NCBI GenBank assembly: GCA_964549615.1 | Contig: CAZJVP010000078.1 | Coordinates: forward strand, 1 to 48,333 | Direction of reading: 5' to 3' | DNA: 48,333 bases | Source of the DNA: an uncultured Thermococci archaeon | Lineage (GTDB): Archaea; CAYQAE01; CAYVLA01 | Shown here: piece after piece, positions 1-48,333 of the stretch | Position numbering within the stretch: the first letter of the stretch is position 1 | How the letters are laid out: every line of letters starts with the position of its first letter | The notes under the pieces: generated by a model | Databases searched by the model: none | What the model was told of the DNA's origin: nothing | The model's input: the letters and a program-made list of their open reading frames with translations, nothing else | Program-made: the position numbers and the translations under genes

Positions 1-675
<675 letters not shown>

Positions 676-882
676 CATGGTCGCAATAGCCCATTGCCAG
701 GGGGCCGAAATCCGCATCAAACCCAAAGAGCGCCTCTGCGCTCGGAACTTGGGTCCTCATCCCTGCACCATGGCGCGGATCCGGTCCATCAATGTAAGGC
801 AGACGCCACCCTCCGGACCGACGCCGATAAGAGCGCCATGAGTCCGTTCCCTAGGACGAACATCGTAGGTGGGCCTATTCAC

Positions 883-893
883 CTTAAAAATAT
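883..893 (-). promoter_or_regulatory. Probable TATA box of the rRNA promoter
   Basis: AT-rich ATATTTTTAAG on the minus strand ~210 nt upstream of the mature 16S 5' end, in an otherwise GC-rich spacer. Confidence 0.55.
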
Positions 894-948
894 TACCCAA
901 CCCTCCCCCTGGTGACTGCGGGACGCCCCTGGTAACCCGAGAATCGAA

Positions 949-1074
949 CGCTTTCCGGGGAACAAGGCACTCCTTGCCCCCTCCCGGCCGAGATTTGAAC
1001 CCGGGTCCTGGGAGTGACAGTCCCAGATGATTGGCCTCCCTCGATCGGCGAATAGGCCACTACACTACCGGGGC
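949..1074 (-). tRNA. tRNA-Asp(GUC) with two introns (1052-1031 at 21/22; 982-952 at 70/71)
   Basis: Anticodon arm TGGGA-CTGTCAC-TCCCA and T arm CCGGG-TTCAAAT-CTCGG. Removing both inserts gives a 73-nt cloverleaf with acceptor stem GCCCCGG/CCGGGGC and discriminator G73. Confidence 0.9.
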
Positions 1075-1194
1075 GCGCAACCCCTACGCCCGCAAGCGGC
1101 TGAAAAATTTTTCCAGCTGGCTTGCCCGAAGAAGCCGCAGGGGACCGTTCGGCGTTGCTACAATTTAAGATCAAGCCCAACGAACCCCCTACGC

Positions 1195-2742
1195 TTGCAG
1201 CATCGGAACGTTGCGAGGATCATCATCGAAGAGATCCTGAGCGGCAGGATCAAGGATCGCCAGGGCCTTGAGGCCAGGAAGCGCGGCCTGTCGGCAGAGT
1301 TCGGCCTCTCCGCGGTGCCTTCATCTTCCCTCATCCTCTCCCACGCTTTGCCGGAGGAGAGGGGAAGGGTACTCCCCCTTCTGCAGAAGAAGCCGACCAG
1401 GACGGGGTCAGGGGTGGCCGTAGTTGCCGTGCAGACCTCCCCTCTGATGGCATGTCCTGGGCGATGCATCTACTGCCCGGACTTCGCCGATGCGCCGAAG
1501 AGCTACACGGGGCGCGAGCCCGCATCCATGAGAGCGAAGCAGTGCAGCTTCGATCCATACCTCCAGGTCAGGGCACGGCTGCGACAGCTGGACGCCATGG
1601 GCCACCCCGTCTCGAAGGTCGAGCTGATCGTTCAGGGCGCGACCTTCCCCGCGATGGACCTAGGCTATCGGCGCTGGTTTGTGGCACGGTGCTTGGATGC
1701 GATGATCGATCACGGGCGGCCAAGCAGACGGCCAAGGTCGCTGAGACGCGCCCTAGCATCTTCCGAACGGTCCGGCGCAAGGCCGGTCGGGATCACCTAC
1801 GAGACGAGGCCGGATTGGTGCAGTGACGAACATATATCCGAGATGGTCGCCATGGGGGCCACGCGCCTTGAGATCGGAGTCCAGACGCTTTCCGACGAGG
1901 TCTACGATCTGGTCTCCCGTGGCCACCGCGTCTCCGAGGTGGCGGCGGCCTTCCAAAGGGCGCGGACCCACGGGCTGAAGATTTGCGCTCACATGATGCT
2001 GGGGCTTCCTGGTTCCGACGAAGCAGTGGACGTAGCTTCGTTCGAAAGGCTCTTCCAAGATCCCTCCTTCAGGCCCGATGAGCTGAAGATCTACCCCACT
2101 CTTGTCATCGAGGGCACGATTCTGCACAGGATGTGGCTTAGGGGCGAGTACAGCGCGCTTTCGGACGACGAGGCCCTAGCAAGGCTCATCAGGATAAAGC
2201 AGATCATCCCCGAGTGGGTAAGGGTAAAGCGGGTGATGCGCGACATACCTGCGGACATTGTTGTGGCGGGCCCGAAGCGGTCCGATATGCGGGCAATGGC
2301 TCTCTCGGCTCTGAGCGCGCAGGGAAAACGGTGTCGGTGCATAAGATGCAGGGAGGTCGGAAGGTCATCCGAGGTGCTTGCGCACCTCTCGTTCTGCGAG
2401 CGTTCCTATGCAGTATCGAGTGGCCGGGAGATCTTCCTCTCCTATGAGGATGAGCAAAAGGGTGTGATCGCAGCCTTTCTACGCCTGAGCGTGCTGGACG
2501 ACGGCCGCTGTCATGTTCGCGAGCTTCACACCTACGGTCGGGAGCTGACGGTGGGCGAGCATCCCCCGCCCGGCGTCTGGCAGCACAGGGGCCTGGGGAC
2601 CCAACTGCTGAGGGTGGCCGAGGAGAGGGCGGCGGATGCCGGGGCTCGCGTTCTTCATGTGACGAGCGGAATTGGCGCCAGGGAGTACTATCGGAGATTC
2701 GGCTATCGGCTCCGAGGTTTCTACATGTGCAAGAAGCTCTAG
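1195..2742 (+). CDS. elp3: tRNA uridine(34) acetyltransferase Elp3 (radical SAM + GNAT)
   Basis: KKPTRTGSGVAVVAV, CPGRCIYC, SYTGREPA, ETRPD, KIYPTLV, CRCIRCRE, VRELH, QHRGLG. TTG start chosen downstream of a TTTAAG box at ~1164. Confidence 0.95.
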   Translation: MQHRNVARIIIEEILSGRIKDRQGLEARKRGLSAEFGLSAVPSSSLILSHALPEERGRVLPLLQKKPTRTGSGVAVVAVQTSPLMACPGRCIYCPDFADAPKSYTGREPASMRAKQCSFDPYLQVRARLRQLDAMGHPVSKVELIVQGATFPAMDLGYRRWFVARCLDAMIDHGRPSRRPRSLRRALASSERSGARPVGITYETRPDWCSDEHISEMVAMGATRLEIGVQTLSDEVYDLVSRGHRVSEVAAAFQRARTHGLKICAHMMLGLPGSDEAVDVASFERLFQDPSFRPDELKIYPTLVIEGTILHRMWLRGEYSALSDDEALARLIRIKQIIPEWVRVKRVMRDIPADIVVAGPKRSDMRAMALSALSAQGKRCRCIRCREVGRSSEVLAHLSFCERSYAVSSGREIFLSYEDEQKGVIAAFLRLSVLDDGRCHVRELHTYGRELTVGEHPPPGVWQHRGLGTQLLRVAEERAADAGARVLHVTSGIGAREYYRRFGYRLRGFYMCKKL

Positions 2743-3410
2743 GCTCGCTTGCCAAGGCGAAGAAGGGCTGTCCCGGCCGACCTAGAGGCAAACCTCACGG
2801 AAAAGCCAATGGGCGGCGGCCGACCCTGAGCCCTTGATCGACCGTTCGCGATCTCGGATATGAAGCCGTCGATGGTCCCGCTTTCCGCGACCGTAAGTCC
2901 CAAGCCCACCATCTCGTACGAGTGCGCGTCGCTACCCCCGGTCGTCGGCAGCCCGTACTTAACGGCGAACTTGCGGGCCACAAGGTTCGGATAGATCAGG
3001 ACGGACGCCATTGCGTTGAAGGTCTCCACGGCCAGCCGGAGTTCCCTCGCGAGCCAGCTAACGGATATGGTGGAGATGTAGAAGGGATGCGGAGCCGAAA
3101 CCACGCCGCCCTCGGACCTGACCTGGTCCACAACCTCCTCGGGCTCCGGCCTCTCCGGCCAGTCGCGATCGACCCCGAGAACCAGAAGGTGGCCGCGCGT
3201 TGTGGATACCTCGCACGCGGGTATGACCAGCGGGTCTCCGGGCTTCCTGATCCGTGCTGTTTCGCGGTAGCCCTCCATCGTGTCGTGGTCAGAGATGCAC
3301 ACGCCATCGATTCCGGCCTTGTTTGCCGCCTTCAAGATCAGGCTGGGCTCGGATCTGTCGGGACTCGATTCCATGCTATAGCTCGAGTGAACGTGGGTGT
3401 CAACTCTCAT
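2739..3410 (-). CDS. PHP-domain metal-dependent phosphoesterase
   Basis: DTHVHS, ISDHD, EVST, GHLL, APHPF, GGSDAH motifs. Confidence 0.9.
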   Translation of the reverse strand: MRVDTHVHSSYSMESSPDRSEPSLILKAANKAGIDGVCISDHDTMEGYRETARIRKPGDPLVIPACEVSTTRGHLLVLGVDRDWPERPEPEEVVDQVRSEGGVVSAPHPFYISTISVSWLARELRLAVETFNAMASVLIYPNLVARKFAVKYGLPTTGGSDAHSYEMVGLGLTVAESGTIDGFISEIANGRSRAQGRPPPIGFSVRFASRSAGTALLRLGKRA

Positions 3411-3590
3411 CTTTATACCTTTTGAAGGCTGCTGGTGCCCACTTTAGCCGCAAAAGGGCCGGATTGAGCTCTTTTTCCCGAAAAAGCGGGGATAGACGCC
3501 TGCATGAAACATTTATTAAGTGTATCGATCGAGCGCCACCGTTCGGAGCCCGTCGTGATCGATCTCGGCGTCGATCGGAGGTGCCCTCGT

Positions 3591-5744
3591 TTGAGAAGAC
3601 TTGCAAGTTCGGTCGTTACCCTGATCGTTCTGTTTAGCTTCGTGACCGTTCTCTCCTTTCCGGCTACCGCAAAGCTGGCGAAGACGAAGTCGAACCTCAA
3701 GGTCCTGATCCTGAAGATCCCTGAGACGGGTGCCGGCACCGAGCAGTACTGGACCGCCGAGGAGGCCAGGAAGTTCAACAACGTGAGCCGGTGGCTTCTT
3801 GATCTTTATGGAATTCCTTACGACGAGTTGGACGCAACGGCCCTGACTCGCGAAACCTTGTATGACGGGACCGACCTTAAGTACTCCGTGATCTTGGATA
3901 ACGGGAACAGGCTCGACGAGCTAGACAAGGACGAGATCGTCCTGGAGGCGGTTAAGAACGACGGGCTGGGACTCGTGATGCACACGATCTCCTCCATGTA
4001 CATAAGGGAGGCTCTGAGGCTTCAGGACCGGCCCTCCCAGGGTTGGAAGGACCAGCAGATCGTCGGCGAGTTCTCGGTGACGAACGACCTGCACTACATC
4101 ACCCGGATGTTCTACGCGCCCATCGAACACGTCACGCACAACCTGGCCGGACAGCAGAGGACCGCGGAGAGCTATGCCCATGGAATCCGGATAGAGAAGA
4201 GGAAGGACCAGAGATTCGCAGTCGCCAATCTCGTGAAGCAGACCGGCGAAACAACGACGGGGGTCGAAAAGGGCACGCTGGCGCCGGAGATCATCGCGAA
4301 GCGCTACGGAGCCGGAAGGGTGGTTTGGTTCGCCCGCCCCTACTACGTCTATCTCAAGGGCAGTTACTTCTTCGTGGAGAGGGACTACAGCATGGCCTTC
4401 CTTGTCGCAAGGGCCTTGGAGTGGGCCTCGCAGAACGGCGTGCTCGCTTCGAAGGCGCTGTATCCTTACGGAAACTGGTTTGCCTACGCGCTGATCATGG
4501 ACGGCTACTACGACTTCCCGCCGCCAGGCTATTCCCTGAACGTGACCGTGCCCAAGAACTTTGACGAACTGATCAGGAACTACAAGGTGGTTGAGGACAT
4601 AGTTGAGAGCCTCGGGCTCAAGTACACGGCAGCCGTCATCTTCAGGAACAACAACACGCTGGGCTGGGACGCTGGCTACAACTTGACGTACTGGGATGCT
4701 GGCAAGGCGGCACTTGTTGAGAGGGCGCGAAACGGGCATGAGCTTGCCCTAGGCGCCTTCGATTACGTCGACTACGGCAGGATTGCCAAGCAGAGCATCA
4801 GGGAGGCAGCCGCGCTCCTGAAGAAGGGCCGGCAGGCTATGGCCTCGGTCTTTGGGGTGGAATCACCGCTCTACGTCTTCAGCTTCGTCCCGGAGGAGGT
4901 GCTAATCTCCGACGATGCCTATCTGGCGGCTTTCGAGGCAGGGTTTGAAGTGATGGTGGGCGGCATCTACAAGACCGACTTTCCTTACGACCTCTACGGG
5001 TCGATCTACCCGTTCTATCTGAACGGCGCATATGAGGAGGTCGCCGAGGGTTGGCGCCCCAGGGCGGTCGTGGTGGAGAACAACTTCTACTTCGATGCTA
5101 CCACCGAGGCAACCGACCTCTACTACTGGGAGGACGTCTACAAGCGGGGCGGCGCCTTGGTGACCAGGCTCGTTCCGTGGGGCATCTACAACCTTCCCAT
5201 AACCCTTTCCAGGTTCAAGGCGCACGTCGAGGAGATCCGCAGCAAGTACTCGGACGTATGGTGGACGACGGTCGGCGAACTCGGCAGGTACTTCCTTGAC
5301 AGGACGAACGTTAAGATCTCCGCGACCTCCGAGGACGGCGGAGGAACCATCTATGTCACCGTCAAGAACAACGGCGAGAACCCGATCCAAGGCTTCACGG
5401 TCAAGGTTAGGCTTGACGACCAGAGCAGGTCGGAGTATCAGTATGCCTCAAGGCCGATGAAGGTTAAGTCGGTGAAGGAGGGGGGCCAGAAGCTTGAGAG
5501 GGGCAAGAACTGGGAGCTCAAGGATGAGGTCGAGGGCAAGTACTACGGCGCGATCTACATTTGGGAGGACCTCGAACCCGGCCAGGAGCGGACCTTCGAG
5601 ATAAAGAGCGCGAGAGGCCTAGTCCTTCCGTGGGCCCAGATACTCATGTTTCCCATATTCTTCCTCGGCGTCTTTCTTGCATGGTACCTTCTGATCAAGA
5701 ACCCGCCGAAGCCGCCCGAGGAAGAGACCGTGAAGGGTGCCTAG
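3591..5744 (+). CDS. Secreted, C-terminally membrane-anchored protein with GATase-like and degenerate polysaccharide-deacetylase-like domains
   Basis: GGAGGTG SD before TTG; N-terminal signal peptide; LDLYGIPYD and YGAGRVVWF segments; GHELAL and VWWTTVGEL NodB-like segments; C-terminal TM helix. Confidence 0.7.
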   Translation: MRRLASSVVTLIVLFSFVTVLSFPATAKLAKTKSNLKVLILKIPETGAGTEQYWTAEEARKFNNVSRWLLDLYGIPYDELDATALTRETLYDGTDLKYSVILDNGNRLDELDKDEIVLEAVKNDGLGLVMHTISSMYIREALRLQDRPSQGWKDQQIVGEFSVTNDLHYITRMFYAPIEHVTHNLAGQQRTAESYAHGIRIEKRKDQRFAVANLVKQTGETTTGVEKGTLAPEIIAKRYGAGRVVWFARPYYVYLKGSYFFVERDYSMAFLVARALEWASQNGVLASKALYPYGNWFAYALIMDGYYDFPPPGYSLNVTVPKNFDELIRNYKVVEDIVESLGLKYTAAVIFRNNNTLGWDAGYNLTYWDAGKAALVERARNGHELALGAFDYVDYGRIAKQSIREAAALLKKGRQAMASVFGVESPLYVFSFVPEEVLISDDAYLAAFEAGFEVMVGGIYKTDFPYDLYGSIYPFYLNGAYEEVAEGWRPRAVVVENNFYFDATTEATDLYYWEDVYKRGGALVTRLVPWGIYNLPITLSRFKAHVEEIRSKYSDVWWTTVGELGRYFLDRTNVKISATSEDGGGTIYVTVKNNGENPIQGFTVKVRLDDQSRSEYQYASRPMKVKSVKEGGQKLERGKNWELKDEVEGKYYGAIYIWEDLEPGQERTFEIKSARGLVLPWAQILMFPIFFLGVFLAWYLLIKNPPKPPEEETVKGA

Positions 5745-6220
5745 GCGCCGGCGCTCGGTTCAGCGCTCGCGATGGCGATCATTCTGATATGGGGAACGGG
5801 TAGGTCCTCCAGAAATCCAACGATCCTGAACGTTCCCAGAGTTCGAGGCTTGCCAACCAGTCTGCTGGGATCGGCCGGGACGACGCGCGCCCCGTTCGCT
5901 CCCAGCCTTTCCAGTACATCCCCAGTTCCGGTGGCTTGGATCCTTGCATCCCCATCAGCCAAGAGCAGGGCAGGTGGGTTCTGCAGCCCTGTGAACTCGA
6001 CGATCTCAGCCGTCGCGACCGTCTCGAACAGCGTTCCGGGACGCACCTCGCCGGTCAAGATCGCGCGCAGATCGATCGCCTGCGGCCGTCCAAAGCCTTG
6101 GGCCCGCGTGAACGCGTAGGAAAGAAGCAGGGATATGGCGAAAACGACCCCGATCGCGATCAGCGGCAGGAGCGGATTCACCGGCTCACCGAACCGGCCT
6201 GTTTGCACTACGTGTTCCAC
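5741..6220 (-). CDS. Hypothetical membrane-anchored protein (possible OB-like domain)
   Basis: ORF with an N-terminal TM helix (LLPLIAIGVVFAISLLLSYAF), divergent from a shared TATATAAAA box at ~6235; start uncertain. Confidence 0.55.
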   Translation of the reverse strand: MEHVVQTGRFGEPVNPLLPLIAIGVVFAISLLLSYAFTRAQGFGRPQAIDLRAILTGEVRPGTLFETVATAEIVEFTGLQNPPALLLADGDARIQATGTGDVLERLGANGARVVPADPSRLVGKPRTLGTFRIVGFLEDLPVPHIRMIAIASAEPSAGA

Positions 6221-6266
6221 TTCTACCCCCGTCATATATAAAAAGAAAGCGGCCGATACCGGTTCC

Positions 6267-6581
6267 GTGCCCTGCTGGGTCCTGTCGGTCACGCTGTCAG
6301 ATCTCAACGTTGCCCTCCTGATCGTGCTGGCGGTAGCCGTGGCATTCTTTCTCTTCGGAGCGTGGAAGACGCTTGAATCTCACAGGGCCAAGGTGACGAC
6401 GGGCAGGGAGGGTCTCATAGGGCAGACCGGCAAGGCCATATCCGACCTAGAACCGGAGGGGCAGGTCGAAGTTCGGGGCGAGATATGGCGGGCCGTGGCA
6501 GTTGGGAAAAGCATCCGGGAAGGCTCCCGGGTCGCGGTCGTCGAGGAGAAGGACCTTACCCTATACGTCAGGGAGTCCTAG
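6267..6581 (+). CDS. NfeD family protein (short form, C-terminal OB fold)
   Basis: TM helix, then TGREGLIG..G.V.V.GE.W.A motif. Confidence 0.85.
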   Translation: MPCWVLSVTLSDLNVALLIVLAVAVAFFLFGAWKTLESHRAKVTTGREGLIGQTGKAISDLEPEGQVEVRGEIWRAVAVGKSIREGSRVAVVEEKDLTLYVRES

Positions 6582-7210
6582 GTCCCAACGAACCGGTCGA
6601 GCGTCTTCAGGCCCCTAGCCCTCGCCCAGTGCACCTCAAGACCATCGGGGCCGTCCTCCACGAGCCGGCCCAGAGATCGGAAATCCTCGCGCAGGACCTC
6701 CTTGAGCTTCGGGTCGTAGAGGGATGCAGCGGGATGTAGGGTCGGGAAGAAGACGATCCCCCTGGCCATGAGCGGCCTGCCCCTCAGCCGCGTCACGGAT
6801 CCCGAGTCGGCGAGGGTCCTCAAGGCGATGGCGCCCAGCGTGCAGATCAGCCGCGGCCTGATGACGTCGATCTGCGCGACAAGATGCGGGCGGCAAGATA
6901 GGATCTCATCCCTCCTGGGAGGCCGGTTGTGAGGCGGCCGGCACTTCAACACGTTCGTGATGAACACCGAGTTCCTGCGGATTCCTGCGACGGCAAACAA
7001 TTCGTCCAGGAAACGGCCGGCAGGACCGACGAAAGGCCGGCCCTCCTGATCCTCATGGAACCCGGGGGCCTCGCCGACGAACATCACCCAGGACGGGCTG
7101 CCCTCCCCTGGCACCGCATTATTGCGGGTCCTCCAAAGCTCGCAACCCCGGCAGGCCCTTATCGAATTGGATATCTCGCACAGCTTTGAGGACTGGTCGC
7201 TTTCTTGCAT
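6578..7210 (-). CDS. udg: Uracil-DNA glycosylase family 4 (Fe-S)
   Basis: CRGCEL, GEAPG, GRPFVG, NVLKCRPP, HPA motifs; the reading frame is open further upstream, so the start may lie earlier. Confidence 0.92.
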   Translation of the reverse strand: MQESDQSSKLCEISNSIRACRGCELWRTRNNAVPGEGSPSWVMFVGEAPGFHEDQEGRPFVGPAGRFLDELFAVAGIRRNSVFITNVLKCRPPHNRPPRRDEILSCRPHLVAQIDVIRPRLICTLGAIALRTLADSGSVTRLRGRPLMARGIVFFPTLHPAASLYDPKLKEVLREDFRSLGRLVEDGPDGLEVHWARARGLKTLDRFVGT

Positions 7211-7441
7211 CAGGCCGCCAGCGTACTGCCTGGATACTCTTATCTGCTTTGGTCGCGGGGCCGCGTCCTCGGCCACTTGGAGGGCTTCCTCCTTGGAGGG
7301 AGGGAACTCAACGAAGGAAGGTTTCAATAGCGGATGATGCAATGATCTTGCTACTAATGCGAAAGATTAATAAGCAAGCGTAACATTATGCAAACCGCGA
7401 CGGCGCATAGGTCCTCGGCCTCGGGTTGTGGAACATTTCAC

Positions 7442-8602
7442 TCAACACGAACTACGATGTGCCGAAGACCTGCCGCCGCCCTTTCTTCCGCGTCTCAGCC
7501 CACCAACGTCGATCTTGACCCCCAGTCCAGGTCCCCCGGCGACGGCGGTTCCCCCTTCGACGATAGGCCCCGCCGCAAGGTGGTCGATGATGAACTGAGG
7601 CCCATTGAGATCGACGGGATGGCTGAGGCCGGCCGCAGCAAACAGCTGGGCGCTGGCTGAAAATCCGACCATTCCCTCCGTCAGGCCGCTTCCCAGAACC
7701 TCTAAGCCAGACTCGCGGGCCACCTCGATCATCTTTCTCGCCGGAAAGACTCCTCCAGACTTCGCGGTCTTCGCCACGACCGCACCCTCAAACCCTAGGG
7801 AGACGAAATCGACGAGGTCCTTGTCGGTGAAGACGGACTCGTCTATCGCGACGGTCACGGGCGAGGATCGCGATAGCTTGATGAGACCAGATCGGTCCGT
7901 GGACGCCAGAGGCTGCTCAAGGAACTGCAGGTCAGACTTGGCCGCCTCTCGCGATAGCTTGATGGCATCCTGAAGATGGTATGCCTGGTTGGCGTTTGCC
8001 CAAAGCATGTACCCGCCGGCCTCTTCCTTGCACGCCGAGATGATCTCAAGGTCCCTTTCGACCCCCTTTCCGATCTTTATCTTGAACCCACGGAACCCTT
8101 TCTTTTTGCCCAGCCGGACCTGGTTGGCCGCCTCGTCTTCGGAAGATGCGCTGACCAGATATGTCAGGTTGATCTTGGCTTGGCCGCGCCCGCCGAGGAA
8201 CTCAAACAACGACACGCCTTCGGCACGGCAGATGAGATCGTGGGCCGCAATGTCGATGCCCGACTTGGCGATGGGCTGCCCCCTAGTTATGCCCCCCGCG
8301 ATGACGGCATCCATCCGGCGATGCAGCCCTGGGATGTCTTCTGGATCGTGTCCCTCTATGCACGGCCTCAGGTAGTTCTCCAGCGTCGTGACCACGGTCT
8401 CCTTGGTCTCATACGACCAAAGGTTGCTGGGCCTGCACTCGCCCCAGCCCTGGCTCCCAGAAGAAGATCTCAACGAGACGAGGACGTGGGGGGCGAGCTC
8501 GCCGATCGCCCCGATCTTTCCCCGGGATATCCCGAAAGAGGCTTTGAACCGGTAAGAGGCGGGGTGGACGACCATTTTTTCGACGATCAAACCGATCCGC
8601 AC
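7442..8602 (-). CDS. Enolase superfamily, muconate-lactonizing/dipeptide epimerase subgroup
   Basis: GWGE, KIKIG, EQP, DES, KxxKxGG, PGLG motifs. Confidence 0.88.
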   Translation of the reverse strand: MRIGLIVEKMVVHPASYRFKASFGISRGKIGAIGELAPHVLVSLRSSSGSQGWGECRPSNLWSYETKETVVTTLENYLRPCIEGHDPEDIPGLHRRMDAVIAGGITRGQPIAKSGIDIAAHDLICRAEGVSLFEFLGGRGQAKINLTYLVSASSEDEAANQVRLGKKKGFRGFKIKIGKGVERDLEIISACKEEAGGYMLWANANQAYHLQDAIKLSREAAKSDLQFLEQPLASTDRSGLIKLSRSSPVTVAIDESVFTDKDLVDFVSLGFEGAVVAKTAKSGGVFPARKMIEVARESGLEVLGSGLTEGMVGFSASAQLFAAAGLSHPVDLNGPQFIIDHLAAGPIVEGGTAVAGGPGLGVKIDVGGLRRGRKGGGRSSAHRSSC

Positions 8603-8689
8603 CGGCTCTAAGGCTGCGCTGATAAAGGAAATCCGATCGCCTTTGATGCTCGGTCCCTTGAATCTGGCAGAGCTATTCCAAGGGAGGCA

Positions 8690-9376
8690 TCAGAGCCTTA
8701 GGGCATGGAATATGAGGAGGCCCCCCATGACGGCCAACACCATTCCTGCAGCTGCGTTCACCGCCTTATGGTTGCGCTTGAACCAGTCCAGGGTCCCAAG
8801 GACGCGATTGTAAAGGACCCCTGTCAGGAGGAATGGAATCCCCAGACCCACCGAGTATGCGGAAAGGAGCGTCACACCTTTGCCCAAGGAACCGCTTGCT
8901 GCTGCGTAGGCCAGCACGGACGACAGCACGGGTCCCACGCACGGCGTCCAGCCCAAAGCGAAGGCCGCGCCCGTCACGAGGGCCGCGAAAGGCCCCAGAG
9001 GGGAAAGGGCCGCGGGGAGGTTTATCCTCCTGACCGTGCTCAGAGGCGGGATTCTGATCAAGCCGGAGACGAAAAGCCCCATGATGACGACGAGGGTCCC
9101 GAGCACGCCGTTCAGAAGCCTTCTTCCGCGAACGAACCACTGGCCTAGGGTTGACGCGGTCGCGCCCATGAGGACGAACACCAGGGAGAATCCGAGGACG
9201 AAGAGGCCGCACTTAAGGAGCGTGCCTTCGGATCCGCCTCTCTCGTGCAATTGTTGGGTAGTCAGCCCCGTGACTATGGAGAGGTAGGCCGGAATGAGGG
9301 GAAGCACGCAGGGCGAAAGGAAGGATATGACGCCGGCAGCTAGCGCTGCGAGGATGCCGACATCTCCCATCGCCAT
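8690..9376 (-). CDS. ccdA: CcdA (DsbD transmembrane domain) thiol-disulfide transporter
   Basis: SFLSPCVLPL and GWTPCVGP; about six TM helices. Confidence 0.92.
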   Translation of the reverse strand: MAMGDVGILAALAAGVISFLSPCVLPLIPAYLSIVTGLTTQQLHERGGSEGTLLKCGLFVLGFSLVFVLMGATASTLGQWFVRGRRLLNGVLGTLVVIMGLFVSGLIRIPPLSTVRRINLPAALSPLGPFAALVTGAAFALGWTPCVGPVLSSVLAYAAASGSLGKGVTLLSAYSVGLGIPFLLTGVLYNRVLGTLDWFKRNHKAVNAAAGMVLAVMGGLLIFHALRL

Positions 9377-9494
9377 GCAGTTGGCACGAAGATGTAGCGC
9401 TGAAATATGTCAGCTGGAAAAGCGGGGTTCGTAGTCGTTACGGGGTGTAAGAAATATCAGTCGGTTCCTCGGCACAGATCGAGGCGGTGGTTGG

Positions 9495-10127
9495 ATGACT
9501 GAGGAGCTCCCTGCCAAGTTGAAGGGCAAGACGGCCGTAGAAGTGGAGGGGTCCATGCTCGGGGTGATCGAGGAGGTCGAGCCCCAGATCAAGGAGGGGG
9601 GCATAATCTTCAAGGTAAGCATTGTGCCGACCGGCAACTATTTCCGAGGCAAGTCCTCTTTCGTCTCGCGCAAGGTCAAGTACCTTTCTGCCAGGGACAT
9701 CCTGAGCGTGGGAAAGGACTGCGTCATAATCAGTTATGGTAGGATACCTCCCTTGGGCGAGATAGACGGCCTACTTGAGATCGCACGCAAGCACCAGAGC
9801 CTGAGCAACGACCTGGAGAACCTGCGCAGGGAATACCTCAGCAAACTGGAGGAGAACAAGCGGATGGCCCAGGATCTCGAGCTTGCCAAGGAGAAGGCAA
9901 GCAGGCTCGCTCGGATGGAGGAGGAATACGAGACCCTGAAGGAGACGGTGATAGAGCAGGAGGGAAAGCTGAAGATCGCCCGCGACTACGTCGGGGTCAT
10001 GGAGGAGCTTGAGAACATGATAAGGGCCCTGAGGGACGACATCAAGGGAATGGAGGACATCGAGAAGGTCGTCAGGGCCATAGTCAACGAGGAACTCGAC
10101 GCGAGGGGGCTCAGGAAGACCTACTAG
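9495..10127 (+). CDS. PRC-barrel plus coiled-coil protein (CdvA-like architecture)
   Basis: LKGKTAVEVEGSMLGVIEEV...DILSVGKDCVII PRC-like pattern followed by a ~110 aa E/K/L-rich coiled coil. Confidence 0.65.
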   Translation: MTEELPAKLKGKTAVEVEGSMLGVIEEVEPQIKEGGIIFKVSIVPTGNYFRGKSSFVSRKVKYLSARDILSVGKDCVIISYGRIPPLGEIDGLLEIARKHQSLSNDLENLRREYLSKLEENKRMAQDLELAKEKASRLARMEEEYETLKETVIEQEGKLKIARDYVGVMEELENMIRALRDDIKGMEDIEKVVRAIVNEELDARGLRKTY

Positions 10128-10297
10128 CCAGCTGGCCTAAAGACGTGCAACAGGGCCACGAGGAAGGCGATGACGATGCAAGCAGCGATGACGACCTGGG
10201 GGCTGAGTTTCACCCCGCGGGCCTCCTCGTCGAAGAAGCGCATGAGGCCTGCGCCGGTCGGTGGCAACCTGCCCTCCTGTCTGGATCTCTTGGCCAT
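10124..10297 (-). CDS. secG: Preprotein translocase subunit Sec61beta/SecG (57 aa; absent from the ORF track)
   Basis: Translates to MAKRSRQEGRLPPTGAGLMRFFDEEARGVKLSPQVVIAACIVIAFLVALLHVFRPAG; AGLMRFF signature plus one TM helix. Confidence 0.93.
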   Translation of the reverse strand: MAKRSRQEGRLPPTGAGLMRFFDEEARGVKLSPQVVIAACIVIAFLVALLHVFRPAG

Positions 10298-10314
10298 TGA
10301 AGTCGCTTCGCGCA

Positions 10315-10329
10315 GAAAATTTATTAAAT
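10315..10329. promoter_or_regulatory. AT-rich (TATA-like) divergent promoter between secG and tRNA-Gly
   Basis: GAAAATTTATTAAAT about 30 nt upstream of the tRNA start and about 20 nt upstream of the secG start. Confidence 0.6.
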
Positions 10330-10355
10330 CTTTTTCAGTCGTCTGAGGTCCCCAG

Positions 10356-10447
10356 GCGGCCGTGGTCTAGTCCGGTTAGGACATGAGCTTCCCATTCTCC
10401 GGAGGAGAGAGCTCATTGCCCGGGTTCAAATCCCGGCGGCCGCACCA
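10356..10447 (+). tRNA. tRNA-Gly(CCC) with canonical 15-nt intron (10395-10409) and encoded CCA
   Basis: Acceptor GCGGCCG/CGGCCGC, anticodon stem TGAGC/GCTCA, BHB central helix TTCC/GGAG. Confidence 0.95.
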
Positions 10448-10851
10448 TTCCACGAAAGTCTCTTGATGCCTTTCGCCCCTTCTGGGTCAGGTGCAGGCCG
10501 TAGCCTGGGAATAACAGATGGATCAAAGCCCAGGTTGAGATGATCGCGGCTGGGATCTTTTTCCTTGCCTGTGGCTGGGCGACGGGTAGCTGGGTCGCGC
10601 TATGGAGGCGAGGATCCACTTGGGTAACTTGTTCAGGAAAACGGAGTCTGAAGAGCTCGGACATCTCGTCAGGTTGCTGTTCCGCCTTCGCCAAGAACGC
10701 CGGGCGCTCAAGACCGAAGGGGAAAGGCCTAGATGGGGGCAGCGCGTTCCAGCCAGGCTGGAGTTCTTGCCCCGTGCTTCCCGCGGACCTACCATGCAGA
10801 GTTCGTCTGAGGCCCAAACCCCGACAAGATCCTTGCAAACCCTTCCTGGCC

Positions 10852-11715
10852 CTAGACGGACCCGAGCAGGAAACCCAGCAGGCCTATCGTCAGCGCAACG
10901 AGGCTCATGCGCCTCAACAGTGTGGCTTCCTCAGGTTTGGAAAGCCGCAGGGCTCTGACGGTCACGTACATGAGGATAAAGTCGGCGACAAGGACCGGTA
11001 CCATGTAGGCAATGTTGCGGTGGTAAGACCCGGACGCCCTTGAAAGGAAGGGTACCGGGCTCAACGATATCGCTGCCAACGTGCAGAGCGCCGATACCCT
11101 CGCTGCGTAGGGGATGCCCTTTGTGCGCGCCACTGTCTTGGTTCCCCTCACGGAATCGCCTTCGTAGTCCATTATCCCCTTCAGAACCTCCCTGCCCACG
11201 CCGGCTAGGAAGGCGATCGAGGAGAGCACCAGGATGGCAACGGGCATTACGCCTCCCGCTGCGACCGATCCGTAGATGAACGGTATGGCCATCGTGGATG
11301 CGATGAAGAGATTTCCGGGCAGTCCCGTGTCTTTCAGGCGGAAGTTGTAGCCTAGAGCGAACGCTGAGAAGAGGACCGCGATCAAGAAGCACCCAACATT
11401 GATGGCCGAGCAGAGCAAAAGACCGACCGGAAAACCCGTCAGAAAGACCAATCTTGCCTCCCCGGGCGATAAATCCCCCCTGACGAGCGGACGGTCGAGC
11501 CTCCGACCTTTCATGTCACCCTCCCTGTCGCAGTAGTCATTCATGGCGAACGTCGACGCGCCCAGCATGAAGGGTCCCCAGAAGCCAAGGACAGCCTGGC
11601 GAAGGGGAGGAGCCCCACCAAGTGAGACGATCTCTCCGACGATGACCCCGGCGCCGAGCATGATCTGATTGGGCACGATCCTCATCAGGTCGAGGTATGC
11701 CCTTGCCTTTCGCAT
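10852..11715 (-). CDS. Digeranylgeranylglyceryl phosphate synthase (UbiA family)
   Basis: NDYCDREGD..RP and REVLKGIMDYEGD motifs; adjacent to GGGP synthase. Confidence 0.88.
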   Translation of the reverse strand: MRKARAYLDLMRIVPNQIMLGAGVIVGEIVSLGGAPPLRQAVLGFWGPFMLGASTFAMNDYCDREGDMKGRRLDRPLVRGDLSPGEARLVFLTGFPVGLLLCSAINVGCFLIAVLFSAFALGYNFRLKDTGLPGNLFIASTMAIPFIYGSVAAGGVMPVAILVLSSIAFLAGVGREVLKGIMDYEGDSVRGTKTVARTKGIPYAARVSALCTLAAISLSPVPFLSRASGSYHRNIAYMVPVLVADFILMYVTVRALRLSKPEEATLLRRMSLVALTIGLLGFLLGSV

Positions 11716-11749
11716 CTTGCTGCACTAGCCTGGCTCGGACCCATATATA

Positions 11750-12508
11750 TCATTTGGCGGCTGGCGGTGCCCCGGACCTTAGGTATTCGATCACGGCCGC
11801 GACACGCCTGTTCGCCCCACTATCCTCCTCCACCGCACTACCCTGGACGACGATGTCCGCCCCGGCGTCGGCGACCAGCCTCGCATCTTCGACCGTCCGC
11901 ACGCCTCCGCCCACGATCAAAGGTATCTTGACCGAGTCCTTCACCGCCTCGATCAGCTTGGCAGGCACCGGCCTCTCGGCCCCAGATCCAGCCTCCAGGT
12001 ATACGCACTTCATTCCGAAGAACTCGGCGACCATCGCGTAGGCGCTCGCCAGGTCAGGCCTATCGCGGGGGATGAGTCTCGCCCTGCCCAGCCTGCCCAC
12101 GGTCTGGCCGGGCTCCACGATGATGTATCCCACCGATATCACCTCTACGCCCAGCTTCTTCAGGATCCTCGCGCTCTGCGCGTGGGCCCCCGTTATGAAG
12201 TACGGGTCCCTGGAGTTGAGAAGGCTGATGTAGAACACCGCGTCAGCCTTGTCGGTCAGTCCCTTGGGCGACCCGGGGAAGAGTATCGTGGGGATCGTGC
12301 ACCGTTCCCTTACTGCCTGGCAGGTCTTCTCAACGACCGATCCGTCCGTCGCAGTGGATCCGCCGATCATTATGCCGTCGGTGCCCGCCCTCTCGGCCTC
12401 GCAGGCAATTCGGCCCGCGACCAGTGGAGGCTGTTTGTCGGGATCGATGAGCGTCAGGTGAGCTTTTCTCGCCTCGATCGTTTTCAGCAGCCTTTCGTAG
12501 ACCAACAT
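11750..12508 (-). CDS. Geranylgeranylglyceryl phosphate synthase (group II)
   Basis: TLIDPDK, GGS, LFPG, SLLNSRDP, YLEAGSGA, VGGGVR. Confidence 0.95.
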   Translation of the reverse strand: MLVYERLLKTIEARKAHLTLIDPDKQPPLVAGRIACEAERAGTDGIMIGGSTATDGSVVEKTCQAVRERCTIPTILFPGSPKGLTDKADAVFYISLLNSRDPYFITGAHAQSARILKKLGVEVISVGYIIVEPGQTVGRLGRARLIPRDRPDLASAYAMVAEFFGMKCVYLEAGSGAERPVPAKLIEAVKDSVKIPLIVGGGVRTVEDARLVADAGADIVVQGSAVEEDSGANRRVAAVIEYLRSGAPPAAK

Positions 12509-12604
12509 CGCGACTTCTTTCCATGGGAGGCCGGTAATATAAGGGTTCCCTGGGAAGGCTTCGGTCTCATGAGCACCGGCGAAAGACGGATTGCGAGCGG
12601 GCGA

Positions 12605-13723
12605 TCATTCCACCAGCCTGTAAAGGGTATCCCTCTGGACAGGGTCCCTTCCGAGGTCCGTGATCAGCTGCCTTATCTCGGCAGGCGTCATCGACGTGCC
12701 CGAGCATGCTCCAGCGCTCCTGGAGATGTTCTCCTCCATCAAGGTTCCGCCGAAGTCGTTTGCCCCGCAGGTCAGGGCAACTTGGGCAAGCTTCCTGCCC
12801 ATCTTGACCCAGGAAACTTGGATGTTGGGAAGGATCGAACCGAACGTGAGCCTCGCCGCCGCGATGACCCTCATGTCGTCCGCGCCCGACGGTCCGCCGG
12901 GGAGGAACGCTGATATGGGCGAAGTCCCGTGCACGAAGGGCAGTGGAACGAATTCGGTGAATCCGTGCGTGGTTTCCTGGATCGTGCGGATCCTCACCAG
13001 GTGTTGCGCCCTCTCTGCGAGGGTTTCGACGGTTCCGTACATCATCGTGCTGGTAGTCGGAATCCCCATCCGGTGTGCGGTGACAATTATCTCCTCCCAC
13101 CTGTCCGAAGAGATCTTGTTCGGGCAGATGATCCTCCTGACCCTATCCACGAGGATCTCGGCGGCGGTGCCCGGGATGCTGTCGAGCCCGGACTCGGCCA
13201 GGATGGTGAGGGTCTCCTTGGTCGAAAGACCGGCCTTCCGAGCGACGTGGTCAATCTCCATAGGAGAAAAACCGTGGACGTGGACCCCCGGCATCTCCTC
13301 CTTCACGGTCCGAAGCAGGTCCACTAGGTACGCGATGTCCGTCTGCGGGTTGATGCCCCCCTGGATGCAAACCTCGGTCGCACCGAAGGCTCTGGCCCCT
13401 CTCACTTTGTGCCGGACCTGTTCCATGTTGAGCAGGTATGCATCCGGGTCCGCGGGATCGCGGGCAAAGCCGCAGAAAGCGCACCTGCAGCTGCACACGT
13501 TGGTGAAGTTAATGTTGCGATTCACAACGTAGGTCACGACGTTGCCGACGATCCTATCCCGCAGGGCATCCGCGGCAAGGCACAGGATGGAGAACTCCCG
13601 GCCTTTGGCCCTCAGCAGGGTTTCCACCTCGGAGGCTCGCAGGCGCTCACCAGCAAGTCCTCGGAGGACGGCCTCCTTGAAAGCAGGATCGATCTGGGGT
13701 AGCTCGCCTATGTCGAGAGCCAT
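12605..13723 (-). CDS. cofH: FO synthase subunit CofH
   Basis: TYVVNRNINFTNVC, CxxxCxxC, PGTAAEIL, TMMYG, NIQVSWVK, NDFGGTLMEENIS. Confidence 0.95.
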   Translation of the reverse strand: MALDIGELPQIDPAFKEAVLRGLAGERLRASEVETLLRAKGREFSILCLAADALRDRIVGNVVTYVVNRNINFTNVCSCRCAFCGFARDPADPDAYLLNMEQVRHKVRGARAFGATEVCIQGGINPQTDIAYLVDLLRTVKEEMPGVHVHGFSPMEIDHVARKAGLSTKETLTILAESGLDSIPGTAAEILVDRVRRIICPNKISSDRWEEIIVTAHRMGIPTTSTMMYGTVETLAERAQHLVRIRTIQETTHGFTEFVPLPFVHGTSPISAFLPGGPSGADDMRVIAAARLTFGSILPNIQVSWVKMGRKLAQVALTCGANDFGGTLMEENISRSAGACSGTSMTPAEIRQLITDLGRDPVQRDTLYRLVE

Positions 13724-14880
13724 AGACCCTCCTCGCGAAGGGTTTCCATCTTCGAGATCCACGTTCTTGCCCTGGCCAGAATCCGAGGCGACAAGAACTC
13801 GGGCCGCACAAATGTCGGGTAAACTGGCGGCCGCATGTGCAGGCGCAGCCCCATCGAGGAAACCCTCTTAAAGATTTCTTCCTCTCGACACCACGCCGCT
13901 TCAGGGTTTATGTAGTCCGGGGTGAGCGGGGACAGCCCTCCGAGGTCGTTGGCTCCCGCGTTGAGGAAGGCTTCGAATTCCGGCTCTATGTTCGGCGGCA
14001 CCTGGAGGTTCATGGATGGCCCAAAGATCAGCCTGGCGACCGAGAATATGTTGAGCATCAGGTCCGTCGAGGGGGGGCAGGCGGACGCCATGGGGGTCCC
14101 GGGTTTGGGGACGAACCTTTGAATGATTATTTCCTGAATATGGCCGAACCTGTCCTGTATCGACTTCAGGACCATCAGCGAGCGGACGATTTCGCGTTCG
14201 GTCTGCCCTATCCCTATGAGAAGGCCGGTGGTAAACGGAATTCTAAGCTTGCCAGCCTCCTCGATGGTTCGGATTCTTCGTCCCGGATTCTTGCCCGGAG
14301 ACCCTTCGTGCGGCATCCCTTTTCCGCCAAGCCTTGGGCTCGCATCCTCGAGCATCAGGCCGAGGCTTGCGTTCGTCTCCTTCAATCTCTCAAGCTCATC
14401 CGGATCGAGCACGCCCACGTTCGTGTGGGGCAGGAGCCCGGTCTCGTCAAGCGTCTTCTCGCAAAGCCATGCAACATAATCCGGCGTTGAACGAAAGCCC
14501 TGGCCTTTCAAGAAGGCTCGGGCCCGCGGGTAAACGTGCTCTGGCCTCTCCCCAGACATGAAAAGTGCCTCGCAGCAACCCAGCTCTTGGGCCCTAGAGA
14601 GCGTCCGGGAAATCTCCGGCCAGCCCAGGAAACTCCCGGCATCGCTTCTAAAGCCGCAGTAATGGCACCGGTTCCTGCACAGGTTTGTCACCGGGATCGT
14701 GACGTTCCGAGAGAAGGTGACGGCCCTCCCGGTCCGGTCCTTGGCGATTTGACGAAGCCTGTCGTGTGCCGGGTGCGGCAATGTTAGTAGAAATTCAGCC
14801 TCGTCTTCGCTGGGGGGTTCCTTCCCAAGCCTGTTCCAGTCAATGGTTGGCTGAGGATGAGCTTGCTCGGATCTCATCAA
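13708..14880 (-). CDS. cofG: FO synthase subunit CofG
   Basis: TFSRNVTIPVTNLCRNRCHYC, LLPHTN, FTTGLLIGIG, QVPPN, DLGGLSPLTPDYINPE. Confidence 0.95.
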   Translation of the reverse strand: MMRSEQAHPQPTIDWNRLGKEPPSEDEAEFLLTLPHPAHDRLRQIAKDRTGRAVTFSRNVTIPVTNLCRNRCHYCGFRSDAGSFLGWPEISRTLSRAQELGCCEALFMSGERPEHVYPRARAFLKGQGFRSTPDYVAWLCEKTLDETGLLPHTNVGVLDPDELERLKETNASLGLMLEDASPRLGGKGMPHEGSPGKNPGRRIRTIEEAGKLRIPFTTGLLIGIGQTEREIVRSLMVLKSIQDRFGHIQEIIIQRFVPKPGTPMASACPPSTDLMLNIFSVARLIFGPSMNLQVPPNIEPEFEAFLNAGANDLGGLSPLTPDYINPEAAWCREEEIFKRVSSMGLRLHMRPPVYPTFVRPEFLSPRILARARTWISKMETLREEGLWLST

Positions 14881-15562
14881 TGATCTCTCCTAGCCTCGCA
14901 ACCGAGGCCTCGAAGAAGGCCTTTCCCTTCTGCTCGGACGCAAACGCGGCTCCGCCGAAGGAGCCGACCGAGGTCAGTTCCTCGGAGCGCCAACCCCTTA
15001 GGTAAGCCTTCCCGCCCTTGATGGAGATGCTCTCCCTCGGTCCATTGTCGGACGGGCGTACGAGGCTGGGTCCTATGAAAAGCATCATCGATGTCTCGAA
15101 CTCCCCAGCGTGCTCCATTCCAAGCTCGCTCTGACCTGTCGCTGCCAGCATGGTGTCGTGCATGACCCTCCAGAAGTGGATAGGGGTTACATTCCGTCTT
15201 TGCATCTCCCTCACGAGCGCTTCCAATGCGGGGGAGTTGCCCCCGTGGAAGTTCACGATGTAGATTCGCTTGAACCATCTTCCGAGGCAAGCGACCGTTC
15301 CCTCGACCAGGTCTAGGAAGACCTTCATCCCGATGTCGATCGTGCCGGGGAAGTTGGCGTGTTCGGGCGAGAATGGGAGTGAGAGGGTGGGGCAGACCGC
15401 CATCCGCTTCCTCGCGGCAACCTCGTCGCAGACCGTTTCGGCTATCAGGCTGTCCGTTCCGAGCGGAAGATGGCGCCCGTGCTGCTCAGTGCTTCCTACC
15501 GGAAAGATGACTTCTTCGAATTCGCCCACCTGCTCGCAACTCATCTCCGAGAGCCTACCCAT
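14840..15562 (-). CDS. arfB: Creatininase family; probable FAPy formamide hydrolase ArfB
   Basis: PVGSTEQHGRHLPLGTD, NFHGGN, HAGEFETS; lies inside the riboflavin operon. Confidence 0.8.
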   Translation of the reverse strand: MGRLSEMSCEQVGEFEEVIFPVGSTEQHGRHLPLGTDSLIAETVCDEVAARKRMAVCPTLSLPFSPEHANFPGTIDIGMKVFLDLVEGTVACLGRWFKRIYIVNFHGGNSPALEALVREMQRRNVTPIHFWRVMHDTMLAATGQSELGMEHAGEFETSMMLFIGPSLVRPSDNGPRESISIKGGKAYLRGWRSEELTSVGSFGGAAFASEQKGKAFFEASVARLGEIIDEIRASSSSANH

Positions 15563-16220
15563 TCTTGCCACCTTTCACCTTGAACGTCAATACCACGTCT
15601 TCGCCGCACCTTGCGACGTCGCAGAGATCGAGCCTGAATGCTTCCTCGATCCTTGAGATCCCATCCCCCTCCACCAACGTGACTGCATCGCGGCCGCCGA
15701 TAACCAGCGGCGCTATTGCGATCGATATCTCGTCAACCAGCCCGGCCTCCAACATGCTCCAGTTGAGATTGCCCCCGCCCTCAAGAAGGATCCGTCTCAG
15801 TCCCCTCTTATGCAGCTCGCTCAGAAGTTGATTCAGGTTCACCTTGGACTCCCCCACGATTATCACCTCGGCCTTACCTGAGAGCTCCCCGATCCTCAGT
15901 GGATCCGCCCTCTTTGAGGCCGCGATGATGATCTTGCCAGGGAAGCGGAATATCCTTGCATTCGAAGGGGTCCGAAGCGAGCTGTCCACGACTATCCTCG
16001 CGGGCGGGGCCCCGGCTCGGGCCGTCTTGAGCCTCAGCGACGGATCGTCGGCGAGGAGGGTGTTTATTCCTATCATTATGCCGTCCACGGAGGCCCTGAG
16101 CTTCTGAGTTCTCTCAAGATCCTCCGGGCACGAGATCCTAGCTCTCCCCGCCTTGGTCGCTATCTTTCCGTCTAGGCTCATTGCGGCGTTGAGGATGACG
16201 TATGGCCTGTCCAGCGTCAT
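15555..16220 (-). CDS. arfC: 2,5-diamino-6-ribosylamino-4(3H)-pyrimidinone 5'-phosphate reductase
   Basis: AMSLDGKIA, GINTLLADDPSL, LLEGGG; stand-alone reductase with no deaminase domain. Confidence 0.92.
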   Translation of the reverse strand: MTLDRPYVILNAAMSLDGKIATKAGRARISCPEDLERTQKLRASVDGIMIGINTLLADDPSLRLKTARAGAPPARIVVDSSLRTPSNARIFRFPGKIIIAASKRADPLRIGELSGKAEVIIVGESKVNLNQLLSELHKRGLRRILLEGGGNLNWSMLEAGLVDEISIAIAPLVIGGRDAVTLVEGDGISRIEEAFRLDLCDVARCGEDVVLTFKVKGGKNG

Positions 16221-17326
16221 CCTCCTTTCCTCCCGTCTAGGATGATGCGCCCGTCTTTGACTACGAGCGCGACGTTCTCGGGACCCGCCCTCTTGACTAT
16301 GGCAGCGTGCACATCGTTGGCATAGCTCATCGTCTTGCGCCTCTGGAGTACGACTAGGTCCGCCGCCTTTCCCTCTTCTATCGCTCCCCTTTGTGGCCAG
16401 ATTCCGGCGACCTTCGCAGCAGCAGAAGTGGCCATCTTCAGCACATCTCTGGGTCGCTTGTCTTTCATGATGGCCAGCGCCATCTCCATCTCCCTGAAAA
16501 GGTTGGGTGAGCTGATCATGCAGTTGTCCGTTCCGAGGCCAAACTCGACCTCTTCGTGCAACAGTCGATCGATTGGCGGAAGGCCCAGCCCCAGCGAGAA
16601 GTTGCAACGCGGACAGACCGCGGCTTTCTTGCCCCTGTCTGCAATCGTCCGAATCTCCCCCGGCTTGGCGTGCGTGAGATGCACAAGGATGTCCGCGTCG
16701 AGCGACTCGACGGCTCGCTCAATCTCTCCCGGTCTCCAGCGGGCCTCGAGGACGTGAACCGCAACCCTGCTCTTCGAGGCGGCTCTTCGGATCTCCTTAA
16801 GCCCCTCATCGCTGTAAGCCGTCACCCTGTCGAGGCCTATGCCGTCGGCAACCCTCAGGATTTCGGACGTCTCCTGAAATAGATCGGCTTCCGCCCCCTT
16901 GGGTCTACCGTATGCGAGGCCCCTGATCTTTCTTATGGCTTCTCTGAAAAGCAGCACGCCGGGCAAGCCCTGTTCCCTGAAGTCGAGAAAGGATGTCGTT
17001 CCGCACGCGACCATCTCGTTCTCGGCGGCCGACATTCCAGCTACCAGCTCCTCGGGTTTTGCCCGACGAAGGAGCACGTGTTTCAAGCCGCTTGGGCTCT
17101 TCACAAGCTCATCCAGCGATAGATGCATCCCCATGTCCTTGAAGCGGTAGTCGCCTATGTGCGTGTGGCAGTTGATGAGCCCCGGCATGACCAAGGCCTT
17201 GGCTCGGCAGTTTCTGGTCTCCACCACCTCCCGGATGAGCCCCGATTCGACGACGACGTACCCTGGGATAGGCTCAAGCTCCTCGCCGGCTAGGATGAGG
17301 CCTCGCAAGATCAAGGGACCAATCAC
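16217..17326 (-). CDS. Amidohydrolase superfamily, deaminase subtype
   Basis: PGLINCHTH, VHVLE, VHLTH, CPRCN, LGTDN, G.IEEGK.AD. Confidence 0.88.
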   Translation of the reverse strand: MIGPLILRGLILAGEELEPIPGYVVVESGLIREVVETRNCRAKALVMPGLINCHTHIGDYRFKDMGMHLSLDELVKSPSGLKHVLLRRAKPEELVAGMSAAENEMVACGTTSFLDFREQGLPGVLLFREAIRKIRGLAYGRPKGAEADLFQETSEILRVADGIGLDRVTAYSDEGLKEIRRAASKSRVAVHVLEARWRPGEIERAVESLDADILVHLTHAKPGEIRTIADRGKKAAVCPRCNFSLGLGLPPIDRLLHEEVEFGLGTDNCMISSPNLFREMEMALAIMKDKRPRDVLKMATSAAAKVAGIWPQRGAIEEGKAADLVVLQRRKTMSYANDVHAAIVKRAGPENVALVVKDGRIILDGRKGG

Positions 17327-17337
17327 GCGCCCGATCT

Positions 17338-17793
17338 CTACTCGATCACCAGAGGCGTCTCGGTCGACTGCTTGGATGCCTGCCTCATCCTCCGCGTCAG
17401 CTTGACCGCAGCCTCGACGGATCTCTTGGCGTACTCGTCGATCCTCGCCGTTGCTTGGGCCCGCGTCATCCTCGGCCCTGCCACCCCTAGTGCCACTGGC
17501 TTGTCGAACTCCAAAGCAAGGTCGGCTATCTTCCGGCTCACCTGGGCCGAGACAACCTTGTCATGCTCGGTTTCGCCCTCGATGACCATGCCGAGTGTGG
17601 CGACGGCGTCTACGTCCTTCCTCTTCAGAAGCGCCCTTATGGCTAGGGGCATATCGAAAGCCCCGGGCACCTTGAAGACCACGTTCACCTTTGCGCCGAG
17701 GAACTTCGCGTGTTCCAATGCCCTCTGCAGCATCAGGGCAGTCAGGTCGTAGTTGAACTCCGACACGACGATGCCTAGATTCACGCTTTCCAT
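17338..17793 (-). CDS. ribH: 6,7-dimethyl-8-ribityllumazine synthase
   Basis: [30 protein letters not shown]. Confidence 0.96.
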
Positions 17794-17807
17794 GGGTTTC
17801 TCACCTC

Positions 17808-18955
<1,148 letters not shown>

Positions 18956-18960
18956 GCAGC

Positions 18961-19039
18961 TTCTCGAAAAAGAGTAACAGAAATATCTTGCCCTAAACGC
19001 GCCATACGCGATGCGGTGCGGTATACTCATCGGTGGGTA
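18961..19039. promoter_or_regulatory. Two imperfect palindromes (consensus TACTC-N6-GAGTA) in the ribB/HAD divergent region
   Basis: TTCTCgaaaaaGAGTA at 18961-18976 and TACTCatcggtGGGTA at 19024-19039, each 5-6 nt from a start codon. Confidence 0.5.
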
Positions 19040-19045
19040 GATAGG

Positions 19046-19831
19046 ATGTCGCTCGCAGCCCATATCCAGGCTTATCAGGGTTTCATACTCGACTTGGACG
19101 GCGTAGTCTATCTTCGAAAATTCGTGGTGCCAGGAGCCCCGCGATTCGTCGAAGAGCTCAAGGCGGGCGGAAAGAAATTCGTCTTTCTGACAAACAACTC
19201 AAGCAGGACGAGGGACGAGTACGCCGAGATCCTGTCTGGGTTTGGAATCGATGTGGATAGGGACCAAATCGTCACATCCGGCTACGCAACCTGTCTCCAC
19301 ATTCTCAGAAGGAAGCCAAAGGCTAGGATCCATGTGGTGGGCGAGAAGGGCCTTCTGCAGGAGCTGTCGAGCGCGGGCTTCCGCATCGTCAAGAAGCCTC
19401 CGGCGGACTACGTGGTCGTGGGCATCGACCGACATTTCACCTACTGCAAGCTTGCGCTCGCGGCCCATACGATCCGACAGGGTGCCAGGTTCGTGTCCAC
19501 GAATAGGGACGCCACATACCCGACGGAGGACGGCCCCTACCCCGGCGCTGGCAGCATCGTTGCAGCCGTGCAGACGGCTTCCGGGAAGAGGCCCACCGAT
19601 ATTGGCAAGCCGAACAGAGCGATCTTCGACATGTGCAGGGTCATCCTTGGGACCCCTCCAGGGAAGACTGTGGTGATCGGGGACCGCATCGAGACCGACA
19701 TCTTGGGTGGACAGAGGGCAGGCATGCACACCATCCTGGTCCTTTCCGGCGTGACCACCCTTGGCCAGCTGCGCCCGGGAAAGGTGCGACCGGACCTAGT
19801 GGTTGGCTCGGTGGCGGATCTGTTGGCCTAG
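19046..19831 (+). CDS. HAD-IIA (NagD-like) phosphatase
   Basis: DLDGVV, LTNNS, GKP, IGDRIETDI motifs. Confidence 0.92.
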   Translation: MSLAAHIQAYQGFILDLDGVVYLRKFVVPGAPRFVEELKAGGKKFVFLTNNSSRTRDEYAEILSGFGIDVDRDQIVTSGYATCLHILRRKPKARIHVVGEKGLLQELSSAGFRIVKKPPADYVVVGIDRHFTYCKLALAAHTIRQGARFVSTNRDATYPTEDGPYPGAGSIVAAVQTASGKRPTDIGKPNRAIFDMCRVILGTPPGKTVVIGDRIETDILGGQRAGMHTILVLSGVTTLGQLRPGKVRPDLVVGSVADLLA

Positions 19832-19934
19832 GCGACCAATGCGGGACGCCGGCCCATCATGCGACGTGCCATCATGGCCTTGGGCAAAAGTCTTTTTATC
19901 CCTGCGTCTCCAAGCGGGTGGGAAAGGTGTGGTC

Positions 19935-21035
19935 TTGTCGATCAAGCTCGGCATAGTCGGGGTTGGTTACCTTTCCTCCTGTCTTCTCCACGGCCTGTCG
20001 CTTGCTCGCAGAGGCAAGGATGTATGGACATGCCTCTCAAACCCGATCCGAAATGAGATTCAGGTTCCCCTGTCCGACATCGAGCTCAAACTGGCTTTTG
20101 AAATAGACCGCAGCAAGATAGGCAAGACAGTCGGTCAGGTAGCTAGGGGATACTATCCGTCGCTCCCAGCAAACGACTACGACGATGTCGAAATTCAAAG
20201 AGGCGTCTGCCTCGAGGCTGACCATGTCGTGAAGGAGGTGTCTTCGATATGGGACGACATGGACCGGGGCGAGACCGAGGAGTACCTGAGAAGCAGAGTG
20301 GAAGGACTGGATGTTCTGCTAATATGCTCGACGACTGAGCCCAACCAGCCCCTGACGAGCAGCAAGGTCTACGCCATGTATGCCCTTCAAGAGGGCGTGA
20401 GCGTGATCAACGGCATCCCGACCAAGATCGCGGGCGACGAGGAGTACGACTACCTCGCTAGGAAGAACAAGGCAGTACTGTTCGGGAACGACTTCGCCAG
20501 CGGCGCAACGCCGCTCACGCACGACATCCTTGCGCATCTTGCCCAACACGCCAGAATACCGCTGAACATCGCTCAGTGGCAGTACGCCAGCAACACCGAT
20601 TTCAAGTCTCTATCGGAGTCCCGGGCGCGCGGGGATGCGAAGAAGGAGTCCAAGTCAAGGATCATTGAGGCCGTGTTTCCAGGGATGGATATCCCAAGCT
20701 ACATCGGCATCCAGTACATTCCTCCGACCGTGGACGGGGACCCTCACGCCAAGGGAATACCAATACTTGACCCAGATACGAAGCGGTTATACCTGAACAT
20801 CATGTACAGGACGTTCGCGGGAACCACGAACTTCCTCACCGTGACCGCGGAGATCAGCGACAGCCCGAGCGCGTGCGTGCTCGCTGCCGACCTCATAAGG
20901 CTGGTTCCCGTGGCGAAGGAGAAGAAGGACTACGTCCCCATCGAGCCCAATGCTTTCTACTTCAAGAGTCCGCCCCGCATATTTCCGAGCAGGATCGAGT
21001 CATTTAACCGTCTGCTGGAGTGGCTGAGGAGCTGA
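19935..21035 (+). CDS. myo-inositol-1-phosphate synthase family protein (divergent)
   Basis: GIVGVG, NGIPT, GNDFASGAT, NTDF, KKESKS, DSP, FKSPP. Confidence 0.8.
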   Translation: MSIKLGIVGVGYLSSCLLHGLSLARRGKDVWTCLSNPIRNEIQVPLSDIELKLAFEIDRSKIGKTVGQVARGYYPSLPANDYDDVEIQRGVCLEADHVVKEVSSIWDDMDRGETEEYLRSRVEGLDVLLICSTTEPNQPLTSSKVYAMYALQEGVSVINGIPTKIAGDEEYDYLARKNKAVLFGNDFASGATPLTHDILAHLAQHARIPLNIAQWQYASNTDFKSLSESRARGDAKKESKSRIIEAVFPGMDIPSYIGIQYIPPTVDGDPHAKGIPILDPDTKRLYLNIMYRTFAGTTNFLTVTAEISDSPSACVLAADLIRLVPVAKEKKDYVPIEPNAFYFKSPPRIFPSRIESFNRLLEWLRS

Positions 21036-21043
21036 GGCAGGCC

Positions 21044-21466
21044 ATGGTCGTTTACTGTGATAGAATAAGCAAGAGGACCGCTGGAGAGCTTGACTTCGTG
21101 GACATAACGCAGGACGTTCAGCAGGTCGTTCAGAACTCGAGAGTCAAGAACGGGATCGTCAGCGTCTTCGTCCCAGGGGCGACCGCGGCGATCGTGATGA
21201 ACGAGAACGAAAGGAACATAATCGAGGACTTCAGGCGCGCCATAGCAAACTTGGCACCAGCCTCGGCCGCGTACAGGCACGGGGACAACGCGAGGAGCCA
21301 CATCAGGGCGATGATCCTTGGTCCGAGCGAGACCATACCGGTCAGGGATGGTTCGCTCCAGATCGGGACCTGGCAGTCGGTCTTCTTGGTGGAGCTAGAC
21401 GTAAGGCCGAGGAACAGGGAGGTCGTGGTTCGGGTGATCGGAACCAGCGCCGTCCACGAAAACTAG
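21044..21466 (+). CDS. YjbQ/UPF0047 family protein
   Basis: DITQDV, GATAAI..NE, YRHGDNARSHIR, GTWQSVFLVELD. Confidence 0.9.
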   Translation: MVVYCDRISKRTAGELDFVDITQDVQQVVQNSRVKNGIVSVFVPGATAAIVMNENERNIIEDFRRAIANLAPASAAYRHGDNARSHIRAMILGPSETIPVRDGSLQIGTWQSVFLVELDVRPRNREVVVRVIGTSAVHEN

Positions 21467-21469
21467 ATG

Positions 21470-21736
21470 CTACTTCCTCTTCTGAGGGATCTTCCTCTCG
21501 TCCACGATTATGAATTCCTTCACGACCTGGACGGCGTTGTACGGCACCACGACGTTTCCATCGCTGTCGTGCAGCATGTTCGCCGTCTTGTCCTGCGGCT
21601 TGAACGGGCGAACAAGAAGCGCTATGAGTTCACCCGTCTTCTCGCTCATGGAGATGTCGTAGAGCTCGCCAATCCTGACTCCAGTATCGGTGACAACTTC
21701 CTTGTCACGAAGCCGGCTTGCGATTATGTTCGCCAA
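21470..21736 (-). CDS. Stand-alone PRC-barrel protein (CdpB-like)
   Basis: L.DKEVVTDTG..IGEL.D...E.TG...VPY.AV..V..FIIV pattern. Confidence 0.85.
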   Translation of the reverse strand: MANIIASRLRDKEVVTDTGVRIGELYDISMSEKTGELIALLVRPFKPQDKTANMLHDSDGNVVVPYNAVQVVKEFIIVDERKIPQKRK

Positions 21737-22089
21737 TCTGGGATGCCCCCGGTCGGTTTCCGCATCTCTCCAGAGAATCGGTGCTTATATCTATTTCGGG
21801 TTTCCTTTCCGGCCTCGGGAAAGGATAGTCGTCGAGGCCATTCGAGTTCCAACCCGGGCGGCTCTTGGCCTTCCACATGCATCCATCTCTTGGCTGGCCC
21901 TTGCGATCCCCCGCATCTCCCTGCCAGGGTCACGTTCCATCCCTCAGAAACGTCCCCGGCCGGTTCTCAACAGGATGGATCTCAGGGGCAAAGCCGGTAG
22001 TGCGTCCCAAGGGTCGGGAAGCCGCGAAATGCGTCTGGGGCATCGACCTAGGCCGCCAAGAAGCGCCCTCATGCTCGCCACGCGCGGTG

Positions 22090-24366
22090 CTATCTGGTGT
22101 ACTCCGTGATCTCGTGCGAGTATTGCTTGGCGAAGTTGCCTCCGATCCTCCTGTACATGTTCATGATCTCCTCGGTCACGCTTGGGCCGATCTTCCTCAG
22201 CGCCTCCTCGAAGTGCGCCCCCCGTACGACCTTGGCCTGCATGTCCTCCCTGAGTGCCAGCATGGCTGCTTCCCTACACACGCTGGCAAGGTCCGAGCCG
22301 ACGTAGCCGTCGGTCCTCCTCGCGATATCCCGTATGTCGACATCGGCCGCAAGCGGCATGCCCCTCGTGTGGATCCGGAGTATCTCCTCCCTCTCGCGTG
22401 CGTCAGGTGCCGAGATGAGTAGTTGCCTGTCGATCCTGCCCGGCCTGATGAGGGCCGTGTCTATCATGTCGGGCCTGTTCGTTGCGGCTATGACGACCAC
22501 GTCCTTCAGCTCCTCAAGGCCATCAAGCTCGGTGAGCAGCTGGGTCACCATCCTCTCGCTGACGTGGGAGTCGGCGGACATCCCCCTCCTTGGGCATATG
22601 GCATCCAACTCGTCGAGGAAGACTATCGAGGGCGCTGCCTGCCTAGCCTTTCTGAACGTCTCCCTGATCGCCCTCTCCGACTCACCTACCCACTTGGAGA
22701 GGATGGAGGGGCCCTTTATGGATATGAAGTTCGCCGCGCTTTCGCTCGCCACCGCCTTCGCGACCAGCGTCTTACCCGTCCCAGGCGGTCCATAGAGAAG
22801 TATCCCCTTCGGCGGGGTTATGCCCATTCTCTTGAAGGTCTCAGGGTACTTGAGCGGCCATTCGATGGCCTCTCGCAGTTCGCGTTTGACCTGGGCCATG
22901 CCCCCTATGTCGTCCCATGTGACGCGAGGTATCTCGATCATGACTTCCCTCAGGGCAGATGGCTCAACGACCTTCAGGGAGGCCTCGAAATCACCCCGCG
23001 TGACCACGAGCTTCTCGAGAACCTCGGGAGGTATCATCTCCTGTTCGAGATCCATCTCAGGAAGCACCCTGCGCAGAGCACTCATCGCGGCTTCCTTGCA
23101 CAGTGCCTCAAGGTCCGCGCCCACGAACCCGTGGGTCCTCTCGGCGAGGTCGTCGAGGTCGACGTCCTCGGTAAGGGGCATTCCTCGGGTGTGTATCTGC
23201 AAGATCTCCTTCCTGCCCTGCCGGTCGGGGACGCCGATCTCGATCTCCCTGTCGAACCTCCCCGGCCTCCTTATGGCGGGGTCAAGGGCGTTCTCCCGGT
23301 TGGTTGCCCCTATCACGATCACCCTGCCCCTGCTCTTCAGCCCGTCCATCAACGACAGGATCTGCGCGACCACACGCCGTTCGACCTCCCCCGTCACCTC
23401 CTCGCGCTTGGGCGCGATTGCATCCAGCTCGTCGATGAAGATTATGCTAGGTGCATTCTGTTCGGCCTCCTTGAAGAGGTCCCTTATCCTCTTCTCCGAC
23501 TCCCCGTAGAACTTGCTCATTATCTCCGGCCCTGTGATGGATATGAAGTACGCATCGGCCTCGCTTGCAACCGCCCGCGCAATCAGAGTCTTTCCCGTCC
23601 CGGGTGGACCGTAGAGGAGGACGCCCTTCGGGGGCTCTATTCCCAGTCGCGCGAATACCTCCGGGTGCCTCAACGGAAGCTCGATCATCTCCCTGACCCT
23701 GTTGATCTCGTCCTTGAGCCCCCCGATGTCATCGTACGTGACGACCACCATCATTCCCTCGCCCGCTTCAGCGGGTTCGGGCCGCACCTCGACCACCGTG
23801 CCGGAAGATATCCTTACGGTGCCCTTCGGGATCGTACTGACCACCCTGAACTGGAGTTCGGAAATGCCATAGTGACTACCCCCGGTGCCAGCCTGAAGGT
23901 CGCCGAAGAACCAGTCGAACAGGTTCGGCATCTCCCTGACGGTCTCCTGCTTTCTCCTGAGGCTCAGCGGAGTGACGATGTCCCCCTGGACCAGTGCCCT
24001 GCCCAACAGGGAGTTCTTCAGGCTCTGGGTCGAGCCGGGGCCCTTTATGGGCCGGTCAACCGGGGCAAGCACTATTCTCCTCGCCTCTTTGGGCACCACC
24101 TTCTGGATTCTGACGCTCTCGCCCAGCCCCACCCCGGCATTCACCCTCGTCAGCCCATCCATCCTGATCGTTCGAAGCTTGCGATCGCTGGGCAGCGGCT
24201 CGCCGACTATCGCTGCTGTCGACCTCTTGCCGCAGATCTGTACCGCGTCCCCGGTGGCCAGCGACAGGCGCTTTCCGACTTCGGGATCTATCCAGACTAT
24301 GCCTTTCCCTGCATCGCCCGTCTTGACTTCTGCGACCTTGAGTATGACCTCGGGGTTGTCTTCCAC
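22090..24366 (-). CDS. cdc48: CDC48/VCP family AAA ATPase
   Basis: Two GPPGTGKT Walker A motifs, DELD Walker B motifs and RPGR fingers; AGGAGG SD before the GTG start. Confidence 0.97.
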
Positions 24367-24436
24367 GTTCGACCTCCTTGATCCCGTGAACTTATTGTCG
24401 GAAAACTTATTTATCGATATTGATGATGAGCCGAGC

Positions 24437-25669
24437 ATGTCAGATTCCGCGGACGGCAAACCCGACGCCGTGCTGATAGACTGCCACCACGCCGGGATCT
24501 CGGGCGATATGCTGCTCGGAGCCCTCCTTCACCTGGGGGCCGACCAGACGAGGATCTTGGAAGAGATCCGAAGGTGCGTGGCCAGAATGGCATCGGTACG
24601 CATGGTTGTCTCGAGGGTGAAAAGGGCCTCCATCGAATGTACTAAGGTAGAATTCGAGATATCGAAGCCGAGGAAACGTGTTGACATGCAGTTATGTTTC
24701 AGAAGGTCGTCTGACCCCTGGATCAGAGACACATCCCAAAAGGTTCTCGACACCCTGCTTGCTGCGGAGTCCAAGGTGCACGGCGACGAAGCGATGCAGC
24801 ACCCGCACCTTCATGAGATCGGACAGATCGACGCCGTCGCGGATATCGTAGGGTGTCTCGCCGCCTGGAGAGATCTTGGACTTGACAAGCTTGACGTTTT
24901 TTCCACGCGGGTTGCGGTGGGCGGCGGGATGCTTTCGTTCTCACACGGGGAGTTCCCTGTCCCGGCCCCTGCAACCCTCGAGATATTGAAAGGCGTCCCC
25001 GTGACGATAGGAGGCAGAAGGGAGCTAACCACCCCGACCGGAGCGTCCTTGCTGGTGAACCTAGCACACAGCTTCCTGGATTCCGTTGATCTGCGCCCCC
25101 TCAAGGTGGGCTGGGGGGCCGGATCAGACGTCGAGGGTTTTCTTAACGCGACCAGGGTGGTCCTGGGGGCCCGCGGGAACGGCGTGCAGGATTTCATCGA
25201 CCTCATCGAGACAAGCGTGGACGATGCTACGCCCGAGGCGCTCGGCCACGCCGCAAGCAGGCTGATGGATGAAGGGGCCTTGGACGTCAGCATAATCCCG
25301 TCGCTGATGAAGAAGGGCCGCCCGGGGAACCTACTGCGCGTCGTGTCGCCGCCCGGGTCAACCGACCGCATCTGCGACGTGTTGATGGCCGAGACAGGAT
25401 CCCTCGGGGCGCGATTGTTTCGCAAGGTCGAGCGCAGGAAGTTGGTCAGGGAGACGAAACAAGTGGAGGTGAAGCTGGGGGGCAGCCTTCACAGGGCCAA
25501 CGTGAAGATTGGCAGAACAGAAGGGGGGAAGATCGCGTCGATCAAGCCCGAGTACTCGGATGTCGTCTCGATCTGTCGGCAGACCGGGTTGGATTTCCCG
25601 CGCGTACACCGGGCAATCCTTGAAGCTGCCGGCCGGGAACTGGCTGCGCAAGACGGATCTCGCCCGTAG
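24437..25669 (+). CDS. larC: Nickel insertion protein LarC (nickel-pincer cofactor)
   Basis: [47 protein letters not shown]. Confidence 0.92.
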
Positions 25670-25799
25670 TGGCCCGCACGAACGAGTCTCTTGCAGAAGC
25701 AGCGGCCGGGGCGCGGGCATTCATTTTTAAGTCGCGAGCTAGCGGCGGATTCTCCGGGAGAAGGGGCTACGGCTTCTGATCCCCGGGAGGCCCACCGAA

Positions 25800-26402
25800 A
25801 TGGGAGATTTCAGGATCGCCTACCGAAACATAAAGAGGAGGGCTTTCTCCTCAAGCCTCACGATCGTGGGGGTGATGGTTGGGATAGCCTTCTTCTTGTA
25901 CGTGTTCTACATCATCGTGGGACTCGGGGAAACCGTTGCTGCCAACGAAACCGTCAACCAGACCGCTGCCGCAGAGGAGGCAGGGATCGAGCCTTACCAC
26001 GTGGTGCAGATGATCGTGATCCTTAGCGTCGCAACCGTCGGGGTGACGAGCACCATGTTCATGTCGGTGACGCAGAGGACGAGGGAGATCGGCATCATGA
26101 AGGCGCTGGGATTCTCGAGCTCGTCCGTTCTCAGGGTGTTTCTGACCGAGTCGCTGCTGCTGGGAGCAATAGGTGGCCTAGCCGGGTCGTTCTTGGGTTT
26201 GGCGCTGATTTGGGGGAGGAACTCCTTCGTCTTGACCGAGAATCTGAGGGTTGCCAGCTCCAAGATCATAGCCACCTTTGCTTGGCCGATGCTCCCCGTC
26301 GGGCTGATCCTTGCGGTCGTCCTCGCGGGGTTGGCCGGCTTTGTGCCATCTAAGAGGGCCGCCGCCATGGATCCGGAGGTTGCCTTGTACTATGAGTGGT
26401 GA
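25800..26402 (+). CDS. MacB/FtsX-like ABC permease lacking the large extracytoplasmic domain
   Basis: AYRNIKRR..SSLT, SVTQRTREIGIMKALG, PSKRAA.MDP..AL. Confidence 0.88.
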   Translation: MGDFRIAYRNIKRRAFSSSLTIVGVMVGIAFFLYVFYIIVGLGETVAANETVNQTAAAEEAGIEPYHVVQMIVILSVATVGVTSTMFMSVTQRTREIGIMKALGFSSSSVLRVFLTESLLLGAIGGLAGSFLGLALIWGRNSFVLTENLRVASSKIIATFAWPMLPVGLILAVVLAGLAGFVPSKRAAAMDPEVALYYEW

Positions 26403-27270
26403 GATAGTCCGAAGGCACAAGGTCGCGACCGTTGCAGCGGGGGCCGAGGCCAGAAGGGAGATCCCGGCTGAGGAGGCTGCGGAGAGGCGCGCCCGCAGGG
26501 AGGCGGCAAGGGAAAGGAGGTACAGGTGGGTCATCGAGGGCTATGACCTGTACAAGTCCTTCCAGATCGGCCGCAACGTCATAACGGCCGTTAACGGCAT
26601 AACGATTCAGGTTCGGCGTGGGGAGTTCGTGGCGATCGTCGGTCCCTCGGGCTCCGGGAAGTCGACCCTCCTCAACATTCTTGGCGGCCTCGCGCGGCCA
26701 ACCGAGGGCCGGGTCTTCATCGACGGCATAGACATAACGAGGGGCTTCCTTGGCAGCGAGTTCTCGATCCTTCCGACGGTGAGGCGAAGGAAGATCGGGT
26801 TCGTCTTCCAGTTTTTCAATCTCGTGCCCGTCTTGTCGGCGCTGGAGAACGTCGAGCTTCCGATGATGTTCGAGACCGTCGAGAAGCTACCCGAGGAGGA
26901 AAGGAGGGCCAAGGCAATGAGGCTGTTGGAGACCGTTGGGCTTGCCGACAGGATGCATCACAAGCCATCCCAGCTTAGCGGCGGTCAGAGGCAGCGGGTG
27001 GCAATCGCGAGGGCACTTGCGAACGATCCATCCATAGTCTTGGCCGACGAGCCGACGGGCAACTTGGACTCAGCCACCGGTAGGATGATCGTCCAGCTCA
27101 TGAAGAGGTTGAACGAGGAGCAGCGCGTCACCTTCCTCATCACCACCCACGACATAAAGATCGCCCAGTGGGCCGACAGGATCCTCTACCTGACCGACGG
27201 CAAGATCACCGAGGAGAAGATCAGCGCCGAGGAAGTCGTCGGCAAGGCTGGCGAGAAAGAGCTCCATTAG
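26392..27270 (+). CDS. ABC transporter ATP-binding protein (LolD/MacB type)
   Basis: GPSGSGKS, GFVFQFFNL, LSGGQRQR, ADEPTGNLD. Confidence 0.95.
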   Translation: MSGEIVRRHKVATVAAGAEARREIPAEEAAERRARREAARERRYRWVIEGYDLYKSFQIGRNVITAVNGITIQVRRGEFVAIVGPSGSGKSTLLNILGGLARPTEGRVFIDGIDITRGFLGSEFSILPTVRRRKIGFVFQFFNLVPVLSALENVELPMMFETVEKLPEEERRAKAMRLLETVGLADRMHHKPSQLSGGQRQRVAIARALANDPSIVLADEPTGNLDSATGRMIVQLMKRLNEEQRVTFLITTHDIKIAQWADRILYLTDGKITEEKISAEEVVGKAGEKELH

Positions 27271-27788
27271 TGGGATTCTTGAGTGGTTCTTCGGCGCCCT
27301 TGGCTGAGGCGGGGAGGACGAAGATCAGGAAGGCGGAACCAAGCGATCTGCCCGCCATCGTGGACATCAACCGGAAGTCTTTCGTGCTTCCTTACACGGT
27401 TTCGGTCTTCAGGGAGTTCTTCAGGGAACACCGCTACGCGTTCCTAGTTGCCGAGTGCGATGGCAGGGTAGTTGGCTATGCCATGTCGAGGATTCTCCGG
27501 AGACTTGACCTGCGAGGGTTCGGCGTCAAGAGGATAGGACACATAATGTCGCTCGCCGTCGAGCCGAGATTTCGAAGGAGGGGAATCGGCAAGGAATTGC
27601 TCAAGAGGACGATGGAGGCCCTGTGGGGAAACGGCGCGAGCGAGCTTCAGCTCGAGGTGAGGGTCAGTAACCAGCTCGCCATAGAGATGTACCGCAACGC
27701 TGGCTTCAAGGAAGAGCGCGTCATCCCGGGCTACTACAGCGATGGCGAGGATGCCGTACTCATGACCAAGGGCCGGTCGGAAGAGTGA
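27270..27788 (+). CDS. RimI/Ard1-type N-terminal acetyltransferase
   Basis: GHIMSLAV..RRRGIG, LEVRVSN, YYSDGEDA; start approximate. Confidence 0.9.
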   Translation: MGFLSGSSAPLAEAGRTKIRKAEPSDLPAIVDINRKSFVLPYTVSVFREFFREHRYAFLVAECDGRVVGYAMSRILRRLDLRGFGVKRIGHIMSLAVEPRFRRRGIGKELLKRTMEALWGNGASELQLEVRVSNQLAIEMYRNAGFKEERVIPGYYSDGEDAVLMTKGRSEE

Positions 27789-28027
27789 GGAACCTAGCCT
27801 GGGGAGATGGGCCTCGGCTTCACGAAGGGCCGTGTTACGGCGTGCCGCCGGGCTTGGACGACTCCTCTATCGGGGGAGACGTTGGCAAGGCTGAGCCAAG
27901 CAGGTTAGGACCCTCGCGGAATCCGTCTTGGCCGGCGGCATTCGGGGTGGGAACGGCCCAAGATGGCGGGAAGCAAGAACCTAAGATTTAAGAGGATTTG
28001 GGCAGGCCTTCGTCAGCGAACTGAACC

Positions 28028-28441
28028 TTGGGCGCGTTCACGAAGGAATTCATCTTTGCGACGAAGGGCGAGATAGACGTCCTCGATGTCACGGAATACG
28101 TCACGTCGGCCGTTGCGGAGTCCAGGTTGCTTAGCGGCGTCGCCACGGTCTTCACGTCGGAAGAGACATGCGCCTTGGTCACGATGGAATACGAACATGG
28201 CCTCGTACAGGATCTCAAGCAGGTGATCAGCAAGCTCGTTCCCAGGTCGGAGGGGTACTCGCACAACAGCGTTGACGATGATGCGCACTGCCACCTGAGG
28301 TCCACACTCTTGGGCAGCACCGTTTCGATCCCCTTTGTGAACGGCAACCTTGCGCTCGGCGCTTGGCAGCAGGTTCTGTTCCTGGAGCTGGGCAAGAGGC
28401 CCAGCACAAGGAAGATCGTGGTTCAGGTCGTGGGTGAGTAG
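28028..28441 (+). CDS. YjbQ/UPF0047 family protein (second paralog)
   Basis: DVTEYV, EYE.GL..D, Y.H....DAHCHLRS, GAWQQVLFLE. Confidence 0.88.
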   Translation: MGAFTKEFIFATKGEIDVLDVTEYVTSAVAESRLLSGVATVFTSEETCALVTMEYEHGLVQDLKQVISKLVPRSEGYSHNSVDDDAHCHLRSTLLGSTVSIPFVNGNLALGAWQQVLFLELGKRPSTRKIVVQVVGE

Positions 28442-28450
28442 GCGATCTTC

Positions 28451-28714
28451 ATGTCCGGAAATGAGGAAGATATCATAAGCAAGGAGCTGCTCGACATACT
28501 GGCTTGCCCCTTCTGCAAGAAGGACATCAAGCTCGAGGGAAAGGATCTCGTCTCCGAGTGCGGGCTTCGCTACAAGATAGAGGACGGGATTCCCTATATG
28601 CTCTTCCCGATCTGCCCCGACTGCAGGGTCGAGACTGAGTTGACGAAGGAGGACCATGAGTTCGAATTCGTCTGCGGGAAGTGCGGGAAGAAGCTGTACG
28701 ACAAGAGGGATTGA
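28451..28714 (+). CDS. Trm112-like protein with extra C-terminal zinc ribbon
   Basis: LLDILACPFCK...Y.IEDGIP.ML, followed by CPDC..CGKC. Confidence 0.8.
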   Translation: MSGNEEDIISKELLDILACPFCKKDIKLEGKDLVSECGLRYKIEDGIPYMLFPICPDCRVETELTKEDHEFEFVCGKCGKKLYDKRD

Positions 28715-29079
28715 GCCGTCCGGCGGCATCGAGTGGGCACTTACAGGGAGGCGACGTTCCGGTGCGCGGCCCGTTGGCGCAGGGCCGGGACGGGTCGACC
28801 GGACGAAGGAATCCTGGCGGATGCTCAGGCGCACGCTCTCTTCTCCAGGGACCTGATCGTTCTCGATGGGGAGATGTTCGGCCCCGGGCCCGATTGTTTT
28901 TCGACCTTGCCCGTGGCCACCCGAATGCTGTGAGAGATCAAAACGTCTGCAGTCGAGTCCCTGAACGACTGGCTGTTTGTTGAGCGCTCGTTTTCAGGTA
29001 GGGCGCGTATCCAACCATAACATGCGTGATAACGCGTTCATTCTACAAATCCGTTAATAGTCCCTAACATCTCTACCAT

Positions 29080-29295
29080 TTGGCGATGGAGCTCGAAGCT
29101 GCAGTGAGGGTCGCCGTGGAGAACGCGATAGCCGAGATCCTTCGTGTCATCCGAATGTCGGGGAACGATGGGTACCTGAGGAAGAAGGACCTAGAACACG
29201 TTCTCGGGGAGATAAAGAACAACCTTGTATCGGATCCCGGACTCTATGAGAGACTGGTCCTGAAACCTCTTCACATTTTGGATAACAAGCCTTGA
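29080..29295 (+). CDS. Small hypothetical protein
   Basis: Helical-looking 69-71 aa ORF downstream of a TTAATA box. Confidence 0.55.
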   Translation: MAMELEAAVRVAVENAIAEILRVIRMSGNDGYLRKKDLEHVLGEIKNNLVSDPGLYERLVLKPLHILDNKP

Positions 29296-29298
29296 CCC

Positions 29299-30030
29299 GT
29301 GACATTTTTCAGAGTTCGCCGAGCCCCACACCGCACGTTGACGGCGAGGCGGTTTTTTTCGGGTGCGTTGGTCCTGCTTCTCGCCTCATGCCTGGCCGAG
29401 GAGTCCCACTACTTCGAGTCCATCTCCTACTCGATCGAGACGTCCCAGATGGGAATATCGATGACTTGCAAGATGCAGGTCGTCTCTTTACAGGCGAATC
29501 TCTCGTCGGTGAACATCAGCGTACCGTACCCCCCAGGGGATCTACTTTCCGAGCCAATCGTCATGGTCGGAAAGAAGGTCGTGGCGCCGACCATCCGTAC
29601 GGGCGAGAATGAGACGGTGCTGAGCGTCGGCCTCGCGGGAATGAAGTTGGGCCAGTTGGAATCGATAACCCTGCGCTATATCGTGCGCGGAGGCATAACG
29701 CTCGGCCCCGGATCCAGGGTCGAAGTGCGCACCCTCGGCCTGGGAGGGGGAGCGACGGGGCAGACCCTTGGCCTAAAGCTCCCGAAGGGGCTTACGATCT
29801 CCAGGATAGAAACTCCATACGGCTCGGTTCGGCCTGGGAAGTCCGGAGCCTCCCTCCACCTTGGCGCCGAATCAACTAGGGTGGTGCTCGTCGTCAGGCG
29901 GACGAACCTTCTGGACAACAGATATGCGGCTTGGGGCATTGCCCTCGCGATAGTAGCCGTTCCAGCTGGCCTGCTTTTCCGCAGGTGGCGCCGGAAGCGA
30001 AAGCCGCAGGAGGCCGGAGTCACATATTAA
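29299..30030 (+). CDS. Hypothetical secreted beta-rich protein with C-terminal TM anchor
   Basis: Signal-like N-terminus; C-terminal WGIALAIVAVPAGLLF followed by RRWRRKRK. Confidence 0.65.
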   Translation: MTFFRVRRAPHRTLTARRFFSGALVLLLASCLAEESHYFESISYSIETSQMGISMTCKMQVVSLQANLSSVNISVPYPPGDLLSEPIVMVGKKVVAPTIRTGENETVLSVGLAGMKLGQLESITLRYIVRGGITLGPGSRVEVRTLGLGGGATGQTLGLKLPKGLTISRIETPYGSVRPGKSGASLHLGAESTRVVLVVRRTNLLDNRYAAWGIALAIVAVPAGLLFRRWRRKRKPQEAGVTY

Positions 30031-30055
30031 AGTGGCACGTCCGATGTGATCGCAC

Positions 30056-30178
30056 GGCCGTGGTGGTGTAGCCTGGCAACGACCGTCATTTGACGGTCGA
30101 CGGAGGCACAAAGGACTGTGGATCCTTTAGCCCGAGTCGCCCGGTCCGGGCGCGGGAGTTCAAATCTCGGCCACGGCC
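30056..30178 (+). tRNA. tRNA-His(GUG) with encoded G-1 and two introns (30079-30105 at 21/22; 30137-30158 at 53/54)
   Basis: Acceptor GCCGTGG/CCACGGC with G-1:C73, anticodon arm AAGGA-CTGTGGA-TCCTT; both inserts form hairpins within BHB-like motifs. Confidence 0.92.
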
Positions 30179-30189
30179 CTCCGTACGGG

Positions 30190-31302
30190 CTACGAGACCT
30201 TTGCCCGGAGGTTCTTCACGATCGAGTCCAGCTCCGCCTTGAGGTTCCCTCCGCTGTCCGCGCCGGTAATGTAGTCCATTCGAGCGGCAAGTGAGATCTT
30301 CGATGCCAGGGTGCTTGCCACCTTTCCCCTTATGTCCTTGGGCGAGTTCCTCACATACGGGTGTTGAAAGATGATGCCATGTTTAGGAGGTTTCGCGCCT
30401 TTCGTGAGATGCCGGAAAAGGGCCTTCTCGGCTCCGAGCGTCTGGACTGACGTGGACGGCATCATGGCGAGTTTTCGGATGCTGCCGGCCCTCGCTATCA
30501 GCCTAGCTCCGACAGCAGCTTCGGCCACCTTGGTCAGGCTCGGCGCGTAGCGCTGCATGAGGTCGCAAAGGTAAGCGTGAATCTGGGCCTTCCTCTGGTC
30601 TAGGTAGAGGATGGATCTTGCAATCTCCCTGACAGCTTCTAGATCCCCTTCCTGTAACCTAACGCCCAGGGATCTGGTCGCGGCCTCCCTGATGCGATTC
30701 AACCTCTCCTGGGAGATCCCAAGGCCCTCGGCAATGCCTTCGGGTGACCTAGGGTCGGACGCGATCACTACGTTTGCATAGTCCTTTTCGCTCTTGACGA
30801 TCCTCTCCAGCTCGGGGAAGTGAACGGAGTACCAGTCCCTGCACCTTGCGTAGAGGTTGGCTATGCACCTGTCCAACTCGTCGATCGCGGCGACTGCCTG
30901 GATCACAAGTCGGTCCCAATCCTCATAGCTCCTTCTGACCCTCTCGCCTGATACAAGGCGGGCGACCTGCCACGAGTCCTTGGACCAATCCCGAAGCCGT
31001 GCAAGGTTTCGTCGCACGGCCCTGCCGCCAGCCGAGGGGAATTGGACCCTTACCTGTCCCTTCCAACCGGAGCGCTCAACCGCCTTCTTCAGCGATTCGG
31101 TTTCGACGACTAGGATCCCCCTGCAGGTTGGCTCAAGCAGCGTTGCAAGATCCACCGCCGGTTCCCCATCTTCCAACTTCTGCAGTTGGACTGCCCTTGA
31201 CCTGGGGTCGTCAGGGAGGTTGAGGGTCTTTACGGCTCTGCCAGCCTCGTCCACGAGCGCGATGCTGCGCGCCGTCAGCACCAGATAGCACTCCTTCTCC
31301 AA
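30190..31302 (-). CDS. nop5: Box C/D RNP protein Nop5 (Nop56/58)
   Basis: DWYSVHFPEL, QTLGAEKALFRHL, PPKHGIIFQHP. Confidence 0.95.
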   Translation of the reverse strand: MEKECYLVLTARSIALVDEAGRAVKTLNLPDDPRSRAVQLQKLEDGEPAVDLATLLEPTCRGILVVETESLKKAVERSGWKGQVRVQFPSAGGRAVRRNLARLRDWSKDSWQVARLVSGERVRRSYEDWDRLVIQAVAAIDELDRCIANLYARCRDWYSVHFPELERIVKSEKDYANVVIASDPRSPEGIAEGLGISQERLNRIREAATRSLGVRLQEGDLEAVREIARSILYLDQRKAQIHAYLCDLMQRYAPSLTKVAEAAVGARLIARAGSIRKLAMMPSTSVQTLGAEKALFRHLTKGAKPPKHGIIFQHPYVRNSPKDIRGKVASTLASKISLAARMDYITGADSGGNLKAELDSIVKNLRAKVS

Positions 31303-31486
31303 AGCGATCTGCCTCCGCTCTCGGCAGCAAGCCTTCCCCAACTTGCAGGTTCGGCAACGCCGGTTCCTCCCCCGGGAACCGCATTAGTGGGAAACACCAT
31401 TAATATCACATGTCCGCCCGGTCTTTCCATGCCAGGCTACTCCGGCCGGTCCTGAGTTTGGAGTTAAATCTTTCCCGGGTGGAAGA

Positions 31487-32512
31487 TTGACAGAGAGATT
31501 GCTGTTGCGCCTTTCCGGCGAGCACCCGATCTTGCCCATGCTTGAGGCGCAGCGGCTCTTCTCCAGGATCGACCCGAAGTCGAAGCTGGAGAGCGTGGGG
31601 GAGCGCCTCGCATTGGTGACGACCTCCCTTGACGCGCCTAGGGCTGAAGCCGTATGCCGAAGGTTGGCTCTGACTCGCGAGGCCTCAAGGGTCATCGTGA
31701 CCCATGCGGACGGCGGCGAGGTGCCCGCGCATCTGCTGGACGAGGTCCGGGACAGAACTTTCCTCGTCAGAGCCTCGGGCTTTGGCCCTTCCACACCCGA
31801 GGCCGAACGGCTGGTAGGAAGGAGGATACTGGAGCAGGCGTGGTTGAGAGGCATCAGTACATCGGTTTCCGTTTCAAGACCCGGCGTCGTCCTCCTCCTT
31901 TCGCGCACGCGGGCTGGGGACATGATCTCCGTCTTGATCGAGACGGACACGAGATCCTCCTGCAGGGCAAGGGCAGCGGCAAGACCGTTCAGACACCCGG
32001 TCGGGATCGACCCCGTCATCGCGCGGGTGATGTTGAACATGGCGGGGGTTCTCGCGGGGGAATCGGTCCTGGACCCGTTCTGTGGAACGGGCAGCATACT
32101 GGTAGAGGCCGGAATGATGGGGGCCCGCATATTCGGCATGGACTCGGACCAAAGGATGATCAAAGGCGCACGCCGAAACCTGGTCGCGCTGCAGCCCGGA
32201 AGGGCATTCCTCGTTCGGGGCAACGCGCTGAGGTCTGCGGCAACCTTCAGGGCAAGATTTGACCACGTAGTCACGGACCCTCCATACGGGAGATCATCCC
32301 CCACGATGATGGACGCTGCCAAACTGCTATCCGAGTTTCCAGCAACAGCCCGGGAGCTGCTGGGCCGCGACGGAACCCTGTGCATCGCGTCCCCATCCAC
32401 CATTGACCTCTCCGACGAGTTGACGAGAGCAGGCCTGATCCTAGAGGCCTTCGTGTACCAGCGCGTGCACGGCGGCCTGGGAAGACATCTATATGTCGCC
32501 AGAAGGTGCTGA
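31487..32512 (+). CDS. trm11: tRNA m2G10/m2,2G10 methyltransferase (Trm11/TrmG10)
   Basis: LSGEHP, RPF.HP, LDPFCGTGS, TDPPYGR, RVH..L.R. Confidence 0.85.
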   Translation: MTERLLLRLSGEHPILPMLEAQRLFSRIDPKSKLESVGERLALVTTSLDAPRAEAVCRRLALTREASRVIVTHADGGEVPAHLLDEVRDRTFLVRASGFGPSTPEAERLVGRRILEQAWLRGISTSVSVSRPGVVLLLSRTRAGDMISVLIETDTRSSCRARAAARPFRHPVGIDPVIARVMLNMAGVLAGESVLDPFCGTGSILVEAGMMGARIFGMDSDQRMIKGARRNLVALQPGRAFLVRGNALRSAATFRARFDHVVTDPPYGRSSPTMMDAAKLLSEFPATARELLGRDGTLCIASPSTIDLSDELTRAGLILEAFVYQRVHGGLGRHLYVARRC

Positions 32513-34296
32513 CGGCCCCGGGGAGCTTCGGCTTGTTCGAAATGCTTGACAGGGATGCCTTCGGACGTCTAGGAGTCCTCAAGACCGGCCATGGGGATAT
32601 CACGACGCCGACCGTCCTTCCCGTCGTCAACCCTTTCCGCGAGACCCTCAGCCCGTCTGAAATCCTTGAGATAACTGGAGCCCCGGCGCTGATCACGAAC
32701 GCCTTCCTTCTGTACAGCAAGCCGGAATCGAGGAGGCGCGCCCTCGAGGTCGGGGTGCACGAGTTTCTCGGTGTGGACTGCCCGATCGCCACCGATTCAG
32801 GAGGGTATCAGATCTACAGGGGAAAGAAGGTCGAGGTTTCGCCGCAGGAGATCCACCAGTTCCAGGCCGATATAGGGTCGGACCTCGCCGTCGTGCTAGA
32901 TGTTCCACCGAGGGACGACATGTCCGAGGATCAGGCCCGTGCCTGCATACGGGAGTCCGTCGCAAGGTCAAGGGATCTCTGCAGATCAATGCCCCCGGGC
33001 CCCCTATGGTACGGCGTTGTGCATCTTACGCCGTACGCGCGGCTCAGACGTCAAGAGGCGCAACAAGTCTCGGCGATGCCATTCCAGGTATTTGCCCTCG
33101 GCAGCTGCGTTGGCTCGCTGATCGAGTACAGATTCGAGTCCCACCTTGACCGCGCGGTGGACACAGCGAAGAGGCTTCCGCCTGATCGGCCTCGGCATGT
33201 ATTCGGCGTCGGGCACCCCATGTTCCTTGCGCTTTCCGTTGCTTTCGGGGGGGATCTATTCGATTCTGCTATGTATGTCCTTTCCGCCCAGGAAGGAAGA
33301 TACCTCACCCCCCAGGGGACGCTATCCGTGCGTGACCTAGTCGAACTTCCCTGCAGCTGCCCGGCATGCAGCCACGCATCCCCCCAGGAGATGGCCGGCG
33401 GAGATGACGCAGTCCGACTACTGGCTCAGCACAACCTGTACTCGACCTTCGAGGAACTGCGCAGGGTTCGACAGGCAATCAGGGACAACAGGCTCTGGGA
33501 GCTGGCGCAGGTTAGGTGCCGCAGCCACCCGAAGTTGCTTGGAGCTTTCTGCAACACCCTCAGGCGCCACAGGACTTTCTTCGAGCAGGTAGATCCGGTT
33601 ACGAAGAAGTCGGCCTTCTTCTACTCCGGCCCGGAGTCCAAACTTCGTCCGGAGGTGACCAGAGCCCGGCGCTGGGTGAGGGAGCGCCTACCTGAAGCGC
33701 CCGCTTTCCAGCATCCCGTCTACGGTCGCGTTCCGTACGCCGCCTCGCTCTGCTACCCGTTCGGGCAGACCGAGATGACGAGCCGACTCGAGGAGTTCTT
33801 GGGGAGGAAGGATGCGCAGCCGACCGACGAGGAAATCGTTAGGGCTGCGGTTGACTTCCAGTTCGGGCCGGGATGCGGATCAGCCTTGGAGCCCTTTCGG
33901 GCAGTCCGGTCACCCAGGACGGGCCGCATCAGGAGGGTCCAGAGGGGCCATGTCCTGCTGGGCACGATGAGGGCAAGCGATTTCTTCTTCCTCCCTACCT
34001 TGGAGGGAGCAAGGCTGCTCGGATCGCACCTTCCATACCCGACTATGAGGATCGCGGTTTCCGACGAAGCTGCCCCCTTCGTTTCGCAAGGGAAGTCGGT
34101 TTTCGCTAAGTTCGTCCATGCCTGCGACCCGAAACTCCTTCCTGGCCAGGAAGTCCTCATCGTGGATCGGGAGGACAACCTTCTCGCGACCGGGACCGCG
34201 TTGATGAACTCAAGGGAGATGCAGTGCTTCAGGGTCGGGATGGCGGCTAAGGTTAGACACCACTTAAGGACGGCCCTACGGGAAGATCTCCCTTAG
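32506..34296 (+). CDS. tgtA: Archaeosine tRNA-guanine(15) transglycosylase with PUA domain
   Basis: TDSGGYQ, FGVGHP, DLFDS, CSCPAC..H, C-terminal GKSVFAKFV PUA domain. Confidence 0.95.
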   Translation: MLTAPGSFGLFEMLDRDAFGRLGVLKTGHGDITTPTVLPVVNPFRETLSPSEILEITGAPALITNAFLLYSKPESRRRALEVGVHEFLGVDCPIATDSGGYQIYRGKKVEVSPQEIHQFQADIGSDLAVVLDVPPRDDMSEDQARACIRESVARSRDLCRSMPPGPLWYGVVHLTPYARLRRQEAQQVSAMPFQVFALGSCVGSLIEYRFESHLDRAVDTAKRLPPDRPRHVFGVGHPMFLALSVAFGGDLFDSAMYVLSAQEGRYLTPQGTLSVRDLVELPCSCPACSHASPQEMAGGDDAVRLLAQHNLYSTFEELRRVRQAIRDNRLWELAQVRCRSHPKLLGAFCNTLRRHRTFFEQVDPVTKKSAFFYSGPESKLRPEVTRARRWVRERLPEAPAFQHPVYGRVPYAASLCYPFGQTEMTSRLEEFLGRKDAQPTDEEIVRAAVDFQFGPGCGSALEPFRAVRSPRTGRIRRVQRGHVLLGTMRASDFFFLPTLEGARLLGSHLPYPTMRIAVSDEAAPFVSQGKSVFAKFVHACDPKLLPGQEVLIVDREDNLLATGTALMNSREMQCFRVGMAAKVRHHLRTALREDLP

Positions 34297-35229
34297 CACA
34301 ACCGCCTTGCCCATATCGGAGGCGGCCATCTCCCTTCCGTTGAGCAATGACCTTCCCTGCCCCACCGGCTGCCCTTTCCAGCGCACGACAACCTCATCGT
34401 CCGGCCTAATGGCGGGGTCCGCCGAAATCACCCCTGGACAGTAGATGACCTTCACCTTCGGCCGGAAGTCTATGTCAACGCAATAGGCACCCTGATCGGC
34501 TAGGATTCTTGCGCCCTCGATCTCGGGCGTGAAGAAGCCGGTGAAAGGATTCCTCCTAGCCAACGTCTTCCCGTCGCGGACGATCCTCTCCATTCTTGCC
34601 GACACATCCCTCCTTGCCGGGGGGAGCGTCATGAGTTCCGCGATGTTAAGTCCATACTGGTAGGAGAGTACATGCTTGGCCAGCTCGATCGGATCCCGGC
34701 GCCTCGGTTGGCCGTCGATGCCGCGAAGCGCTTTGGACAGCTCCTCCAGCCCCTCCTTGGATGCCGGGCCGCCCGTGCCCGTGTAGGTGAAGGTCCAGCC
34801 AAGCGCCGCTTCAGCGCGCCTGCAGGCGTCCAAGTACCCTCCCGAGACATGGGCAATCACCTCGGTCGGCGAGTGCTTGGATAGGACGGTCGCCAGGCTG
34901 CTCGAGACCACTTCGACCTCCTCGTGGCTCCACACGCCGGTCACGGCGATGTCGTAGTTGCTGGCGGGTGGGATGGTCTCCAGGGCCCGCGGCACGGCCC
35001 CCAGCGGGCTGGTGATCGTGAGTTCCTCAACGCTTGCTCTCCTCCTGGCCGGCCCAATCGCCTCGGCAAAGAGGCGGTGAGACCTAGATGAGATGTAAGG
35101 CTTGTGCTTGGAGCAGGGAAGGACGACCACGCAGTCCGCCCCAACGCCCGGTTGGTATCTGGATGCGACCCGCTCCCTGAAACGCACAACCTCAGGCCAG
35201 TATATGGACAGGTCAGTGAAGGCGATCAA
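34276..35229 (-). CDS. arcS: Archaeosine synthase ArcS, catalytic plus PUA part
   Basis: LPCSKHKPY..S.SH, TSPLG.VPR.LE, YDIAVTG.W, PUA domain (IRPDDEV). Confidence 0.88.
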   Translation of the reverse strand: MIAFTDLSIYWPEVVRFRERVASRYQPGVGADCVVVLPCSKHKPYISSRSHRLFAEAIGPARRRASVEELTITSPLGAVPRALETIPPASNYDIAVTGVWSHEEVEVVSSSLATVLSKHSPTEVIAHVSGGYLDACRRAEAALGWTFTYTGTGGPASKEGLEELSKALRGIDGQPRRRDPIELAKHVLSYQYGLNIAELMTLPPARRDVSARMERIVRDGKTLARRNPFTGFFTPEIEGARILADQGAYCVDIDFRPKVKVIYCPGVISADPAIRPDDEVVVRWKGQPVGQGRSLLNGREMAASDMGKAVVLREIFP

Positions 35230-36077
35230 CCGCTGACCCCCGGGCAAACCGTCGTGAACCGCTCAAGATACCTCAGATGTTCCCGATAGAGGCGACGGAG
35301 CGCCGCGGCCAGCTCTGGTTGCCTCGTGCATCTCTCCTCGGCCAAGTGCTTCAGCTGCCCCTTGCGGATGGCGGTTCTGACCTCCGAGAGAACCTTCCTG
35401 GTCATCCACCGGTTATGTCCCAAGACGTCGATGGTCCGCTGGCCCTCCTCCGCCTTGCAGGATGGGCAAGAGCAAGCATCGGGGTCGACCGTTCCGACGG
35501 GCAGCGAGAACGACTCGAAGAGGACCTCGCCCCTCATGGCGCACGCAGTTGCGTGGGAATCGCCGAAGAGGTCGGCCCCGGCCAAGGCGAAGAGTGGGAA
35601 TGACCACACTTCCGCGTCGGCCAACATTATCGCCGAACTGGGGGGGATCTTCTCCCTGAGCTCGATTATGCCTTTCATGACCTCAACGGGATCCTGCTTC
35701 AAACCGGGTTCCAAGATGACTACGGCCCGTCTGGTGGCCGAAGGCCCCTGAATTCCTTCGCCCGACATCTGGACGATCTCGCAGTCGCTTAACACGTAGG
35801 TGTCCTTCGCCCGTCCGGGAGAGAACCCCGCGCTGCCGCCTTGTCCGCCTTCATCCCGGAGTTCCGCCCGGCTTACCTGCCTTGACCGTTCAACCAACGG
35901 GGAGGGCGGCACCGCAAGCATTATGCCCGCGGACTCCGGTCCCAGAATGAACAGCCGCAAGCCGTTCTCCACCTGCTGCAGGAAGCAGCCGGAGGGCGTC
36001 TCGTAGGAACGACCCTCTACGCGAAACTTTCCCAGCCGTGCGGGCCCATCGTGCGAAAGGACCTCGACTCCGATCAT
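35226..36077 (-). CDS. ArcS N-terminal TGT-like part
   Basis: HDGPARLG, GADLF, CSCPSC..HN, EVR.AI..G.L..L.E.R. Confidence 0.8.
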   Translation of the reverse strand: MIGVEVLSHDGPARLGKFRVEGRSYETPSGCFLQQVENGLRLFILGPESAGIMLAVPPSPLVERSRQVSRAELRDEGGQGGSAGFSPGRAKDTYVLSDCEIVQMSGEGIQGPSATRRAVVILEPGLKQDPVEVMKGIIELREKIPPSSAIMLADAEVWSFPLFALAGADLFGDSHATACAMRGEVLFESFSLPVGTVDPDACSCPSCKAEEGQRTIDVLGHNRWMTRKVLSEVRTAIRKGQLKHLAEERCTRQPELAAALRRLYREHLRYLERFTTVCPGVSG

Positions 36078-37618
36078 CGCCGAATCACGCTGAGAACTTC
36101 TCCGGTTAGAAGTCTTTCGGACGCTGACCTGACCACCCTGACTTTCAGCCTCTGGCCAATCAGACTCCTAGGCCCCCGGACGGTCACGATGGGTCCCCCG
36201 GCCACCGGATAGCACAGCACCTCGCCCTTCCTCTTCATGTTCGGCTCGGCCCCGATGACGTCAAGCATGCGTCCGGCGTATTCTTCCTTCTTCCTGAGGT
36301 TGATCTCCCTTGCGGCCTGCGCGATGATTTTGCTCGATTCGTCCTTCCACCTTGGCGGGCCGGGCGGTTCACCCTCGAAGGCAGAGCGCGGCAGGGGCTT
36401 GAACCTGTAGACGGTGATCTTCTCGACGTATGGCTCCATCCTGTACATGAGCTGGCACGTCCTCCTTGCGGACTCAACGGTCTGGCCCGGCAGGCCGTGG
36501 ATGAAATAGACGTAGGGCCTGAGGCCATGCTTCTTGGCGGTCCGCACGGCCTCCAGCGAGTCACTAGGCGTAGATGGCCTGCCAAGGGCGTTTGAGTGTG
36601 AGGCATCACCGGTCTCGCAGCCTATGTGAACCTCGCTGCCTGGGAGGTTCTTGGCGATCACGCGAGCAGCTTCATCGTCGAAGAGCGAGGGCTTGACGTT
36701 CTCTATCGAGATGTGTGCACGCCCGCCCGCCGCTGCATTCGACGCGGCGAGGAGATCATCGATCTTCGCGTAGTTCGGCCGGGGCGCACGGGGATCCCTG
36801 AGGTCGTTGCCCCTAAAGTAATCCAGCAGATCGGGCGCGCTGAGCACGATCCTCTGGACCCCCAGCGCAACGAGCTCCTCCACTTCCCTTGCCACAAGGT
36901 CGATCCTCCTGGACTTGGGAGGACCGAACGTTGACGGGACGGAGCAGAAGCCACAGCCGGGCGGTATGTCTTGAGGGCAGGCCCGGTGGCAGTCCTTCCC
37001 ACACTCTGTGCAGCCGCGGCCATCCGAAAGCCTGATTCGGGTCCTGTTGAAGTTGCTGCACCCCCTCACCACCTCAACGTAGACCCTGCTCGCGAAGTGA
37101 GTCGGGTAATCCACTATCCTTCGCGTGGAAGGGAAAAGCCGGTTGTACTTGTCCTCCCCAAGCCGGGGAGCCGGCGGGTTGGTCAGGATTCGCCCGTCCA
37201 GCCAGTACGACAATCCCGGCACGTTTCCAGGTTCCTTGCCCGCGAGGATGGATTGCAGCGCTTCCTCACCCTCGCCCGAGACGGCCAGATCGAACCCCGA
37301 TGCCTCAAGCGCTCTCCGAGGAGAGCCGCAAACCGGCCCCCCCACGATCTTGAGCGAATCGGGCGCAATCCTTGCTGCCTTCCTGCCGATCCTCCTCAGT
37401 GCCGGGAGGTCCATGCTCATTGCGGAAGCCAAGAGAAAGTCCGGCGCCCTGCCGGCCGTTCGGCCCTTGAGAAACTCCTCACAGAGCTGGATGCGGCACT
37501 CCACGTCCGCCCTTTCAAGGACCCCGCAGATCCACCGAGGCCCACAACCTATGACATCCCTCGCCAGCATCCTCGTGCCCTTCGCTGATCCGAGAGCGTC
37601 GACCATGAGGGCCCGCAT
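36074..37618 (-). CDS. Radical SAM protein with B12-binding-like N-domain, interrupted Cys motif and C-terminal TRAM-like domain
   Basis: RDVIG.GP, VGGP, GEGE, EVVRGCSNF...CGFC, GCETG, YFIHGLPG, C-terminal beta-rich G...VRV segment. Confidence 0.85.
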   Translation of the reverse strand: MRALMVDALGSAKGTRMLARDVIGCGPRWICGVLERADVECRIQLCEEFLKGRTAGRAPDFLLASAMSMDLPALRRIGRKAARIAPDSLKIVGGPVCGSPRRALEASGFDLAVSGEGEEALQSILAGKEPGNVPGLSYWLDGRILTNPPAPRLGEDKYNRLFPSTRRIVDYPTHFASRVYVEVVRGCSNFNRTRIRLSDGRGCTECGKDCHRACPQDIPPGCGFCSVPSTFGPPKSRRIDLVAREVEELVALGVQRIVLSAPDLLDYFRGNDLRDPRAPRPNYAKIDDLLAASNAAAGGRAHISIENVKPSLFDDEAARVIAKNLPGSEVHIGCETGDASHSNALGRPSTPSDSLEAVRTAKKHGLRPYVYFIHGLPGQTVESARRTCQLMYRMEPYVEKITVYRFKPLPRSAFEGEPPGPPRWKDESSKIIAQAAREINLRKKEEYAGRMLDVIGAEPNMKRKGEVLCYPVAGGPIVTVRGPRSLIGQRLKVRVVRSASERLLTGEVLSVIRR

Positions 37619-37641
37619 TTCGATCGGCCAGACCTCCTGTC

Positions 37642-38031
37642 CTAGTGACTGTCCGAAGCCTTCTCCCTCCGGGCAGTCCAGCGGCTTGCCACCGAACGGA
37701 TCTCCTCATCCCCGAGTCTTTCGCCTATCCTCTCGAAGCAGTAGAACACGTCCTGGTAGACGGGGCTCCACTCGGCGGCCACGACCTGTTCGTGCTTGTA
37801 TGTCCCCTTCTTCATGTCCCAGTACCCGAGCAAGAGCGTGAAAGATAGGTAGGCAGGAATGAAGGCCAGCAGGAACCACCTGAGCTTCCCGAACGTGGAG
37901 TTCACGAACGGGATCAACCCGAACCAGAGAACGCAGGTGTTGACCACCGACACTCCCAGACCGATCGCTGCATGTCCGCGCGTCACGTACTGTTTGGCTC
38001 GGCTCGCCAACTTCAGCCCAATCCTAACCAT
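37642..38031 (-). CDS. Hypothetical membrane protein (2 TM)
   Basis: Clean ORF with two hydrophobic helices, co-oriented with its neighbours. Confidence 0.7.
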   Translation of the reverse strand: MVRIGLKLASRAKQYVTRGHAAIGLGVSVVNTCVLWFGLIPFVNSTFGKLRWFLLAFIPAYLSFTLLLGYWDMKKGTYKHEQVVAAEWSPVYQDVFYCFERIGERLGDEEIRSVASRWTARREKASDSH

Positions 38032-38081
38032 CTGAGCACCGCAGGCAGAAGGCCCTGCTCCGATATAACTTGTTCAGCCCG

Positions 38082-38987
38082 TCAGCGAGCGCCAGCGAGC
38101 CTCATCCTCTCCGCCACCTCGGCAGCGGTCGGGAAGGCTAGTGGCCTTGGCCTTTCTATCACGATCGCGGCGAGCGCTGAGCCAAAGTTTGCAGCTTCGA
38201 TCGTAGAGCGCCCGCGGAGGCGGCTGAAAACGAATCCTGCCATGAAGCAGTCTCCTGCCCCCGTCCAGTCAACGGGATCAGAGGGATAGGCGGGAATCCT
38301 GTGGGCCCTGCCATCCTCGAATGCGAGCGCGCCTCTCGGGCCCAGCGTGATCAGCACGGTTTTCGGGCCATCCAGCTCGGCGATCCTGTCCTCCCAACGG
38401 GCCCTCTCTCCCAGCAGCGCTTCCGCCTCTGCCTCGTCGAACTTCACCGCGTCCACGTCGCGCAGGACGCTCCGGATTCCGGGATCTAGGCCCCTTCGGG
38501 CGTGCACGACCTTGGTCCGAGGTTTCACTTGCCTTGAAAGCCCCTGTATGTCGAGGGTGACAAGGCGGAAGTCGTCCTTTTTCAACGCCCAGACGGATCG
38601 ATCTATCTCCGCTTCCACCGGGCCAAGGTGAAGTGCCGCGAAGCCCAGCATGCGGCGAGGGATATCATCCGCGCGGATGACCGACGAGCGTCTCAACAGC
38701 CTGAGGACCCTCCTCTCCCCCTCGTAGACGAGCTCAAAGCAGGCCGTGGCGCCCTGGCCCACGCCGTCCGTCTGTATTGCGGCCCTCCGAAGCTCCTCGA
38801 GTACCCACTGGTCTTGAGCTTTGGACACGCAGGCCGCCGTGCCTCCCAGGGCGCGGAAGGCGGCTGGAAAGTAGTACGATGTCCCTCCCAGGCCCCGCCT
38901 AGTCCCCGCTGGGGTCTTCACGATATCCTCGCACAGCGCGCCTATGACGACGCAGGACTGTCTCAAAGCCTGAGCCGTGCCACCCAA
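38082..38987 (-). CDS. PfkB family carbohydrate kinase
   Basis: GG..Y, ITLGPRG, DWTGAGDCF; AGGTGA SD before TTG. Confidence 0.88.
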   Translation of the reverse strand: MGGTAQALRQSCVVIGALCEDIVKTPAGTRRGLGGTSYYFPAAFRALGGTAACVSKAQDQWVLEELRRAAIQTDGVGQGATACFELVYEGERRVLRLLRRSSVIRADDIPRRMLGFAALHLGPVEAEIDRSVWALKKDDFRLVTLDIQGLSRQVKPRTKVVHARRGLDPGIRSVLRDVDAVKFDEAEAEALLGERARWEDRIAELDGPKTVLITLGPRGALAFEDGRAHRIPAYPSDPVDWTGAGDCFMAGFVFSRLRGRSTIEAANFGSALAAIVIERPRPLAFPTAAEVAERMRLAGAR

Positions 38988-38991
38988 GACA

Positions 38992-40053
38992 TCACCTGTA
39001 GACGAGGATGCCAACGATCAGGGCTGCCAGCCCTGCGGCAAGGCAGATCGCCCAGTGTACGCGGACGTGCCATCGCTCGTCCTTCCGATAGAGGTGCATC
39101 AACAGGAAGTAGAGTGACCCGCGCTCCGCGCCTTCGGGTGCCTTCAGGGTTCCGTCCTCCCTGATGCTTGCGAACTTGGCGTTCGGGTTTGCCATGAAGA
39201 ACCTCGTCTTAGGCAGGTACATCAGGAAGTTGATGATCTGGGGGGCGAGGGCTATCACGGCGATGATCTTGATTCTGCCCACTATCGAAGCTAGAGCGAG
39301 CGATGTGCCGATGACGAGCGTGCCGACGTCGCCAGGGAAGACCCTTGCGGGATAGCTGTTGAAGAGGAGGAAGGCGAGGAGGGCACCCACCATTGGGGCC
39401 AGGATTATGACGGCCTCCCACCTGCCGATGATCGCCGCTGCGATGCAGGTTGAGGAGCATGCTATGAGTCCGCTGCCCATTTCCAGCCCGTTGAGGCCTG
39501 CGTACATGTTGGTTAGGTTTGCTGCGGCCGTTACCCCGACCGGTATCAGAACAAGCGGGTACAGTATTCCCAGCGGAAGGTAGCCGTAGAATGGAATCCA
39601 GAAATCGGTCCTGTAGAACTCGGTCTCGCCGAAAAATGCCAGCGCGAGGGGAAGTGAAGCAAAGGCGGGAAGCAGGACCTTGTACTTCTGGGGAATGCTC
39701 AGGTAGTCATCGACGAGCCCGATGAATCCCACGGCCAGAAGGGTTGCGACGGATGCAAGCATCCAGACCTGCATGGTCGTCTTTCCAGGAAGGCGGGTTG
39801 CGTCCGCCGAGTAGCCGTACGTCACGAAGAGGTAGGTTGTGATCGATAGGCTCACGATCACGGCAAGGACCACGATGATGCCTCCTGACTCGGGTACGAG
39901 CACGTCTCCCGCCTTCAGCATATCCCTCCCAAGGATATTCTCCTTCCGGAGCTTGATGAGGAGCTTCGGCATGCCAGCATACACGATGGCGAACGCCATC
40001 AGGCAGCCGACGGCCGAGAGGACGGGAGATAAAAGGTCTGCATCCCAGTTCAT
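38992..40053 (-). CDS. UDP-GlcNAc:polyprenol-phosphate GlcNAc-1-P transferase (GPT/AglH, MraY-like family)
   Basis: PESGG, GLVDD, NMYAGLNGLE, NSYPARVFPGDVG. Confidence 0.92.
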   Translation of the reverse strand: MNWDADLLSPVLSAVGCLMAFAIVYAGMPKLLIKLRKENILGRDMLKAGDVLVPESGGIIVVLAVIVSLSITTYLFVTYGYSADATRLPGKTTMQVWMLASVATLLAVGFIGLVDDYLSIPQKYKVLLPAFASLPLALAFFGETEFYRTDFWIPFYGYLPLGILYPLVLIPVGVTAAANLTNMYAGLNGLEMGSGLIACSSTCIAAAIIGRWEAVIILAPMVGALLAFLLFNSYPARVFPGDVGTLVIGTSLALASIVGRIKIIAVIALAPQIINFLMYLPKTRFFMANPNAKFASIREDGTLKAPEGAERGSLYFLLMHLYRKDERWHVRVHWAICLAAGLAALIVGILVYR

Positions 40054-41060
40054 GCCTCGAGCGCCTCCTCAATGGCGTCGCAGTAGCGTCCGGCCACCGA
40101 CTCGATCGAGAATCCGAGGGCAAGTCGCCGACATTTCTCGGACGTCCTGCGGTACTCCTCTTCACCCATGCGGGCAACGGCCCGGATCGCTGCGGCATAT
40201 TCCTCAGGCGTTCCCTGCTCGATCTTCGTCACGCCGTCTTGGATCGATGGGTCGAGCTTCCCGGGCGATGCCACGGGCAGGCCGCATGCCATGTACTCAA
40301 GGAGCTTCAGGCTGCCGCTCATTACGGGCGGAACAAGCCCCATCCGGGCTAAGTTTAGTAATGCCGGGACGTCCTCGTACCTGGCGTACCCGTGGAAGGT
40401 TATGTCGGCTCCCTCTTTCCTAGCGAGATCTTCATAGTACCTTGCGTGCGTGCCCCTCCCTATGAAGAGGCTGCGCGTGCCCGTCGCCGCAACGGCCTTG
40501 ATCAGGGTTTCCAGCTTGTACTGCCTCTCGATCTTCCCCAGATAGCAGGATTCGTATCGCTTCGGTTCATGGTCAGCCGGCTTGAAGATGCCGAGGTCTA
40601 CACCGTTTGGGACGTAGACGACCTTGGTCTCCTTGAATCTCTCGGAATATTCGAGGAAGTTCCCGTGATCGGCGCAGATCAGAAGGTCCATCTTGCAAAT
40701 CAGCCGCTTCTCCACTGCGTCCACGACCAGCCCCTTCAGACGCCTGGCGTGGGTTATGGATCTTTCCACGTCGGTCACATCGACGATCTTCTTTGCTCGC
40801 TCGAGGGCGGCGAGCAGCGGAACGTAGTAGTAGTTCCACACGAGAACCCCGTCATAGCCCCCTCGGGCTATTCTGGTCGCGAGCTTGGCGAAGGTCGTCC
40901 CGTAGTCCAGGTAATAGTTCACGTGAGTTGAGGGGGGTATGTGGAGGAACTCGAGATTGAACCGCTTCTCCAGGAACGGCCGCATCCTCAGGGGCCTGGA
41001 CATCGGGGTGTACCTCTCCTCATCCCTTTGGACTGGGTATGCAGCGAGCAGGCTGCGCAG
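40050..41060 (-). CDS. GT4 glycosyltransferase
   Basis: VPNGVD, YLGKI, LKLLEYMACGLPV; start either ATG 41003 or CTG 41060. Confidence 0.85.
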   Translation of the reverse strand: MRSLLAAYPVQRDEERYTPMSRPLRMRPFLEKRFNLEFLHIPPSTHVNYYLDYGTTFAKLATRIARGGYDGVLVWNYYYVPLLAALERAKKIVDVTDVERSITHARRLKGLVVDAVEKRLICKMDLLICADHGNFLEYSERFKETKVVYVPNGVDLGIFKPADHEPKRYESCYLGKIERQYKLETLIKAVAATGTRSLFIGRGTHARYYEDLARKEGADITFHGYARYEDVPALLNLARMGLVPPVMSGSLKLLEYMACGLPVASPGKLDPSIQDGVTKIEQGTPEEYAAAIRAVARMGEEEYRRTSEKCRRLALGFSIESVAGRYCDAIEEALEA

Positions 41061-41073
41061 GGATCATCCCTTC

Positions 41074-42075
41074 CTACAGCTTCTTGACCTGATGGTCCCT
41101 TCCGGATTCCTCGGCCAAGAGGGCGATCTGGACTGCCTTGACCCCATCTTCTCCGGTGACGGGAGGCTCCCTTCCCTCCGCCACGGACTTGATGAAGAGG
41201 TCCAGCTCGACCTTCAAGGGCTCCTCCTTTTTGACCAGGATCTTTCGCATCTCGCCCTCGCTCATCCCGAGCAGGATGTCCGAAAAGTCCGAGAACTCCT
41301 CAACGTACGATATGTCGTACTTATACAGGTCCTGTGGTATGTAGTCGACCTCGAACATCGCCTTCAGTCCCTGCACGACCAGGCGCCTGATCTTGATCGG
41401 AGTGAGCCAGTTGATGTCGACCGAGGCGACGACGCCGTTCTTGAAGCTTAAGAGGATCTTGCCGTAATCGGTCTGGTCTTTGTGTATCACCCGCCCGCAT
41501 TCGCAGTACAGCCTCTCGACCTCGGAGCCAAGCGCGTATCTGAGGACATCGATGTCATGGACTCCAAGGTCTACCAGGGCGCTGACGTCCCGAACCCTGT
41601 TTGGGAGTGGTCCTGCCCTGGTTGCTGCCGCGATGGTGGGGTCGCCAAGTTCTCCCATCATCTCCTTCATCTTCATGACGGCTGGGTTGAATCTTTCGAC
41701 GTGCCCGACCATGAGCGAGACGCCGCGCTTCTTTGCCTTCCTAACTAGCGAATTGCCCCGCTCCACGGAGAGGTCGATGGGCTTCTCGACGAGCAAATCC
41801 ACGCCGTTCTCGATGGCAAGGGACGCCATCTCGTAGTGCTGGGCCGTTGGGACCGCGATGCTGACGGCATCGATGTCGATGGAGGACAGCATCTTCTCCG
41901 CGCTCTCGAAGAAGGGCACCTTGTAGATCTTGGAGATCCGGCGGCCTCTGACCGGGTCGGTGTCGCACACGGAGACCAGTTCCGCTCCTTCCAGCTCGTT
42001 ATAGATTCTGGCATGATTTCTGCCCATCTCGCCGACGCCGATGACAGCGGTCCTCACGGGCCCCAACGTTTTCAC
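41074..42075 (-). CDS. Gfo/Idh/MocA oxidoreductase, probable UDP-GlcNAc(A) 3-dehydrogenase
   Basis: VIGVGEMG, VEKPI, GHVERFNP, DLGVHDID, WLTP.K.R, EEPL..E. Confidence 0.88.
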   Translation of the reverse strand: MKTLGPVRTAVIGVGEMGRNHARIYNELEGAELVSVCDTDPVRGRRISKIYKVPFFESAEKMLSSIDIDAVSIAVPTAQHYEMASLAIENGVDLLVEKPIDLSVERGNSLVRKAKKRGVSLMVGHVERFNPAVMKMKEMMGELGDPTIAAATRAGPLPNRVRDVSALVDLGVHDIDVLRYALGSEVERLYCECGRVIHKDQTDYGKILLSFKNGVVASVDINWLTPIKIRRLVVQGLKAMFEVDYIPQDLYKYDISYVEEFSDFSDILLGMSEGEMRKILVKKEEPLKVELDLFIKSVAEGREPPVTGEDGVKAVQIALLAEESGRDHQVKKL

Positions 42076-42292
42076 TCAGACCGTCATCCCGGGATGGACT
42101 CTTAAATGCCAACGTGGAAAATCTGGGGTTTTACCCGCAGCAACCAACTGTATCGGTGCCCGTCTAAGATGGTCCAGAGCAAAGGCACGCAGCAGGCTGA
42201 AACCTTGCCCGGCGATAGCCGGGTAGCGTGCTAGCACGGATTCCCACCAAATCGGAGGCCATCCGGTGGAAACCACAAGGCCGTGCAGACCA

Positions 42293-43798
42293 TCAAGTCT
42301 TCTTTGCGTAGAAAACGTAGGCACGTCCCTCGAAAAGCAAGTCATAGTCCTTTTGGAGAGTTGCGTTGATGTGCGCCCATGCCTCCGGTTCAGACCTCTT
42401 GTACCTCTGGAAATTTGCTCTGTATCCGGGCGAGATGGCCAGATAGTCGGGCCGAACCCCGGTTCGAAATCCGAGCCTGTTATCGTCCTGCACTATTTCA
42501 TCGTTGAAGTCGTAGAAGAAGGCGATCTCCGCGCCGCCGCAGATGAGGCCCCCCTTGTAGTAGGTCGAGTTGAAGGTCCTAAGGTCCGGGAGATATTGGT
42601 TACCGTACTCGTTTCTCACAATCGTGTATACGTTGCTAGCGACGGAGACAGCTAGGATGTAGCTCAAGGCCAGAACGAACAGGGTGTCTGCGTACTTCCG
42701 TCTCCTCACCTGCTGCCAAAGCGCGAGGACGTTCATCAGGAAGAACGGCACTATCCAGACGAGATATGTGGAGGTTTTGTTCCCGACTAGGAACATGAGG
42801 CCGAGGAAGATGGTGACAAGCATGCCCCACAGGAGCAGGTCCTTCCCTTTCGCGAGAAACGGGTAGCCGAAAAGTCCAAGGAAGTAGAGGACAAGCACTG
42901 GCGCTGGCGCGCGTTTGATCACGCTGTCCACGGACAGGAAACCGTGGGACTTAAGATACCTTGTGATCACCTCGTAGTAGACGGATGACCATCTGAGGCC
43001 ATTTGCAAAGACTTCCTCCTGTTGTCTGCCGAGCGTGTTGATCAGCAACTGTTCGCGGAACGCGCTGAAGTCGCGCGCGATGTAGGTTCCCCAAGCGGCG
43101 GCGCCGAGGATGTAGGGCACCAGCGTTATGAGGAGCGTCTGTCGAGTTATCCTCTTTCTGTCCAAGTAGACTACCATGAAAAGGAGTGCCAATAGCCCCA
43201 GGAGGCCGTTGGGGTGCGTCAGACCCGATAAGCAGATGAAAGCGTTTCCCAGCAGGATCGCCATCGAGAGGTTGCTGGTTCTAAACCTCAGGTAGGCCGA
43301 GAGACCTAACAACGACAATGCGGCGGCCATCATATCCATCCGGCCGTCGCTCGCAGACTTGAGGTAGAAGAAGTTGGTGCCGACGAGGGTCATCGAAAGC
43401 ACTGAGAGCGCGCGACTCCCACCGAAGAATCTGGCCGACAGACTCCGAACAGCAAGAAGTCCCGCCAGCCCCCATAGAAGGCTCATGAAGCGAGCTTGGA
43501 GAAGCCCAACACCGGCCAGTCCAAAGGTCAGCGCTTCCGTGACGAAGTACATGGGCGGAAGCCAGTATGTGTACTGGTGGATTCTTGGGAAGTCGGTGTC
43601 ATCGGCCAAAAGGGTGTTACCCATGAAGCCATTCCTTAGCAGGTTGACTGCCGAACTTGCGAACCAAGCCTCGTCGCACCAAGGAGCGTTGGTGGCGATC
43701 CTTCCTCCGGCTAGGGTCAGGTAGATAAGAACCGGCACCAACGTGAACCATCTGTTTTCGGTCACGCGACGAATGACACCAAGCCCCCACCACGTCAT
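42293..43798 (-). CDS. ArnT/PMT-like (GT-C fold) membrane glycosyltransferase
   Basis: PWCDE loop motif, WLPP.Y, GRMD, THPNG; more than 10 TM helices. Confidence 0.8.
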   Translation of the reverse strand: MTWWGLGVIRRVTENRWFTLVPVLIYLTLAGGRIATNAPWCDEAWFASSAVNLLRNGFMGNTLLADDTDFPRIHQYTYWLPPMYFVTEALTFGLAGVGLLQARFMSLLWGLAGLLAVRSLSARFFGGSRALSVLSMTLVGTNFFYLKSASDGRMDMMAAALSLLGLSAYLRFRTSNLSMAILLGNAFICLSGLTHPNGLLGLLALLFMVVYLDRKRITRQTLLITLVPYILGAAAWGTYIARDFSAFREQLLINTLGRQQEEVFANGLRWSSVYYEVITRYLKSHGFLSVDSVIKRAPAPVLVLYFLGLFGYPFLAKGKDLLLWGMLVTIFLGLMFLVGNKTSTYLVWIVPFFLMNVLALWQQVRRRKYADTLFVLALSYILAVSVASNVYTIVRNEYGNQYLPDLRTFNSTYYKGGLICGGAEIAFFYDFNDEIVQDDNRLGFRTGVRPDYLAISPGYRANFQRYKRSEPEAWAHINATLQKDYDLLFEGRAYVFYAKKT

Positions 43799-44085
43799 TG
43801 TAGCTGCTGGACTGAGTCGCGCACAAATAAAGGTTCTTCGACGCGGACGCGGATGATGGTGACGGCGTGCATCCGACGGGGCGGCTCGTCTGGCAAAAAG
43901 TGAGCCCATGCTAAGGGAGGGTTTTTGGCCAGCTTACGGACCAGAGCATCCGATGCGGTCCCTGGCGGTCGAAATGTTCGTCGCTTGCATCGAGGTCGCT
44001 ATGCCCAAACAGGCCTGGCAATCATTATCAAGACGCTAGCACAAGCTCAACCGGGATTCCAGGTAGGGATTTCACGGGTGACGCG

Positions 44086-44943
44086 ATGGTGAGGTACCTG
44101 CTCATATCGAATCTTTACAATGAAGAGGCCAACGTCAATGGCCTGTTTGATTGCGTGGAATCCCAGACCCTGCCCCCGGCACTCTGGTTAATCGTCGATG
44201 ACGGAAGTACGGACGGAACCCATAGCCTCCTGCTCAAGAGGGCGAGTTCAACTCGGCTGAAGGTACAGGTTTGGACCGCCCCGCCCAAGCCCAGGCCGGA
44301 TCACGACAGCATAGGCCTTTCGATAAAGGGTGCGCTCCACTCGCTCGACCCAGATGTCTATCGCAGCTTCGACTACTACTGCGTTCTAGACGCCGACTCC
44401 AGGATCGGGCCGACGTACTTTGATCAGCTCCTCAGCCGCATGGAAGCCTCTCCTGGGCTAGGGATGGCATCCGGAGTTGTCTGGACGAAGGAGGGGGCGG
44501 AGGCGACTAGATCTGACCTTGCAAGGGGCTCGGGCAGGGCGACCAGGGCCAAGATCTGGCTGTCGGTCCCCATTGATGATATGCCGAACGTCGCGTCCGA
44601 TGCGTTCTTCAACGCGAAGACGAAGATGATGGGATTCTCCTCCGCCATGTTCAACGATCTGCGGGTAATCCAGGACAGACCTACGCGTCAGATGACGCCT
44701 GCTGGACGGTATCGGCGGGGTCGGCTTATGGCCATGTTTGGGTACAACCCCGTGGTTGTGCTCGGGCATGCCCTCTTGACCCTCCTAAGGAAGCAGAGTC
44801 CATTGCCTCTGATTCGGGGGTATCTGCACGGCCTCAGGGGCCCAAGGATAGGCGATCCCAGTGTAAGGGCCTATTTTGGTCGGCGGATGATCATCGACTG
44901 GGCGAGAGAGAAGTTGTCGCGACGGCGAAAACGACCAGCGTAG
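44086..44943 (+). CDS. GT2 glycosyltransferase
   Basis: YNEE, VDDGSTDGT, LDAD. Confidence 0.88.
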   Translation: MVRYLLISNLYNEEANVNGLFDCVESQTLPPALWLIVDDGSTDGTHSLLLKRASSTRLKVQVWTAPPKPRPDHDSIGLSIKGALHSLDPDVYRSFDYYCVLDADSRIGPTYFDQLLSRMEASPGLGMASGVVWTKEGAEATRSDLARGSGRATRAKIWLSVPIDDMPNVASDAFFNAKTKMMGFSSAMFNDLRVIQDRPTRQMTPAGRYRRGRLMAMFGYNPVVVLGHALLTLLRKQSPLPLIRGYLHGLRGPRIGDPSVRAYFGRRMIIDWAREKLSRRRKRPA

Positions 44944-45044
44944 CCCAAGAGCTCGTATGCGCTGGTATCTTTCGTGGGCAAGATATAAGACGGCACAGGG
45001 CAAGCATAGGTCAAGACCCTGGCACCCGTGGGTGAAGGGGTGCC

Positions 45045-46334
45045 GTGGGGCCGGTGAACCTCGAGATGACCATTCAGATCTCCTTCGAAAGCCAACGCGG
45101 GGCCTGGCCAACCCTCAACGCCCATCTTCCTGCAAGGATCGATGAGGCGTCCTTCGTCGACGTCATTCGGTACGGCTGGGTCGTGGATGCCGAGGGCACA
45201 CTCCTCTCCGGAGTAAAGAAGAAGATCAGATATGACGGCACCCGCGGCCCGCGGACCAACCTTGCTGAGGCCCTGTCATCCGCAATCGGTCGCTCCGTGG
45301 AGAAGAGCCACGGGGTCGGCTGCATGATCTCCGGGGGGGTGGACTCCACCATCGTTTTGGCCGCTTTGGCGGGCGTCACGGATAAGACCATCCACGCGTT
45401 CACGGTCGCCTTTGGCGAGTCGGATGACGAGACGGCTAGGGCCAAACTGGCGGCCGATGCCTTCGGTGCCACACACCATATCGTATGGTTCAAGATCCCG
45501 GAGGTGCTGGAGAAGGCCCGGACCTGGGCGAGGCTGTCGCCTTCGGGACGTCTTGTGTACCTGCCAGTGCTGGAGGAAGCGGCCAGGTTGGGCATCGATA
45601 CGCTGTTCAGCGGCGAAGGAGGGGACGAGGCGTTCGCTGGTTATGCGCAAAGGTATCTGAGGATGCTGAAATACTACAGGTACCGACCAACAAGGAGGTT
45701 GGCTGGTCTAGCTTCCTTCCTACCCGGCAGGTGGGGCCGTGTGGCGGGGATTCTGCGGCACACAGCTTCATTTGAGGATTTCTACGCGGCATGGCAGACC
45801 CGTGTCCCGGACATGCGAGGTGGGCACGGAATACCAGCCGATGATGGCGCGGAGGATTGGATCGCAAGGATCCTGAGGCTGGAGAGGCAGCTGAAGCTTG
45901 TGGACTACCTCGCGCACATCCACTGCTGCTCCGTTGCGTACGGGGTGAACGTCGAGTACCCGCTTCTTGAGCCATCGGTGGAGTCCTTCTCGTCCCCTAG
46001 GGAATGGACGCGGATGTGGGATGGCCACACCCTCCACGGCAAGTACCCGCTTGTCGAGGCTCTGAAGACGATGGCTCCGCCTGAGATCGTGAGAAACGCC
46101 ACAATGCCGAAGCACGGGTTCTCGCCGCCATCCATGGACAAGTGGTGGTCGATGGGGCTCTGCGAGCTCCACAAGGAGACACTCAAAGGCCCCTTGAGGG
46201 ATATGCTGCCGAGGAGCATGGTTGAGCTTGGAGATAAGCCTTCTGCAGGGAAGCGTTCCCTCTACGCCGCGGCTCTGGATGCTTGGTGTGTAGACAGGTT
46301 CATCCAAGGCTCCCCAGGCGAACGGTCAGGGTGA
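45045..46334 (+). CDS. Asparagine synthase-like ATP pyrophosphatase (synthetase domain only)
   Basis: SGGVDS, SGEGGDE.FAGY, YPLL, K.GF; no N-terminal Cys glutaminase domain. Confidence 0.82.
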   Translation: MGPVNLEMTIQISFESQRGAWPTLNAHLPARIDEASFVDVIRYGWVVDAEGTLLSGVKKKIRYDGTRGPRTNLAEALSSAIGRSVEKSHGVGCMISGGVDSTIVLAALAGVTDKTIHAFTVAFGESDDETARAKLAADAFGATHHIVWFKIPEVLEKARTWARLSPSGRLVYLPVLEEAARLGIDTLFSGEGGDEAFAGYAQRYLRMLKYYRYRPTRRLAGLASFLPGRWGRVAGILRHTASFEDFYAAWQTRVPDMRGGHGIPADDGAEDWIARILRLERQLKLVDYLAHIHCCSVAYGVNVEYPLLEPSVESFSSPREWTRMWDGHTLHGKYPLVEALKTMAPPEIVRNATMPKHGFSPPSMDKWWSMGLCELHKETLKGPLRDMLPRSMVELGDKPSAGKRSLYAAALDAWCVDRFIQGSPGERSG

Positions 46335-46358
46335 GACCCGGAAGATCCGCGAAGGTCC

Positions 46359-47492
46359 ATGGTTACATTTGAGAGCCGACGACGCCGCGCCCGTCGCGAG
46401 GGAGATGTTGCACACTTGAGGGTATTGATGCTCGGGGATCAGGCGAACGTGGCGATCCAACTCTCCAGTGGCCTAGCTCGCCTGGGGCATGAGGTGTGGC
46501 ATGTTCTCGTGGATACGGCGGATGTCAGGGCACGGGTTCCGGCCGAGCCAACCAAAGGAGTTGAGTTGGTGTGGAGCAAACCGACCTTGCCGTCATTGCT
46601 TGGGCAAGCATCGCGGCTGTGTCGTGACACAAACTTTGACATCGTGCACTCACACTGGATAACTTCCTTCGGGATTGCCGGCAGCGCCTCATCCCTGCTT
46701 TCCGGTGGAAAGCATGTCGCCCACCTGCACGGAGACGACATCAGGCGAGCGAGGCTCACCCCACAGAGGCATCTGCGTACGAGAATGGGTGCATGCGTTT
46801 GTGACCTTTTCCTCTACTCTACGCCCGATCTTCACGATCTCCTGTTTCTCGGGAAGGAGGCCAGGTACCTTCCCAATCCTGTCGACACATCGGTCTTCAA
46901 GGAAGTCGATGGGGCAGACAGCTTGAGGGAGTCCCTGCTGAGAGGGCGGGACAACCTGGTGCTCGCGCCCGGCAGGTTCGACCTTGCGACCAAGAACCAA
47001 GACGTCCTAGTGGAGGCACTGAGCTCGCCGGATTTCGAGAACGTGCAGACCGTTTTCATGAGCGCCACGGGTGGGGGGGACTACGAGCGGCTTGTGAGGC
47101 TAGTCAGGCAGTCGGGCATCGATCACCGCGTCTCTTTCATCGTGGGCGTTGGGAACAGGGAGATGCCGGCGTACTACAGCTGTGCGGATGTGGTGGCCGT
47201 GGGTTTCAGGCTGGGGGTCTACGGATGCGCCGTCACCGAGGCGATGGCGTGTGCGAGGCCGGTGATTTGCCACTTCGAATTCTCAAGATACAAGAGGTTC
47301 ATCCACGAGAGGCCGCCTCTCCTGGACGGGCGCGATGCAGGTTCCGTTTCAGGTTGGCTCTCTCAGCTGATTGCCGATCCTAGTTTGAGGAGGCGGATCG
47401 GCAAGGAGTCGCAGTCGTGGGTTCGAAGAGAACACTCGCTGGGCCCCGTGGCGAGGAGGTTGGCGAACATCTACGGCGATGTGCTCGGATAG
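46359..47492 (+). CDS. GT4 glycosyltransferase
   Basis: DIVHSH, HLHGDD, PNPVD, EAMACARPV; true start probably a little downstream. Confidence 0.85.
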   Translation: MVTFESRRRRARREGDVAHLRVLMLGDQANVAIQLSSGLARLGHEVWHVLVDTADVRARVPAEPTKGVELVWSKPTLPSLLGQASRLCRDTNFDIVHSHWITSFGIAGSASSLLSGGKHVAHLHGDDIRRARLTPQRHLRTRMGACVCDLFLYSTPDLHDLLFLGKEARYLPNPVDTSVFKEVDGADSLRESLLRGRDNLVLAPGRFDLATKNQDVLVEALSSPDFENVQTVFMSATGGGDYERLVRLVRQSGIDHRVSFIVGVGNREMPAYYSCADVVAVGFRLGVYGCAVTEAMACARPVICHFEFSRYKRFIHERPPLLDGRDAGSVSGWLSQLIADPSLRRRIGKESQSWVRREHSLGPVARRLANIYGDVLG

Positions 47493-47586
47493 CTTCCTTC
47501 CTCGGTTTGCAGCGCACGGTTTCTGTGGCAAGTTCGTCCCGGAAGACAGGGCTTGCTGGATGAGCGGCTCAGCCGCTCCGACCTCG

Positions 47587-48333
47587 CTACCGAAGAAGCT
47601 GGCCCTTCAGAACGTTCTTGATGAAGGCGATCTCCCCCTCGCCGAGTCCTCTGAGAATCCAGATGACACCAAGGTACACCACGGACCCAGTGGCTACCGA
47701 ACTCAATAGGCCTGGCAGCCCGGCCGGGACGACGCCCGATATCGCGTGGAGCGCGAGGAGCATCGCGGCGCAAGATAGCAGAGATTTCGCTATGAAGCGG
47801 ACGTCGAACCTAGCTGCGTGCTCCCTGTGTTGCTTTCCGACTTGGATCATCAACGAGAGGGCCAGCGCGTAGCTGGTGATCGCTGCCAAGGCCGCGCCAA
47901 GGAGCTCCAATGACGGTACTAGGGCGAAGTTGGCCGCAACGTTGGCAGCGGCTGCAACGGACCAGATCCAACCCGGCGTCTTTGCATCCTTGTGGAGCAG
48001 GAACACCTGCCCGATGATCGTCGCCACGCCCGAAAACACGGTGCCCAAGGAAACCAGGGCCACAACGATCCACCCTTTACTGGCCGTCGCGGCCGTGGCT
48101 AAGAGCCTAAGGATCGGTCCGCCCAGGTAGGATACGCCCGCAGATGCCGGAAGTGCAAGGAGAAGGAAGAACTTCAGCGTTCTAGTTTGGAAGTCCTGTG
48201 CCCGCGCTTTCTCGTTTCTTTCCCAGAGGGTGAAAACTGTAGGATTCAGGACCATGACCAAGGGCGGCACCAACAGGTTTATGGTGCGTCCTAGGCTGTA
48301 GGCAGCGCTGTAGATCCCAACCGCGGCATCGTC
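47587..48333 (-). CDS. MOP-family oligosaccharide flippase (Wzx/AglR-like), 5' part outside window
   Basis: Multiple TM helices; AANVAANFALVP..GAA.A pattern; frame open to the window edge. Confidence 0.85.
   Translation of the reverse strand, partial: DDAAVGIYSAAYSLGRTINLLVPPLVMVLNPTVFTLWERNEKARAQDFQTRTLKFFLLLALPASAGVSYLGGPILRLLATAATASKGWIVVALVSLGTVFSGVATIIGQVFLLHKDAKTPGWIWSVAAAANVAANFALVPSLELLGAALAAITSYALALSLMIQVGKQHREHAARFDVRFIAKSLLSCAAMLLALHAISGVVPAGLPGLLSSVATGSVVYLGVIWILRGLGEGEIAFIKNVLKGQLLR

What the first reader, a model, noticed from the sequence alone, without database searches (positions are those of the whole stretch)
949..990. Apparent tRNA intron inside the 3' acceptor strand (position 70/71) of tRNA-Asp
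Seen: read contiguously, the acceptor 3' strand is CCGGGAG, which mispairs at 1:72 and 2:71. It is followed by a 10-bp hairpin, GGGGGCAAGG-AGTG-CCTTGTTCCC. Excising 31 nt (982-952) restores CCGGG|GC-G, a perfect 7-bp stem plus the Asp discriminator G73. The junctions fit BHB geometry: central helix GCCG/CGGA (one G-A mismatch), 3-nt bulges GG|A and AA|G, and a 2-bp outer helix. Known: non-canonical archaeal introns are mostly in the D, anticodon, variable and T arms; acceptor-stem introns are rare, and I do not know of one at 70/71. Inference: the last exon is only 3 nt, so splicing would probably have to precede 3' trimming and CCA addition, and standard tRNA finders would likely call this gene truncated or pseudo.
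Basis: partly seen in the sequence, partly recalled or inferred. Interest (0 to 1): 0.85.

Follow-up and report, generated by a model that had tools for sequence, protein, structure and literature searches.

The report
Intron in tRNA-Asp acceptor stem
The only aspartate tRNA gene of this uncultured hot-spring archaeon is interrupted, three bases before its end, by a 31-base hairpin that almost certainly has to be cut out by the cell's tRNA-splicing enzymes: a known kind of intron in a rare place.

Summary
On the minus strand, a tRNA-Asp(GUC) gene runs from 1074 to 949. Read contiguously, its acceptor stem has 5 of 7 pairs, whereas 34 of 34 other tRNAs in this genome have 7 of 7. Removing 31 nt (982-952) joins G70 to G71-C72-G73 and gives 7 of 7 Watson-Crick pairs plus G73.

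The insert, its length and the 'AAGCG' after it are kept in 4 of 4 genomes of the family and in two independent metagenome assemblies. Its 10-bp hairpin changes only in pair-preserving ways. The junctions fit a bulge-helix-bulge motif in the only register that restores the tRNA. That fold lies 0.7-1.9 kcal/mol above the minimum free energy.

Two EndA genes (one matching the ε2 type), RtcB, RNase Z and a CCA-adding enzyme are present. The same gene also has a 22-nt D-loop intron.

New here: a conserved 3' trailer element (941-934) is complementary to the T-stem 5' strand. It could scaffold the motif and hold the 3-nt last exon.

No RNA data exist, so splicing is inferred. Acceptor-stem introns are known as a class. 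I could not establish whether 70/71 is already catalogued. Verdict: real, new member of a known kind, moderate interest.

The parts
1103..1112 (-). A/T-rich box (AAAAATTTTT) about 29 nt upstream of G1. Candidate archaeal TATA box for the tRNA-Asp gene.
   Evidence: Read. Similar boxes (AAAATATTTATTA) sit at the same place in the three relatives. Promoter function is inferred, not tested. The bacterial-type scan does not apply.
1053..1074 (-). Exon 1: acceptor 5' strand GCCCCGG, U8 A9, D-stem 5' strand and first part of the D-loop.
   Evidence: RF00005 alignment starts at 1074. Invariant in 4 genomes except two positions. No change listed in the X2 contig.
1031..1052 (-). First intron, 22 nt, in the D-loop. 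The BHB reading is GGCC UA|U ... GGCC AA|U. The boundary can slide within the repeated GGCC.
   Evidence: Rfam leaves a 26-nt insertion here. An insert of 20-30 nt at this place occurs in 4 of 4 family genomes, with a stem that changes length and sequence. The X2 relative has 2 substitutions and 2 deletions here that tidy the stem. The boundaries were read by eye and not counted with a tool.
983..1030 (-). Exon 2: D-stem 3' strand, anticodon arm (GUC at 1018-1016), 4-nt variable loop, T-arm, and acceptor 3' strand C66-G70.
   Evidence: Invariant but for three positions in 4 genomes. No change listed in X2 or X3.
952..982 (-). Second intron, 31 nt, between G70 and G71. It comprises A982, a 10-bp hairpin (981-972 with 967-958, loop 971-968), then CGGA (957-954) and AA (953-952).
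   Evidence: Exactly 31 nt in 4 of 4 family genomes. Hairpin pairs hold in 39 of 40 cells, with AU/GC/GU at one pair. The X2 variant g977>a turns G·U into A-U. No paralogue elsewhere in the genome.
985..988 (-). BHB central helix, 5' strand (G65 C66 C67 G68). It pairs with 957-954.
   Evidence: Three invariant G-C pairs plus G65 opposite A (2 genomes), U (1) or C (1). This register is forced by the cut sites.
954..957 (-). BHB central helix, 3' strand (intron CGGA).
   Evidence: The competing register CCGGG(66-70)/CCCGG is preferred by RNAfold and RNAalifold by 0.7-1.9 kcal/mol.
949..951 (-). Exon 3, 3 nt: G71 C72 G73 (last two acceptor pairs plus discriminator).
   Evidence: 'AAGCG' is invariant in 4 of 4 genomes while the next bases diverge. 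Joining gives 7 of 7 Watson-Crick pairs and G73. The result has the same acceptor as the contiguous Pyrobaculum tRNA-Asp genes GCCCCGG...CCGGGGCGCCA.
934..941 (-). Conserved 3' trailer element CTCGGGTT, starting 7 nt after G73. It is complementary to the T-stem 5' strand and variable region (GACCCGGG, 1007-1000).
   Evidence: Same offset in 4 genomes. Contiguous pairing is 8, 9, 16 and 10 bp, against a null of 8 or more in 1541 of 20000 and 12 or more in 10 of 20000. It is in the RNAalifold consensus. 37 of 40 cells pair. No change is listed at 933-948 in X2 or X3, while many changes occur from 932 downstream. Its function is inferred.
884..895 (-). Second A/T box (TAATATTTTTAA) between the tRNA and the 16S rRNA. 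Candidate rRNA promoter.
   Evidence: Read. Conserved in 4 genomes. Inferred only.
1..675 (-). 5' part of the archaeal 16S rRNA gene, cut by the window end. Context only.
   Evidence: Rfam RF01959, 636.5 bits.

Best explanation
This is the single, functional tRNA-Asp(GUC) gene of the organism. It is transcribed as a 126-nt body plus leader and trailer and carries two protein-spliced (BHB-type) introns: 22 nt in the D-loop and 31 nt between positions 70 and 71 of the 3' acceptor strand.

Inferred mechanism:

1. In the precursor, the 3' domain refolds from the cloverleaf into a long hairpin.
2. The 3' trailer (941-934) pairs with the T-stem 5' strand (1007-1000). This frees C63-G68.
3. C63 G64 pair with C72 G73. 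G65-G68 pair with the intron's CGGA. The intron's own 10-bp hairpin forms the third helix.
4. This presents two 3-nt bulges, GG|A and AA|G, across a 4-bp helix.
5. A broad-specificity splicing endonuclease cuts after G70 and before G71.
6. The trailer helix keeps the tiny 3' piece (GCG plus trailer) in place, and RtcB joins G70 to G71.
7. The RNA then snaps into the cloverleaf with a perfect 7-bp acceptor stem.
8. RNase Z trims after G73 and CCA is added, since CCA is not encoded.

Splicing therefore has to come before 3' end maturation.

Shown: the sequence anatomy, its conservation, and the presence of the enzymes. Inferred: cleavage, ligation, the order of steps, and the role of the trailer.
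For: Anatomy:
- The contiguous reading gives 5 of 7 acceptor pairs, against 7 of 7 in 34 of 34 other tRNAs.
- The spliced form is 73 nt, with 7 of 7 Watson-Crick pairs and G73.

Single copy:
- ARAGORN finds 1 Asp among 47 calls.
- There is one pattern match per family genome.
- There is no second copy of any exon or of the anticodon arm, in a MAG rated 99.46% complete.

Conservation:
- Both inserts sit at the same places in 4 of 4 family genomes, which span 3 genera.
- The 3' intron is exactly 31 nt in all four.
- AAGCG is invariant while the trailer diverges.
- Among 19 GTDB stretches sharing the T-arm and acceptor sequence, only the 3 relatives carry the insert. The other 16 are contiguous.
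- Independent assemblies agree. The X2 contig covers 700-1119 with 30 differences, none listed in the exons and two in this intron (a loop base and G·U>A-U). The X3 contig covers 774-984 with no listed change in 932-984. No joint, that is no intron-less DNA form, was seen.

Structure:
- The BHB model pairs in 61 of 64 cells, against 52% or less when slid.
- With the trailer helix it pairs in 98 of 104 cells.
- The BHB-enforced fold is 0.7-1.9 kcal/mol above the MFE in all four genomes.
- The chance rate of such a rescue is 0.9%, or 0.0045% with a hairpin of 8 bp or more.

Enzymes in the genome:
- Two EndA genes are present. One matches ARMAN-2 ε2 EndA (4fz2) end to end at E = 2e-73. The other is a two-unit form whose catalytic half best matches solved tRNA-splicing endonuclease chains 3p1z_B and 3ajv_B. 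I recall those two entries as the Aeropyrum pernix crenarchaeal α subunit. All 4 family genomes have both genes.
- RtcB, the archaeal CCA-adding enzyme and RNase Z are also present.
- According to passages read in PMC5829648's abstract listing and PMC12397907, ε2 and (αβ)2 EndAs are the types that cleave non-canonical and relaxed motifs.
Against: - There is no RNA evidence of any kind.
- The outer helix next to the 3' cut has only 2 bp. The central helix has a G·A mismatch in this genome and in G003.
- RNAfold and RNAalifold prefer a neighbouring register, CCGGG(66-70) with CCCGG, in which the cut sites are not in canonical bulges.
- The H1 and H2 pairs never vary, apart from the G65 pair, so they carry no covariation support.
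- With four related sequences the shuffle control is uninformative, at 261 of 500.
- The structure was derived from these same sequences, which inflates the slid-register contrast.
- The BHB fold needs the T-stem and most of the acceptor stem to be open.
- The trailer-helix partner on the tRNA side is invariant, so only one-sided C/U changes support it.
- The tRNA-Asp of the only other family of the phylum (G004) was not found, so the ancestral state rests on more distant genomes.
Confidence: 0.85

Rival explanations
1. The locus is a decaying pseudogene. The working tRNA-Asp is encoded elsewhere, in an unassembled part of the genome or as a split or permuted gene.
For: The assembly is a 104-contig MAG. 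Only 35 tRNA hits were found, and ARAGORN lists no Asn, His or Phe, so tRNA genes are clearly being missed.
Against: The exons are invariant, or nearly so, across 3 genera and two further assemblies, while the flanks diverge. The intron length is fixed at 31 nt and its hairpin changes are pair-preserving. No other exon-like or anticodon-arm copy exists in the genome. The same single locus is found in each of 4 genomes. A pseudogene would not keep AAGCG and a fixed-offset trailer element.
Confidence: 0.04
2. The insert is removed, but not by EndA at a BHB. For example, the RNA is cut near G70 by RNase Z or another nuclease and the last bases are restored by a repair or templated addition activity, or it is cleaved in the cloverleaf-plus-hairpin fold.
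For: The minimum-energy folds do not show the canonical BHB register. Without the trailer, the MFE is a cloverleaf with the hairpin protruding between pairs 3:70 and 2:71.
Against: Conservation of the downstream GCG and of the trailer would be unexplained if the 3' exon were not used. The BHB fold is within 2 kcal/mol of the MFE. The genome has two EndA genes and RtcB. From my own knowledge, no 3'-end repair of this kind is known in archaea.
Confidence: 0.06
3. The tRNA is used unspliced at this site. Either it ends at ...CCGGGAG-G with two mispaired terminal pairs, or it keeps the hairpin as an acceptor-stem expansion.
For: Rfam still scores the contiguous reading above its threshold, at 32.5 against 29 bits.
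Against: Position 982 is A in this genome and T in the three relatives, so neither base would pair with C2. 34 of 34 other tRNAs have perfect stems. The G73 that restores the usual Asp discriminator lies beyond the insert. The role of G73 in Asp identity is from my own knowledge. A three-way junction between pairs 2:71 and 3:70 would be expected to clash with RNase P, AspRS and EF-1α, which is an inference.
Confidence: 0.03
4. The insert is an assembly or binning artefact.
For: Contigs of other runs break inside the conserved T-arm region around 984-1036, which shows that this region is hard to assemble.
Against: The same structure occurs in three other species-level genomes. It also occurs in an independent contig from another study that bridges 700-1119 (X2). 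The source run holds the whole stretch in one 10-kb contig with no differences.
Confidence: 0.01

Closest known systems
Non-canonical BHB introns of archaeal tRNA genes (Thermoproteales such as Pyrobaculum and Thermofilum; also Thaumarchaeota and Asgard)
   Same: A short insert (tens of nt) at a non-37/38 position. Several introns occur in one gene. The junctions fold into a bulge-helix-bulge or a relaxed version of it. The host encodes broad-specificity EndA and RtcB. Basis: passages read in PMC4090602, PMC8450103, PMC3218864 and PMC12397907, and the abstract and passages of the preprint 10.64898/2026.10.13.758758.
   Different: The position is in the 3' strand of the acceptor stem and leaves a 3-nt last exon. 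The positions named in the text I could read are 3/4, 20/21, 22/23, 25/26, 29/30, 30/31, 45/46, 53/54, 56/57 and 59/60 (PMC4090602). Among the 38 lowest-scoring tRNA hits, out of 142 in all, of four Thermoproteales genomes, I saw none with a split 3' strand, and one was unclear. The host is a different lineage, a 5-species GTDB phylum.
Intron at 3/4 in the 5' acceptor strand of some Thermoproteales tRNAs (Sugahara et al. 2008, as cited in PMC4090602)
   Same: An intron inside the acceptor stem that leaves a 3-nt terminal exon. It is described there as an extreme case (passage read).
   Different: That intron is on the 5' strand, so the short exon is at the RNase P end. Here the short exon is at the RNase Z/CCA end and is followed by a conserved trailer. 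I could not read the original paper.
Split (trans-spliced) tRNAs of Nanoarchaeum equitans, Caldivirga and others
   Same: Complementary flanking sequence outside the mature tRNA holds the pieces together and builds the BHB (passages in PMC3218864, and PMC4090602). The trailer/T-arm helix proposed here would play the same tethering part in cis.
   Different: All exons here are colinear on one transcript. No separate half-gene exists.
BHB processing stems flanking archaeal 16S/23S rRNA
   Same: A long imperfect hairpin made from distant flanks, with a BHB in the middle that is cut by the same EndA (abstract of PMC7714728 seen in the listing).
   Different: In rRNA the excised part is the product. 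Here the excised part is discarded and the flanks are ligated into a tRNA.

Membership tests
Archaeal protein-spliced (EndA/BHB) tRNA intron | The insert interrupts a tRNA gene, and joining the exons gives a canonical cloverleaf. | tested here: met
   The spliced product is 73 nt with 7 of 7 Watson-Crick acceptor pairs and G73. The contiguous reading gives 5 of 7. Rfam marks 1:72 and 2:71 as non-standard.
Archaeal protein-spliced (EndA/BHB) tRNA intron | [quoted passage not shown] | tested here: met
   The bulges are GG|A and AA|G. H has 3 G-C pairs plus G65 opposite A/U/C. h is 2 bp and h' is 10 bp. 61 of 64 cells pair. The fold is 0.7-1.9 kcal/mol above the MFE. In this genome the motif is met in relaxed form, because of one G·A in H. 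G001 and G002 have a full 4-bp H.
Archaeal protein-spliced (EndA/BHB) tRNA intron | The host encodes a splicing endonuclease able to cut non-canonical or relaxed motifs. | tested here: met
   Two EndA genes are present. The 403-aa one matches ARMAN-2 ε2 EndA 4fz2 over residues 29-403 at E = 2e-73. The 393-aa one is a two-unit form with tRNA_int_endo twice. Their activity was not tested.
Archaeal protein-spliced (EndA/BHB) tRNA intron | The host encodes the 3'-phosphate RNA ligase RtcB. | tested here: met
   PF01139 scores 607 bits over positions 1-426 of 426.
Archaeal protein-spliced (EndA/BHB) tRNA intron | The intron is absent from the mature RNA (spliced junction, released intron). | not testable with these tools
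   No RNA run holds the stretch. Only DNA contigs could be laid.
Archaeal protein-spliced (EndA/BHB) tRNA intron | The structure, not the sequence, of the intron is conserved among relatives. | tested here: inconclusive
   Five of the 10 hairpin pairs vary. Four of them keep pairing in all four genomes, and the fifth, the loop-closing pair, is broken in one cell. One pair changes on both sides, and one more G·U>A-U change is seen in X2. With only 4 related sequences the shuffle control gives 261 of 500.
Split or permuted tRNA gene | The tRNA pieces are encoded at separate loci or in permuted order. | tested here: not met
   The exons are colinear within 126 nt. No other copy of any piece exists in the genome.

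The most novel reading that the evidence does not exclude
This may be the first documented tRNA intron at 70/71. Its splicing motif would be built with help from outside the tRNA. A conserved 3'-trailer 'anti-T-arm' helix opens the T-arm and acceptor, frames the bulge-helix-bulge, and tethers a 3-nt terminal exon for ligation. That would be a cis version of split-tRNA logic. It would hard-wire the order splicing, then RNase Z, then CCA addition. It occurs in a small uncultured hot-spring phylum that keeps two different EndA architectures side by side.
Probability: 0.3. Interest if true: 0.6.

Novelty: new member of a known kind. Interest (0 to 1): 0.45.

Why it matters
An organism's only tRNA-Asp depends on removing an intron that leaves just three nucleotides of final exon. 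This tests the limits of what archaeal splicing endonucleases and RtcB can handle. It also fixes the order of tRNA maturation steps, because the 3' end cannot be trimmed first.

In practice, standard finders mis-call the gene. ARAGORN gives the wrong boundaries and Rfam scores it barely above threshold. Genomes of this lineage will therefore look as if they lack a proper tRNA-Asp.

The conserved trailer helix, if real, would show how introns can survive at positions where the tRNA body alone cannot build the splicing motif. That bears on how split tRNAs and introns convert into each other. The coexistence of an ε2-type and a two-unit EndA in all four genomes offers a natural system in which to ask which enzyme serves which substrate.

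Tried and rejected
RNA evidence. The look-up of sequencing runs listed no RNA holder, so expression and splicing could not be examined. Only DNA contigs were laid.

Outgroup. The tRNA-Asp of G004, the only other family of the phylum, was not found. Two patterns failed. The two best BLAST spots turned out to be a tRNA-Glu and another, unidentified tRNA. It was also absent among the 30 of 32 RF00005 loci scanned with ARAGORN. One search was a script error of mine and was corrected.

ARAGORN as a judge of splicing. On in-silico spliced forms it gave the same call with and without the 3' intron, and none for one form. It is therefore uninformative, and I used direct pair counts instead.

Intron mobility. 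The 31-nt and 22-nt introns have no paralogues in the genome, so there is no sign of intron transposition.

Hidden tRNAs. A strict T-arm scan found 32 extra candidates, almost all in coding sequence. One real multi-intron tRNA (C88) was among them, and none had a split 3' strand.

Other RNA families. Nothing else credible overlaps 676-1300. The bacterial-type promoter and terminator scan found nothing relevant.

Literature on 70/71. The paper search cannot take '70/71'. Six searches and passages from eight papers surfaced no intron at 70/71. The key catalogues are not held: Marck & Grosjean 2003, Sugahara 2007, Sugahara 2008, and Randau & Söll 2008. [quoted passage not shown] They may list such introns. 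From memory only, the abstract of Marck & Grosjean 2003 mentions introns 'in the amino acid arm'. I therefore do not claim a first.

A survey of Thermoproteales covered only the 38 lowest-scoring of 142 RF00005 hits in four genomes. tRNAs that the model misses altogether were not examined.
Full report
**What is there.**
The window is contig C78 of a 3.2-Mb, 104-contig archaeal genome with 60% G+C, rated 99.46% complete. On the minus strand, the 5' end of a 16S rRNA gene lies at 675. About 275 nt upstream of it lies a tRNA-Asp(GUC) gene whose first base is 1074.

Read straight through, the gene does not work:
- Rfam's tRNA model aligns 1074-980 at 32.5 bits, the lowest of the genome's 35 hits. 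It leaves a 26-nt insertion in the D-loop and marks pairs 1:72 and 2:71 as non-standard.
- ARAGORN calls a wrong 73-nt segment, 1052-980.
- The contiguous 3' strand CCGGGAG pairs with GCCCCGG at 5 of 7 positions. All 34 other tRNA hits of this genome pair at 7 of 7.

After G70 (983) come these elements:
- A982;
- a 10-bp hairpin, 981-972 with 967-958, loop 971-968;
- CGGAAA (957-952);
- G951 C950 G949.

Removing 982-952, together with the D-loop insert, gives a 73-nt tRNA with seven Watson-Crick acceptor pairs and discriminator G. This is the same acceptor (GCCCCGG / CCGGGGC-G) that contiguous Pyrobaculum tRNA-Asp genes carry.

**Is it more than chance?**
Finding a GCG somewhere downstream is trivial. 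I therefore also asked for the geometry. The requirements were:
- an intron of 12-60 nt followed by GCG;
- at least 3 of 4 pairs between G65-G68 and the four intron bases that precede the last two;
- a hairpin of at least 3 bp starting right after the 5' bulge.

Random 80-mers of this genome meet these in 1746 of 200000 cases. Shuffles of the real flank meet them in 4150 of 200000. With a hairpin of 8 bp or more the count is 9 of 200000. The real flank has 3 of 4 pairs and a 10-bp hairpin, at exactly one intron length, 31 nt.

**Relatives.**
The GTDB phylum holding this genome has only five species genomes in the held set: four in the window's family (three genera) and one in a second family. 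NCBI titles call the three relatives 'Candidatus Hadarchaeota archaeon'.

All four family genomes have one tRNA-Asp locus with both inserts at the same places. They share the same neighbourhood: an A/T box, the tRNA, a second A/T box, then the 16S rRNA.

The 3' insert behaves as follows:
- It is exactly 31 nt in all four genomes.
- The five bases AAGCG at its end are invariant, while the following bases differ.
- The first intron base is A here and T in the others, which fits an unpaired bulge base.
- In the hairpin, five of ten pairs vary. Four of them keep pairing in all four genomes, and the fifth, the loop-closing pair, is broken in one. One pair is A-U in two genomes, G-C in one and G·U in one.

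A scan of 185,579 species genomes for the same T-arm and acceptor sequence followed within 22-45 nt by AAGCG returned 19 stretches. Only the three relatives have the insert. The other 16 are ordinary tRNAs with a contiguous 3' strand.

One of those 16, a 'Hadesarchaea archaeon' MAG, has a tRNA-Asp with a D-loop insert at the same place, a further insert next to the anticodon, and a contiguous CCGGGGCGCCA end. This suggests that the D-loop intron is older and the 70/71 intron is a later gain. That ordering is an inference. The tRNA-Asp of the sister family (G004) could not be found.

**Independent assemblies.**
No RNA run holds the stretch. Laying contigs of four DNA runs gave these results:
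- The probable source run holds the stretch in one identical piece.
- A run from another study (X2) has a 589-nt contig bridging 700-1119 with 30 differences and 7 gaps.
- No differences are listed in the three exons. Two fall in the 3' intron: a loop base, and g977>a, which turns a G·U pair into A-U. Four fall in the D-loop intron. The rest lie in the leader and the downstream spacer.
- A third study (X3) has a contig over 774-984 with 12 listed changes, all between 850 and 931.
- No contig joins across either insert.

The insert is therefore not an assembly artefact. The exons, the intron and the first 16 bases or so of the trailer are all under constraint.

**The splicing motif.**
Canonical archaeal splicing needs two 3-nt bulges on opposite strands, four base pairs apart, each cut after its second base. 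This geometry is stated in the preprint passage read. The cut position within the bulge is from my own knowledge.

With cuts fixed at G70|A and A|G71, there is only one possible register:
- H = G65 C66 C67 G68 (988-985) with C G G A (957-954);
- 5' bulge G69 G70 A (984-982);
- 3' bulge A A G71 (953-951);
- inner helix = the 10-bp hairpin;
- outer helix = C63 G64 (990-989) with C72 G73 (950-949).

Across the four genomes, 61 of 64 cells pair, against 52% or less when the 3' partners are slid. The fourth pair of H is G·A in two genomes, G·U in one and G-C in one.

Weak points:
- The outer helix has only 2 bp.
- H1 and most of H2 never vary, so they carry no covariation signal.
- Four related sequences make the shuffle control meaningless, at 261 of 500.
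- RNAfold and RNAalifold prefer the neighbouring register, in which G69 and G70 rather than the first two hairpin G's pair with the CC.

The energy difference is small. The BHB-enforced fold is 0.7, 0.8, 1.9 and 1.4 kcal/mol above the MFE in G000, G001, G003 and G002.

**A trailer element.**
In all four genomes, a trailer segment starting 7 nt after G73 pairs with the T-stem 5' strand and the variable region, GACCCGGG (1007-1000). The segment is CTCGGGTT (941-934) here, and CCCGGGAT, TCCGGGTT and TCCGGGTC in the relatives.

- RNAalifold puts this 10-bp helix in its consensus.
- 37 of 40 cells pair, and the whole model (trailer helix, H1, H2 and hairpin) pairs in 98 of 104 cells.
- The longest contiguous pairing is 8, 9, 16 and 10 bp in the four genomes. 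Random 30-mers of this genome reach 8 bp or more in 1541 of 20000 cases, 10 or more in 136, and 12 or more in 10.
- The trailer bases that vary are C or U opposite G.

The four loci are homologous, so they are not independent trials. However, the element keeps its offset while its surroundings diverge, and X2 and X3 show no change in 933-948 but many from 932 on.

My reading is an inference, at about even odds. The trailer sequesters the T-stem 5' strand so that C63-G68 are free to build the motif. After cleavage, it holds the GCG-trailer piece next to G70 for ligation. This would be the same trick that split tRNAs use in trans (passages in PMC3218864).

**Enzymes.**
The genome encodes two EndA homologues.
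- One, of 403 aa, matches the ε2-type enzyme of ARMAN-2 (4fz2) over nearly its whole length at E = 2e-73.
- The other, of 393 aa, has the catalytic domain twice. Its C-terminal unit is closest to solved tRNA-splicing endonuclease chains 3p1z_B and 3ajv_B, at E about 1e-43 to 1e-42. I recall those entries as the Aeropyrum pernix crenarchaeal α subunit.
- All four family genomes have both. G004 has one small EndA.
- RtcB, RNase Z and the archaeal CCA-adding enzyme are present.
- CCA is not encoded after G73 in any of the four loci.

According to the text I read, ε2 and (αβ)2 enzymes are the ones that accept non-canonical and relaxed motifs (abstract of PMC5829648 in the listing; PMC12397907).

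**Most likely mechanism.**
The proposed sequence of events is:
1. A precursor is transcribed from the A/T box at 1112-1103.
2. Its 3' domain refolds into a trailer-closed hairpin that presents the BHB.
3. EndA cuts at G70|A982 and A952|G951.
4. RtcB ligates the exons.
5. The RNA refolds to the cloverleaf.
6. RNase P and RNase Z trim the ends.
7. CCA is added.

The D-loop intron (1052-1031 by the BHB rule) is removed in the same way, from a GGCC/GGCC helix with bulges UA|U and AA|U. That reading was made by eye.

Shown: the anatomy, the conservation and the enzyme genes. Inferred: every RNA-level step.

**Comparison with what is known.**
Non-canonical and multiple BHB introns are well known in Thermoproteales, Thaumarchaeota and, lately, Asgard archaea (passages; abstract).

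Acceptor-stem introns are known as a class:
- An intron at 3/4 is cited as an extreme case (PMC4090602).
- A 2025 paper lists the acceptor stem among intron sites (PMC12397907).
- tRNAscan-SE 2.0 extends candidates by 60 nt specifically to catch introns near the 5' and 3' ends.

I found no mention of 70/71 in six full-text searches. However, the tool cannot search that string, the primary catalogues are not held, and supplements are closed.

As a rough check of rarity, I looked at the 38 lowest-scoring or truncated hits, out of 142 RF00005 hits in all, in four Thermoproteales genomes (Thermocladium modestius and three MAGs). None showed a split 3' acceptor strand, one was unclear, and several had interruptions on the 5' side.

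**Verdict.**
It is a further, positionally unusual member of a known class rather than a new kind of element.

Beyond the position, what is fresh is the conserved trailer helix and the pairing of two EndA architectures in this little-known lineage. Both are leads, not results. The interest is moderate. It would rise if RNA data confirmed splicing and if the trailer proved necessary.

Noticed in passing
window 1031-1052 (minus strand): The same tRNA-Asp gene has a second insert of about 22 nt in the D-loop. It is kept in 4 of 4 family genomes with a variable stem. It also sits at the same place in the tRNA-Asp of a 'Hadesarchaea archaeon' MAG (L050), which has a contiguous 3' end.
   Followed up: partly
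G000 C88:58692-59873 (L031:1456-2637, minus) and C90:41463-42674 (L032:1195-2406, minus): There are two splicing-endonuclease genes in one genome. One is a 403-aa protein matching ARMAN-2 ε2 EndA end to end. The other is a 393-aa two-unit protein with an acidic N-terminal extension. Both are present in all four family genomes. The sister family has one small EndA.
   Followed up: partly
window 934-941 with 1000-1007 (minus strand): A conserved 3' trailer element at a fixed offset of 7 nt after G73 is complementary to the T-stem 5' strand. It pairs over 8 to 16 contiguous bp in the four genomes.
   Followed up: yes
whole genome G000: Only 35 Rfam tRNA hits were found, and ARAGORN lists no tRNA-Asn, -His or -Phe, in a MAG rated 99.46% complete. 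More tRNA genes are probably hidden by multiple or oddly placed introns. One multi-intron tRNA at C88:26921-27062 is missed by Rfam.
   Followed up: partly
window 1-1112 (minus strand); L002, L003, L004: The tRNA-Asp gene sits directly upstream of the 16S rRNA gene on the same strand. A/T boxes lie at 1112-1103 and 895-884. This arrangement is conserved in all four family genomes. Whether the tRNA is also read through into the rRNA transcript is open.
   Followed up: partly
window 10356-10444 (plus strand): A tRNA-Gly(CCC) gene with an 18-nt insertion in the anticodon loop scores 56.5 bits in Rfam. It looks like an ordinary canonical-position intron.
   Followed up: no
L085 (G044:C1), L095 (G043:C34), L062 (G042:C52), L088 (G041:C8): Some Thermoproteales tRNA genes have interruptions at or next to the 5' acceptor strand. 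One Thermocladium tRNA has a 5' end AAGCCCG that mispairs at 1:72 and 2:71 with CGGGCCC. These were not resolved.
   Followed up: no
G004 (second family of the phylum): This genome is AT-rich, unlike the 60% G+C of the window's family. Its tRNA-Asp could not be located with two patterns or among 30 of its 32 Rfam tRNA loci.
   Followed up: partly

Follow-up and report, generated by a model that had tools for sequence, protein, structure and literature searches.

The locus described here raises the question of which enzyme carries out the deamination in the archaeal branch that supplies the precursors of riboflavin and F420. Two steps of this branch, the deamination and a dephosphorylation, are without an experimentally assigned enzyme, and in some lineages, including the present one, the opening of the GTP ring also lacks an accounted-for enzyme. 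Within the window, i.e., the whole stretch of 48,333 nucleotides analysed from a contig of an uncultured Thermococci archaeon, a gene that we call X lies inside a riboflavin/F420 operon (Table 1). An earlier note on this DNA had taken this amidohydrolase for the missing archaeal deaminase, with no relation in fold to RibD/Rib2, and the proposal is well supported by genome content, synteny, co-occurrence and superfamily chemistry. Judged from comparative evidence, X is predicted to be, and probably is, a hydrolytic, metal-dependent deaminase whose substrate is the product of ArfC.

Table 1. Positions of X and its neighbours in the window, with the profile scores (bits) that identify the neighbours.
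Feature	Position	Strand	Family or profile score
X, candidate 2,5-diamino-6-ribitylamino-4(3H)-pyrimidinone 5'-phosphate deaminase (MJ0699/'PyrD' family)	16217..17326	-	amidohydrolase superfamily
HAD-IIA phosphatase, divergent from ribB	19016-19831	+	TIGR01460 168.5 (cut-off 100.15)
ribB, DHBP synthase	18269-19063	-	TIGR00506 192.2 (cut-off 177.45); PF00926 162.3
archaeal ribC, riboflavin synthase	17808-18272	-	TIGR01506 221.6 (cut-off 100.55)
ribH, lumazine synthase	17338-17793	-	TIGR00114 140.1 (cut-off 84.6)
arfC, archaeal diaminopyrimidine nucleotide reductase, 221 aa	15555-16220	-	TIGR01508 240.8 (cut-off 186.45)
creatininase-family hydrolase, candidate formamide hydrolase (ArfB/BrbF-like)	14840-15571	-	PF02633 189.8
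cofG, FO synthase subunit	13708-14880	-	NF004884 385 (cut-off 209)
cofH, FO synthase subunit; takes dephosphorylated pathway product	12605-13762	-	TIGR03551 479 (cut-off 374.1)

The gene order first read from the sequence alone, ribB-ribC-ribH-X-arfC-[next gene]-cofG-cofH, was confirmed on the minus strand by the profile scores. X starts 11 nt after the end of ribH, and its stop codon overlaps the start of arfC as had been reported, the TGA of X (16219-16217) sharing an ATGA with the ATG of arfC (16220-16218). The overlap is preceded by an AGGAGG, and the two genes would be co-transcribed and probably translationally coupled. The product of arfC has RibD_C (PF01872) as its sole domain, in agreement with the earlier observation that it carries no RibD deaminase domain. 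The following gene had been called arfB, which needs correcting: it falls into the creatininase family (Table 1) but reaches only 20.7 bits with the NCBIfam ArfB model (cut-off 180). Homologues of this gene come after arfC in Asgard and Bathyarchaeia loci, and PMC9478397 describes BrbF as a creatininase-family formamidase of the riboflavin/F420-precursor pathway. The true start of ribB possibly lies further in, the Pfam match beginning only at residue 42. As to the missing phosphatase, the divergent HAD-IIA gene (228.6 bits against NF053752, below the cut-off of 475) is a possible but unsupported candidate, and we discarded it as a conserved pathway phosphatase, as it adjoins X in none of 80 genome loci.

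The open reading frame of X encodes 369 aa from a GTG start, and an alternative TTG start six codons further in gives a form of 363 aa (P0001). Among Pfam families it matches amidohydrolases only, with 128.6 bits over residues 45-361 for PF01979 (Amidohydro_1). Its score against the NCBIfam model NF005552 (PRK07213), 272.3 bits, lies about 179 bits above that of the runner-up family (93 bits); it also falls under the equivalog cut-off of 294, which counts against our reading, although this cut-off is a database threshold and not a biological criterion. The HxH, HxxE and GTDN motifs noticed earlier are indeed present and correspond to H54-x-H56, H191-x-x-E194 and G265-T-D267-N268, which are invariant, together with H216, in an alignment of 39 family sequences. 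In this superfamily the His of HxxE belongs to strand 5, the next His to strand 6 and the Asp to strand 8. X carries the catalytic set of the mononuclear amidohydrolase deaminases (HxH, HxxE, His and Asp).

The AF2 model of X (pLDDT 95.6, pTM 0.94) is a (beta/alpha)8 barrel with a small beta-sandwich domain, and a Foldseek search with this model retrieved adenosine, guanine and isocytosine deaminases and AtzA with a probability of 1.00 and TM-scores on the query of 0.78-0.87. Imidazolonepropionases, which open an imidazolone ring, also appear among the fold matches. Guanine deaminase, the isocytosine deaminase Vcz and 8-oxoguanine deaminase have the fold of X (TM-score on query 0.78-0.83) and the same catalytic set of HxH, HxxE, His and Asp. 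To judge by their entry titles, these three kinds of enzyme act on a 2-amino-4-oxo pyrimidine ring and hydrolyse off its 2-amino group, and it is this hydrolytic loss in related deaminases that makes the chemistry required of X plausible. X is nevertheless set apart from them, being 17-20% identical and 60-100 residues shorter, with invariant residues of its own (D59, E118, R240, N268, and R346) and a presumed substrate that, unlike theirs, bears a phosphorylated ribityl chain. By sequence, the closest solved structures are Tm0936 and the MTA/SAH/adenosine deaminases (best PDB match with E 3.6e-15 and 24% identity), which possess the metal ligands and the HxxE motif of X.

These deaminases of the Tm0936 and DadD type form a clade separate from X (SH-aLRT 100). 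In a quick tree without bootstrap, the 58 rows of the X clade were recovered with an SH-aLRT of 100 apart from 33 rows of MTA/SAH-deaminase-like paralogues, and a second quick tree, also without bootstrap, gave the same split with 80 X-clade rows against the 33 paralogues. H54, H56, H191, E194, H216, and D267 are invariant in all 58 X-clade rows and conserved at 97-100% in the paralogues. A second set of residues (D59, G80, E118, R240, N268, and R346, plus K82) is invariant in the X clade and differs in the paralogues; thus, Gly80 replaces a Trp found in 97% of them, Asn268 the Gly that follows the metal-binding Asp, Asp59 a Met, and Glu118 a Phe. We infer that this second set holds the substrate by its diaminopyrimidinone ring, ribityl chain and 5'-phosphate.

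The earlier note had raised the possibility of a RibD-type deaminase elsewhere in the genome, and none was found in the assembly (completeness 99.46%). Its sole PF00383 match is a ComEB/dCMP-deaminase-like protein (138.8 bits), which reaches 25.4 bits with the RibD model, far under the cut-off of 156.35. The only other PF01979 protein is a dihydroorotase, leaving X as the sole deaminase-type amidohydrolase of the genome. A different outcome was obtained for ArfA, which the note had assumed for the route and which was not found anywhere in the assembly: a tblastn search with six ArfA proteins, and hmmsearch run with --max on every open frame of at least 80 aa, gave a best E of only 0.075. This genome and its three family-mates yielded neither ArfA nor RibA, so that the upstream supply of substrate is unaccounted for, a point against our interpretation. 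It also invites the reading that X replaces an earlier step in this ArfA- and RibA-less lineage, either the step that opens the GTP imidazole ring or, as a substitute for ArfB, the deformylation, in keeping with the imidazolonepropionases among the fold matches. We consider this extremely improbable. Of 80 metagenome loci, 43 have X directly after arfA, as do all six genome loci checked, often with a creatininase-type gene, and the X of the window retains every signature residue of the arfA-linked orthologues and shares its operon with a creatininase-family gene. Since X occurs alongside both ArfA and ArfB in other lineages, we rejected a role as substitute for either.

X is closely tied to arfC, and the neighbourhood and phyletic co-occurrence that the earlier note had wished to see proved positive in several archaeal phyla. 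Loci were searched with a profile built from a 10-sequence alignment of the X family. In its own phylum, represented by five genomes in the collection searched, X is present in all five, and arfC adjoins it here and in three of the four relatives. The Asgard sample contains X in 33 of 81 genomes (32 at 228 bits or more and one split at contig ends), with arfC directly downstream in every one of the 33. Among 151 Thermoproteota genomes, 42 have X at 194 bits or more, all of them positive for arfC and 31 with both genes at most 2 kb apart; counting members placed by the tree (19) along with those placed by score (42), an X-clade protein is found in 61 of the 69 arfC-positive genomes. In each of 17 arfC-negative Thermoproteota genomes tested, drawn from 41 with any match, the best profile match groups with the paralogues, and none falls in the X clade. 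Among 80 metagenome loci, 51 have arfC at most 300 nt downstream of X, and 43 have arfA at most 300 nt upstream of it. Of 80 genome loci, 14 place X among rib or cof genes. A search of proteins of 647-2000 aa at E <= 1e-15 detected no fusion of X with ArfC or with other proteins, which is weak evidence, and no RibD_C domain was found among the 120 matches listed of 202-646 aa.

Other observations speak against our reading. Genomes positive for arfC but lacking a verified X amount to 8 of 69 in Thermoproteota and 4 of 37 in Asgard, two of the eight and two of the four having weak arfC matches only, and the Archaeoglobi appear with arfC and without PyrD in the genome table of Rodionova et al. 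(2017). Furthermore, no rib neighbour of X lies within 8 kb in any of 46 halobacterial loci, nor in most methanogen loci.

The isolated halobacterial copies would also fit X being a general deaminase of pyrimidine bases or nucleotides, similar to cytosine or isocytosine deaminases and serving salvage or catabolism, with the riboflavin link secondary. Bacterial relatives point the same way. One bacterial subclade agrees with X at all 18 positions checked, and its members are found in three settings: flanked by a PfkB kinase gene and a gene of the pseudouridine-5'-phosphate glycosidase family (psuK-X-psuG; loci L127 and L130), in a sugar catabolic operon with GntR, ABC, dehydrogenase, kinase and aldolase genes (L134), and in a pyrimidine catabolic cluster together with genes for a PreA-like dehydrogenase and a dihydropyrimidinase-like protein (L143). 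A preprint also names an essential 'adenosine deaminase' of M. maripaludis (MMP_RS07110), which may be the X orthologue MMP1380. Since the bacterial branch shows the identical signature in non-riboflavin clusters, the signature alone does not fix the substrate. Such an association with arfC is, however, not what one expects of a salvage enzyme: X shows the ATGA coupling seen here, tight adjacency and co-occurrence in three archaeal phyla, and absence from the arfC-negative genomes tested, and we regard a general deaminase as very improbable. A further variant for this ArfA- and RibA-less lineage, which we deem unlikely, would begin with an unrecognised opening of the GTP ring (perhaps by the single FolE2/MptA-type cyclohydrolase of this genome, at 25035-25784 of contig 19), the formylated intermediate then passing to the creatininase-type hydrolase, ArfC and X in turn. 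The X family would in that case deaminate pyrimidines to which a phosphorylated pentose or pentitol is attached, and its bacterial branch flanked by psuK and psuG would act on an undescribed C-nucleotide or a relative of it.

The place of X relative to ArfC can also be read in the bacterial order, in which X would deaminate the ribosyl form (2,5-diamino-6-ribosylamino-4(3H)-pyrimidinone 5'-phosphate, EC 3.5.4.26) before the reduction by ArfC. This EC number is the one given to PyrD in Table 1 of Rodionova et al. (2017). X does stand ahead of arfC in the operon, here and in all 33 Asgard genomes, though gene order does not dictate the order of reactions, and a ribosyl and a ribityl substrate are equally compatible with the computed data. 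Rodionova et al. (2017), citing Graupner et al. (2002), describe the archaeal route as starting with the reduction, and we take the bacterial order to be quite improbable here.

With reduction first, X would be a mononuclear metal-dependent amidohydrolase of the archaeal riboflavin/F420 precursor branch, and by analogy with the superfamily its metal would be held by H54, H56, H191, and D267, with E194 of HxxE and H216 shuttling protons. We infer its substrate to be the ArfC product, 2,5-diamino-6-ribitylamino-4(3H)-pyrimidinone 5'-phosphate, to which water would be added at C2; ammonia would then leave, giving 5-amino-6-ribitylamino-uracil 5'-phosphate. Once dephosphorylated, this product would feed both RibH, towards riboflavin, and CofH/CofG, towards FO and F420.

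The statement that the archaeal deaminase is not firmly assigned stands insofar as we found no enzyme assay or knockout of any X-family member in the literature searched; it does not stand insofar as the family had already been proposed for this step. Osterman, Overbeek and Rodionov (2010) reportedly made that proposal. In the genome table of Rodionova et al. (2017) the family appears as the candidate 'PyrD' (MJ0699, HVO_2483), with clustering and co-occurrence as evidence and the remark that it 'remains to be tested', while Pfeiffer and Dyall-Smith (2021) entered it as a prediction. X as the archaeal riboflavin deaminase is soundly a rediscovery and not a new idea, and the question was directly testable already before the present finding. 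With the candidate published since 2010, what the window brings is breadth: a rarely sampled phylum, synteny counts for Asgard and Bathyarchaeia, clade-specific residues, and the caveat of the bacterial branch.

By every indirect test, X belongs to the 'PyrD'/MJ0699 family (MJ0699, HVO_2483, MA4095, and Nmar_1613; SEED role 'Pyrimidine deaminase archaeal predicted'), to which it is tied by gene order and plasmid location. In Thaumarchaeota the homologues of X occupy the place of pyrD in the 2017 supplement, ribB-ribH-[cyclohydrolase]-pyrD-[reductase], and in Methanosarcinales their spacing agrees with the distance of three locus tags from ArfC to PyrD given there. Halobacterium pNRC200 has exactly one X homologue, which fits the pNRC200-style PyrD tag VNG6258C, and the single homologue on plasmid pHBOR03 of H. 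borinquense fits the second PyrD tag listed. The proposed function and the type of evidence (clustering and co-occurrence) are also alike. The differences from 'PyrD' are that the operon of the window is devoid of arfA and contains cofG and cofH, that its X scores under the NF005552 cut-off, and that it belongs to a phylum of which the collection has only five genomes.

With the N-terminal domain of bacterial RibD and with fungal Rib2, X would have in common the class of reaction, a zinc-dependent hydrolytic deamination at C2 of a diaminopyrimidinone, and in the case of Rib2 even the substrate, which PMC8256712 gives as the same ribityl compound as proposed for X. The proteins themselves are unrelated in fold. 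RibD and Rib2 have the cytidine-deaminase fold (PF00383); X, by contrast, belongs to the TIM-barrel amidohydrolases (PF01979) and is not fused to a reductase. If our reading is true, the task of a cytidine-deaminase-fold domain in bacteria, plants and fungi falls in archaea to a TIM-barrel amidohydrolase, and a universal cofactor pathway would provide a clean example of replacement between non-homologous enzymes.

The amidohydrolase gene X belongs to a group of eight closely packed genes on the minus strand of the window, beginning 11 nt after the end of ribH and overlapping with its stop the start of arfC (ATGA, with AGGAGG ahead of the overlap). Coordinates, domain and model scores confirm what the earlier note had observed, namely a real gene with this overlap inside a rib-arfC-cof cluster, and the absence of a RibD deaminase domain from the reductase ArfC is borne out as well. 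The top NCBIfam model for X is NF005552 (PRK07213, "chlorohydrolase") with 272.3 bits, below its curated cut-off of 294, and the runner-up lies far lower (only 93 bits). The gene previously labelled arfB is instead a creatininase-family protein, with just 20.7 bits on the NCBIfam ArfB model (cut-off 180) and a higher score for MftE (132.8 bits). Asgard and Bathyarchaeia loci, and many from metagenomes, have a homologue of it following arfC, and it may represent a distinct ArfB/BrbF-like type of formamidase. Divergent from ribB there is a HAD-IIA phosphatase of the TK1734-like phosphoglycolate phosphatase family (below cut-off), conceivably a candidate for the 5'-phosphatase step of the pathway; no such phosphatase was found beside X among 80 genome loci.

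Features of the window, of its genome and of the loci compared, with gene order where several genes are involved
Feature	Location	Strand	Remarks
HAD-IIA phosphatase	19016-19831	+	
ribB	18269-19063	-	
archaeal ribC	17808-18272	-	
ribH	17338-17793	-	
ribH-X junction	17326-17338		
X	16217-17326	-	369 aa; Pfam Amidohydro_1, 128.6 bits
arfC	15555-16220	-	221 aa; reductase domain only
creatininase-family gene	14840-15571	-	
cofG	13708-14880	-	
cofH	12605-13762	-	
FolE2/MptA-type gene	own genome, contig 19, 25035-25784		
X-adjacent arfC match, Asgard	G203:C109:44408-45040		two in-frame stops (one TGA, one TAG)
VNG6258C, Halobacterium salinarum (L085)	NC_002608.1 198414-199433		megaplasmid pNRC200
X homologue (L086)	NC_014736.1 57256-58272		haloarchaeal plasmid record
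Metagenome loci L127 and L130	L127:4875-8146; L130		PfkB kinase-X-pseudouridine-5'-phosphate glycosidase family
Metagenome locus L134	L134:1979-11943		GntR-ABC transporter-X-Zn-dehydrogenase-FGGY kinase-DeoC aldolase-Fe-dehydrogenase
Metagenome locus L143	L143:2079-9661		ABC transporter-creatininase-X-PreA-like dehydrogenase-dihydropyrimidinase-like

The assembly (3.2 Mb, 104 contigs, 99.46% complete) has a single match to the cytidine deaminase fold, a 162-aa ComEB/dCMP-deaminase-like protein (138.8 bits) that reaches 25.4 bits on the RibD model against a cut-off of 156.35, and therefore no RibD-type deaminase, which the earlier note held would count against X, was found elsewhere in it. The only other PF01979 protein is a dihydroorotase, X being the sole deaminase-type amidohydrolase of the genome. 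The earlier note had also placed ArfA in the pathway, yet searches of this genome (99.46% complete) and of its three family-mates turned up neither ArfA (GTP cyclohydrolase III) nor RibA, the latter being present in one sister-family genome. A FolE2/MptA-type gene is the one GTP cyclohydrolase that can be recognised here, and thus the first step has no assigned enzyme in this lineage. Exactly at the place corresponding to the ribH-X junction, Asgard, Bathyarchaeia and Nitrososphaeria loci carry arfA, which was the intervening gene in all six loci examined with Pfam. Methanomicrobia show the same double gap (Rodionova et al. table, PMC5397151), and PMC9478397 describes for S. meliloti a formamidase of the creatininase family whose substrate is the formylated intermediate, likewise without a known ring-opening partner. 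That X itself performs an earlier hydrolytic step is a reading of small weight.

Neighbourhood and phyletic distribution, both proposed as checks in the earlier note, associate X with arfC. Within its own phylum X is present in all five genomes of the collection, adjoining arfC in the window's genome and in three of its four relatives. Among 81 Asgard genomes 33 carry X and 37 carry arfC, the latter lying directly downstream of X on the same strand in 33 of 33; the one match with two stops may reflect gene decay or a fault in the assembly. In a sample of 151 Thermoproteota genomes, 69 have arfC (E <= 1e-10), including all 42 that score at least 194 bits on the X profile, and in 31 of these 42 the two genes are 2 kb or less apart. 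In the trees (quick LG+G4 reconstructions without bootstrap), 19 of 20 X-like frames with weaker scores, drawn from further arfC-positive Thermoproteota, fell inside the X clade, two of them sitting in rib clusters. For 17 arfC-negative genomes and one more arfC-positive genome, the top match grouped in every case (18/18) with the paralogues, i.e., MTA/SAH-deaminase-like amidohydrolases outside the X clade; of the 41 arfC-negative genomes with any match, the 17 placed on the tree were those scoring higher, the other 24 being off it. A verified X was not found in 8 of the 69 arfC-positive Thermoproteota. Of 80 metagenome loci, 51 have arfC no more than 300 nt downstream of X and 43 have arfA no more than 300 nt upstream of it. 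At loci from species-representative genomes, rib or cof genes occur up to 8 kb from X in 14 of 80 (Bathyarchaeia, three Asgard classes, Nitrososphaeria, Hecatellales, Methanolobus, and Methanotrichaceae), and in none of 46 halobacterial loci. Counts are given without statistics because related genomes are non-independent samples. The likeliest function of X is quite probably deamination of the ArfC product, and we judge the earlier reasoning right; it seems improbable that the same enzyme acts ahead of the reduction.

A literature check revealed that the family has already been proposed in print, as a prediction. To this candidate family, also present in annotation systems, X adds a protein from a phylum that has seldom been sampled. 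Rodionova et al. (2017), who call the predicted pyrimidine deaminase PyrD and cite a 2010 book chapter by Osterman, Overbeek, and Rodionov, write that the assignment "remains to be tested"; their supplement (PMC5397151) includes MJ0699, HVO_2483, MA4095, Nmar_1613, MMP1380, and VNG6258C. The X family was matched to these genes by gene position: L044 and L050 reproduce the Thaumarchaeota operon order, L024 and L076 the Methanosarcinales spacing, there is exactly one X homologue on pNRC200, and H. borinquense has a plasmid copy. Altogether, X homologues appear on 17 haloarchaeal plasmid records, an odd place for a supposedly essential cofactor gene. HVO_2483 was still a prediction in Pfeiffer and Dyall-Smith (2021), the accessible part of a 2026 pathway review does not mention an archaeal deaminase, and searches by locus tags, substrate name and SEED role, with subscription journals outside their coverage, found no enzyme assay. 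In the PMC5397151 supplement Archaeoglobi have arfC and RibBA without PyrD or RibD, and therefore another deaminase solution may exist there.

The AlphaFold model of X is confident (pLDDT 95.6, pTM 0.94) and resembles solved adenosine/MTA deaminases, AtzA, the isocytosine deaminase Vcz, Tm0936, and guanine deaminases (TM-score on query 0.78–0.87, identity 17–24%). Tm0936 is also the closest of 31 PDB sequences at E <= 0.001 (E 3.6e-15). An alignment of 39 sequences (homologues 30–73% identical) has 21 invariant columns, H54, H56, D59, K82, H191, E194, H216, N242, D267, and N268 among them. Nested in the family is a clade of 12 rows from bacterial contexts (SH-aLRT 99). The 14 bacterial-context proteins checked all retain the catalytic and clade-specific residues; in 12 of them none of the 18 positions compared differs from the window's X, and the remaining two depart from it solely at position 239, adjacent to R240. 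Members of this branch lie in clusters unrelated to riboflavin (loci L127, L130, L134 and L143, the last with genes resembling those of dihydropyrimidine catabolism), which weakens the claim that the signature alone defines a riboflavin substrate. The broader reading of X as a general pyrimidine deaminase, to which we attach small weight, therefore stays alive, at least for bacteria.

The X clade splits from the MTA/SAH-deaminase-like paralogues at SH-aLRT 100, and both share the catalytic set, whereas D59, G80, E118, R240, N268, and R346 are found in the X clade alone, where they are predicted to form a pocket suited to a 2-amino-4-oxopyrimidine whose side chain is phosphorylated. Position 80 is Gly in the X clade but Trp in 97% of paralogues, and position 268 is Asn in the X clade but Gly in 94% of them.

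Follow-up and report, generated by a model that had tools for sequence, protein, structure and literature searches.

The window analysed here, a stretch of archaeal DNA of 48,333 nucleotides, encodes a radical SAM protein belonging to a widespread, uncharacterised archaeal family. In this family the canonical CX3CX2C cluster motif is split between its first and second cysteines by a loop, which as a rule carries four further conserved cysteines. We lean, tentatively, towards the view that the protein is an uncharacterised cobalamin-dependent radical SAM methyltransferase with a second metal site in this loop and with RNA, likely tRNA, as its substrate.

The radical SAM gene and its split cluster motif

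The positions of the gene, its domains and its neighbours are given in Table 1. The open reading frame of the initial annotation proved genuine and lies on the minus strand. Met5 (37606) is an alternative start, and it is the one used by a 510-aa database copy. PF04055 (Radical_SAM) matched residues 214-390 (2.9e-18, 67 bits vs. a cut-off of 29.5), and this score, together with three invariant cysteines at the spacing CX34CX2C, assigns the protein by sequence to the radical SAM superfamily. Fifteen NCBIfam models gave matches at E<=0.01, the best of them TIGR04013, while in a protein atlas the only hits were archaeal radical SAM clusters with generic names.

Table 1. Features of the window around the radical SAM gene (residue numbers refer to the radical SAM protein)
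Feature	Position	Strand	Basis or content
Trm11-type (UPF0020) methyltransferase gene	31487..32512	plus	PF01170 5.6e-30; overlaps tgtA start
tgtA (archaeosine tRNA-guanine transglycosylase)	32506..34296	plus	TIGR00432 407.5 bits vs. cut-off 350; TGT, C1, C2, PUA
arcS C-half, 323 aa (DUF5591, C2, PUA)	34276..35247	minus	NF040592 positions 264-574, 287.2 bits
arcS N-half, 283 aa	35226..36077	minus	NF040592 positions 1-259, 97.6 bits
Radical SAM gene, 514 aa, ATG start	36074..37618	minus	ORF list and translation
N-terminal Rossmann-type, B12-binding-like domain, residues ~1-165	37124..37618	minus	GGP (93-95), GEGE (115-118)
Radical SAM core, residues ~166-445	36284..37123	minus	PF04055; aligns with MgmA 9ccb and MiaB
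Split cluster motif C187-X34-C222-X2-C225	36944..37060	minus	translation, exactly CSNFNRTRIRLSDGRGCTECGKDCHRACPQDIPPGCGFC
34-residue loop 188-221 with C203, C206, C210, C214-P215; putative second metal site	36956..37057	minus	
C-terminal TRAM-like five-strand domain, residues 446-514	36077..36283	minus	DSSP strands 451-512
129-aa ORF upstream of the radical SAM gene	37642..38031	minus	kept in close relatives

The full spacing in the window protein is C187-X15-C203-X2-C206-X3-C210-X3-C214-X7-C222-X2-C225. Alignment of 104 homologues showed that C187, C222 and C225 are present in every one of them (104/104), and that C203 is found in 98 and C206, C210 and C214 in 99 each. As these cysteines are conserved across the aligned homologues, the split motif is not a chance arrangement, and the earlier claim of a first ligand lying 34 residues from the CxxC pair, with four extra cysteines between, is borne out. 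Five distant members lack the four loop cysteines; a loop of 18-26 residues is still there, and C187, C222 and C225 are kept. In the profile alignment to MgmA, the run '..HRGC' and 'PGNCTFC' pairs with '..VRGC', loop and 'PPGCGFC' of the family, the loop being skipped between '..RGC' and 'P.GC.FC'. From this alignment, and from the five members without loop cysteines, we took C187 to be the first cluster ligand. The four loop cysteines follow a ferredoxin-like pattern, CX2CX2-3CXnCP, the commonest spacing in the family being C-X2-C-X2-C-X10-C-P. A family with CX34CX2C would escape motif-based classifiers of radical SAM proteins that look for CX3CX2C.

The AF2 model of the protein is a confident one, with a pLDDT of 95.8 (84-88 in the loop region) and a pTM of 0.94. 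When this model was compared with VIA-align, the highest values were obtained for MgmA (Z 30.0, rmsd 2.7, 376 residues aligned), MiaB (28.2), MtaB (27.8) and RimO (27.3), and Foldseek gave E values of ~1e-24 for the same four. Other matches with a B12-like domain included OxsB and AprD4 (Z 22-24, with 23.9 for AprD4), B12-domain enzymes overall falling at Z 19-30.

The initial annotation had named a B12 domain and a TRAM domain. The former is upheld: PF02310 (B12-binding) matched residues 29-124 with 34.9 bits (1.5e-8, cut-off 32.1), 23/24 relatives match it as well, and a profile of the family matched the B12 domains of MgmA, TokK, CysS and OxsB. The GGP and GEGE motifs of this domain are kept family-wide. 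Across the family alignment, residues 1-186 hold no invariant or near-invariant cysteine, and none of the 24 family members matched UPF0004 at E<=0.01. By sequence and model, the protein has the N-terminal B12-binding-type domain by which class B radical SAM methyltransferases are recognised, and cobalamin binding and methyl transfer are predicted. The TRAM claim is supported indirectly. The C-terminal five-strand domain could be aligned as far as residue 511 with MiaB and RimO (the MiaB, RimO and MtaB alignments end at 511-514), and Pfam TRAM at E<=0.01 matched 8/24 aligned relatives (best 4.2e-6), but not this protein itself. The domain is basic (net charge +7, pI 10.8), as is the family, with a median pI of 9.1 and of 9.7 for the TRAM-like domain.

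Distribution of the family and its genomic context

Full-length homologues are 40-75% identical to the window protein. The search gave 60 representatives at E<=1e-30 (1.84 billion searched), and relatives were counted in species genomes (396) and in metagenome contigs (422). Hosts are Hadarchaeota-labelled MAGs, Asgard, Bathyarchaeia and others, and the occurrence is patchy, with the family present in 96/201 sampled Asgard genomes. A well-conserved, single-copy enzyme of this family, with no function assigned, is carried by some half of the Asgard genomes sampled and by many other uncultured archaea. Fused forms of 901-2570 aa were not found at E<=1e-30, which is weak evidence. When the genes up to five positions to either side of the family gene were clustered for 80 genome loci, no operon partner common to lineages emerged, only lineage-specific housekeeping genes: MetAP (28 loci), Roadblock (27), aIF1/SUI1 (26), TFIIB (22), ArsA (21), aaRS, GT4 and PcrB (17 each), tRNA-splicing endonuclease (16), RpoH (15) and exosome parts. 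Among these, aIF1/SUI1, the aaRS, the tRNA-splicing endonuclease, RpoH, TFIIB and the exosome parts are in keeping with an RNA or translation theme.

In the window, the TGA stop of the radical SAM gene overlaps the ATG of the arcS N-half (ATGA), and the arcS C-half (DUF5591 1.2e-46, PUA 1.1e-9) is convergent with tgtA. Both the overlap and the adjacency of tgtA and trm11 had been pointed out in the initial annotation; the former can be read directly in the sequence, and the latter was confirmed by the TIGR00432 and PF01170 matches. An ORF at 31384..32403, on the strand opposite the Trm11-type gene, has no family match. The 129-aa ORF upstream gave no match at E<=0.01 in either Pfam or NCBIfam, and copies 66-76% identical to it occupy the same position in three relative loci (L002, L088 and L089).

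Among 148 distinct fetched loci of relatives, arcS adjoins the family gene in 7 and is not adjacent in 141. All seven arcS-linked loci are at least 54% identical to the window protein; arcS is also adjacent in the window and in one deeper relative from its phylum. The stop-start overlap is found in the window and eight relatives, one of them only ~35-38% identical and with different flanks. In a tree of 150 rows, the window and the seven arcS-linked relatives formed one clade with support 100. The fragment from genome G006 was placed elsewhere on a long branch; as its placement is unsure, the arcS linkage may have had a single origin or more than one. The apparently split G006 homologue reflects a stretch of N in the assembled sequence and is no true split. 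These results support translational coupling of the radical SAM gene to arcS in the window's phylum and a tRNA theme there, and they document, in one phylum, a conserved operon of the two together with a split arcS. Across the relatives arcS is rarely adjacent, and the family as a whole is not dependent on ArcS.

Five family-bearing genomes were checked in detail. Each carries 4-17 matches to B12-binding domains, which indicates that the organisms use corrinoids; CobS was found in 0/5, so any corrinoid must be salvaged. The e-MtaB model (TIGR01578) passed its cut-off in three of them (G002, G003 and G006), and it did not do so in G001 or in the window's genome, which is 99.5% complete. In the searchable open literature, with subscription papers and supplements lying outside it, we found no description of the family, nothing on a radical SAM, B12-binding and TRAM domain combination in archaea, and nothing joining Hadarchaeota with archaeosine.

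Proposed function and alternatives

In the mechanism that we propose, C187, C222 and C225 would hold the SAM-cleaving [4Fe-4S] cluster and the four loop cysteines a second metal centre beside it, most likely an auxiliary [4Fe-4S] electron relay or, alternatively, a structural Zn. By class B chemistry, the 5'-deoxyadenosyl radical would take a hydrogen from an unactivated carbon, and methyl-cobalamin would supply the methyl group. As substrate we envisage a macromolecule of the translation machinery, tRNA or another RNA being most likely, which the C-terminal domain would dock. Two features favour methyl transfer: the N-terminal domain is of the B12-binding type, and MgmA, the closest relative with a solved structure, is a cobalamin-dependent methylase. 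The lack of a UPF0004 domain with its Cys triad speaks against methylthio transfer. Of the earlier suggestion of an uncharacterised tRNA-modifying enzyme transferring methyl or methylthio groups, the methyl version is thus the one we would retain as the best reading. The C-terminal domain alone is no proof of an RNA substrate, since MgmA and RimO, relatives with similar domains, act on proteins. Nor does the N-terminal domain prove methyl transfer, since AprD4, which has a B12-like domain and is not known to need cobalamin, matches at Z 23.9.

A more far-reaching form of this proposal is that the family represents the first cobalamin-dependent radical SAM methylase acting on RNA, which would make a new C-methylated nucleoside in tRNA or rRNA with the help of a nested auxiliary [4Fe-4S] relay, in Asgard, Bathyarchaeia, Hadarchaeota-type and related archaea. 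We regard this as possible but on balance doubtful. Should the enzyme be a B12-dependent RNA methylase, the reach of class B radical SAM chemistry would widen to nucleic acids, and it would follow that the lineages nearest to eukaryotes contain an RNA modification still to be discovered. With its nested four-Cys site, the CX34CX2C motif would be a new way to set a second metal centre beside the SAM cluster; we did not find an auxiliary [4Fe-4S] cluster nested in the radical SAM cluster-binding loop described in the searchable open literature.

An enzyme of the same class could act on a protein of translation or transcription, such as a ribosomal protein or an initiation factor, as MgmA does on a glutamine of McrA and RimO on S12. 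This alternative to tRNA or another RNA is unlikely in our judgement, yet it deserves attention: MgmA and RimO, although protein-acting, score structurally as high as MiaB, PMC11796369 describes a large peptide-binding cleft in MgmA, and the frequent neighbours aIF1/SUI1, RpoH and TFIIB are protein-coding genes of translation and transcription. In the window's phylum, operon coupling with arcS, tgtA and a Trm11-type gene suggests tRNA instead, and the strongly basic character of the family and the Pfam TRAM matches in 8/24 members also argue against a protein substrate. Rather improbable, too, is that the N-terminal domain is a cobalamin-free relic in an enzyme performing radical chemistry other than methylation. 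Such a relic would fit with the chemical variety of enzymes that have B12-like domains (OxsB and AprD4 among the matches), with a PF02310 score barely over its cut-off and with the failure to find CobS in any of the five genomes; it fits poorly with GGP and GEGE motifs kept family-wide, with the many corrinoid proteins encoded by the host genomes and with MgmA as the best match by both sequence and structure, a protein for which PMC11796369 reports both cobalamin binding (0.89 per protein) and methylation of carbon. The full-length alignment of the core and TRAM-like domain with MiaB, MtaB and RimO, the TIGR00089 match to residues 222-503, and the e-MtaB scores under cut-off in the window's genome and G001 could speak for a variant methylthiotransferase, in which the four-Cys loop would stand in for the auxiliary cluster of UPF0004 and provide or carry the sulfur for methylthiolation of tRNA, e.g., to an ms2 derivative of A37. 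In methylthiolation of the MiaB/RimO type, however, an open iron carries the methylthio group, and ligation by four cysteines leaves none. Given also the B12-type N-terminal domain, UPF0004 in 0/24 members and a TIGR00089 score of 73 bits vs. a cut-off of 251, we consider such a variant improbable. A bona fide e-MtaB co-occurs with the family in three of the five genomes; there is therefore no complementarity between the two, and the idea of the family as an e-MtaB replacement was rejected on the same count.

The gene order in the window also invites an explanation through archaeosine. For lysine transfer, and for archaeosine to form, ArcS depends on RaSEA (PMC11298593), and the initial annotation had offered the protein as a non-orthologous RaSEA replacement, naming a search for RaSEA elsewhere in the genome as a check. 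The outcome went against it: among NCBIfam models the protein has no match to TIGR01210 (RaSEA) at E<=0.01, and the same genome has a canonical RaSEA gene at another place (G000:C104:9884-10810, 339.8 bits vs. a cut-off of 212.15). RaSEA is present as well in 88/96 Asgard genomes with the family and absent in 8/96 (201 Asgard genomes sampled), ArcS and RaSEA passed their cut-offs in only one of the five genomes checked in detail, and arcS is rarely adjacent. We thus rejected the replacement, which removes a tempting call of RaSEA substitute from the annotation. What could still be argued is that in the window's phylum the enzyme and ArcS act on the 7-deazaguanine at tRNA position 15, the enzyme being a second RaSEA-like partner or a modifier of preQ0-Lys or archaeosine. 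The arcS overlap, kept down to ~35-38% identity amid differing flanks, and the adjoining tgtA are in line with this idea, which we nevertheless hold to be very improbable. Apart from the canonical RaSEA and the unmatched TIGR01210, it is opposed by the 141/148 distinct loci without arcS and by members in genomes without ArcS or RaSEA: neither was found in the G001 and G003 chromosomes, which carry the family, and the eight Asgard genomes lacking RaSEA belong here too. In G002 the ArcS and RaSEA genes adjoin each other ~0.7 Mb away from the family gene, which likewise counts against a partnership. A cobalamin-dependent methyltransferase, acting most likely on tRNA or another RNA as set out above, remains the reading we prefer.

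Comparison with known systems

Like the window protein, RaSEA is of the radical SAM type and can be encoded next to arcS, but its architecture is unlike that found here. A nearer match is TIGR04013 (the MJ_1487 family, radical SAM with a B12-binding domain), which scored 106.1 bits over residues 219-434, below its cut-off of 251. Its alignments begin past the loop, at residue ~217, and the representative search gave relatives of ~420-450 aa (E 1e-13 to 1e-19) that match in two stretches flanking the loop. The function of MJ1487 is itself a prediction, a BzaE-like one being proposed in PMC11742838.

For a stretched loop between the first and second cluster cysteines, the CX14CX2C motif of QueE offers a precedent (PMC4389238). 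QueE belongs to an unrelated enzyme class, and its spacing is 14 residues, whereas here 34 residues with four conserved cysteines intervene. The QueE loop is not known to contain extra metal ligands.

MiaB, MtaB and RimO (PDB 7MJV, 9A6D and 4JC0) aligned over 403-424 residues, reaching model residues 511-514, and have the same three-domain layout as the window protein: flavodoxin/Rossmann-like at the N-terminus, radical SAM in the core and, at the C-terminus, a TRAM barrel (TRAM-like in the window protein). They differ in that their N-terminal domain is UPF0004 with a Cys triad, while the family described here has a B12-binding N-terminal domain and extra cysteines in the cluster loop. The sequence models for this group remained far below their cut-offs, at 73.4 bits vs. 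251 for TIGR00089 (methylthiotransferases) and 37-45 bits vs. ~356 for the RimO, MiaB and MtaB equivalogs.

MgmA/QCMT (PDB 9CCB; TIGR04014) was the best match by sequence and structure, with a profile E value of 3.5e-27 and a structural alignment spanning model residues 2-503. The order of domains is the same (B12 Rossmann domain, radical SAM core, C-terminal domain), and the flanks of the cluster motif align ('RGC', 'GC.FC..P..FG'). Yet identity is only 20-22%, and the TIGR04014 score of 78.3 bits lies well under the cut-off of 360. The MgmA motif is an uninterrupted CX3CX2C (RGCPGNCTFC) without loop or extra cysteines, and its substrate is McrA, whereas the family described here occurs in lineages labelled as Asgard, Bathyarchaeia and Hadarchaeota.

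Domain organization and cluster motif of P0001

The interval assigned to a radical SAM protein in the initial annotation is a real open reading frame on the minus strand, and the motif string read there was matched exactly by the translation. Its product is P0001; the database copy of that protein has 510 residues and starts at Met5. Pfam searches placed Radical_SAM over residues 214-390 (2.9e-18) and B12-binding over residues 29-124 (34.9 bits, cut-off 32.1). All 15 NCBIfam matches were sub-threshold, among them TIGR04013 (MJ_1487 family; 106 bits, cut-off 251), TIGR04014 (MCR glutamine C-methyltransferase; 78 bits, cut-off 360) and TIGR00089 (MiaB/RimO; 73 bits, cut-off 251, aligned residues 222-503). 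The MiaB/MtaB-type comparison proposed earlier thus fell far under the cut-off, and the proposed search with TIGR01210, the model of the ArcS partner RaSEA, returned nothing among the 15 matches. The best neighbor, the MJ_1487 family, is itself prediction only, proposed as BzaE-like in PMC11742838.

Features of the P0001 gene and its surroundings in the window
Feature	Coordinates	Strand	Position and evidence
P0001 radical SAM gene	36074..37618	-	ORF, ATG start, 514 aa
Split cluster motif	36944..37060	-	Translation CSNFNRTRIRLSDGRGCTECGKDCHRACPQDIPPGCGFC
arcS N-half		-	Adjoins P0001 gene, 3' side; NF040592 positions 1-259
arcS C-half		-	After N-half; NF040592 positions 264-574; DUF5591, PUA
tgtA			Convergent with arcS C-half; TIGR00432, 407.5 bits
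Trm11-type UPF0020 methyltransferase gene	31487..32512	+	5.6e-30; overlaps tgtA start
aNOP56 gene			Next beyond Trm11-type gene and shadow ORF
Conserved 129-aa ORF			Upstream of P0001 gene
Glycosylation gene cluster	38082..47492		Upstream of P0001 gene

The cysteines of P0001 are spaced C187-X15-C203-X2-C206-X3-C210-X3-C214-X7-C222-X2-C225. Homologues are full-length at 40-75% identity; few carry a name from their source, and those that do have a generic one ("B12-binding domain-containing radical SAM protein" or YgiQ). An exhaustive search of representatives gave 60 clusters at E<=1e-30, beyond which scores drop to ~1e-19; the relatives past that drop, of roughly 390-510 aa, align in two stretches, the second starting past the loop at about residue 217. 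In the 104-sequence family alignment C187, C222 and C225 are each present in 104/104, and the four extra cysteines noticed initially are kept as well (C203 in 98/104; C206, C210 and C214 each in 99/104). The commonest family spacing is C-X15-C-X2-C-X2-C-X10-C-X7-C-X2-C, with a shorter loop pattern, C-X2-C-X3-C-X3/4-C, in the window's clade. Five distant members are devoid of all four loop cysteines, yet C187 is retained and the loop still measures 18-26 residues. When the family profile was aligned with the sequence of MgmA (9CCB), "...HRGC" of MgmA was paired with "...VRGC" of the family, after which the alignment skips directly to "PGNCTFCQVPEFFG" against "PPGCGFCSVPSLFG". Because of this alignment and of the five members that retain C187, we assign C187, by homology, as the counterpart of the first CX3CX2C cysteine, which bears out its earlier designation as first cluster ligand; on the same grounds the four loop cysteines are read as an added module. 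Since five members manage without them, the loop cysteines are suggested to be accessory, not catalytic.

An AlphaFold2 model of P0001, built from the 104-row alignment (pLDDT 95.8, pTM 0.94; loop region 84-88), comprises a Rossmann-type N-domain, a partial TIM barrel and a C-terminal five-strand domain with strands within residues 451-512. The top Foldseek matches were an MtaB model, MgmA and MiaB (E ~1e-24). VIA-align gave Z 30.0 for MgmA (rmsd 2.7, 376 aligned, model residues 2-503), 28.2 for MiaB, 27.8 for MtaB, 27.3 for RimO, 23.9 for AprD4 and 19-23 for CysS, OxsB, TsrM and TokK; rows at most 1 Z unit apart are ties, and the family is therefore placed between MgmA-type class-B methylases and methylthiotransferases. 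The discriminating features favor the class-B side: a B12-binding N-domain was matched in 23/24 members tested and UPF0004 in 0/24, no conserved cysteine precedes residue 187 across the family alignment, and the conserved GGP and GEGE motifs align with the corresponding MgmA stretch. The TRAM label holds for the family (8/24 members match Pfam TRAM, best 4.2e-6), its support in P0001 being structural only. The C-terminal domain does not settle RNA versus protein as substrate, because the protein-acting MgmA and RimO align over the same region.

Linkage to arcS and relation to RaSEA

The surroundings had been described correctly: the TGA stop of the P0001 gene overlaps the ATG of the arcS N-half (ATGA), with tgtA and the Trm11-type gene nearby. 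Long ORFs on opposite strands overlap at 31384..32512; a family match was obtained for the plus-strand ORF only, and the 339-aa minus-strand ORF is a shadow ORF. The upstream cluster encodes a pfkB-family kinase, a GT4 (MraY/AglH-like), a GT1 and a GFO/IDH/MocA oxidoreductase, together with a 538-aa membrane protein (weak PMT_2 match), a GT2, an asparagine-synthase-like protein and a second GT1.

For the linkage we ran tblastn with the window's ArcS-N, ArcS-C and TgtA against 80 species-genome and 80 metagenome loci, which left 148 distinct loci after removal of 12 duplicates. The family gene is adjoined by arcS in seven of these (L002, L003, L088-L092) and in six of the 128 with at least 1 kb downstream; L092 has just 655 nt of flank, in which the start of arcS is visible. 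Identity to P0001 is 54% or more at every arcS-linked locus and 49% or less at every unlinked one. Four of five genomes examined from the window's phylum carry the family gene. In the most distant, G006 (same class, other family, ~35-38% identity), it overlaps the start of an unsplit arcS of 534 aa (NF040592, 312 bits), and the flanks, aroD and a phosphoribosyltransferase, differ from those of the window. The G006 family gene appears as two ORFs; a stretch of N in the assembly (L087:9380-9420; G006:C2; XXXX in translation) accounts for the break, which rules out a frameshift or a real split. Since the window and each of the eight linked relatives share the stop/start overlap, the family gene and arcS form a conserved two-gene unit, in this phylum only. 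The coupling seen initially thus holds there but not across the family. In a FastTree phylogeny of 150 rows, one clade (support 100) consists of the window together with the seven linked relatives closer to it, and the G006 fragment is a long, unplaced branch.

The window's arcS is itself split (34276..36077, minus strand) into halves of 283 and 323 aa with a coding overlap of 22 nt. It is also split in L088, L089, L091 and L002, and whole in L003 (L003:7653-9431, 593 aa) and G006 (L087:7042-8646); this distribution marks a genuine split of recent origin in the lineage, not an assembly error.

The initial annotation had proposed P0001 as a RaSEA substitute or an uncharacterized tRNA-modifying enzyme (methyl or methylthio transfer), and had called for a search for RaSEA elsewhere in the genome. 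A different contig of the genome encodes a canonical RaSEA (G000:C104:9884-10810, 339.8 bits vs. 212.15; a 397-aa ORF in L001), and with no TIGR01210 match to P0001 the substitute reading was rejected; a tRNA-modifying methylase is plausible on circumstantial grounds. Among five other family-bearing genomes, ArcS and RaSEA exceed the cut-off in the Asgard genome G002 alone, where they adjoin each other ~0.7 Mb from the family gene; in G001 and G003 (via L012 and L057, records titled "chromosome") neither did. In an even sample of 201 Asgard genomes (at least 80% completeness requested), the family was detected at E<=1e-40 in 96 and RaSEA at E<=1e-50 in 159. By hand comparison of the lists, 88 genomes have both, 8 the family only, 71 RaSEA only and 34 neither, counts that are non-independent through kinship among the genomes and descriptive only. 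Where both lie on one contig (G002, G034, G076, G105, G202), they are at least 89 kb apart. These data show that the family neither replaces nor requires RaSEA.

Two further observations were made. L168:1618-2994 (plus strand; G005:C1) encodes a 458-aa protein in which a radical SAM N-part resembling RaSEA (TIGR01210 positions 2-178, 113 bits; PF04055 1.3e-9) is fused to the DUF5591 of ArcS (1.8e-14). This natural fusion is in keeping with the known ArcS-RaSEA complex and suggests DUF5591 as the part of ArcS that RaSEA touches. In some Asgard genomes, otherwise full-length family matches contain a single in-frame TAG/TAA (G200:C84, G200:C480, G202:C1, G054:C66, G031:C1, G153:C289), and in G200 RaSEA has an in-frame stop too; stop-codon recoding, a pseudogene or sequencing error could account for these.

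Neighbors in other lineages and likely substrate

In other lineages the neighbors are lineage-specific housekeeping genes, many of translation or transcription. The 80 genome loci include methionine aminopeptidase (28), Roadblock (27), aIF1/SUI1 (26), TFIIB (22), ArsA/Get3-type ATPase (21), class II aaRS, PcrB and GT4 glycosyltransferase (17 each, GT4 mostly at -1 and divergent), tRNA-splicing endonuclease (16), RpoH (15), PCNA and an exosome subunit (10 each); no partner is conserved throughout these loci. The GT4 found near the family gene here and in the window's upstream cluster may be old synteny. The family has a basic character (median net charge +13.5, pI 9.1; C-terminal domain pI 9.7), as does P0001 (+20, pI 9.5; C-terminal domain pI 10.8). 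Because of the neighbors, the basic charge and, in the window's phylum, the operon with arcS, tgtA and the Trm11-type gene, tRNA or RNA is most likely the substrate, all three lines being circumstantial.

Proposed mechanism and known systems

Domain composition, the split motif, the homology assignment of C187, C222 and C225 and loop-cysteine conservation are demonstrated at sequence level, and methylthiotransferase hallmarks are absent. The family would be a class-B radical SAM methyltransferase, in which a [4Fe-4S] cluster on C187, C222 and C225 would cleave SAM, the 5'-deoxyadenosyl radical would take hydrogen off a substrate carbon, and methyl-cobalamin of the N-domain would supply the methyl group. 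The loop cysteines may form a second metal site next to the SAM cluster. Their pattern, CX2CX2CX10CP in most members and CX2CX3CX3CP in P0001, is ferredoxin-like, with near-invariant C214-P215. We favor an auxiliary [4Fe-4S] cluster that would pass electrons to the SAM cluster, the alternative being structural Zn. Replacement of e-MtaB by the family is countered by e-MtaB over cut-off in 3/5 family-bearing genomes.

CobS (PF02654) was found in 0/5 genomes checked (G000, G001, G002, G003, G006), so the cofactor would need salvage. The same genomes have 4-17 B12-binding-domain matches each, including corrinoid-protein-sized ORFs of ~210-270 aa; these five archaea seem to be corrinoid users that lack the enzyme normally responsible for the last step of assembly.

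A search of largely open-access literature found no paper on this family, nor any account of further ligands placed within such a first loop. We place P0001 among the radical SAM enzymes of the class-B/methylthiotransferase neighborhood; it combines domains in an unusual way and carries a CX34CX2C motif in which a four-Cys site is nested. Its interest lies in the unusual cluster loop and in how widely the family occurs among Asgard and other uncultured archaea. QueE, with CX14CX2C, is a precedent for a stretched first loop (PMC4389238), and MgmA binds cobalamin and C-methylates a glutamine in McrA (PMC11796369; structure listed as QCMT in PMC12931638). MgmA has the uninterrupted RGCPGNCTFC, whereas the family counterpart is RGC-[loop]-GC-FC.
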